64,000 nt of DNA. It comes from Macrostomum lignano (Eukaryota). The stretch spans positions 203,401 through 267,400 of the forward strand of contig NIVC01001568.1 in assembly GCA_002269645.1 (NCBI GenBank), read 5' to 3'. The notes beneath the pieces are model-generated. The model was not told where the DNA came from and made no database searches. It saw nothing but the letters and a program-made list of their open reading frames with translations. Each line of letters begins with the position of its first letter. Position 1 is the first letter of the stretch. Shown here piece by piece: positions 1 to 64,000 of the stretch. A program made the translations under genes and the position numbers.

Positions 1-382
1 TGCTTTTAATCATTAAGAAAAAATTTTTGTAGAAAATTTATTAGAATGTTAGAAGACTATTTTATTATTTAGATATCATAAACTTCATAAACTAAGGCAC
101 CAAAAAGCAATCTGGGGTACCAAAATGTCAGGAACCAAAAAGCATGGAAACCTGCTAAATGCTCAAACCATGCCACCATGAACTAGAAACTATAGCCTAT
201 ATTTTGTGGACCCAAATGACCTAACAATCTACACTAACACTTAGAGGTCTTAGGCTCATATCAAGGAAAAGTTTAGGGCCATGCATGGCACCTTAGATGT
301 TCTCTTTGAGCGCCACCTCAACAAATATCTACGGCTTTGTCTGTTTCTAGAAGAGGTCTTCAAAAACTTCTTGTACCCAGTA

Positions 383-928
383 GGAATCCAGTCCATTTCG
401 GCGACAAACCATTTCAGTGACACCCATTTCGGCGACAGGTCAATTCAGCAACAACCATTTTGGCAACAATTCTTAAATAGGATTTTGAATGTTTTTTATC
501 TCATAGAACTTTATCTTATCTCATATCTCATAGTCCTCTACAAGCTTTTTTCTTGTCATTTCTTAAAACATTAATTTCTTATTAGGCCCCCCTATAATTC
601 ATTTGTTTTACTGTACTTTTGGTATCTAAACTAAATGTCCATCAGTGTCCAGGTTTTATAGGCCTACTGTCTAAAGTGTTGATTAGGTTTTATATTAAAA
701 ATTTTAACATAGTTTTAACAAAGCTTTTAAAGTTTAATGTAAAGTTTTACACTATAATTTGTTTTAACAACATTTAAACAAAGGGTGTTAATTTGTATAA
801 GTTCTGAAATTTTTTGTTGCTATGAGATAAAAAAACATTAAAAGTCCTATTTAAGAATTGTCGCCAAATTGACCTGTCACTAAAATGGGTGTCGCCAAAA
901 TGGTTTGTTGCCAAAATGGACAGGTACC
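383..928. mobile_element. Non-autonomous DNA transposon (MITE), ~546 bp, with ~125-bp imperfect terminal inverted repeats
   Basis: 383-515 (GG..GTCCATTTCGGCGACAAACCATTT...TTCTTAAATAGGA...TTATCTCATAG) is the reverse complement of ~815-928. AGTA flanks both ends (379-382, 929-932), a candidate 4-bp TSD. No coding capacity. Confidence 0.7.
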
Positions 929-2802
929 AGTAGCTCACTATTTTTATTATTAATTGATTTAACACTTACCCGACACTTATAATATGCCTGCTGCTACTCA
1001 TATTCCACCTGGTATGACCATCTCTGTGTGAAAAAAAACTGAAAAAATTAACATAGCAAACTAGGAGATAGACAAAAAGTTAGGCCTATGGCTATATCAA
1101 AATAGCCTAGTAGGCCTAAAGTAAAAAACATTTTTGCAAAAATGATCACAGTGACAGTGTCTAGTAAGAAAAATGCAACAGAAAAAAATTAAGATACAAA
1201 ATTATTAATTGTTCCCTCCCTTTTTAATTTTGTTTTCGTTTTTGTTGGTGGCAATTTTTGTGGCTATTCAACTTTTGCTCTTTGGCTTTGGCTCTTAGTC
1301 TAGAGCAAACTAATAATCCATATTAGATCATAATCCATATTAAGCTTAAGCTTAATAGGCCTAACTGTCACTGACAACCACAGATTTAGTTAGTTGTAGG
1401 TTTATGATATGTTGTAGCATCTTATCAGTAATGTTGAAACTAACCACGCGCACGTCGACTGGTAATTATGTAAACGTAACTATTTAATTTAACAAGTCTA
1501 TCCTCAGCTCAAGATATAATTTTTGTACGTGCGATCCGATGATGGTCAGCATTTTGCTTTTTTTAAAAATTTAATCAATTTAACAAAATAAATGTTTGGC
1601 TCTCTTAATTTAAAAAAAAAATGTACTTAACTAGATTTTTTGAAAGAGAAATTAATTAAATAAATTATTCACAGTTGTTTTTATATTAACTAATTACCAA
1701 TTGCCGATTACATTTATTCATTTTTTAATTGAACCACCACAAATGCCTACCTAAAGCTTTGCTTTAAATGCCCTTTTTCTGGTTACTTCTTTTTTAAAAA
1801 TATATTTTATTTTTAAATGCCTAATATTGCCAGCAATCCTTATATACTGGTATATTATTTATTATTGATAGGTTAATATACTTGAACTACCTATTTGAAT
1901 CATGTTTTGAATGAATCGCTTTCTATCAAGTTCATACAGTACCTGTCATACAGTATCCCTACTTAATACCTTGTCATTTGTTGTTAGTCGTTGTTAGTCG
2001 TTAAAGTTCGATAATACCGTTAAAAAAATTTACAGATGCGTTTTCAATCATAGTTTTTTTACAAATTATTACATGTAAATACACTGCCTTTTATTGGCCA
2101 AACAGGCTCCCAGCCTGAGCCTAACTTACCAACTTACTTACACGCGTTTCAGGTTTACTGATGTAAACTTTTAATACTTTTTCGCAATTCGAAAATCAGC
2201 GGTTCCACGCACGCGTGCCGGGTATTCTGATGTTACATGTATATCCAATAAAAAAGTGTGCAGGTGGTCCCTACATGTAAATAATTTATGCGAATGATGC
2301 TAAAAAATATCCTAGCTAATTTTTTTTACACTAATTCACGACGGACGACAGCCTACAGTTTCGTGAGGCAGATTTAAGTCTTTGCACAGTCTACGGTGAC
2401 AGTGTGCACCATTGCTTGTGCACCAGTCCATCTTATAAGAAATCATTATGTTAAGCATGCAAATTAAGAGCCAGACTGGCGCTTTGGCGCGGTCACAGGC
2501 AGTTAAGCGGCTAAAGTAAGCTAAATATTAGTCTAACGATCTCCGAAAGTGATCGCAATGCATCTACATCATCGCTATCCGTCGACGCGTTAACACATTT
2601 AGTGCCAAAAGCGTGCAGTTATGTGTACTTTTACATGTACTTCTGGGAATTTGGTAATGAAATAGTACATTTAGTAGTGTATGAAGGCTCGCCAGCGCAA
2701 GAACCCTCTGCAAAAGTCCTCTCTGTCCCTGCATGGCCAATGCGACCTTAGCCCCAGTCCCTAAAGCAAGTTGAAGCAAGTTGAAGCAACATGTTTTGTA
2801 AG

Positions 2803-2975
2803 TTATATCAAAATAAGAGCTTTGTATCTGCTTCCAATAAAAAGCTATCACACCATTTTAAATTGAAAAAAGTGAAAAGTTCCTATCTCGCTAGTGCATT
2901 TTTCCGTGAAAATCAGCCTTTAATAAATTTTCCAAGAAACGAAGTGTCCCGTCCTTCTTCTTCTAGTGGTCCTTG
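2803..2975 (+). repeat. Dispersed AT-rich repeat, copy A
   Basis: Visibly colinear with 3909-4075 (ATCTGCTTCC...TAGTG.ATTTTTC...AAGAAACGA.G..TCCCGTCCTT). Confidence 0.6.
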
Positions 2976-3854
2976 ATTTCAAAGAGCAGGACGATTAGCA
3001 AAAGTTCAAATGCCATAGACAAATGTACAGCATTGAAAAATCACTTATGGCACACACAAGCGAAATAGCTGGAGCAGGCTTTAACCACTCTTCAACTCTT
3101 GTTATAATACGTCGATCTTGACGAAATTGATTTGCCGTTCGACCAATTATTTATGGATATGGAGTCAGCTCATGCGACAAGAGTCAATAGCTATGACACA
3201 CCCTGCGAGACCGCTTGGTAATAAAACTGACGGCTGAAGATCTACAACGACATCTGGACGACACCTGGAAGGCTTGACTAATGGCTGAGAATCCTCAGTG
3301 ATGGCGCTGCCCCTAGAACTGATTCGTCTTGTTGTCTCCAGCTCTCAACAGATTGACGTTCGCGTTGAACCTCTTGGATCGACAGGTCAGGATACTGTAC
3401 CACCTGCTGAAAAAAACAAAAGGTTCTATCGAGGTGGAGATTGCATGACGGTGAGAGGGTTGTAAGGTTTTTTTAAGTGATTGTAGTAAAAAATTCAATG
3501 AACTTTGTTTGAAGCTAATTGATCAAACTGTTATTTGCTTTATCTTGTTTATTTGCTATTTTGTACTAAATATATTTGCCATCGTGAAGACACTTTTGTT
3601 TTACGTTTTTACGGCCCAGTGCATGTATCAAGGTACCAATGTACCTAAAATCACAAAAATGCATGACACAGCTCCAATATTTGGTTTTATGAATCTATTT
3701 TATCATCTCTGTTACGAATATTTGCTACACAGTCAGTTAAGAATGAAAAAATAGATTCATAAAACCAAAGAGCCGAGCCGTGGCATTCTAATGTATTTCA
3801 AGCACAAGACACGTGAAAATATACGTAGAATAAAAAATTAACATAGAATCCTAA

Positions 3855-4075
3855 TTTTCTGAACGAAAAGCTTTATAAATATCGATAGAGCAATAAAAAA
3901 GGGACAGCATATCAAAAGATAAACACTGGATCTGCTTCCTATCAAAAGTAATAGCAATTTTTGTGCTGAAAAAATGAAAATTTCCCATCTCCGTAGTGTA
4001 TTTTTCGGGAAAAAGTGCCTTCAAAAATTTTCTAAGAAACGAGGTTTCCCGTCCTTTTACTTAAGTCGTCCTTGG
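3855..4075 (+). repeat. Dispersed AT-rich repeat, copy B
   Basis: Similar to 2803-2975 and, on the opposite strand, to 13860-13990. Confidence 0.6.
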
Positions 4076-4084
4076 CATGTATAA

Positions 4085-4325
4085 CAACAAGCCCATTATC
4101 TAAATAATGGTCCTGACAGCAAGCCCATTTTCTAGTTAATGTTCCAGTGATGCTTGAGTGTGGCCATGACAAGCCCATTTTCTAGTTAATGGTCCAGCGA
4201 TACTTGAGTGTGGCCATAGACAAGTCCATTTAGTTAATGGTCCAGTGATACTTGAGTGTGGCCATAGACAAGCCATTTAGTTAATGGTCCAGTGATACTT
4301 GAGTGTGGCCATAGACAAGCCCATT
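4085..4325. repeat. Tandem repeat, ~47-51 bp unit (CAAGCCCATTT..AGTTAATGGTCCAGTGATACTTGAGTGTGGCCATAGA), about 4-5 copies
   Basis: Direct repetition visible. Confidence 0.9.
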
Positions 4326-4985
4326 CCCGAAAAATAGGCGGACGTACCATATTACAAGCTTTTGGCGTAAGTGGAGTTTACTTACGAAGAAACGTGCAAT
4401 TTTGGTTTTGAAATAACTGTTGAAGGGCATTTTTAATGAGTAGTGTGCGATGCCCTTTTGAAATTTTGGTAACAATTTTTCCATGATAACTACGAGAGGG
4501 TACATGTACACACCTGCAAAATTGCTTGAGAATTCCGAAAAACACCCACGTAAAATGCCTCGAGATTACACTACTACATTTCAATACATTTTGAATTGTT
4601 CCAATCCTACGGCGCAAATGCAAATAATTCGTTTAAATAATTCCACACGAGTGCTAGGTAGTAGTTTCCTCGACGCTTCAAAAAATTGCTTCCCTAGCTG
4701 AAAATCGTCGTCGATCGTTGAAACTTTTGAGTGGAAGAGAATTGTTTGCATGGTTTTAATGGTTGCTGTCAAATACATGTTTGCATATCTAGCTGTAGAA
4801 AGATGGGAGCGGCAATGTATATATGGTAGAAGCGGATGATGCTGCAAAAAACGAAGTACAGTATACCACACGAATTCGGAATACTGCTAAAATATATACT
4901 GTCATACTGAGGAGTACGCTCGTATACGGCGACTGTAGAATTCACCCTGCTAAAGTTAGACAGAAGCTTTAATTATTGAGTCACA

Positions 4986-5729
4986 ATGTCCAAGAAGGCC
5001 TTCGCTGTGCTTTTTCTAATCCTACATGCATCAGCGAATTCCACTGCTAGGCTGCAGCAGTATCAGGGTGTGCAGAATGGCAGCCTCTGCATCAATGCCC
5101 GATTCGTCGAAGTTCATCCAGATGAAAGTGGCGAAATTGGCTGCGCTGCGATTTGCAGCTCCGTGCCCCGCTGTCAGGCCTTCACCACTGCCGACGGGCC
5201 GTGCCAGCTGTTCGTGTTCGACAAGTGCAGCAGGTCGGTGCGGGACTGCAGCTGCGTCAAGAGAGGCCGCCTGTTTGTGAAGCGGCAGCCGGGACTCACG
5301 GCGGGCACGCTGTGCCCCACCGGCTACGGTGACGAGCGGTGCGGAGTGAAGTACAGAATGCTGATGGGTTCCGGCGTGTGGACCGCGCAGAGAAAGGTAT
5401 GCGAGTTCGACGGTGAGCTGACCACGATGGCCGACGTGATCGACAGCGCGGAGATGAGCCACGTGAACTACCTATTCGCTAAGCACGGATCGAGGGGATT
5501 TTACCTTGGCGGCTGGCAGGTGCCAGGCAGCGACGAGCCGGCAGGCGGATGGGTCTGGGCCGGCTGCAACACCACTATCGACGGCACTCTTTGGGTCCCC
5601 GGCGAGCCCAACAACGGAGTGGCTAACGAGAACGCCATCATGCGCGTTGTGCCTTACTCTAAGCTGGTCGACGTCACAGGTTTCCTCGTCAGGAGAGCTC
5701 TGTGCGAATGCGTGTCTCCATTCGATTGA
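4986..5729 (+). CDS. Secreted PAN/Apple-domain + C-type lectin-domain protein, single exon, 247 aa
   Basis: Hydrophobic signal peptide. PAN-like C..CAAICSSVPRCQAF...CQL. CTLD hallmarks W..A...C, FYLGG (WIG motif), WVW, W.PGEPNN and terminal LCEC. GC-rich codon usage. Confidence 0.8.
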   Translation: MSKKAFAVLFLILHASANSTARLQQYQGVQNGSLCINARFVEVHPDESGEIGCAAICSSVPRCQAFTTADGPCQLFVFDKCSRSVRDCSCVKRGRLFVKRQPGLTAGTLCPTGYGDERCGVKYRMLMGSGVWTAQRKVCEFDGELTTMADVIDSAEMSHVNYLFAKHGSRGFYLGGWQVPGSDEPAGGWVWAGCNTTIDGTLWVPGEPNNGVANENAIMRVVPYSKLVDVTGFLVRRALCECVSPFD

Positions 5730-6109
5730 CTTGGAGCGGTCTCTGTGCTGGAAAAAACAGAACTTTAAAACGCATAGTTTGCAGATTGATTGATGCGACG
5801 TCTTGCTAAATGCTGCCGTATAAGCGGTCATATTTTACAGCAGCCTCTTAATTATTAAGCAAGAAAGACCAATACTGAAAATTAAAATGTGAAGGACACT
5901 ACTTTAAGTACAATGGCATTCGACTCTAATATTTTTAACGGATTTTTACACCAGTCACCGTTCCTGCAGTCTGTTTCCACACCAGAATTGGCCCTGCAGT
6001 CGGCGACTCCAGCTGGCAGCCTTTCAGTTCATCCGTGCCAAGTCGTACTGCGCTTTCAGGCGGTTTCAAAAGGTGCCGCTGTGGCTGACGCTAACGTTTC
6101 GTCGACTGC

Positions 6110-7135
6110 CCGCCCTCGATTCTGTCACCCCAGAGTGCCCGCCCCTGAGTCTGTCACCCCAAGACTGGCCGCCCCTGAGTCTGTCACCCCAGAGTGCCCG
6201 CCCCTGAGTCTGTCACCCCAGACTGGCCGCCCATGGGTCTGTCACCCCAGACTGGCCGCCCCTGAATCTGTCACCCCAGAGTGCCCGCCTCTGAGTCTGT
6301 CACCCCAAGACTGGCCGCCCCTGAGTCTGTCACCCCAGAGTGCCCGCCCATGGGTCTGTCACCCCAGACTGGCCGCCCCTGAATCTGTCACCCCAGAGTG
6401 CCCGCCTCTGAGTCTGTCACCCCAAGACTGGCCGCCCCTGAGTCTGTCGCCCCAGACTGCCCGCCCCTGAGTCTGTCACTCCAAGACTGGCCGCCCCTGA
6501 GCCTGTCACCCCAGAGTGCCCGCCCCTGAGTCTGTCACCCCAAGACTGCCCGCCCCTGAGTCTGTCGCCCCAGAGTGCCCGCCTCTGAGTCTGTCACCCC
6601 AAGACTGGCCGCCCCTGAGTCTGTCGCCCCAGACTGCCCGCCCCTGAGTCTGTCACCCCAGACTGCCCGCCCATGGGTCTGTCACCCCAGACTGCCCGCC
6701 CATGGGTCTGTCACCCCAGACTTCCCGCCCATGAGTCTGTCACCCCAGAGTGCCCGCCCCTAAGTCTGTCACCCCAGACTGCCCGCCCATGGGTCTGTCA
6801 CCCCAGACTGCCCGCCCATGGGTCTGTCACCCCAGACTTCCCGCCCATGAGTCTGTCACCCCAGAGTGCCCGCCCCTAAGTCTGTCACCCCAGACTTCCC
6901 GCCCCTGAGTCTGTCACCCCAGACTGTCCACCCCTGAGTCTGTCACCCCAGACTGTCCACCCCTGAGTCTGTCACCCCAGACTTCCCGCCCCTGAGTCTG
7001 TCACCCCAGACTGTCCACCCCTGAGTCTGTCACCCCAGACTGTCCACCCCTGAGTCTGTCACCCCAGACTGTCCACCCCTGAGTCTGTGACCCCAGACTG
7101 TCCACCTCTGAGTCTGTCATCCCAGACTGTCCAGG
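6110..7135. repeat. Minisatellite, 29-30 bp unit CTGAGTCTGTCACCCCAGA(G/C)TGCCCGCCC
   Basis: About 1 kb of direct tandem copies with variant blocks. Confidence 0.95.
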
Positions 7136-7749
7136 CCCCTGTTCGTGCCCAGCTTATGGAGCCGCTAAGAGCAGCTGGAGTATCTTTAGTATAACAATAC
7201 AACCCATATCCTATTGGTTGAATGTTTTTAACAGAAAAAAGCAATCTGAAGGATCACGGCCAAAAATTATCCATCCGATAACGATGCAAAATTTGTAGTT
7301 GCCATGCATTTAATATTACCCACTTAGCATTTGCGTAGCAGCGTCTTGAACCAAGCTCGCTAAGACTCTTCAACGTGAATTTTTTATTCATTCTGACATT
7401 CGCGTGAGGACTATCTTTTAGCTTTGCGAATCTGATCATCAAAGTGCTTCATGCTTAATTTGCGTGAACATGATGAAGAGAATACTCGATCACGCGTTCC
7501 CACGCCCAGCTATGTTCTTCTCAAGATATTGACTCATTTCTGCTCAGCAACGGGTCAGAGTTGACCTCCGCTGACTCAAAACTGCCTGGAAAATGGGTCC
7601 AGAGATTCGGGAGTTTGGCTTTAACCTTAATCTTTGACTTTAAAATTTTAAATCTCAGCAATAAAAATTTGCTAGTTTAGGAAGGAGCAAAGAAAGCTTT
7701 ATCAACAGTTTAGACTAAATATGTCTGTTTGAAATTCTTCCAGGTGCCA

Positions 7750-8010
7750 GGTGATATACCTATGTCAAACATGTGAGATACCAATGTCAAACATGGGAGA
7801 TACCTATGTCAAACAGGTGGCATACATGTCTCAAACAGGTGAGATACATGAGTCAAACAGGTGGCATACATGAGTCAAACAGGTGGTATACATGAGTCAA
7901 ACAGGTGAGATACATGAGTCAAACAGGTGAGATACATGAGTCAAACAGGTGAGATACATGAATCAAATAGGTGGTATACATGAGTCAAACAAGTGACATA
8001 CGTGAGTCAG
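7750..8010. repeat. Minisatellite, 22-bp unit AAACAGGTGAGATACATGAGTC
   Basis: Direct tandem copies. Confidence 0.9.
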
Positions 8011-9050
8011 AGTGTGTAACGAGTTTAAAACGATTCAAGCCAGTTTATCTCTCCCATGCGTGTAAGTTAGTCCAGGCTCGTACCGAAAGAGAACATTGAT
8101 AGCAGTCCAAGTTTCTTAGTTCAGTTCTCATCTCAAGCCAGACAGACATCGAAGTCCTAAGGGAGTTTTTTATTTTTTGCTAAGCATTTTTGGAGCAGAG
8201 CGCCCTGTCAGTCACGGCCGACATGATACAAGGGCCGCAGACTGACAGGAAGTCGGTCGCAAATTGAATCGAGTTTTGCCATTAGAGGCAGCCTGCCACA
8301 TCCGGTGCCGTCCATGCTGGTCATTGGCCAGTCTTAGGGAGCCGCCAAGTCTTCCCTTGTTCCCCAGCTCTATTCATCTTTCTCCTCAGGTAAAACCTCG
8401 CGCAGGAAATGCGCAGATCTGTGAATTATTCGCGCATCTGCCGATGAGTGCCAGCCGGCCTGTTGATCTGACGTCGCATCTTGAAGACTCTCGCAGTGCA
8501 CCTGCCAGCCATCACATTCTAAGGCATTCGAGGTACATTTAGCTCGTAGTAACCATTTGCTGCAGTACGTCATTAGCTGTCGTTTTCAGTCAAATCTCTC
8601 CAGAATACAAGCATTTTTTCTTTCTTTGAATTCCCTATTGATGAAATTTTGTTAACTCTGGCTCAACATTTTGTCCGGAATCTGGTGTGCCCGTTGAGTG
8701 ACTAGTACGAAAAACTGCGCCCGCCAGCAAATCGACGCATTTGAGGGGAGAAAAAACAATCCAAGCCGCTTCATCGGAGACTTTCCTATTTTGACATGTC
8801 CGAAATTCGGGAGGGGAGGGCGGGTGCGCTGAGCTGCCTTTTGGCGGACCCGAGCTCCTCATGCAGTCTGGAGAAATATCCCAAAACAGCGCGGTTCCCT
8901 CTGGCGGGCTTAGCAGTCACTCCGGGAGGGCGGGCTTGTAGCAATCCTGCCAGGAGCTTACACACCGCTTCCCGGCCGCAGGAGCTAAAATCCGGACCAA
9001 ATCTGGGTCGAGCAAACTTCCACCTGCATTGCAGACAAGTTGCCCGCGTC

Positions 9051-9070
9051 TCTATATAAGAACTCAGCAG
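9051..9070 (+). promoter_or_regulatory. Candidate TATA box of the neuropeptide gene
   Basis: TCTATATAAG ~260 bp upstream of ATG 9313. A possible 5'UTR intron lies at 9189-9269 (AAG|GTAATT...TACAG). Positional inference only. Confidence 0.4.
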
Positions 9071-9312
9071 AGCGGCCGTCTCAGCCGCCTTTTTCGGTCG
9101 AGAGAGAAGCAATTAGCGTAGTCGCTTGAAGGTCTCCGCCTGCCCGGGCTCCACAAACGCACTGACACACTTAGAAGAGAACGCCAAGGTAATTAATAGC
9201 TTTCAAATCTTCTTTCCTTCTTTGCATGTTTTCAATTCAGTTCTCTACGTGTTGAATTATCCTGTACAGTACGAGCGTAACTGCTTCGTAACAACTTAGA
9301 GCCGGATCTGCC

Positions 9313-10237
9313 ATGGTGCATCCAACAAAAAGCCTGCTGATTGTCGCTGCCTGCCTTGCCGTCGCTTACGGATCCAAGGTGAGCAGGTTAACCAGCTCGT
9401 CAATGAGTTCACTGAGAAGAAAATTGTGCACGAAACTTCGTCTCAAACTTTCAGGCTGCCGGTGGTCACGACGTTGACAAGAAGAGCAAAGGCTTTGAAA
9501 AAAGGTCAAATCCTCTCGTCGACTCCGGCCCGAACTATGAGTACGCCAGCCTTCAACATCCGTACGGCATGAAACGCTTTGACCCACTGTACGGCATGAA
9601 GCGCTTTGACCCACTGTACGGCATGAAGCGATTCGACCCACTGTCCGGCATGAAGCGCTTTGACCCACTGTACGGCATGAAGCGCTTTGACCCACTGTAC
9701 GGCATGAAGCGCTTTGACCCACTGTACGGCATGAAGCGCTTTGACCCACTGTACGGCATGAAGCGATTCGACCCACTGTCCGGCATGAAGCGCTTTGACC
9801 CACTGTACGGCATGAAGCGCTTTGACCCACTGTACGGCATGAAGCGCTTTGACCCACTGTACGGCATGAAGCGCTTTGACCCACTGTACGGCATGAAGCG
9901 CTTTGACCCACTGTACGGCATGAAGCGATTCGACCCACTGTCCGGCATGAAGCGCTTTGACCCACTGTACGGCATGAAGCGCTTTGACCCACTGTACGGC
10001 ATGAAGCGCTTTGACCCACTGTACGGCATGAAGCGCTTTGACCCACTGTACGGCATGAAGCGCTTCGACCCACTGTCCGGCATGAAGCGACTCGACCCTC
10101 TGTCCGGTATGAAGCGCTTTGACCCACTGTCCGGTATGAAGCGTTTTGATCCTCTGTCCGGCATGAAGCGTTTTGATCCTCTGTCCGGCATGAAGCGTTT
10201 TGACCCTCTGGCCAGCATGAAGCGGTCAAAGAATTGA
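9313..10237 (+). CDS. Neuropeptide precursor (282 aa), exons 9313-9378 and 9455-10237; 24 KR-flanked heptapeptides
   Basis: ATG 9313 encodes a signal peptide MVHPTKSLLIVAACLAVAYGS. A 76-nt intron AAG|GTGAGC...TTTCAG joins it in frame to the repeat ORF. Products: 15x FDPLYGM, 7x FDPLSGM, 1x LDPLSGM, 1x FDPLASM, each between KR dibasic sites. AATAAA at 10257. Confidence 0.9.
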
Positions 10238-11502
10238 CGAAAAACAGTCAATAACTAATAAAAAACGAATACTTGACCAGCATATAGTGTTTCCGTGTGT
10301 CCTAGGAACTTTCCACTCAAATAGACACGAGGTTAGCATCGCTTCATTCATGATGAATGTCTCAGAAGACTGGAATGCTTGTTGCTAATGACACGGGAGT
10401 TTTTTCTGAGTTCTTTTGTCTCTACCAGCTGGAAGCAACCTAGTTGTGTTCTGTACTTTTGCGGTGCAAGGGCAACCCGCTCTTCGTCCCGCATGAGGAA
10501 GTGCACCATCATTTATTTTTGTTTTCGGCCTAACTTTGGCGTGTAGGCTGCGGGATGAGGGTCGTTCGACTGGGGATTGATTGGCTGGGCTCTTTCTGCG
10601 GTGTGATTGGCTGACGTAAGGTTGGGCCGGTCGGGAGAGACTGTGGGTGGGGTGGTGAGCTTGAGGGCTTGCAGCCTCCCCCCCCCCGACGCGAGCGCCT
10701 GCTACGAGGCGAGGTAGTTTCGCTGCTACTTGCGTCGCCACTCGACGTAAGGACGGTCTCTTATTGCGAAGGCCCAATCCTTTGCGTGTCAGTTAAATAC
10801 TTGTGTATTTAAAAAACACAACACAGTTACAGTTACATACCGGCCCACTCACGTCAGCTACTGCTGCCAAGAAAGTGAGTTCGTAGCTACTTTGTCTTCT
10901 TTTTTCAGTTTGGTTGCCAATGGGACAGTTAAAGGTCCGTCCGTGTGTCCCGACGCCGACTCAGTTTAGGCTACGTAAGCATACCGCACATGTCTGTGAT
11001 TGTACGCCAGCCTGTGCGTCCTGAGGCCTCAGCCACAGGTGGTTGGAGTTCAGCCCCGGCGTCCTCAGGTGAGCATCGACCACACGAGAGCATTCTGACG
11101 CCCCAGATTTCAGGAAGCCTCGAGCAGTCGCATCCTGACTTTAGCAATTTTTTAGCATGTTCGTATAAAAGACATTTATTAAAACCAATAGCAGCTACAG
11201 ATTACGCAGAGGGGAAACTTATTAAATAGACTGAAAAGGTAGACATATAGGTGTTTCCTACAATGCTATTGCAGAGCTTAGATTTCTAATTATTAATTAA
11301 AAACAACTAAAGTACAAGGGGACAACTATTGAGTCAATATCAGATACGAGCGTAGCACAGCGGGTGCGAAATCAAACGATTGATCTATGAACAGTCGTAA
11401 GCACTCTGAATATTTGGAATTAATCGAAAATCAATAATAGTGAAAAATTTTAACAAAAGCTTCGAATCGTTTATGAAAAATTTATAAATAGAGTCTGCTG
11501 AT

Positions 11503-14500
11503 CTACAGACCAGAATCCTGAAGCTGGTATCTGAGTGAGTGCATTCGAAACACGAGGGCAGAAACGTGCTGCGCTATCTGTTTCCATATCTCTGTCTCGT
11601 TAGACCGCTTCTTGGCCACCGCCAGGAGGTCCTGAAGGCCCGGGAACCCGGCCGAAATTTCCGTCTCCTCCGTCTGGGAGGAGAACACCAGATTTCGCAG
11701 CGTCTTGTCGCGCAGCAGAGCTCCAGGATCCGCTAGCGTCTGCATGACCCGCATCCGACGATCGTTGAAGCCGCGCACCGACATCGGATCGATGTCCTCA
11801 CTGCCCGCGTCGATGCGCTCCTGCAGCTGCTGCACTGCCGAGCCAAGCCGGGCGCTCTCAGCCTCCAGAGCTGTCAGCGCGCTATCGAACTCTTTCCAAG
11901 TGTCGTTCACGTACTTGTCGTACTTGGCCGCGCTCGCGGGCCAGCCCCACTGCGACGGTGGAGTGGCAGAGTTGAAGCGATTTCGAATGTTCGCAATCAA
12001 AGCGGCCTCGTCGTACGGGAGAAGCCAAGTTTCGGACAACAGTCGCAGCATCTCAACGCCCCAGATGGCCACCTCGCCGTGAGCTCGCAGGCCAGGATCG
12101 ATAATACTCTCCATCACGGGCAGCGTTTCGTACATCGAATGATACAGCGGGTAGTACGAGCTGTACTTCGGATCGGCCACGTAGCTCGCATCGATAATCG
12201 GTACTGCAGCCGTCTGTATGAAGGCGGAGTAGTCGCTGGAGCCAATCGGAACGCTGAGCCTGTAGTCTTGGTCTAGCCAGCGTCTCTTAAACTCCTCGAA
12301 CATGGTCCCGCCGTCCTGGGCCGGCAGGTTTTTCAACGCCTGCAGGGCCGCCTCCTGGAGCAGCGGGTCTGCATTCGTACGAATTGAGTAGTTTCCACGC
12401 ACTGCGATGTCGATGTTGATGTAGGCTACCACTTTCTAGACAAGGAAGTAAAGAATGTGGGACAGCTTCCTGTTTGTGTACGCTATCATTAGCTCCTGTA
12501 CTCTAAACAAATTCTTAAAAAGAAGTTTTCTCATACCTCCCTAATCTGCGGAAGGCGATCTTCCACCCATTCCCAGCTGCCGGTGATGCCCTGCTCCTCG
12601 ACGTCCCAGCTACACAGAAGGATGCTGCGCCGCGGTCGCCAGCCGTCAGAGTAGAATTGGCCGAGCATTCTGGCAATTTCCAGCAGCACCGCGCTGCCAC
12701 TGGTGGCATCGACCGCCCCGGCACCCCAAGCATCGCGGTGATTGCCAAGAAGGACGTATCTGTAGACATTGCAAGTAAAAAACATCCCATTATGCCTGTA
12801 GGCTCTATTCAGGGGGAATTCACATTGTTAATTGAGCATTATACTACTACAAACGCAGCCTTTTTAGACCTGTATCCGTTTTTTTGCTCATTAAGTCTAA
12901 TACAGTAAGCTTCTCTGTCAATTGGTTCGAGAATATATCGCTGTGAACTGCGTCTGAAGTGTTGCCATGCGAGTCTACCTTTAGGCACAGTTAATTACGA
13001 GTGTAGTGTATCACTACAGCTATATCAGCTTTGATTAACTATTGCAAGCTTGTAAATACCAAGCATTACTCGCAGCGGCGAAGTGTGACGGAGAACTCAA
13101 ATTATTATCAGACTCCCGAACCAAAAATGGTAAAAACCGCACATTTGGAACCAATTAAAAGTCAAATCACCTGTCCGGTTCCAAGTCGCCTTTCATCTCC
13201 GCAAACACATTCACCGCGTTGACACCTTCCAAGATTCGATTATTGACAACTAGTCTGGCATGATCCACGCCAGGTGCAAAGCTGCCTCCAGCTCGATAGT
13301 CGATGGGCAGGCCGCCCTTTACGTACGAGCTGATGTTGGCGCCCTCGAGTACGCCCAGCAGCTTCATGGCGTCTCCGTAGCCAACGGGATAGCCTGGAAT
13401 CGGGGAGAAGACCGGCGGATCCGTTTGCTGTTTGATTTCGTCGAATTCGTCGCGATAGGCGAACGGCAGCGAGGGATAGGCGGGGGTCTGCGGGTCGGCC
13501 TGGCGCATTTTGGCGCTGCCGCGTTGAACGCCAGTGGGCGGCAGCCACCAGGAGTTCGGGTAAACGTCGTCAAGCCTGCCCGGCACCGCCCAGCCGTCGG
13601 CAGGGTCGGAGTAAACGATGCCACCAATGCAGCCGTAGGCGGCCGCGTTGACAAGTTTCTTGCCGCGACCGACGCCACCGTAGCGCATGAGGGCGATGGC
13701 GCCGCTCAGAGTGACGTTCAGCTGCTGCAGATACTCAAAGTCGCGCTCTCTGCCGTAGTTTGCGAATACGACTAGGCCAGAGACGTTTCCCGAGGGCGTG
13801 AAGGAGAGGATCGGTGGCACCTGTCAGATTTAGCGTGGGTAGCAGGAATGAATATACCGGTAAATAATGTTGTGCCTTTCTTATTGCTCTATCGATATTC
13901 ATAAAGCTTTTCGTTCAGAAATAGTTTTAAAGGCAGGTTTCACCGGAAAAATACACCACGGAGATGGGAAATTTCACGATTTTCAACACTAAAACAGTGA
14001 TTGGGTCTCTTAACAGTGTCAGAGAAAGTTCTAATCACACTGTTTTGTGCCTCACATTCTGCTCTAACGACACATTAATCGATTTTTCATGTTAAATTGG
14101 TCTTGTCATTTTTAAACGTTTTTTAAGTGAAAAAAGTGCATCGCAATACGCTCACACAGAGTGTACAGCGAGCCTGACTTTCTAATCTGTAAAGTCTCTG
14201 TGCCTTAAGGACTTTTTCCTCATCGGTGGGAGTCGCACAAAAACTTATCGTCCCATTTTCGCGTACAAGCCCCAAACGAATGTGGCCGCGCACCGAATCA
14301 AGGGTCCGGGGGTCGTAGCAAAGGTTCAGGTGCGTTTACCACTAAGCTCCACTGCGACCCCTTCGAAGCGGAGGTCTGATCTCTGCACATTCGCATACCT
14401 CAGTGATGAAAGAAATCAGGACGATGGCCTACTCAGGTAGCAATATGATGTAGCGCTTCAAAAGTTACAAACCGACTTTATGTGGAAAGTGGAAGCTCAC

Positions 14501-15145
14501 AAGATAATAAAATTCTCATATTTTTAATAACTGCCCCTGCCGCCCAGTCGGGATTTCCTGATTTGGAACTTTTTATTCCTACGCTCGTAAAGCAAGGCGG
14601 AGGTGGGCAACAGATGTCACAAGAGGTGCTATGATCGAATTTTCATTTATCAAAACATCACCAAGGCCCACCTGGTCAGTAAGGTTGAGCTTCACCAGTT
14701 CCTTCTCCTGCCTCTGACTCTCCACCACGGTTCCATTGGAATAGACAATGGTGAACAGGGACTCGCCCTGCCCCACCGTCATGCCCACCGGCACTGAGTA
14801 GTTCCGGGTGAACACCTCAAAGCCCGGCAGGCCGCTCAGCACGTCCCTGAAGTACTCGGCGGTGGCCCGGTGTCCCAGCGTGCCGGCAATGTGCGGTCGC
14901 GACGCCAGCGAGCTCAGGTGCCGTCCGATCTCGTCGCGCCGGACGGCGGCCCGCACCGACTGGCCGGTGAAGCCGCGCTCGCGCCGGCCGAGAGCTCGGT
15001 AGCGGTCGGCCAGAGCCTGCAGGCCGGATGTGTCCGGTGGTGGCCGAGCCGCATAGCCAATCCAGAAGAAGATCAGGGCGATGAGCAGTCCGCCACCGAT
15101 AGCGGCTCCGATCAACAGGCGCCGGCTTTGACCGCTTTGTCGCAT
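11503..15145 (-). CDS. Glutamate carboxypeptidase II / NAALADase-like M28B type II membrane metallopeptidase, ~759 aa; exons 15145-14672, 13820-13171, 12759-12537, 12435-11503
   Basis: All junctions are GT-AG and phase-consistent. N-terminal TM anchor, PA domain (FANYG, MRYGG), [38 protein letters not shown] and C-terminal FPGL. An upstream exon is possible (CAG at 15153). Confidence 0.92.
13860..13990 (-). repeat. Dispersed AT-rich repeat, copy C, in a peptidase intron
   Basis: Reverse complement matches segments of 3855-4035 in permuted order. Confidence 0.6.
14270..14368 (-). mobile_element. Possible degenerate tRNA-derived SINE head
   Basis: Minus strand reads GTCGCAGTGGAGCTTAGTGGTAAACGC (A-box-like); B-box is degenerate. 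Confidence 0.3.
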
Positions 15146-16108
15146 TTTTTCACCTGCCAATCTTGTCTTCTACTGGTAGGTATGAGTATGCAGCAACCTG
15201 CTGGCTGATCTAGAGCAAAAAACCAGCACAGAAGTGACTTCATTTTGTCATTCTGTTTATACTTAGGTTGCGCGGCTGCTGCAATCGAACTATATGGCGA
15301 CTGATAAGCAAATGCAGAGCGCAATGGGCTCGAATTTCGTTTCAGAGAATCTTATTTGAGATTCTTACCTCCATAGCCAACTCTTCGCCATAGCAAGTCT
15401 CTCTTACAGTATGCCGGCTTGGTGGAAAATTCAGTATTGCATTTTAAGGTTCTGCTATCTCCTATCTTGAGCCAGGCTAAAGTGACACAGAAGCAGATTC
15501 CAATGTGAAACAGGCATGCATATTAATATTTAATACAGCTATCGACAGTTTTTTATCGCATTTACAATCTAGAAATGTTTTTCCCATAGTTAATTCACTT
15601 CACAGAGAAGCGCGAGTCCGTATTAAAGTTTAGTGTAATTTTGGACGCGTGGTTGGTTCTCGTAGTTTTCTGTCACGTTCTCTTCACGAAGCAAATATAA
15701 GATGGAATGGAATGACTTTACGGCACGGTCAGCTCCTGACTCTTCACCAAGGGTTGACCTCGTAAGAACTGGTGCTGTACCTATATAGAGCTATATTTAC
15801 TGGCACAACAGGTGCTGTACCTAAGACTGCGTTAGACAGTTTCCTTAACTGCACAAAACTTCTAAAACTAGCGGCAGACCTTTAAAATGAGACCGCCCAA
15901 GCTGAAGCAAAAAAACAATGGTAGGACGGTACCACAGCAAAGATGCTATTTTAAGAACTTATTGTTTCTGCCATAGACAGTAGTTTAGTTCTGCTTGTGC
16001 AACACAGGAAAACTCTCAAGAAGATACCAGTTCAAAAATAAATATTTTTATAACTTGTGCTTTCAAGAATTTCCGTATTTCAAGCAGCTTAGTTTCCTGA
16101 CATTAGCA

Positions 16109-18159
<2,051 letters not shown>

Positions 18160-18796
18160 TCCAGCGCCACCACTTTGTTATTTGTCATTACATAATCGTT
18201 GAACTTTCGATTATTTGAAGAAATCCAAGATTAAATGCAATTTTAGGTAGGTTAATTCAAGATTCTCAACGTTAAGTTAACTTCTTTGAAGACCAATTGA
18301 AATATGAATATTTTGACGTCACTTCAACGACCTGTTAGGGAACAAACATTGGAGCTTATATATTTATGCGAGCGCGTTGCTATCTGCTCGAAAAAAGAAA
18401 TCATTGATAGTTTTGAAAAATCACCAAAAATAGCCGAATTCTTCGATTTGGCCGTTTCCAAAAACAATAACACAACAAAAAACACAGCATTTTCTCAAAA
18501 CAGCGTCACAAAATCTGGGGCGTCAGCCAGCAGGCTCTCTACTAATTCCGAGTGCGCGCCTGTCCTTGCCGGTAGTGCGCCGTCACCGTCAGCAGCACCT
18601 GCTCGGTCTGAGGGCTGTGCGACGGCGCGGATGATGCGGCCTGTCAGCTGGAGTGGCCGACGGCCCAACAGGTCGCTTGGACGCGACTGAATGAGGCGAG
18701 AGTTGACACTAAATCAAGTACAGATCGAAGCATAAGTCATCTGCAATTTAAGCCTTGTTCTGCTCTTACAGCACTCAGGACAGCACAATAAGTTTT

Positions 18797-19149
18797 GGGG
18801 GGGCTGTGCTCTAATGGTTAGAGCGTCGGACTCACGACTTGAAGGTCGGGGGTTCGATTCTTGATCCCACAGGAACGCTTTCTGTCCTTGAGCAAGACAC
18901 TTACCAGGGTAACTCTGCATTGCCTTAGTTCACCCAGTTGTTAAATGGGTGCCAGCATTGGCTGGGGTAATTGAGGGTGTGTGTGGCGACCCCCCCCCCT
19001 CCAGTCCTTGGACTGAACAGCCGTACGCAGCCTTTAGATGCGCCGCGCAATGGCTGCGGCTGAGCTGTCGGTTGCAAATCTGGCCTAATTGTGGCTTTTG
19101 TAATCAATTATTATTATTAATAATATTATTACTATTATTATCATTATTA
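18797..19149 (+). mobile_element. tRNA-derived SINE with a CORE/MIR-like central segment and (TTA)n tail
   Basis: A-box TGCTCTAATGG, B-box GGTTCGATTC, then TCCTTGAGCAAGACACTTA...TGTTAAATGGG, ending in an ATT-rich tail at 19107-19149. Confidence 0.75.
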
Positions 19150-19649
19150 CTGTCGCCTACACAAGTCAACAGTGTTGGAACTTATAAAGATTTTCGCGCA
19201 AAATCGAGAGATATTTACTTGAATTGATGGAGGCCTGAATAAATCTAACAACACTCATTTTTATTTATTACAATTGTACTCGAATCTGTGTGTACATCAG
19301 TAGAGTTGCATGGCAAAGACTAAGAGACCAAGCCACCCTCCTGGTTACGAGAACATTGTCACTGCGCTGTTTATTAGAACCTTTGTGCTCACTGGGGCCG
19401 CCGACTGCCTCATACACACGGGTTGCGTGTTTTATCGATAGATAGCTCCATGAAGCAGTGCGGTTACGTCACTGTGCAGACGGGCAATCTCGCCACGCTG
19501 TCTAATAGCATAGGGGCCTATCGTGTACGCGCTACACAGTTCCAAATGAGTATAAAGGCGCTGGACAGCTGACTTGCCGATTGGATCTAGCAAGTTGCAT
19601 ATTTGACTCGTCACTGTTTGCTGAGACAACGAGAATCTTTATATTTGGA

Positions 19650-22439
19650 ATGTTTCTGTTGGGCATTGGGCTGCTGTGCCTGACGCTTTCTGTGCCCAGG
19701 GCTGCACCAGCTCGACAGGAGTCCGAGGTGACTTCACCGGCCGCAACAACTGCACCTGCTGCTGCTTCGGGTTACAGCTCTATTCAGGTAGAATCAAGCA
19801 CAAATGCACCAGCTCCAAATGAGTCCAGGTTGACTGCACCGGCCGCAACAACTGCACCTGCTGCTGCTTCGGGTTACAGCTCTATTCAGGTAGAATCAAG
19901 CACAAATGCACCAGCTCCAAATGAGTCCAGGTTGACTGCATCGACCATACCTGCACCCGAAACTACTACATCATCTGACAACTCTGCTTGGAAAGAATCA
20001 ACCACAACTGCACCTGCTGCTGCATCAATTCAATTTGAGTCCATGTTGAATGACGCATCAACTACAACTGCACCAGCAACTCCACCAGCTCATAAGTCTA
20101 CTTTGAGAGACTCTACCAAAATTGTACCTGCCACTGCATCAACTCGAGTTCAGTCCAATTCGACTACTCCAACCAAATCTGCAACCGACAATACTGAATC
20201 AGCTGACGAGTCGTCGTGGACAAAATCAACTGCAGCTGCTCCTGATGCTGCATCGGCTCGGTTAGAGTCCGACTTCACTGCATCAGCCACAACTGCGCCT
20301 GTTGCTGAAAGTGCTCACGAGTCCACTTCAACAGCGGCACCTGTTTCGTCGTCTTTTACCATAGCGAAGCCCCATCGGGGTGAAAGTCCATCGAGTCCAA
20401 CAGCGGAGGCCACGGGTCGCTGCGGCCTGCTAATTCGCAGCAACCTGTACCGGTGCAGCGACCGGCCCAACTGGTGGCTGTCAAAAGCCGACCTGAACGA
20501 GTTGAAACTTCGGCTGCTTGCGGGCCAATCGGAGTCCATCTGCTGCCGGGACTGGCGGAATCAGGCCATCTATTCGAACCTGAACCAGCACCGGGACAGC
20601 GCGGCTGGCTCCCGGATGCGAATCAACTGCCCCCTGGCACTGGCCACCAGTCAATCTTCCCTTGACGCCTTGACAACAGTTGTGACTGGCTCGGAGCTGC
20701 ACTGCTACAATCTGTGCAACACAACCCTAGCCCTGGGCGATGGCGGCCGCACGCACTATAACTTGTTCCTGCCGATCCAATATGCGCCCGTCAAATGTCA
20801 ATGGCGACTCAAAGGCGTGAGTAAAGTCGTCATCAGGTGAGCAGTCTCATTCTTTTTAGATGCTGTATGAGCTTGCAAACAATACCGGTGTTACCGAGTG
20901 ACAATATGACCGAGTAACAATATGACCGAGTGACAATATGACCGAGTAACAATATGACCGAGTGACAATATGACCGAGTGACAATATGACCGAGTAACAA
21001 TATGACCGAGTGACAATATGATCGAGTGACAATATGACCGAGTGACAATATGACCGAGTGACAATATGAACGAGTGACAATATGACCAAGTGACAATATG
21101 ACCGAGTGACAATATGACCAAGTGACAATATGACCGAGTGACAATGTGACGCAATACAAAGCATTAACCGTCAATAAACATAATTTTCAGCAAGAGCCAG
21201 ATGCAGGCCTGGGATCAGCTTCGCCCGTTCCTGTGCCTGTCGGACGGGACTCGCCTCGGGCTTGCGGTTCGGAGCGCGCATCTGGTCAGGTATATCCGCT
21301 GACCAGCTCGGCAACTGAAGTTCTGCAGTGCCGCAGTGGCGACTGCCTTCTATGGTACGATTGGAGATCAGCGATCGCGTCTCAGCGCCGGTTTGACTTT
21401 CGCAGCTTAAAAGTGGAGCTTTTTGGCTGGGCTGCAGTGAGTTTTTGAGTTTTTCTATTCAAGTTTCCGCTAACTGCCTGCATTGTCTACGGGTCTTCTG
21501 GTGCGCCCGCTATGGCACCTCTGTAAATCTGCACCTGTCTGTTCCCTATTCGGACATCTCTTGGCATTGATGCCAGTCTGTTTTCATGCCCTCAAAAAGT
21601 ACACCAAATACCTGACAATTGAAATTGCTCCTTCCTTGCTAGCTAGTGTTAGTAATAGCCACTGCACTTACATTTGGGGAACCTCAGCGACTTTCGAATA
21701 AAAGTACACAAGGTTCGATTCCGTGAGCGGCCACATTTATTTGGGGCCAGCGCGCAGAGACCATTGATCACGATTGAGGTTTTTTGTGCGGTTTACCCCC
21801 ATGAGGGCCAACCCCGTGCTCTGGGTCAGCGGATTGGAGTGTGTGCTGGCCGACCGTCGCTTTGATTAGCCCCAGGCCTCCTGAAAACTGGCCCAATAGC
21901 CGCTACATTCGCCTCCCACCCAGCCCACTTCCGGACCAGAGGCGCCCGCTCTGCCGCAGCAGCGAACACCCCGGCCAGCCTCTCTGACGACTGCCGCAAC
22001 ACCGACAGCAGCCGGAAGCCGCCCAGCCGGCCCGCCCTCACAGCCGCCGCTGCCGAGGTCCTCGGAGAAATTCCCACTGGAGTTCCGCGTCACCCGCGGC
22101 GTGATGGCCGGCGTCACGGCTGCCGCGGTGGCGCTGATCTGCGCTGCCGCCTGCATCTGGGGCTGCCGCAGCTGGCACTACCGCATGTACAGCTCGCCGC
22201 TGCGCCGCCTCCTGGGCCGGACGCCGCTGCACCGCCTGCCGACCTACTCCAGCCGGCTGTTCGACCTCGAGCAGCTGCGACTCGACCAACCGTGCAGCGC
22301 AAAGGAGGCGCCCGACGCTTCCGAAGCCACGCCTTCGTCGTCGGATGAGGAGGACGTCGACGAAGAGGAAGACGACGGGGTGGAGGAGATCGACATGATG
22401 ATGGAGCTGGTCGCGGGTGAGGTTCCGCGTCGGGCTTAA
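19650..22439 (+). CDS. Single-pass membrane protein: signal peptide, Ser/Thr/Ala mucin-like stalk, Cys-rich and CUB-like region, Pro/Thr linker, TM, acidic tail; exons ~19650-20836, 21191-21436 (frame break near 21290), 21900-22439
   Basis: MFLLGIGLLCLTLS signal and an exact 102-bp internal duplication (19737/19839). CUB-like motifs CQWRL, FLCLSDG, SGDCLLWY..F. TM GVMAGVTAAAVALICAAACIWGC. GT-AG junctions read by eye; the last acceptor is less certain. Confidence 0.6.
20885..21145. repeat. Intronic minisatellite, 16-bp unit GAGTGACAATATGACC
   Basis: Direct tandem copies. Confidence 0.95.
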
Positions 22440-23188
22440 GTCTCGTCTCGTGGCCTTTGCGGCGGTGTGCTGTTCAAGATTATTTTGCTGATCTTCGTTT
22501 TGAACAATATTGCGTCACATTGATTCATTTAATCCCGTTTAATCCCCAAGTTTAATCCTAAGGCCCGATTATCCATTTCTTGATTCTTCTGGGTTGTTTA
22601 TTTACTGTACAAAGCATTTGAGGTTGATCTATTGCAATAAGATGATAAGCCAATTGATGTACTTTATTGCATTGTTTAACACTTAATCTTGAGTACCACT
22701 GTTAATTTTCAATCTAATTTAATTTTTGTTTGATTTCTCACTTTTTGAAAGTATACACTAAACTAAAATTCTTAAACTATTTTCAAGATCTCTTGTTTCT
22801 TCACTTCTGGAAAAGAAAATGTTCAAACTGGCAAAAATTGGTTGTTATAATGCACAGAAACTGGCGAAAATTGAAATGAAAGAAGATAAAAAATTCATGC
22901 ATTCAGTTTTATGTATTAAACTGAAGACCACCAATAAAGATGTAAAAAACTAGTTGCTTATCTAACTTTTAGGGAGATTCTGACAAGCAGAAGAAAATAA
23001 AATAATGAGCTTAAGCTAAATAGACAGTAGCTAAAAGTCATTCTTGGATCGTATCTAATTTGCAAGATTAGTGGGATGAAGATTTAAAAAAATAATTAAT
23101 CAAGAAATTCTTTGTAATAAAACAGACAGACAAACCGGCAGCCTGTAATTTTCATAATTTTGTGCAGATGCAGCTCGCAGAGAGAATA

Positions 23189-24491
23189 CGAGGGTCACTC
23201 AGAAAGTCTTTAGCCTGAGTAGGATCCACGAGACGTAGAAGCATGAAATTTGTCTATGGTAAAGACCAACTTTTAAAAGTATCGCAGCAAAAATTTCAAA
23301 CAGAAGCAGCCACTTTTGAGTCCACTGCAGCGAGTTCAAGTCAGTTCACCCCCCTGAGATCTTCAATTCAACAATGAAGCTGGAAAATCGCGACTTCAGA
23401 GCAATGATGTACTTGCACTTCAAGCAAGGCAAGTCGCCGGCCGAATCGTATCAAACTTTACAGAACGTTTTCACCCATGTATGTCCTTCATACGCAACCG
23501 TCAAAAACTGGTTCGCTGAGTTTCGCCGAGGTCGAGAAAGCCTCGAAGATGAACATCGATCCGGGAGACCCTGTGACGCAGTGACTCCAGAAAATATCTG
23601 CGCTGTGTCCAGCATGATTGCCGCTGACCGGCGAGTGACCTACCAGCAGATCCAGCAGGAGATCGGTATTGGATCGGGGAGTGCGCACGCCATTCTGCAC
23701 GAACACCTTGGAGTGCGGAAGCTGGCTTCCCGGTGGATCCCCCATCAGCTGTCGGACGTGCAGAAGGACACCAGGGTGGCTTGGTGCCGATTCATGCTGC
23801 AGAAATTCGAATCCGGGACCAGCCGGCGTATCTGGGACATCCTCACGGGCGATGAGACCTGGATTTATCAATACGACCCCGAAAGCAAGCGCCAGTCAGC
23901 CATGTGGACCTTTGGAGACGAGGACAGCCCCACCAAGTTTCGACGCAGCCGGAGTGTCGGCAAGCAGATGGTGGCCTGTTTCTTCATGCGCACTGGGCAT
24001 GTGGCTTCCGTTTCACTTGAAGATCGCCAGACAGTCACCGCTGACTGGTACACAACGGTTTGCCTGCCCAAGGTCTTTTCTGCTGTGAGCCAGAGGCGCC
24101 CAAGGTGCGGAATGCGTGGGGTGCTTCTGCACCACGACAACGCCAGCGCGCACACGGCGGCTCAAACTCTGGAGTTTCTGGCTGACTGTGGGGTCCAGCT
24201 GATGACTCACCCTGCTTACAGTCCAGACCTGGCACCGTGCGACTTTTTTCTGTTTCCGAAGTGCAAGGAAATTCTGAAGGGCCAGGTCTTTTCTTCACCG
24301 GAAGAAGCTGTGAATGAGTTTAAAAACATCATCGAGGAGCTCCGGGATGAGGATTGGCGGCAGTGCTTCGACAGCTGGTTTCACAGGATGCAAGCCTGTA
24401 TCAATGCCGGTGGAGAGTATTTTGAGCACTTGTAGTCGTTTTTTAGTTCATTTGTTGCTGTTTTCGTGTTCAAGCTAAGAACTTTCTGAGT
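23189..24491 (+). mobile_element. Tc1/mariner element with a complete ORF; right TIR lacks its terminal ~8 bp
   Basis: TA then CGAGGGTCACTCAGAAAGTCTTTAGCCTGA on the left. The right end TCAAGCTAAGAACTTTCTGAGT stops before the expected GACCCTCG-TA. Confidence 0.88.
23374..24435 (+). CDS. Mariner transposase (DD34D), 353 aa, uninterrupted
   Basis: HTH region, GRP motif, WIPHQL, GDETW, HHDNA, YSPDLAPCDF; 34 residues counted between the second and third D. Confidence 0.95.
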   Translation: MKLENRDFRAMMYLHFKQGKSPAESYQTLQNVFTHVCPSYATVKNWFAEFRRGRESLEDEHRSGRPCDAVTPENICAVSSMIAADRRVTYQQIQQEIGIGSGSAHAILHEHLGVRKLASRWIPHQLSDVQKDTRVAWCRFMLQKFESGTSRRIWDILTGDETWIYQYDPESKRQSAMWTFGDEDSPTKFRRSRSVGKQMVACFFMRTGHVASVSLEDRQTVTADWYTTVCLPKVFSAVSQRRPRCGMRGVLLHHDNASAHTAAQTLEFLADCGVQLMTHPAYSPDLAPCDFFLFPKCKEILKGQVFSSPEEAVNEFKNIIEELRDEDWRQCFDSWFHRMQACINAGGEYFEHL

Positions 24492-24596
24492 TTCTTTTGT
24501 TTTTTGTCACTTAATTTTCACGCAAACGTTTTTAAGCAGAATTTTTTGTTAATCTGAAGCAATTTTCACTTTTCAAATCGCCCTGCGACTCTAAGC

Positions 24597-25233
24597 CAGG
24601 GGTCGGCAAGCTCTGGCCGGCGGGCCACATGCTGACCGCGAAGCCTCTGTCCGGCCCTCGGGTCCTTTGAAACTTCACGATATCAATCCGGCCCGCTCAA
24701 GGTTTGTCTCTTCTCAGGTGTCTTCTCTCCAATCTCCTCTCCCGCCTTTCTCCTCTCTCCCCTCCTCTCCCTCTCACCCTCCTCACCCCTCTCACCCTCC
24801 TCTCCCCTCTCACCCTCCTCTCCCCTTCTCTCCCCTCCTCTCTCTCCCCTCTATCCCCTTTTCTCCCCTCTATCCCCTCTCTCCCCACCTCTCCCCTCTA
24901 TCCCCTCCTCTCCCCTCACTCCTCTTCTCTCCCCTCCTCTCTCTCCCCTCCTCTCCCCTCTCTCCCCTCCTCTCCCCTCTCTCCCCTCCTCTCCCTTTCT
25001 CTCCCCTTCTCTCCCCACTCCTCTCCCCTCTCTCCCCCCTCTCCCCTCTCTCCCCCCTCGCGCCTCTCCCCCCCTCGCGCCTCTCTCCCCTCCTCTCGCC
25101 CCTCTCTCCCCTCCTCTCGCCCCTCTCTCCCCTCCTCTCGCCCCTCTCTCCCCTCACCCCTCGTATCTACTTCTCTCTGGCCCAGTCTTGCGCTAGAACT
25201 GGCCCTTAGGTTAAAATATTTAGCCAACCGCTG
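24597..25233. mobile_element. hAT (Charlie/MER58-like) non-autonomous element with an internal CT-rich expansion
   Basis: Left end CAGGGGTCGGCAAG..CTGGCCGGCGGGCCAC; right end TTTAGCCAACCGCTG. 8-bp TSD CTCTAAGC (24589-24596) versus CTCCAAGC (25234-25241). Confidence 0.8.
24720..25160. repeat. Polypyrimidine low-complexity tract (CTCTCCCCTC-type)
   Basis: Nearly pure C/T on the + strand. Confidence 0.95.
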
Positions 25234-25362
25234 CTCCAAGCAACCACTAAAGCAAACAAAAGAGATGTATATACTCGTATTTTAACAAAAATGTCGTTTT
25301 TAATTTGCTAACTTACGAGCTATAAAGAAACAGAATTTGTAGAAAAAAGTTCACACGGTACT

Positions 25363-37407
<12,045 letters not shown>

Positions 37408-37669
37408 GGCAGCTGGCTCAGAGTCGCTGACTGAGAAATCTGTTTCAAAGCACAGAAGTGTCGGGCAGCGCCAGCTCTTTTCCAGGCTGCTGCCGAGCTT
37501 TTCTACTGGTACCTTCGCTCACTTCTGGCTGGCCCGTCTCTGATTGGCTGGTGGGAGCTGGGCAGGGCTGCTGCCCTCCCCGTGCACTCTAACCGGTTTT
37601 TGGATGTCGGTCGTCGGTGCAATCTTAGTGCAATCGGCGAAAAAGTTAATAAATCTCTTGGTGACCGCC

Positions 37670-38335
37670 CCTGTCTCTTGGTGAGCGCCCGTCTCTTGGT
37701 GAGCACCCCTGTCTCTCTTAGTGGGCGCCTCTGTCTCTCTTAGTGGGCGCCTCTGTCTCTCTTAGTGGGCGCCTCTGTCTCTTAGTGAGCGCCTGTCTCT
37801 TAGTGGGCGCCTCTGTCTCTTAGTGAGCGCTTGTCTCTTAGTGGGCGCCTCTGTCTCTTAGTGAGCGCTTGTCTCTTAGTGGGCGCCTCTGTCTCTTAGT
37901 GGGCGCCTCTGTCTCTTAGCGGGCGCTTCTGTCTCTCTTAGTGGGCGCCTCTGTCTCTTAGCGGGCGCCTCTGTCTCTCTTAGTGGGCGCCTCTGTCTCT
38001 CTTAGTGGGCGCCTCTGTCTCTCTTAGTGGGCGCCTCTGTCTCTCTTAGCGGGCGCCTCTGTCTCTTAGCGGGCGCCTCTGTCTCTTAGCGGGCGCCTCT
38101 GTCTCTTAGCGGGCGCCTCTGTCTCTTAGCGGGCGCCTCTGTCTCTTAGCGGGCGCCTCTGTCTCTCTTAGCGGGCGCCTCTGTCTCTTAGCGGCCGCCT
38201 CTGTCTCTTAGCGGGCGCCTCTGTCTCTTAGCGGGCGCCTCTGTCTCTTAGCGGGCGCCTCTGTCTCTTAGTGGGCGCCTCTGTCTCTTAGCGGGCGCTT
38301 CTGTCTCTCTTAGCGGGCGCCTCTGTCTCTTAGTG
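37670..38335. repeat. Minisatellite, 20/22-bp unit GGGCGCCTCTGTCTCTTAG(C/T)
   Basis: Direct tandem copies upstream of the NCKX ATG. Confidence 0.95.
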
Positions 38336-39369
38336 TCTCAACTGTTTCCTAGTTGGCTGCTCTTCCCCTCGGTATTTCAATTGAGTCCAGCAGACTGACA
38401 GCAGCTCAAACAGATAGGTGATTAACTCATTCGGTTGGCAGTTCACAGTCTCCATCAGAGCAACTTCGATTTCTGAATCTGATTGAGCTCAAACAATCCA
38501 ATCCTAAATTGAATTCATCGAAAATTAAATCACGTACGACGATATTCCATAAAAAATTACAAGTATTTGTCAAAGTCCACTTAAAAGTACATCAATTAAA
38601 ATCCACACGGGACTAATCAAAGCAGGATGCTGCACTACTTGCAAGTCGAGCAAATCTTGCTGGAAAATTCATTGGCAAAACGGCAAGTCCAGTTTTATAG
38701 ACTAAATCTCCGGGATTTCACATCTCGTCTTCTCGACTGCCGAATTCCAAATGAAGCAAAAAAGCGTTTTGTCGGATATGCAAACAACCGAATTTTTCAT
38801 GACATGCAACCGGAGACTGGCAAGCAAGCAGAGTTCTCGTAACTGCAGCTGCTCCTGTTGCTTCAGTTTCTCGACCGAGTTTGTCTATGGCCAAACTCCA
38901 TTTATTGCTACGCAGAAAAGCAAACATTTGTAAAACTCCCACCGATATCACAATAAGAAATTTTTTCGGAGCAAAATTCATTCATGTACTTACTTTATTT
39001 GACATTCTGAAGTACAAAGTCAATCTAAAAGACTGGGAAAGCCTTTTAAACCCACATCTTCTAATTAATTACTGAAGCGCTATGAAAGATCACAGAATGC
39101 AAATCAGTCAGTAGTATGACCCATTAATCAAATCCAGGCAACTGAGACCAACCTTCTTAATGAGACCGAAGTTCAACTGAGCAGCAACCTGATGACGCAT
39201 AGATTAGGATCGTTCTTAGGAAGGAGGAACTCAGTAAGCCGGGTCGTTCTGTTTCAATTAATCAACATCTGCCTGCCAATTGAAGACCACAGCGCTGAAA
39301 TCACAGAGCAAACAGCTCAGAGACAGCGACCGCTCTTGTCATTAAATCAGCAGAGGGCAGGGTACACGC

Positions 39370-39720
39370 AGCCGCGCCACGACTACTGGTTCGATTCTAG
39401 GCGTGGCCACTGCACTCGTTTGTGCAGCTTGCAGTACACGAAAATCGGCCCAGGCTCGACTTGCCATTCACACTACTCACCAAGGCTAAACCCTCCCCAG
39501 GGCACAGAGAGTCTACATGGCCCACGATTAGAAAGTCAGGGCTGCTTTACGCCCTGCGTGAGCGTGTGTACGAGTGCTTGTGTGTGCTCATGGGCAGAAT
39601 TACCCCAGCTTCTGGTTGCTCGACGATGCCTCCGAATGCGTTGTGCCAGGGTGTCCATGCACAGCCTTCCAGTGAAAAATTATATACACTCAGCAACATG
39701 CTGAGGTTTCCACCAGTAAA
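39370..39720 (+). mobile_element. SINE-like dispersed repeat with a B-box (GGTTCGATTC at ~39388)
   Basis: B-box plus a body shared with 26490-26760. Confidence 0.45.
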
Positions 39721-40724
39721 TCAGTGGTCAACAAGTGGGAGCTTTAATCCAACTCTAAGCCATCTACACTCTCTCCTTACCAAGCTTAGGCTAATTACAT
39801 CACCCAACTTAACACAGTTGAGACGAGAACCGCGGGCGTGTGGTGTGAATTGCACCTCTTAGGGCTGGGATCTGAGAAAAGTTACCACTGGTTTCGCAGC
39901 CGAAGCGTTAACATCCGCCATCCCGGACCCAGTGCGCCTGAGCGAGAGTTGGAAAACCTTGCGTCATTTGCATTGCCATGAGCTGAATTGGGTCGATGCT
40001 CGATGTCAATGCTCTAGGGTGGCGGTTTCCAATGTTACTGAATATAAGTACATCGCGCACCGCGAAAGCTCCCAGCTCTCAGCAAAATCCCCAAACCAAA
40101 GCCCCCTTGTTTTAGTCTCCATTCCCGCTGAGGCGAACTGTACTCAACACCCGGCTAATTGCCGGGCTGTAATGACCAACCAACCTACAAAGTCAGTCGG
40201 ATTGTTGAGACAGCTCTCCTCTCGATCACTGCGCCGCAAAGAAATCCGAGACTGACTGATTTGAGCGGAGCTGTTTCTCACGAGACTGCATATGGCTGCA
40301 TGGCTAGGGGGGAGCAGAGTTAATGAGCTCATGGACACCGACGGAGCAGGCGGGCTAATCTGCGGCCGCTCAGGGCTAATGACCGGCCGAAGCTTGGGAA
40401 GCAAGCAAATGAACAAGTAGGGAAAAAGGCGTTTACAAGCCGGCTTGCAATCTTTGTCTACGAAGTTCCATGGGTAAAGCGATTGAAAGAGCTCAAAACC
40501 TCCATGAGCTAGCTGAGCACAGAGTTTTCTAGACGATTGACGGATGAGTCTTTTTTATTCTTGCATTTTTTCAATGAAAAACAGAAAAATATTGCTATCA
40601 TTTTAACAAAAATCAGGGACTATACTTACTCAATACTTAAGACGTGAATCGAAAAAAATAGTATTGAGTAGTCCCTGTAGAACGAAGATGAACAAATATG
40701 AACACCCACCTTTGAGCCCCGCAC

Positions 40725-41100
40725 TCTCAGTAGCATTGAGTTCCCCACTTCCAACACCATTGAGTCCCGCACTCCTAACACTCTAATACAATTTAGTCCC
40801 TGCGCTCCCAACACTAATACAATTTATTCCTTCACTCTCACCATTGAGTCCCGCACTCTCAACACCAACATTGAGTCCCGCACTCTCAACACCAACATTG
40901 AGTCCCGCACTCTCAACACCACCATTGAGTCCCGCACTCTCAACACCAACATTGAGTCCCGCACTCTCAACACCAACATTGAGTCCCGCACTCTCAACAC
41001 CACCATTGAGTCCCGCACTCTCAACACCAACATTGAGTCCCGCACTCCCAAGGCTCCAACATCATTGAGTCCCGTACTCCAACACCATTGAGTCCCACCG
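40725..41100. repeat. Minisatellite, 27-bp unit CATTGAGTCCCGCACTCTCAACACCAA
   Basis: Direct tandem copies; an isolated partial copy at ~41345-41380. Confidence 0.92.
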
Positions 41101-41532
41101 GACACACTAAAATAGGGGTCAAACAACGCGTAGGCACACCAAGACAGGTTTCTGGCTCGTTTTTCTTCGTCAGTCAGCCACAGTCACGCGCCGTCCTCTC
41201 CCACCACTCTTAGTTTGCAGACGTTTCTTATACTAGTATGCTGTAATTTCCTCTATGGCGACCTTTTCGAGCTATGTGAGAAATTTAACGATTCAAATCT
41301 TTATCTGTCTACTTTTCTCAGTAGCATAAATTTGAATCTCTCACACCACACTCCAACACCATTGAGTCCCGCACTCCAACGCGATGATAGTTATAGATGC
41401 AGAACTACAACGTAATAAAGATAATAGGTTTGTGACAAGCACTGCAAGTACGAGTATGAAGTTTGGTTTAAGAAGATGGAGCCTCAGTCATATCCTAATT
41501 ATTCAGTTTGAGTTTCAGGCAGAAAACAGAAA

Positions 41533-44500
41533 TCAGCGAGGTCCGCGGCAGAGCGGCTGATGGTCGTAGACCTCCTCGGCAGAGTCGAACGCCCGAACGC
41601 AGAGCCAGCAGAAGTGGCAGTGACACCTGACGCAGGTCATGTGATTGCAGCCGGCATTTTTCTCGATGTGCACCCGGCACCGCGGGCACTGCTTGCGATT
41701 GCGCGAGTCAGCGGTCAGCCACGTCTGCGGGAAATCCGGTTTGCGGAATCGGTAGTACGAGCTCGTATTTTGCTTGCAGATCTGGGAGAAACGGCATGCT
41801 CTCGAGCTTCTACTTACAGTACGAAGCTTGGTAATGAGCGGGAGCAGTAATGGCTGTGCTACTCTTATTTTCTTTGCCTATCTTAGCGTCCGTCTGTTTT
41901 AGCGCCTGTGTGTACATCTCCTGCCTGTCTGCCTTAGTGTCCGAGAGTCTTTGTGTCTTAGAGCTTAGTCCTAGATTCTGTTTTAGTATCTGCCCATCTT
42001 AGTGTGTGCAACAGTGTCAGTCTGTCAAAAAAACACAATGCATAACACAAAAAGCCTCGAATGGCAAGCAGGCTACTAGCAGTAGCGGGCTGCAGCCAAT
42101 CAGAACAAACTTGAAGTCCGTAGTCCGGATTCGCCCTGATCTCCTTGGCGGTCTTGCAGGTCAAGCCGACGTGGCTGAAGTATTGACAACTGAAATTACG
42201 GAAAAAATCCGATTTGAAAACAAATCGAAATTGACTAGCAGAAGCATTTTTATTCACGAGAGGCTGCTCACTCCAGACAGAAGGTTCCGCGACAGACTTT
42301 GCAGCGGCTCTCCCTGACGGCGGCCTCTTTGAAGTCGCGCAGCAGGCCGGGACAGTCGGGCGCCGGGCAGAACTGCAGACAGCTGGCCGGCAAATTCACG
42401 TGACGCTTCAGGGCGGGTCCAAGAAGGCGGCGCATCAGCTGCTCTCGTTCGGCTGGGCTGGGCGCGCGGTCAAGGATGTCCAGCCCCACGTGGAACGGTT
42501 GGCCGCAGCCCTGAGGCAGGTCAAAGGTGAAAGTGTGGAAAATGGGATGACACGGAGGATGGGAGAATTGGGAGCGGGATTATATTAGAGAAGACATTAT
42601 CCATTCGAGTTTTACTTCAGCAGCACACAGCAGAGGCACATCGGCAGCGGAGGCCAGCTGCAGGTCCAGGCAATCCGTGCAGTAGACGTGTCCGCACAAT
42701 GCCAGGGTGGTGGCGGCCTCAGTGCCCGCTGGCGCGAAGCACACGGGGCACTCCAGCTTCACGGTGCCAGGCACAGCAACCGCTGTGGCGTTCAGTGCTG
42801 CAGCAGCCGCGGCGGTCGCTTCCTCCTCAGCGAGACGTTCAACGGCATCAGCGGCGGCGGCCACAGCGTCGGCGTTCACTCCAAACAGAGTCAGCGTCCT
42901 GCTGTCGCCTAGTTCGAGCTCGGCAGTGACAGACTCGTCGCCCAGTTTGGACAAATCTCTGCCGAATGTCTTCAATAGGCGACGGATGAGGCCGCGAGGG
43001 CGATGAGCTCCAGCCAGAGAGATTTCGCGCAGGCTGAGTGCCTCTCGCTCCGTCAAGTAGCTGTGAAGCGGAGTTCTCAAAGTTAATTTAAAGTATCAGA
43101 CAGGACTGCGTGTACTTCTAAGAATATCGGCTACTATGGTTTATATTTAACAGGTGAGCACGTGACTACGGCACGACCACAGCAACTGGTTGCGTGTACA
43201 TTGTCAAACGGTGAAAATCTCGATTCTCGAATACCTATGCAAGTGTATGTACTCAGAGTAAGTTAGTGGAAGAAGCATTTTGAGCTTCTATATTTGTATT
43301 TAAAAGTAAGATTCGAACTCGGAATAGGCCCAGATCGATTTTCTGTGTCTTAATACTTTTCGTCACCTCGTAACCGAAACAAAGTATAAATATAAGCTAC
43401 TGTCCTAAGCAAGTTACAACCAACTATTATTATCTAATCGTTCACTTACTTGTTGATGATAATCTGGCACCGGCTTTTGACTGAGTCGGTACCATAGATG
43501 CTCAAGCACTCGCGCCGTCTGTCGAATATGGCGTGCGACAGTTCCGGAAGACGCTTGCGCAGCTCAGACTCCGACCTGGCCAGCAGAAGGCTTCTGAGAG
43601 CGTCATTCCTGCTGCAGTCCAGCTCGTACGGCATCAGCGACTTTCTCAGGTGCTGATAGGTGAAGGACCAGGTGGTGACATCCTGTGTGTCGACGTCAAT
43701 TTTTACCTTTTTCACTTCGACTCCACGATGTTTCTCACGGTAGTCCGTATTTATATTAATTGACACAGGGTTAGCTCGCAGCATATTTTGAATAGCAGTA
43801 GGGAACAGCGAACTCCGCTTCTCAATGTCCCGCTTCACTTCAAGCAGTAGAGGCTCTGAGGCAGAAAAAATTTCGCTGGAAACAATTAGCGGAGGAAAAA
43901 TTAACTCGAACTTTGAGCCAGCGAATGCGGACGCCTTGTAAGCATTTTGCTTTGCCAGGAATATACTTTTTCGTTCTCGGCCGCGAGCGAGGTGACCATG
44001 CGACCAATTAGACAGATTTGCCAAAACAAAACCTTTCAGCTGTTTAAACTCCCTCGCAAACACAATGTAGTCGTCATCGTATCTGAAGCAAATCGTCACT
44101 TGCCAGTCAAAGAAGCCAGGATTCGGTGGATCCCGAATCACAAATTGATAGTTTTCCTCATCATCTACAAATTCCGAACTGAATATGGCTCTTAAAATTT
44201 CAAGCACTCGCGCGCCGGCGGCCTCCTTTGATAAGGCATTATCTTGGTGCTCGCGGCGCATCGTAACTCTCGGATTGATAGAGTCCAGCAGCACAGCAGA
44301 GCGAGCAAGCTCATTAGCAATAACACCTTCATCGATCCATAACGGCACGTCAAAAATGATTAGTTTTTCAGGATCTCTCTTGTCAAGGGCCATTTTACTT
44401 GCCCAAAAGCTGTTGCTGAGTGACAGAGAAGTTACATGTTCAAGAACGCTGCTAGCATCTTCCGGATTGTCGAATGAAACATTGGCAAAACCTGTAGGGT

Positions 44501-47500
44501 ACCGGCGAGGAAAAGTGAGCCGCAGCTTTAGCTCGTTCAAGTCGCAGGTTTGCTGTCTGTCCGTGCTATTAGAGTACGAATGTGGCTTTATCTGGGCTAA
44601 ATACGCCACCTCAGATGCATTTAGCTTTTCAACTAGTTTCTGAGCGACGACTGGCGACTCGGCTATTAGAAACTTGCCCTTTTCATTAACTTGAATTTCA
44701 CCGAATTCGTGACCGTACTTTGTAGCAACGGCGTTGAGCAACGGGATTGAAATGGCTTGATTCGGCATCCGTGCCATCAATTTGACAGCGCTGGATTCGC
44801 CGGTGAGGTTCAGCTGAGAGATAACGAATCCCGGAGCAAGCCGAATATGGCATGGTAGCTGGGTCTGATCAGGGGTCAGAGACGTCAAAGAGCACAGAGT
44901 GTCAACAGTTTCTTTAATGAAATCGTCTGTCATCGCCCTAGCGGCTGCCAGACAAGAAGCTGGCTCGCATACAATGTCAACAAAGTGAAGTTCAAAGTTG
45001 CAGTGAACTTCAAACAACTTTGGTTTAAGCTTCTCTTTCACATTTTCTGTCAGTTTATTTAAAGCGACGCGGCCACGGCCGACAAGCCGCTTCATGACTT
45101 CCGTGCTGACTGGCATGATGCGCGTGACTGTTCTGAAGATGGCCTCGCTAGTCAAATTTCGATCGGAGAGCCACTCAGGAGACACCGGTGTAATATTTAG
45201 TAAATAAGTTTGCTCTGTCTCAAGCAATTTGGTGTACACAGCGAACGGGATGTTGACGGCGTTGCTAAACACTGAGGATGGATGAATTTTCAATAGCTGG
45301 CCAGTGCTCACTTCAACAAAGCCAATTCGAGGATTGCCCGAGTAGGCGCACAGCTTATCTGAGAAAACTCGATAGATGCACTCCTGGACAGCGGAAGCAA
45401 AATTTCTATCATCCGAAAAAGTTTCAGACACTTGCATCTTGAGGTCGTACTTTAGTGCACGCTGCAAGTCGGCGACCTTCTCATTAACTGAGCGCATCGA
45501 CTTGTTGTTAACGCAGTTTTTCACTGACCATTTCGTTCTCAAGTTATCCGGGCGAGATCGCCAATCTTTGAAAACTTGCAAGCTAGTGAGAAGATCGCCG
45601 TCATCAGAGGCATAAAACTCTTTGGTCTTTGTAGCATCTTGACGCTCAGCATCTGTCTTGCCTCTAAAGAAGACTTGTCCCGATAAGGTGATGAGCGAAG
45701 CCAGAACCATTCCTTCCATTGCCAGGTTATTTTCGTAGAGAAGCAAAATCATTTTAGCAAGGCGCGGCTCGGCCGGTATTTTCGCAATCTTTTTGCCCAA
45801 TTCTGTCAGCTGACCTTCGCTGAATGCGCCAATGAATTCCAGCGCGCTCATTGCACTGTTCAGGCCCTGGCGCGACGGCGGCGTCAAATAGTCAAACTCA
45901 AGCGGATTCAATCCAAGCTCCAGAATTCGGATGGCGACTCCAGATAAATCGATGCGCTGTATCTCTGGCACAGTTGACTCGCTCATTGCCTCGTACTCCG
46001 CCTGAGTGTAAAGTCGATAGCAGCAACCGTTTTGAGTTCTACCAGCCCGGCCTTTTCTTTGATCGGCGCTGTTGCGCGAGATCTCGCCTACAACGAGAGC
46101 GTCCATGTTCCTGACAGGGTCGAATGCGTTTTGCTTGGAGAGCCCGGAGTCAACGACAACAACAACGCCCGGAATTGTTAGAGAAGTTTCGGCGCAATTT
46201 GTCGCAAAAATTACTTTTCTGGAGTTTTTGTCTTTTACCTCCTCCATTGCCAGCTGTTGATCCTCTGGCTGCAGCTGCCCGTGCAGAGGATAAGAGGGTA
46301 TTTTACTCTGCGTGCCAATTTTTCTCTGAAACAACGCACTAGCATTCTCTGTGTCTTTGGGAGTAGTCAGAAAAACCAGCATGTTTCCATGCGGAACATT
46401 GCGATCCAAACACAGTTCTACCACTTTGTCAACTGCTGTTTCAAAGTATTTTTCAGTCTTGTCCATCTTTTTGTCGCTATAGTGAACGTCAACTCGATAC
46501 ACTCGTCCAGGAATTTGGGCATGAGCTTTTGAGAAATCATCAAAAAAACTCAGAAACAGGTAGGGATTGATGGTGGCAGAAGTTATGAGCACCTTTAGTT
46601 CTGGTCGCAGTTTCAGGGCCTGCTTCAACAGACCAATGATAAGATCGGTGTGCAGGTTCCGCTCATGCGCCTCGTCCACTACAATGCAGCTGTATTCAGA
46701 GAGTCTCGGGTCGCTAACACACAATTTCAACAGTTGAAAGTCCGTCATGAAGACAATTTTAGTTTCTTCTTTAACTGCCTTGCCGCCAACCATTGAAGCC
46801 ACTAAGCCGCCATTTTTGCAGTTCATCTGCTTGGCCACGTACTCGGAGAGGCTTCTGGCAGCAAGGCGTCTAGGCTGCGTGCAGGCGATCTTGCCCGGAA
46901 ATAACCCGGAAGTCTGCAAATACTGCACGATCTGTGTGCTCTTGCCAGAGCCAGTCTCGGCCACGAACACGCTTACCTGGTTGTCGAGAACCAAGTTCAC
47001 AATCTCCTCCTTATATGGGTAGATAGGTAAGCCAAGCAGGGACTGCCTCTCACTCTGTTGCAGACTATTGACGATTTGGTGAATCCTTTCCACAGTGCCT
47101 TCATCGCCAGAGTCCAAGTCCTTCAGCTTTACCTTGCACTCGTGACAGTCGCGCTCAAACACCTTGGTGGCTCTAGTGATTTCTTCCACTTTGTCGCCAG
47201 CAAATTCATCATTATCCAGGATTTGACGGAGCTTAGTAGCAAGCTGTCGTGTTACACGCTTTTCAGCAGCATCGATTTTTTGCACAGCCTGCTTATTAGC
47301 ATCAGCAATCAGACGGGCAAGAACAGCTGCATCCACGCTCACATTGAGTGCCATTGCGATTGCAGCATCCATGCTGGGCCCTTTGCATTTAGTTTTCAGA
47401 AAACATTTCAGTGAGCCTTCAATCCATCTAGCCATGTCAATATTAGATGTATAGATGCGGCCAACAGTTGTATTTGGGCTGTACTCAAAGAATTCGATGC

Positions 47501-48367
47501 TACTAGCAGTGCAGCCTTCAATCATGCTAACTTTAGTGCAAACTGCTTCGCGTGATTCGCACAGATGTTCACTAGCATTGCTAGCTAGGCAGAGAGCAAT
47601 CACATGAAATTTACCTCGTTGACACTTTTGATTTTCCATAAACATATCCAATGTGCCTTTGGCACTTATAATATTAGACAAATTTCCAAAAAGCAGATCA
47701 GGACTTCGAGCTCTTTGTACAGGCCTTGGCTGACTAGCATTTGAAGATGGACCTAAAATTATCAAAAGAAATGGTTTTGTCAGAAAGTTTTAGTAATATA
47801 AAGTTAAAAACTTAAATTTAGTACTGAAATACTGATAATACATAAAACATGTGTACTAATAAATATACTTATATTCACTTTCAACCAAAACTAAATGGCA
47901 AATATGTTATAAAAAATACAACAATGGTTTTAGTACATACAAAGTAATTTAGAAATTTTTAAGCCTAATATTATTAATAAAAAATAAAATTTCAATTTTA
48001 TCATATAAGAAACATGAATTATTAGATGAAATTCTGATAAAGTTAAAAAGCTTTATAAACTAAGACTTAAAAATAATATATATATTAAGGAATAGATCAT
48101 AAATACAAGCGTAATACTAAAAATCTTTCTATAATCTGCATAAATCATGAATAGTGCTATTGAACCCAGATATGCAGTTTAAAAATAATGATGGATACTA
48201 TGATTAGACATTTAGTATAGGTGGATTTTAGCAAGAATTTGAGTTTTGAGTATCCTATTCCTAGTCCTAGATACAAAAAGGAATTATTAGTAGACTGCTT
48301 GGATTAAATAAAATTATGTTCACTTACTTGGATTATCCCACTTCCACCCACTTTTACTTCTGATCAT
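41533..48367 (-). CDS. DEAH-box RNA helicase fused to RRM/KH-like domains and a C-terminal RBR (RING1-IBR-RING2) E3 ligase, 1765 aa; exons 48367-48328, 47752-43450, 43060-42616, 42510-42272, 42189-42111, 41724-41533
   Basis: Helicase motifs GSGKST, TQPRRLAA, DEAH, SAT, TNCAETSLTIPG, QRKGRAGR and HA2 region. KH-like LVGRGR; RNP1-like GFANVSF. RING1 CPVC..CGHVYCTDC..C..GC; IBR CPAPDC..CKVC..FCLDC..H..C; RING2 CPRC..IEKNAGCNHMTC..C..FCWLC. Exon lengths sum to 5298 nt in phase. The first exon is less certain. Confidence 0.9.
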
Positions 48368-51300
48368 TTTATCAAATGTTAAGATCCAGCTGAGAGGTTA
48401 TAATTAACCGCTAGCTCGGGCCAGTGGTCTGGACGCGGACAGCAAAATCCTTTAGTATGATTGTCTAGTCTGTGACTTGTATCTTGTGGAATTAGTAAAT
48501 AAGGACAAATAAAACTAACAGCAACTGACATGAAATAGCAGAACACCGTATAACGTTCAGTTACTTAAGTGTACGTCTGTCTGTCTGTACACTGTACTAA
48601 ACAACAACTGAACTGTTAGAAAGCGAAAACTACTTAAAATAAAGTACTTTCTCTATCAACGTGAAATATCCAGACAGTTTTGCTTTATTTAAAAAAATTG
48701 GCTTTGTTTTCTTAAAGTCTGTTGAAGCATTTTTGCGTTTTGTATTGTTGAAAACTTCTCCGAATATATTTGCACAATGAACTTTGTTTCAACGTTCTGA
48801 TATTCTTACGGTATAGTATGAGTCCTATGTAAATGGACCCATAAATTGCATGCTGGATTACGGGACTAACAACAACCGCGACCGCGACAAACTGCAGCAG
48901 CCATGTACAAGATAAGCTGCACTGCCGTAAAAAAGCGTGCACAAGCGCAGAGTTGCGCAAAACCTGGGACAAAATTAAATTACCTATTTTCGTACAAATT
49001 AGAAGCACGGACGATTGAATTCGTCATTGTTTTGAAATTACAATTGAACCGTAACATCTAGTTTTATTTTCTAACTTCTTGGAACCTTATTAAATTAACT
49101 TTTATTCACTTTTATTCCTAGCGGATTCTGTTGTAGAACCAAGCTAGGACAACTAATTAAAGCAACGTATGTACAGGACGCGATACTCACGTTTCGTGGT
49201 AAAAGTTTTGAAGGCCACTTTTCGCCGAAAATTACACTACGGAGATAGAGAGTTTTCATCTTTTCAGCAAAAAAATTGTTATTGCTTTCGATTGAGGCAG
49301 ACCCAGTGTTCATATTTTGATATTTTTCCTTTCTTATAGCTCTATTTGTTAATACATGGTATACCTTTGTCGATAGCTTACAATCAATATTTAGCTGTCT
49401 GCTGGCGCGATCTTTGTAGTTGTTCGAGTGGGTTCTCTAAAGCTTCGGTTGGTCACTCTGGAGCCCGACGGGCGTACGGGCTGCCTGGGGGCGAGTGTGG
49501 TTGGAGGGGCGTGCCGGGGTCTTTTTCCTACTGATCCATCTTTTCTGATTCGTGGCATTCACTACCACTGTCAAGTCTGTTGGTTCCGGGCGGTAATCAG
49601 CTCAAGGACCAGCTGTTAGAATGTTTGTTGTGACTTGCTTGTGAAAGCGAAGCCGCCACATGCAGCTTCCTCTATGCGATTCACCGACTCTTTAGCAGCT
49701 GGCCCGTCCCTTTACTATCGGAGCGTGGTTTAGCGTGGTTTAGCGTTTTTTAGCGTGGTTTAGCTGCTTGTTCCCCATGCTCTCTTTTTTAGCGTTCGCT
49801 TTTCTCACTAGTAAAAGCCCCTTTCTCGTCGTCAATGAAGCTCTGGGGCCTGACGCTAGCAAGCAGTGTTGCAGCAATGCTTACCGGTAAATGATTAGTC
49901 AATTTGTTGCTCTTTTCCACGTGGTAAGCACTATGAGAGCAGCCAGTGTGAGGTGTGACAACCTAATTGCTGGCAGTTCTAAACAACATTTGTGTAGGAA
50001 TCATGACCAGGCTGCTGTACATAGTCATCTAATCGTAGCAGCGCCTACTGAGAAAGTCATGGTAGCTAGGTCGCCCCGAGCTTTCGGCGGCGGGCTCAGC
50101 CGGAAGGCGATTAAAGCCGCTGCTGGTCTCTTTGCGCCCACTCGCACATCTGTGCGATGCTGCATGGGAAGGCTTTGAGGGCACATTTGAACGGGTTTTG
50201 ACTGACTTAACATACGTGCGGAGACGGTGCAATGCAATAATGCCTAGGGGTTTTCGGGGCTTTGCACAATTATCACATTTAAATTTAGTTTTTAGCCATT
50301 TTTGACCCTTTCCATTTAATTTTAATTCAATATGAGATACGGAAAGGAATTACCTGAGGCCAACATTTTTTTCCAGGAATCTGTGGCGTCAGCGTTTTTT
50401 CATTATAGGGAGTCTTACAATCGAAATTAAAATTTCCTGAAGGCCGGGTTGGAATTCTGTTATTACGAGCGTATTTGCGCACTTTTTAAGACTAATAAAG
50501 CTGCTAATTTTTCATTTGTTTTTGAACTTACGTCGTCACCCAAAAGTGTTTCCAGTCAGATTGAAATACAAAAAGTTTGATAAAGTTTTGAAGACAATTT
50601 TCGAACCCAGGGTACCAGACCCAGAAAAAGTTGCCGGCCCAAACATTCCTAGCAATGCCTTTCAGATGCAGGATCTCACCTGAAGAGCCTCGAATAGGGA
50701 AACTATGTTCACCCTCAGTCATGCGCTGACGTGAAGGATCGAGCAGTCTTTGACAGGAGCCTCTGAGCACAGGATCGCTTTCACCTCTTGAAGCCGGTGG
50801 GGGCATGGCAGGAACCCTAGTTCACTCAAAGTAGCCAAAGATTGTCGCCCACTCAGAGCGCTCTCTGGCTTGACCCTCGGGTGGACGTTTAGACTGAATT
50901 GAAACTGAAAACTTGGCTGGAAATTTCCTACCGCCTCATTAAACGACTGCTTTTGTGTAAACTCTACCCGATGGAAATCTGTTTAAAAAATCTGCTTCTT
51001 CTGCAACAAACTGAGGGGAGGTGTGACTGTGTGATGGAACAGAACTTTAAAGAGCAAAATGTAGCGCTAATTCACCACAGAAGCATAGTAATATCTGCAA
51101 GGAGAACGAGCTTGAGGAATCGTCTCGTTGTCTCGGCCTTCGGTATGAGCAGGGAGACTCAGCACCCAGTCCCGCTGCTTGCGAACCAACTGTCGCACTA
51201 GCGCCCAAGCATAGGGCAGTAGTGCGACCAGGGTTGCAGCAAACGCACAGGCCCTGGTGACAATGCCCTAACTGAATCAAAAAGAACAGAGTCAGGATGA

Positions 51301-51419
51301 CACTTACGGTTGCCGGCGGCACTTCGTCGCTCGTAGAGGGGCTCAAAATTACAAACCACAGTATATATTTTATATTTTATACTTTATATTTTATATTTTT
51401 ATATATTTTACCACAGTAA

Positions 51420-54400
51420 AACATCATAGAAGCGTCATGTAAATATCATAGAAGCGTCATGTAAAAAATCATAGAAGCGTCATGTAAAAATCATAGAAGC
51501 GTCATGTAAAAAATCATAGAAGCGTCATGTAAAAATCATAGAAGCGTCATACAAAAATCATAGAAGCGTCATACAAAAATTATAGAAGCGTCATGTAAAA
51601 AATCATAGAAGCGTCATGTAAAAATCATAGAAGCGTCATACAAAACTCAGAGAAGCGTCATGTAAAAAATCATAAAAGCGTCATGTAAAAATCATAGAAG
51701 CGTCATGTAAATCATAGAAGCGTCATGTAAAAAATCATAGAAGCGTCATGTAAAAATCATAGAAGCGTCATGTAAAAATCATAGAAGCGTCATACAAAAA
51801 TCATAGAAGCGTCATGTAAAAATCATAGAAGCGTCATGTAAAAATCATAGAATCGTCATGTAAATCATAGAAGCGTCATGTAAATCATAGAAGCGTCATG
51901 TAAAAAATCATAGAAGCGTCATGTAAAAATCATAGAAGCGTCATGTAAAAATCATAGAAGCGTCATACAAAAATCATAGAAGCGTCATGTAAAAATCATA
52001 GAAGCGTCGTGTAAAAATCATAGAAGCGTCCTGTAAAAATCATAGAAGCGTCATGTAAAAATCAAAGAATCGTCATGTAAATCATAGAAGCGTCATGTAA
52101 AAAATCATAGAAGCGTCATAAAAATTATAGAAGCGTCATGTAAAAATCATAGAAGCGTCATACAAAAATCATAGAACCGTCATGTAAAAATCATAGAAGC
52201 GTCATACAAAAATCATAGAATCGTCATGTAAAAATCATAGAAGCGTCATGTAAAAATCATAGAAGCGTCATGTAAAAATCATAGAAGCGTCATGTAAAAA
52301 TCACAGAAGCGTCATGTCAAAAATCACAGAAGCGTCATGTAAAAAATCATAGAAGCGTCATAAAAATTATAGAAGCGTCATGTAAAAATCATAGAAGCGT
52401 CATACAAAAATCATAGAATCGTCATGTAAAAATCATAGAAGCGTCATGTAAAAATCATAGAAGCGTCGTGTAAAAATCATAGAAGCGTCATGTAAACGAT
52501 CATAAAAGCGTCATGTAAAAAATTATACAAGCGTCATGTAAATATCATAGAAGCGTCATGTAAAAAATCATAGAAGCGTCATAAAAAATTATAGAAGCGT
52601 CATGTAAACAATCATAGAAGCGTCATGTAAAAATCATAGAAGCGTCATGTAAACAGTCATAGAAGCGTCATGTAAAAAACCATAGAAGCGTCATGGAAAA
52701 AATCATAAAAGCGTCATGAAAAAATAATAGAAGCGTCATGTAAACAATCATAGAAGCGTCATGTAAAAATCATAGAAGCGTCATGTAAAAATCATAGAAG
52801 CGTCATGTAAAAAATCATAGAAGCGTCATGTAAATCATAGAAGCGTCATGTAAAAAATCATAGAAGCGTCATGTAAAAATCATAGAAGCGTCATGTAAAA
52901 ATCATAGAAGCGTCATGTACATCATAGAAGCGTCATGTAAAAAATCATAGAAGTGTCATGTAAAAATCATAGAAGCGTCATGTAAAAATCATAGAAGCGT
53001 CATACAAAAATTATAGAAGCGTCATGTAAAAAATCATAGAAGCGTCATGTAAAAATCATAGAAGCGTCATGTAAAAATCATAGAAGCGTCATACAAAAAT
53101 CACAGAATTGTCATGTAAAAATCATAGAAGCGTCCTGTAAAAATCACAGAAGCGTCATGTAAAAATCATAGAAGCGTCATGTAAAAATCATAGAAGCGTC
53201 GTGTAAAAATCATAGAAGTGTCCTGTAAAAATCACAGAAGCGTCATGTAAAAATCATAGAATCGTCATGTAAAAAATCATAGAAGCGTCATGTAAAAATC
53301 ATAGAAGCGTCATGTAAAAATCATAGAAGCGTCATGTAAAAATCATAGAAGCGTCATGTAAAAAATCATAGAGGCGTCATACAAAAATCATAGAAGCGTC
53401 ATGTAAATCATAGAAGCGTCATGTAAAAATCATAGAAGCGTCATGTAAAAATCATAGAAGCGTCATGTAAAAATCATAGAAGCGTCATACAAAAATCATA
53501 GAAGCGTCATGTAAAAATCATAGAAGCGTCATGTAAAAATCATAGAAGCGTCATGTAAAAATCATAGAAGCGTCATGTAAAAATCATAGAATCGTCATGT
53601 AAATCATAGAAGCGTCATGTAAAAAATCATAGAAGCGTCATAAAAATCATAGAAGCGTCATGTAAAAATCATAGAAGCGTCATAAAAAATCATAGAAGCG
53701 TCATGTAAAAATCATAGAAGCGTCATACAAAATCATAGAATCGTCATGTAAAAATCATAGAAGCGTCATGTAAAAGTCATAGAAGCGTCATGTAAAAAAC
53801 CATAGAAGCGTCATGGAAAAAATCATAAAAGCGTCATGAAAAAATAATAGAAGCGTCATGTAAAAATCATAGAAGCGTCATGTAAAAATCATAGAAGCGT
53901 CATGTAAAAATCATAGAAGCGTCATGTAAAAATCATAGAAGCGTCATGTAAAAAATCACAGAAGCGTCATGTAAATCATAGAAGCGTCATGTAAAAAATC
54001 ATAGAAGCGTCACAAAAATTATAGAAGCGTCATGTAAAAATCATAGAAGCGTCATACAAAAATCATAGAATCGTCATGTAAAAATCATAGAAGCGTCATG
54101 TAAAAATCATAGAAGCGTCATGTAAAAATCATAGAAGCGTCATGTAAAAATCATAGAAGCGTCATGTAAAATCATAGAAGCGTCATGTAAAAAATCATAG
54201 AAGCGTCATAAAAAATCATAGAAGCGTCATGTAAAAATCATAGAAGCGTCATGTAAACAATCATAGAAGCGTCATGTAAAAAACATAGAAGCGTCATGTA
54301 AAAAATCATAGAAGCGTCATGAAAAATCATAGAAGCGTCATGTAAAAATCATAGAAGCGTCATGTAAAAATCATAGAAGCGTCATGTAAAAATCATAGAA

Positions 54401-57400
54401 GCGTCATGTAAAAAATCATAGAAGCGTCATGTAAATCATAGAAGCGTCATGTAAAAATCATAGAAGCGTCATGTAAAAATCATAGAAGCGTCATACAAAA
54501 ATTATAGAAGCGATATGTACATCATAGAAGCGTCATGTAAAAAATCATAGAAGTGTCATGTAAAAATCATAGAAGCGTCATGTAAAAATCATAGAAGCGT
54601 CATACAAAAATCATAGAAGCGTCATGTAAAAAATCATAGAAGCGTCATGTAAAAATCATAGAAGCGTCATGTAAAAATCATAGAAGCGTCATGTACATCA
54701 TAGAAGCGTCATGTAAAAAATCATAGAAGTGTCATGTAAAAATCATAGAAGCGTCATGTAATCATAGAAGCGTCATGTAAAAAATCATAGAAGCGTCATG
54801 TAAAAATCATAGAAGCGTCATGTAAAAATCATAGAAGCGTCATGTAAAAATCATAGAAGCGTCATGTAAAAATCATAGAAGCGTCATGTAAAAAATCATA
54901 GAAGCGTCATGTAAAAATCATAGAAGCGTCATGTAAATCATAGAAGCGTCATGTAAAAAATCATAGAAGCGTCATGTAAAAATCATAGAAGCGTCATGTA
55001 AAAATCATAGAAGCGTCATAAAAATCATAGAAGCGTCATGTAAAAATCATAGAAGCGTCATGTAAAAATCATAGAAGCGTCATGTAAAAATCATAGAAGC
55101 GTCATGTAAAAATCATAGAAGCGTCATGTAAAAATCATAGAAGCGTCATGTAAAAATCATAGAAGCGTCATGTAAAAATCATAGAAGCGTCATGTAAAAA
55201 TCATAGAAGCGTCATGTAAAAATCATAGAAGCGTCATGTAAAAATCATAGAAGCGTCATGTAAAAATCATAGAAGCGTCATGTAAAAATCATAGAAGCGT
55301 CATGTAAAAAATCATAGAAGCGTCATGTAAATCATAGAAGCGTCATGTAAAAATCATAGAAGCGTCATGTAAAAATCATAGAAGCGTCATGTAAAAATCA
55401 TAGAAGCGTCATGTAAAAATCATAGAAGCGTCATGTAAAAATCATAGAAGCGTCATGTAAAAATCATAGAAGCGTCATGTAAAAATCATAGAAGCGTCAT
55501 GTAAAAATCATAGAAGCGTCATGTAAAAATCATAGAAGCGTCATGTAAAAATCATAGAAGCGTCATGTAAAAATCATAGAAGCGTCATGTAAAAATCATA
55601 GAAGCGTCATAAAAATCATAGAAGCGTCATGTAAAAATCATAGAAGCGTCATAAAAATCATAGAAGCGTCATGTAAAAATCATAGAAGCGTCATGTAAAA
55701 ATCATAGAAGCGTCATGTAAAAATCATAGAAGCGTCATGTAAAAATCATAGAAGCGTCATGTAAAAATCATAGAAGCGTCATGTAAAAATCATAGAAGCG
55801 TCATGTAAAAATCATAGAAGCGTCATGTAAAAATCATAGAAGCGTCATACAAAAATCATAGAAGCGTCATGTAAAAATCATAGAAGCGTCATGTAAAAAT
55901 CATAGAAGCGTCATGTAAAAATCATAGAAGCGTCATGTAAAAATCATAGAAGCGTCATGTAAAATCATAGAAGCGTCATGTAAAAAATCATAGAAGCGTC
56001 ATAAAAAATCATAGAAGCGTCATGTAAAAATCATAGAAGCGTCATGTAAACAATCATAGAAGCGTCATGTAAAAATCATAGAAGCGTCATGTAAAAATCA
56101 TAGAAGCGTCATGTAAAAATCATAGAAGCGTCATGAAAAAATCATAGAAGCGTCATGTAAAAATCATAGAAGCGTCATGTAAAAATCATAGAAGCGTCAT
56201 GTAAAAATCATAGAAGCGTCATGTCAAAAATCATAGAAGCGTCATGTAAATCATAGAAGCGTCATGTAAAAATCATAGAAGCGTCATGTAAAAATCATAG
56301 AAGCGTCATGTAAAAATCATAGAAGCGTCATGTAAAAATCATAGAAGCGTCATGTAAAAAATCATAGAAGCGTCATGTAAAAATCATAGAAGCGTCATGT
56401 AAAAATCATAGAAGCGTCATGTAAAAATCATAGAAGCGTCATGTAAAAAATCATAGAAGCGTCATGTAAAAATCATAGAAGCGTCATGTAAAAATCATAG
56501 AAGCGTCATGTAAAAATCATAGAAGCGTCATGTAAAAATCATAGAAGCGTCATGTAAAAATCATAGAAGCGTCATGTAAAAATCATAGAAGCGTCATGTA
56601 AAAATCATAGAAGCGTCATGTAAAAATCATAGAAGCGTCATGTAAAAATCATAGAAGCGTCATGTAAAAATCATAGAAGCGTCATGTAAAAAATCATAGA
56701 AGCGTCATGTAAAAATCATAGAAGCGTCATGTAAAAATCATAGAAGCGTCATGTAAAAATCATAGAAGCGTCATGTAAAAATCATAGAAGCGTCATGTAA
56801 AAATCATAGAAGCGTCATGTAAAAATCATAGAAGCGTCATGTAAAAATCATAGAAGCGTCATGTAAAAATCATAGAAGCGTCATGTAAAAATCATAGAAG
56901 CGTCATGTAAAAATCATAGAAGCGTCATGTAAAAATCATAGAAGCGTCATAAAAATCATAGAAGCGTCATGTAAAAATCATAGAAGCGTCATAAAAATCA
57001 TAGAAGCGTCATGTAAAAATCATAGAAGCGTCATGTAAAAATCATAGAAGCGTCATGTAAAAATCATAGAAGCGTCATGTAAAAATCATAGAAGCGTCAT
57101 GTAAAAATCATAGAAGCGTCATGTAAAAATCATAGAAGCGTCATGTAAAAATCATAGAAGCGTCATGTAAAAATCATAGAAGCGTCATGTAAAAATCATA
57201 GAAGCGTCATGTAAAAATCATAGAAGCGTCATGTAAAAATCATAGAAGCGTCATGTAAAAAATCATAGAAGCGTCATGTAAAAATCATAGAAGCGTCATG
57301 TAAAAATCATAGAAGCGTCATGTAAAAATCATAGAAGCGTCATGTAAAAATCATAGAAGCGTCATGTAAAAATCATAGAAGCGTCATGTAAAAATCATAG

Positions 57401-60400
57401 AAGCGTCATGTAAAAATCATAGAAGCGTCATGTAAAAATCATAGAAGCGTCATGAAAAAATCATAGAAGCGTCATGTAAAAATCATAGAAGCGTCATGTA
57501 AAAATCATAGAAGCGTCATGTAAAAATCATAGAAGCGTCATGTAAAAAATCATAGAAGCGTCATGTAAAAATCATAGAAGCGTCATGTAAAAATCATAGA
57601 AGCGTCATGTAAAAATCATAGAAGCGTCATGTAAAAATCATAGAAGCGTCATGTAAAAATCATAGAAGCGTCATGTAAAAATCATAGAAGCGTCATGTAA
57701 AAATCATAGAAGCGTCATGTAAAAATCATAGAAGCGTCATGTAAAAATCATAGAAGCGTCATGTAAAAAATCATAGAAGCGTCATGTAAAAATCATAGAA
57801 GCGTCATGTAAAAATCATAGAAGCGTCATGTAAAAATCATAGAAGCGTCATGTAAAAATCATAGAAGCGTCATGTAAAAATCATAGAAGCGTCATGTAAA
57901 AATCATAGAAGCGTCATGTAAAAATCATAGAAGCGTCATGTAAAAATCATAGAAGCGTCATGTAAAAATCATAGAAGCGTCATGTAAAAATCATAGAAGC
58001 GTCATGTAAAAATCATAGAAGCGTCATGTAAAAATCATAGAAGCGTCATGTAAAAATCATAGAAGCGTCATGTAAAAATCATAGAAGCGTCATGTAAAAA
58101 TCATAGAAGCGTCATGTAAAAATCATAGAAGCGTCATGTAAAAATCATAGAAGCGTCATGTAAAAAATCATAGAAGCGTCATGTAAAAATCATAGAAGCG
58201 TCATGTAAAAATCATAGAAGCGTCATGTAAAAATCATAGAAGCGTCATGTAAAAATCATAGAAGCGTCATGTAAAAATCATAGAAGCGTCATGTAAAAAT
58301 CATAGAAGCGTCATGTAAAAATCATAGAAGCGTCATGTAAAAATCATAGAAGCGTCATGTAAAAAATCATAGAAGCGTCATGTAAAAATCATAGAAGCGT
58401 CATGTAAAAATCATAGAAGCGTCATGTAAAAATCATAGAAGCGTCATGTAAAAAATCATAGAAGCGTCATGTAAAAATCATAGAAGCGTCATGTAAAAAT
58501 CATAGAAGCGTCATGTAAAAATCATAGAAGCGTCATGTAAAAAATCATAGAAGCGTCATGTAAAAATCATAGAAGCGTCATGTAAAAATCATAGAAGCGT
58601 CATGTAAAAATCATAGAAGCGTCATGTAAAAATCATAGAAGCGTCATGTAAAAATCATAGAAGCGTCATGTAAAAATCATAGAAGCGTCATGTAAAAATC
58701 ATAGAAGCGTCATGTAAAAATCATAGAAGCGTCATGTAAAAATCATAGAAGCGTCATGTAAAAATCATAGAAGCGTCATGTAAAAATCATAGAAGCGTCA
58801 TGTAAAAATCATAGAAGCGTCATGTAAAAATCATAGAAGCGTCATGTAAAAATCATAGAAGCGTCATGTAAAAATCATAGAAGCGTCATGTAAAAATCAT
58901 AGAAGCGTCATGTAAAAATCATAGAAGCGTCATGTAAAAATCATAGAAGCGTCATGTAAAAATCATAGAAGCGTCATGTAAAAATCATAGAAGCGTCATA
59001 AAAATCATAGAAGCGTCATGTAAAAATCATAGAAGCGTCATGTAAAAATCATAGAAGCGTCATGTAAAAATCATAGAAGCGTCATGTAAAAATCATAGAA
59101 GCGTCATGTAAAAATCATAGAAGCGTCATGTAAAAAATCATAGAAGCGTCATAAAAATCATAGAAGCGTCATGTAAAAATCATAGAAGCGTCATAAAAAA
59201 TCATAGAAGCGTCATGTAAAAATCATAGAAGCGTCATGTAAAAAATCATAGAAGCGTCATGTAAAAATCATAGAAGCGTCATGTAAAAATCATAGAAGCG
59301 TCATGTAAAAATCATAGAAGCGTCATGTAAAAATCATAGAAGCGTCATGTAAAATAGAAGCGTCATGTAAAAATCATAGAAGCGTCACAAAAATCATAGA
59401 AGCGTCATGTAAAAATCATAGAAGCGTCATAAAAATCATAGAAGCGTCATGTAAAAATCATAGAAGCGTCATGTAAAAATCATAGAAGCGTCATGTAAAA
59501 ATCATAGAAGCGTCATGTAAAAAATCATAGAAGCGTCATGTAAAAAATCATAGAAGCGTCATGTAAAAATCATAGAAGCGTCATGTAAAAATCATAGAAG
59601 CGTCATGTAAAAATCATAGAAGCGTCATGTAAAAATCATAGAAGCGTCATGTAAAAATCATAGAAGCGTCATGTAAAAATCATAGAAGCGTCATGTAAAA
59701 ATCATAGAAGCGTCATGTAAAAATCATAGAAGCGTCATGTAAAAATCATAGAAGCGTCATGTAAAAATCATAGAAGCGTCATGTAAAAATCATAGAAGCG
59801 TCATGTAAAAATCATAGAAGCGTCATGTAAAAATCATAGAAGCGTCATGTAAAAAATCATAGAAGCGTCATGTAAAAATCATAGAAGCGTCATGTAAAAA
59901 TCATAGAAGCGTCATGTAAAAAATCATAGAAGCGTCATGTAAAAATCATAGAAGCGTCATGTAAAAATCATAGAAGCGTCATGTAAAAATCATAGAAGCG
60001 TCATGTAAAAATCATAGAAGCGTCATGTAAAAATCATAGAAGCGTCATGTAAAAATCATAGAAGCGTCATGTAAAAATCATAGAAGCGTCATGTAAAAAT
60101 CATAGAAGCGTCATGTAAAAATCATAGAAGCGTCATGTAAAAATCATAGAAGCGTCATGTAAAAATCATAGAAGCGTCATAAAAATCATAGAAGCGTCAT
60201 GTAAAAATCATAGAAGCGTCATGTAAAAATCATAGAAGCGTCATGTAAAAATCATAGAAGCGTCATGTAAAAATCATAGAAGCGTCATGTAAAAATCATA
60301 GAAGCGTCATGTAAAAATCATAGAAGCGTCATGTAAAAATCATAGAAGCGTCATGTAAAAATCATAGAAGCGTCATGTAAAAATCATAGAAGCGTCATGT

Positions 60401-63400
60401 AAAAATCATAGAAGCGTCATGTAAAAATCATAGAAGCGTCATGTAAAAATCATAGAAGCGTCATGTAAAAATCATAGAAGCGTCATGTAAAAATCATAGA
60501 AGCGTCATGTAAAAATCATAGAAGCGTCATGTAAAAATCATAGAAGCGTCATGTAAAAATCATAGAAGCGTCATGTAAAAATCATAGAAGCGTCATGTAA
60601 AAATCATAGAAGCGTCATGTAAAAATCATAGAAGCGTCATGTAAAAATCATAGAAGCGTCATGTAAAAATCATAGAAGCGTCATGTAAAAATCATAGAAG
60701 CGTCATGTAAAAATCATAGAAGCGTCATGTAAAAATCATAGAAGCGTCATGTAAAAATCATAGAAGCGTCATGTAAAAATCATAGAAGCGTCATGTAAAA
60801 ATCATAGAAGCGTCATGTAAAAAATAGAAGCGTCATGTAAAAATCATAGAAGCGTCATGTAAAAAATCATAGAAGCGTCATGTAAAAATCATCATAGAAG
60901 CGTCATGTAAAAATCATAGAAGCGTCATGTAAAAATCATAGAAGCGTCATGTAAAAATCATAGAAGCGTCATGTAAAAATCATAGAAGCGTCATGTAAAA
61001 AATCATAGAAGCGTCATGTAAAAATCATAGAAGCGTCATGTAAAAATCATAGAAGCGTCATGTAAAAATCATAGAAGCGTCATGTAAAAATCATAGAAGC
61101 GTCATGTAAAAATCATAGAAGCGTCATGTAAAAATCATAGAAGCGTCATGTAAAAATCATAGAAGCGTCATGTAAAAATCATAGAAGCGTCATGTAAAAA
61201 TCATAGAAGCGTCATGTAAAAATCATAGAAGCGTCATGTAAAAATCATAGAAGCGTCATGTAAAAATCATAGAAGCGTCATGTAAAAATCATAGAAGCGT
61301 CATGTAAAAATCATAGAAGCGTCATAAAAAATCATAGAAGCGTCATGTAAAAATCATAGAAGCGTCATGTAAAAATCATAGAAGCGTCATGTAAAAATCA
61401 TAGAAGCGTCATGTAAAAATCATAGAAGCGTCATGTAAAAATCATAGAAGCGTCATGTAAAAATCATAGAAGCGTCATGTAAAAATCATAGAAGCGTCAT
61501 GTAAAAATCATAGAAGCGTCATGTAAAAATCATAGAAGCGTCATGTAAAAATCATAGAAGCGTCATGTAAAAATCATAGAAGCGTCATGTAAAAATCATA
61601 GAAGCGTCATGTAAAAATCATAGAAGCGTCATGTAAAAATCATAGAAGCGTCATGTAAAAATCATAGAAGCGTCATGTAAAAATCATAGAAGCGTCATGT
61701 AAAAATCATAGAAGCGTCATGTAAAAATCATAGAAGCGTCATGTAAAAATCATAGAAGCGTCATGTAAAAATCATAGAAGCGTCATGTAAAAATCATAGA
61801 AGCGTCATGTAAAAATCATAGAAGCGTCATGTAAAAATCATAGAAGCGTCATGTAAAAATCATAGAAGCGTCATGTAAAAATCATAGAAGCGTCATGTAA
61901 AAATCATAGAAGCGTCATGTAAAAATCATAGAAGCGTCATGTAAAAATCATAGAAGCGTCATGTAAAAATCATAGAAGCGTCATGTAAAAATCATAGAAG
62001 CGTCATGTAAAAATCATAGAAGCGTCATGTAAAAAATCATAGAAGCGTCATGTAAAAATCATAGAAGCGTCATGTAAAAATCATAGAAGCGTCATGTAAA
62101 AATCATAGAAGCGTCATGTAAAAATCATAGAAGCGTCATGTAAAAATCATAGAAGCGTCATGTAAAAATCATAGAAGCGTCATGTAAAAATCATAGAAGC
62201 GTCATGTAAAAATCATAGAAGCGTCATGTAAAAATCATAGAAGCGTCATGTAAAAATCATAGAAGCGTCATGTAAAAATCATAGAAGCGTCATGTAAAAA
62301 TCATAGAAGCGTCATGTAAAAATCATAGAAGCGTCATGTAAAAATCATAGAAGCGTCATGTAAAAATCATAGAAGCGTCATGTAAAAAATAGAAGCGTCA
62401 TGTAAAAATCATAGAAGCGTCATAAAAATCATAGAAGCGTCATGTAAAAATCATAGAAGCGTCATAAAAAATCATAGAAGCGTCATGTAAAAATCATAGA
62501 AGCGTCATGTAAAAATCATAGAAGCGTCATGTAAAAATCATAGAAGCGTCATGTAAAAATCATAGAAGCGTCATGTAAAAATCATAGAAGCGTCATGTAA
62601 AAATCATAGAAGCGTCATGTAAAAATCATAGAAGCGTCATGTAAAAATCATAGAAGCGTCATACAAAAATCATAGAAGCGTCATGTAAAAATCATAGAAG
62701 CGTCATGTAAAAATCATAGAAGCGTCATGTAAAAATCATAGAAGCGTCATGTAAAAATCATAGAAGCGTCATGTAAAAATCATAGAAGCGTCATGTAAAA
62801 AATCATAGAAGCGTCATGTAAAATATAGAAGCGTCATGTAAAAATCATAGAAGCGTCATGTAAAAATCATAGAAGCGTCATGTAAAAATCATAGAAGCGT
62901 CATGTAAAAATCATAGAAGCGTCATGTAAAAATCATAGAAGCGTCATGTAAAAATCATAGAAGCGTCATGTAAAAAATCATAGAAGCGTCATGTAAAAAT
63001 CATAGAAGCGTCATGTAAAAATCATAGAAGCGTCATGTAAAAAATCATAGAAGCGTCATGTAAATCATAGAAGCGTCATGTAAATCATAGAAGCGTCATG
63101 TAAAAAATCATAGAAGCGTCATACAAAAATATGAAGCGATATGTAAAAATCATAGAAGCGTCATGTAAAAATCATAGAAGTGCATGTAAAAATCATAGAA
63201 GCGTCATGTAAAATCATAGAAGCGTCAGTAAAAAAAATCATAGAAGCGTCATGTAAAAATCATCAGAAGCGTCATGTAAAATCATAGAAGCGTCATGTAA
63301 AAATCATAGAAGCGTCATGTAATCATAGAAGCGTCATGTAAAAATCATAGAAGTGTCATGTAAAAATCATAGAAGCGTCATGTAAAAATCATAGAAGCGT

Positions 63401-64000
63401 CATGTAAAAATCATAGAAGCGTCATGTAAATCATAGAAGCGTCATGTAAATCATAGAAGCGTCATGTAAAACATAGAAGCGTCATGTAAAACATAGAACG
63501 TCATGTAAAAATCATAGAAGCTCATGTAAAATCATAGAAGCGTCATGTAAAAATCATAGAATGTCATGTAAAAATCATAGAAGCGTCATAAAAAATCATA
63601 GAAGCGTCATGTAAAAATCATAGAAGCGTCATGTAAAAATCATAGAAGCGTCATGTAAAAATCATAGAAGCGTCATGTAAATCATAGAAGCGTCATGTAA
63701 AAATCATAGAAGTGTCATGTAAAAATCATAGAAGCGTCATGTAAAAATCATAGAATCGTCATGTAAAAATCATAGAAGCGTCATGTAAAAATCATAGAAG
63801 CGTCATGTAAAAATCATAGAAGCGTCATGTAAAAATCATAGAAGCGTCATGTAAAAATCATAGAAGCGTCATGTAAAAAATCATAGAATCGTCATGTAAA
63901 AATCATAGAAGCGTCATGTAAAAATCATAGAAGCGTCATGTAAAAATCATAGAAGCGTCATGTAAAAATCATAGAAGCGTCATGTAAAATCATAGAACGT
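51420..64000. repeat. Satellite DNA, 22-bp unit AAAAATCATAGAAGCGTCATGT, >12.5 kb, continues past the window end
   Basis: Roughly 570 units by length; no ORFs in the supplied track. Confidence 0.99.

What the first reader, a model, noticed from the sequence alone, without database searches (positions are those of the whole stretch)
41533..48367. RNA helicase - RBR ubiquitin ligase fusion in an animal genome
One polypeptide couples an intact DEAH motor and RRM/KH-like RNA-binding modules to a complete RING1-IBR-RING2 with the catalytic Cys (GCNHM) and no Ariadne autoinhibitory tail. The architecture matches plant DEAH11/DEAH12-type proteins and is absent from vertebrate DHX families as far as I know. 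It could ubiquitinate proteins on bound RNA (RNP quality control or antiviral sensing), and helicase engagement might gate the ligase (inference).
Basis: partly seen in the sequence, partly recalled or inferred. Interest (0 to 1): 0.7.

Follow-up and report, generated by a model that had tools for sequence, protein, structure and literature searches.

The report
Flatworm DEAH helicase fused to RBR ligase
The window holds an intact flatworm (Macrostomum lignano) gene that joins an RNA helicase to an RBR-type ubiquitin ligase; the gene is real, but it is already in GenBank and belongs to an old, widespread family described since 2002-2010 whose biochemistry nobody has yet tested.

Summary
On the minus strand, 48367 (ATG) to 41533 (TGA) is a six-exon, GT-AG gene. 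It encodes a 1765-aa protein with these parts:
- a complete DEAH helicase core with all motifs;
- a roughly 560-aa chain of small RRM/KH-like alpha/beta domains;
- a DEAH11-type KH domain;
- a full RING1-IBR-RING2 with the catalytic Cys (C1728, GCNHM) and no Ariadne tail.

My model is 100% identical to GenBank PAA66336.1 (BOX15_Mlig007882g1, Macrostomum lignano). That annotation was built from RNA-seq-guided transcripts, which supports a single transcript.

The architecture and the DEAH11/DEAH12 match are right, but this is not a new kind of animal protein. It is the "Helicase/Plant I" RBR subfamily (Marin), reported in both animals and plants with losses in several animal lineages. About 100 of the best 120 database relatives share the fused layout; the named ones come from cnidarians, molluscs, annelids, nemerteans, chelicerates and crustaceans.

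RNA-gated ubiquitination remains inference, because I found no biochemical study of any member.

One side finding: a 96%-identical duplicate locus lacks the 503 bp that carry the RING2 exon.

Novelty: already known. Interest: low to moderate.

The parts
48328..48367 (-). Exon 1: ATG at 48367, encodes MIRSKSGWKWDNP and the first base of the Ser14 codon. Donor CCAA|GTAAGT.
43450..47752 (-). Exon 2 (4303 nt, aa 14-1448): N-terminal region, the whole DEAH helicase core and the RRM/KH-like linker modules.
   Evidence: it lies in an uninterrupted 1439-codon ORF
47397..47699 (-). aa 32-132: possible ferredoxin/RRM-like beta-alpha-beta-beta-alpha-beta unit. Low confidence, no Pfam hit.
   Evidence: pLDDT about 50-69; Foldseek found nothing significant
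45162..47057 (-). aa 246-877: DEAH/RHA helicase core (RecA1, RecA2, winged helix, ratchet, OB fold). Walker A K284, DEAH 373-376, SAT 405, QRKGRAGR 578.
   Evidence: (E 1.5e-110 to Prp22/DHX8, Prp16, Prp43/DHX15 over the whole core)
43452..45131 (-). aa 888-1447: chain of small alpha/beta domains. Stretches align with RRM_1, RRM_DEAH11 (aa ~1096-1180), a further RRM_1 stretch (aa ~1219-1259) and KH_DEAH11_2nd (aa ~1399-1445) of homologues.
   Evidence: AF2 pLDDT 81.5; local KH matches 3vke_B and 6y2d_B, prob 0.99; whole-query E-values weak
42616..43060 (-). Exon 3 (aa 1448-1596): KH_DEAH11 domain and most of RING1. An alternative acceptor lies 15 nt upstream at 43075.
42823..43029 (-). aa 1459-1527: DEAH11-type KH domain (PF24471), directly upstream of RING1.
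   Evidence: E 2.3e-15, 56.4 bits, cut-off 27
42493..42750 (-). aa 1552-1602: RING1, C3HC4 with all eight ligands. Spans intron 3.
42272..42510 (-). Exon 4 (aa 1597-1676): end of RING1, the helical linker and the first part of the IBR.
42111..42189 (-). Exon 5 (aa 1676-1702): end of the IBR (CQYFSHVGLTC).
41533..41724 (-). Exon 6 (aa 1703-1765 plus TGA at 41533-41535): RING2/Rcat, CPRCRVHIEKNAGCNHMTC...CWLC. Catalytic Cys1728 codon is 41647-41649. An alternative acceptor 57 nt upstream at 41781 adds 19 aa (used in UniProt A0A1I8FYW5).
41325..41827 (-). The 503-bp segment (end of intron 5, all of exon 6, the stop and the start of the 3' UTR) that is missing from the duplicate M. lignano locus NIVC01000957.1.

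Best explanation
This is the Macrostomum lignano gene BOX15_Mlig007882g1 (PAA66336.1). It is a member of the ancient helicase-RBR family, known as Marin's 'Helicase/Plant I' RBR subfamily and as the DEAH11/DEAH12 type.

Shown here:
- One spliced mRNA encodes, in order, a possible N-terminal RRM-like unit, a helical stalk, a complete Prp22/Prp43-like DEAH helicase core, a chain of RRM/KH-like domains, a DEAH11-type KH domain and a complete RING1-IBR-RING2.
- The RBR carries the active-site Cys-x-His (C1728, H1730) and has no C-terminal Ariadne domain.

Inferred from what is established for DEAH helicases and RBR ligases:
- The RRM/KH modules and the helicase tunnel hold single-stranded RNA, and the core translocates 3' to 5' using ATP.
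- RING1 docks an E2~ubiquitin, ubiquitin passes to C1728 as a thioester, and from there it goes to lysines of proteins held on the same RNA or RNP, or to the enzyme itself.

The substrates, the biological process, and whether RNA or ATP binding switches the ligase on are all unknown.
For: - The gene model has canonical splice sites and is 100% identical to a GenBank protein. That annotation is RNA-seq-guided (PMC5730564).
- All helicase motifs are present, and the full core matches Prp22/DHX8, Prp16 and Prp43 at E about 1e-110.
- KH_DEAH11 scores above Pfam's cut-off.
- The RBR aligns end to end with ARIH2/ARIH1, including IEKNGGCNHM.
- In a set of the window protein plus 49 relatives, 50 of 50 keep DEAHER. 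At least 47 of 50 keep the RING2 Cys; the other three are the RING2-deleted duplicate and two models that end before RING2. Both activities therefore appear conserved together.
- About 100 of the best 120 relatives carry helicase plus IBR domains on one chain.
- dN/dS is 0.24 against the duplicate copy.
- The family is described in the literature as ancient and shared by animals and plants (PMC2904391, PMC3087547).
Against: - No helicase or ligase activity has been measured for any family member that I could find. The only functional paper found is a cotton DEAH12 knockout study that does not address ubiquitination.
- Walker A begins with Ala instead of the family's Gly. This is still within [AG]xxxxGK[ST].
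- The middle and N-terminal domains have no significant sequence match to RRM or KH families in this protein itself, and Foldseek E-values for the models are weak.
- The duplicate copy has lost RING2 yet keeps an open helicase frame, so the ligase may be dispensable for part of the function.
- Transcript support is short-read based, not long-read.
Confidence: 0.72

Rival explanations
1. The ligase is autoinhibited and is released only when the helicase or the RRM/KH modules engage RNA. The protein then acts in RNP quality control or in antiviral or transposon RNA sensing.
For: - All characterised RBRs are autoinhibited and need an activating partner (established knowledge).
- Here the usual inhibitory Ariadne tail is absent, so another part of the protein would have to do this job.
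- Relatives show lineage-specific multiplication: several paralogues per species in Littorina, Batillaria, Physella, Aplysia and spiders, with two Physella proteins on contigs of the same length.
- Some relatives carry N-terminal NYN RNase or PARP14-like RRM additions, patterns often seen in defence genes.
Against: - There are no biochemical or expression data for any member.
- The only expression mention I found, in a red-coral heat-stress preprint, groups it with spliceosome terms.
- M. lignano shows only the recent duplicate pair rather than an expansion.
- I made no structural model of the RBR in the context of the helicase.
Confidence: 0.2
2. The protein is mainly a helicase. The RBR is vestigial, serves only as a zinc-binding interaction module, or only tags the protein itself for turnover.
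For: - The duplicate locus lost the whole RING2 exon yet keeps a 1435-codon open frame, with dN/dS 0.24 against the window copy.
- Several database relatives are modelled without an IBR (about 19 of the best 120).
- The literature calls helicase RBRs 'often dispensable' (PMC2904391).
Against: - In the window copy every zinc ligand and the Cys-x-His of RING2 are intact.
- The RING2 Cys is kept in at least 47 of 50 family members compared, drawn from several phyla.
- The duplicates are only about 3% diverged, so relaxed selection on the truncated copy would not yet show.
- IBR-less relatives may be truncated gene models.
Confidence: 0.15
3. There are two separate genes or transcripts, a helicase and a small RBR ligase, that merely lie next to each other.
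For: An older annotation lists a 336-aa RBR-only protein (UniProt A0A1I8FYW5 = P0122).
Against: - P0122 has no start Met. It begins two codons into exon 3, so it is a partial model.
- Exon 2 ends without a stop codon at a consensus donor.
- The KH_DEAH11 domain continues the KH series across the intron.
- The RNA-seq-guided GenBank model spans all six exons.
- The fusion is conserved in roughly 100 relatives from several phyla.
Confidence: 0.04
4. The gene is a pseudogene, a contaminant, or a plant-derived horizontal transfer.
For: NCBI names relatives 'DEAH12, chloroplastic-like'. The region is very rich in repeats.
Against: - The 5298-nt CDS is intact across six exons.
- The best hits are all animals.
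- The locus is colinear with a second M. lignano contig, including introns and the flanking satellite.
- dN/dS is 0.24.
- The 'chloroplastic' label is inherited from the name of the Arabidopsis protein.
Confidence: 0.02

Closest known systems
Helicase ('Plant I') subfamily of RBR ubiquitin ligases; Arabidopsis DEAH11/DEAH12 (At4g01020, At5g10370), soybean GmHELRP1/2
   Same: - The domain order is the same: an N-terminal DEAH helicase (DEAD, Helicase_C, HA2, OB), a spacer of several hundred residues made of RRM/KH-type modules, a DEAH11-type KH domain, then RING1-IBR-RING2 at the very C-terminus.
- Total length is about 1700-1800 aa.
- Basis: Pfam KH_DEAH11 hit and literature descriptions.
   Different: - It is an animal (flatworm) member, and its linker is very divergent (14-19% identity to other members).
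- RBD_DEAH11, RRM_DEAH11 and KH_DEAH11_1st/2nd are not detectable by sequence in this protein.
- I could not retrieve a plant sequence, so no direct alignment or tree with plant proteins was made.
Invertebrate 'ATP-dependent RNA helicase DEAH12, chloroplastic-like' proteins (Nematostella, Acropora, Crassostrea, Aplysia, Homarus, spiders, Lineus, Paralvinella)
   Same: - The architecture is the same fusion.
- Identity is 30-42% over the best local alignments, which cover mainly the helicase part (E down to 1e-158).
- They share the conserved helicase motifs and the RING2 Cys.
   Different: - Many relatives add recognisable N-terminal RRM_1 repeats, and some add a NYN RNase or PARP14-type RRM.
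- The M. lignano protein has only a low-confidence RRM-like unit there.
- It sits at 30-42% identity to every other relative listed; only the M. lignano duplicate is closer.
Ariadne RBR ligases ARIH2/ARIH1 (HHARI)
   Same: They are the best solved-structure match for the RBR (E 5.5e-19 and 1.4e-14), aligned from RING1 to RING2 and including IEKNGGCNHM with the catalytic Cys.
   Different: There is no Ariadne autoinhibitory domain and no cullin-related N-terminal parts. A helicase lies upstream instead. The protein ends 21 residues after CWLC.
Spliceosomal and ribosome-biogenesis DEAH helicases Prp22/DHX8, Prp16/DHX38, Prp43/DHX15
   Same: The whole helicase core, from RecA1 to the OB fold, matches at E about 1e-110 to 1e-99.
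   Different: Those helicases carry no E3 module and are driven by G-patch or spliceosomal partners. Whether this protein uses a G-patch activator is unknown.
Rad5/HLTF/SHPRH (SNF2 translocase with an embedded RING). This is a functional analogy from general knowledge, not tested here.
   Same: A nucleic-acid motor and a ubiquitin ligase sit on one chain, so the ligase acts where the motor is loaded.
   Different: Those proteins use DNA rather than RNA, a plain RING rather than a thioester-forming RBR, and an unrelated helicase superfamily branch.

Membership tests
Helicase/Plant I RBR subfamily (DEAH11/DEAH12 type) | DEAH-box helicase core (DEAD, Helicase_C, HA2, OB) in the N-terminal half | tested here: met
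   Pfam DEAD, Helicase_C and OB_NTP_bind score above cut-off, HA2_N is weak. Motifs I-VI are present. The core matches Prp22/Prp43 at E 1e-110.
Helicase/Plant I RBR subfamily (DEAH11/DEAH12 type) | RING1-IBR-RING2 supradomain at the C-terminus of the same polypeptide | tested here: met
   The spliced model equals GenBank PAA66336.1. Pfam IBR and IBR_1 hit. The RBR aligns end to end with ARIH2.
Helicase/Plant I RBR subfamily (DEAH11/DEAH12 type) | DEAH11-type KH domain (PF24471) immediately upstream of RING1 | tested here: met
   E 2.3e-15, 56.4 bits against a cut-off of 27.
Helicase/Plant I RBR subfamily (DEAH11/DEAH12 type) | Long spacer between helicase and RBR built of RRM_DEAH11 and KH_DEAH11_1st/2nd modules | tested here: inconclusive
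   A spacer of about 670 aa is present. This protein gives no significant Pfam hit there. The AF2 model is confident (pLDDT 81.5) and made of small alpha/beta domains. Foldseek gives local KH matches but weak overall E-values. The stretches align with RRM_DEAH11, RRM_1 and KH_DEAH11_2nd of homologues.
Helicase/Plant I RBR subfamily (DEAH11/DEAH12 type) | RBR-domain phylogeny groups the protein with plant and animal Helicase-subfamily members | not tested
   No plant or fungal member could be retrieved. The search with the KH+RBR fragment returned only three unrelated RBRs. Membership on this point rests on the literature and the Pfam domain.
RBR (RING-between-RING) E3 ligases in general | Full zinc-ligand sets in RING1, IBR and RING2, plus the catalytic Cys-x-His in RING2 | tested here: met
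   Read directly from the sequence and aligned to the ARIH2 catalytic region.
RBR (RING-between-RING) E3 ligases in general | E2-dependent ubiquitin thioester on the RING2 Cys and transfer to substrate | not testable with these tools
   This needs a biochemical assay. None has been published for this family as far as I found.
Ariadne subfamily of RBRs | C-terminal Ariadne (autoinhibitory) domain after RING2 | tested here: not met
   The protein ends 21 residues after the CWLC of RING2, and no Ariadne Pfam hit appears. It is therefore not an Ariadne, although its RBR is most similar to theirs among solved structures.
ARA54/RNF14 subfamily of RBRs | RWD domain N-terminal to the RBR | tested here: not met
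   Only a sub-threshold RWD hit was found (E 0.017, 15.8 bits against a cut-off of 22.8).
DEAH/RHA RNA helicases | RNA-stimulated NTPase and 3'-5' translocation, often G-patch activated | not testable with these tools
   Only motif and fold conservation can be shown.

The most novel reading that the evidence does not exclude
The helicase-RBR family may be an RNA-switched E3. On this reading, binding or translocation on particular RNAs (viral, transposon-derived or stalled RNPs) by the DEAH core and the KH/RRM chain releases an otherwise autoinhibited RBR, which then ubiquitinates proteins on that RNA. This would be an activation mode not known for any RBR. Vertebrates, insects and nematodes would have lost it. 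M. lignano would offer a natural ligase-plus and ligase-minus gene pair with which to dissect it.
Probability: 0.12. Interest if true: 0.7.

Novelty: already known. Interest (0 to 1): 0.27.

Why it matters
As a discovery it matters little. The protein is already deposited (PAA66336.1), and the family was catalogued in RBR surveys from 2002 to 2010.

The residual value is practical.
- The family joins two well-understood enzymatic machines, yet I found no biochemical characterisation of it in any organism.
- No vertebrate, insect or nematode member appeared among the relatives I saw, so the standard animal models may lack it.
- M. lignano is a transgenic, RNAi-amenable animal that has it.
- M. 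lignano carries both an intact copy and a near-identical copy without RING2, which could serve as a built-in comparison.

The report also records that the GenBank protein of the sister copy (PAA74316.1) ends in read-through intron sequence, because its RING2 exon is missing from that contig.

Tried and rejected
- My first gene model used upstream acceptors at 43075 and 41781, giving 1789 aa. I rejected it after alignment with relatives showed 5- and 19-residue insertions. The refined model equals PAA66336.1.
- A search of the protein database with the KH+RBR fragment P0122, meant to reach plant and fungal members, returned three unrelated small RBRs. The word prefilter probably failed on this divergent, Ala-rich query.
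- Marin 2009 (J Mol Evol), which lists the animal lineages with and without helicase RBRs, is not held in the library. I relied on Marin's 2010 papers, which summarise it.
- No paper mentions the locus tags Mlig007882 or Mlig002714, so I obtained no expression data.
- Foldseek on the multi-domain linker model and on the N-terminal model gave no match at E <= 0.001. I use only the local KH and ferredoxin-like matches, and only as weak support.
- An RWD domain, as in ARA54, was considered and rejected as sub-threshold.
- The pseudogene, contamination, horizontal-transfer and two-gene readings were considered and rejected (see the rival explanations).
Full report
**What is in the sequence**

The region holds one large gene on the minus strand. 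A 1439-codon open frame (43446-47765) is followed, at lower coordinates, by short frames that read as RING1, IBR and RING2. I joined them through canonical GT-AG introns to get a continuous CDS.

Alignment of the C-terminus with relatives showed that two of my first acceptor choices inserted 5 and 19 extra residues. With the downstream acceptors the model has these exons on the minus strand:
- exon 1, 48367-48328
- exon 2, 47752-43450
- exon 3, 43060-42616
- exon 4, 42510-42272
- exon 5, 42189-42111
- exon 6, 41724-41533

This gives 5298 nt and 1765 aa. The ATG is at 48367 and the TGA at 41533-41535.

**Identity of the gene**

The refined translation is 100% identical to P0121, which is GenBank PAA66336.1 ('hypothetical protein BOX15_Mlig007882g1', Macrostomum lignano) and UniProt A0A267EXY8 ('RNA helicase'). 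The window is therefore flatworm DNA, and the gene is already deposited.

The GenBank annotation of this assembly (Mlig_3_7) was produced from a genome-guided RNA-seq transcriptome. It combined StringTie/TACO output with a de novo assembly, and gene boundaries came from trans-splicing and poly(A) reads (PMC5730564). So the six-exon helicase-plus-RBR model is transcript-derived. This is short-read evidence for a single mRNA, not long-read proof.

An older 336-aa 'RBR-type E3 ubiquitin transferase' entry (P0122) begins two codons into exon 3 and has no Met. It is a partial model and not evidence for a separate gene.

**Domain anatomy**

Pfam results for the full protein:
- DEAD, Helicase_C and OB_NTP_bind score above their cut-offs.
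- HA2_N is weak.
- KH_DEAH11 (PF24471) scores 56 bits against a cut-off of 27.
- The RING-finger models give only sub-threshold hits on RING1.
- IBR and IBR_1 hit, the latter on RING2.

Helicase motifs are complete: AETGSGKS (K284), TQPRR, DEAH 373-376, SAT, TNCAETS and QRKGRAGR. The core (aa ~246-877) matches solved Prp22/DHX8, Prp16 and Prp43/DHX15 structures over its full length, from RecA1 to the OB fold, at E 1e-110 to 1e-99.

The RBR (aa 1552-1761) aligns end to end with ARIH2 (E 5.5e-19) and ARIH1. The alignment includes IEKNAGCNHMTC against IEKNGGCNHMQC, so C1728 is the catalytic Cys and H1730 the Cys-x-His histidine. The chain ends 21 residues after CWLC, and there is no Ariadne domain.

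**The linker and the N-terminus**

The roughly 560-aa linker has no significant Pfam hit in this protein. An AlphaFold2 model built on a 50-sequence alignment is confident (mean pLDDT 81.5). It shows a string of small alpha/beta domains.

Foldseek against the PDB gave no match at E <= 0.001 for the multi-domain query. It did give local matches to single KH domains (PCBP1 KH1 and FUBP1 KH2, prob 0.99, TM about 0.67 on the target) and to ferredoxin/RRM-type folds. In the alignment, linker stretches correspond to the RRM_1, RRM_DEAH11 and KH_DEAH11_2nd hits of Acropora and Littorina relatives.

The N-terminal 245 aa model less well (pLDDT 69). There is a beta-alpha-beta-beta-alpha-beta unit at aa 32-132 at low confidence, then long confident helices at aa 141-252. 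Foldseek found nothing significant for it.

**How common the architecture is**

The search with exon 2 hit the 8000-candidate ceiling. About 100 of the best 120 clusters carry helicase domains together with IBR, and most also carry KH_DEAH11. Named sources are:
- Cnidaria: Nematostella, Acropora, Oculina.
- Mollusca: more than 15 genera.
- Annelida: Paralvinella.
- Nemertea: Lineus.
- Chelicerata: Tachypleus and six spider genera.
- Crustacea: Homarus, Meganyctiphanes.

Many are named 'DEAH12, chloroplastic-like'. No vertebrate, insect or nematode appears in that list, but the list is not exhaustive.

In a set of the window protein plus 49 relatives, DEAHER is present in all 50. The RING2 Cys is present in at least 47; the three exceptions are the RING2-deleted duplicate and two models that end before RING2. 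Both enzymatic centres are therefore conserved together.

Pfam now holds a curated DEAH11 domain set: RBD_DEAH11, RRM_DEAH11, KH_DEAH11_1st, KH_DEAH11_2nd and KH_DEAH11.

**What the literature says**

Marin's RBR surveys define a 'Helicase' (also 'Plant I') subfamily. [quoted passage not shown] The soybean survey describes the same layout: proteins over 1700 aa, with DEAD, Helicase_C and HA2 separated from the RBR by about 750 residues.

I found no biochemical study of any member. A 2026 cotton paper reports a DEAH12 knockout phenotype and an interaction with a NAC factor, without addressing ubiquitination. Clam DEAH12 has been used only as a phylogenetic marker. A red-coral heat-stress preprint lists it among spliceosome-term genes.

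**Mechanism**

- Shown: an intact motor, an intact thioester-type ligase, and RNA-binding-type modules between them, on one chain, conserved across phyla.
- Inferred from established DEAH and RBR mechanisms: ATP-driven 3'-5' movement on single-stranded RNA; RING1 docking of E2~Ub; transfer to C1728 and then to lysines of proteins on the same RNP, or to the enzyme itself.
- Not known: the substrates, the pathway, and whether RNA engagement switches the ligase on.

The gating idea is reasonable, because all studied RBRs are autoinhibited and the Ariadne-type inhibitor is absent here. It has no direct support. Paralogue multiplication and NYN or PARP14-like additions in molluscs and chelicerates hint at defence-type evolution. 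That is only a hint.

**A side result on the duplicate copy**

The closest database protein, P0001 (PAA74316.1, 97% identical), lies on contig NIVC01000957.1. That contig is colinear with the window at about 96% identity, including introns and the upstream 22-bp satellite.

It lacks 503 bp corresponding to window 41325-41827. That segment holds the whole RING2 exon, the stop codon and the start of the 3' UTR, and tblastn finds no RING2 anywhere in the locus. The deposited protein of that copy therefore ends in read-through intron sequence and has no catalytic Cys.

The large exon of both copies is open, with dS 0.063, dN 0.015 and dN/dS 0.24. The assembly is known to be redundant because of the DV1 karyotype. 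So this is either a homeologue or duplicate pair, or possibly an assembly difference.

**Verdict**

This is an already-known gene of an already-described family. Its interest lies only in the fact that nobody has yet worked out what helicase-RBR proteins do.

Noticed in passing
window 41325-41827 versus L001 12790-12800 (NIVC01000957.1): A 96%-identical, colinear duplicate locus in M. lignano lacks the 503 bp that carry the RING2 exon and the stop codon. Its GenBank protein (PAA74316.1) has no catalytic Cys and ends in read-through intron sequence. The helicase frame of that copy is still open (dN/dS 0.24).
   Followed up: yes
window 51416-63997: A 22-bp satellite (GTAAAAATCATAGAAGCGTCAT) runs for about 574 copies at 95% match to the end of the window. 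It starts roughly 3 kb upstream of the gene's ATG. The same satellite flanks the duplicate locus.
   Followed up: partly
window 4133-41087 (many sites): The window is unusually dense in minisatellites with periods of 16-29 bp and up to about 40 copies, for example at 6104-7129, 9562-10224, 27855-28661, 29441-30473, 31858-32414, 32828-33351 and 37654-38335. It also has long tetranucleotide arrays: (GTCT)n at 16533-17414 and (ATCT)n at 36043-36707.
   Followed up: no
window 40842-41087 and about 41340-41390: A 27-bp minisatellite lies just downstream of the gene. A related unit (GGGACTCAATGGTGTTGGAGTG) sits in the 3' UTR, within about 60 bp of one breakpoint of the 503-bp difference between the two gene copies. 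It may be relevant to how that deletion arose.
   Followed up: no
window 23374-24435 (+) and 34809-35501 (-): An intact 353-aa Mos1/mariner-type transposase ORF (HTH_48, HTH_32, Transposase_1/DDE_3) and a second, shorter mariner-like remnant.
   Followed up: partly
window 11503-13820 (-): Exons encoding PA and transferrin-receptor-like dimerisation domains. This is probably a glutamate carboxypeptidase II / transferrin-receptor-like (M28) gene upstream in the window.
   Followed up: partly
window 43060/43075 and 41724/41781: In-frame alternative acceptors lie 15 nt and 57 nt apart at exons 3 and 6. The upstream exon-6 acceptor is used in UniProt A0A1I8FYW5 and would insert 19 residues between IBR and RING2. 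Homology favours the downstream sites.
   Followed up: partly
relatives P0059, P0076, P0089, P0109, P0110, P0114: Some chelicerate members (horseshoe crab, spiders) carry an N-terminal NYN ribonuclease domain. One unnamed ENA relative (P0076) carries three N-terminal RRMs plus a PARP14-type RRM. Several species have multiple paralogues, and two Physella proteins lie on contigs of the same length (478,394 bp).
   Followed up: no
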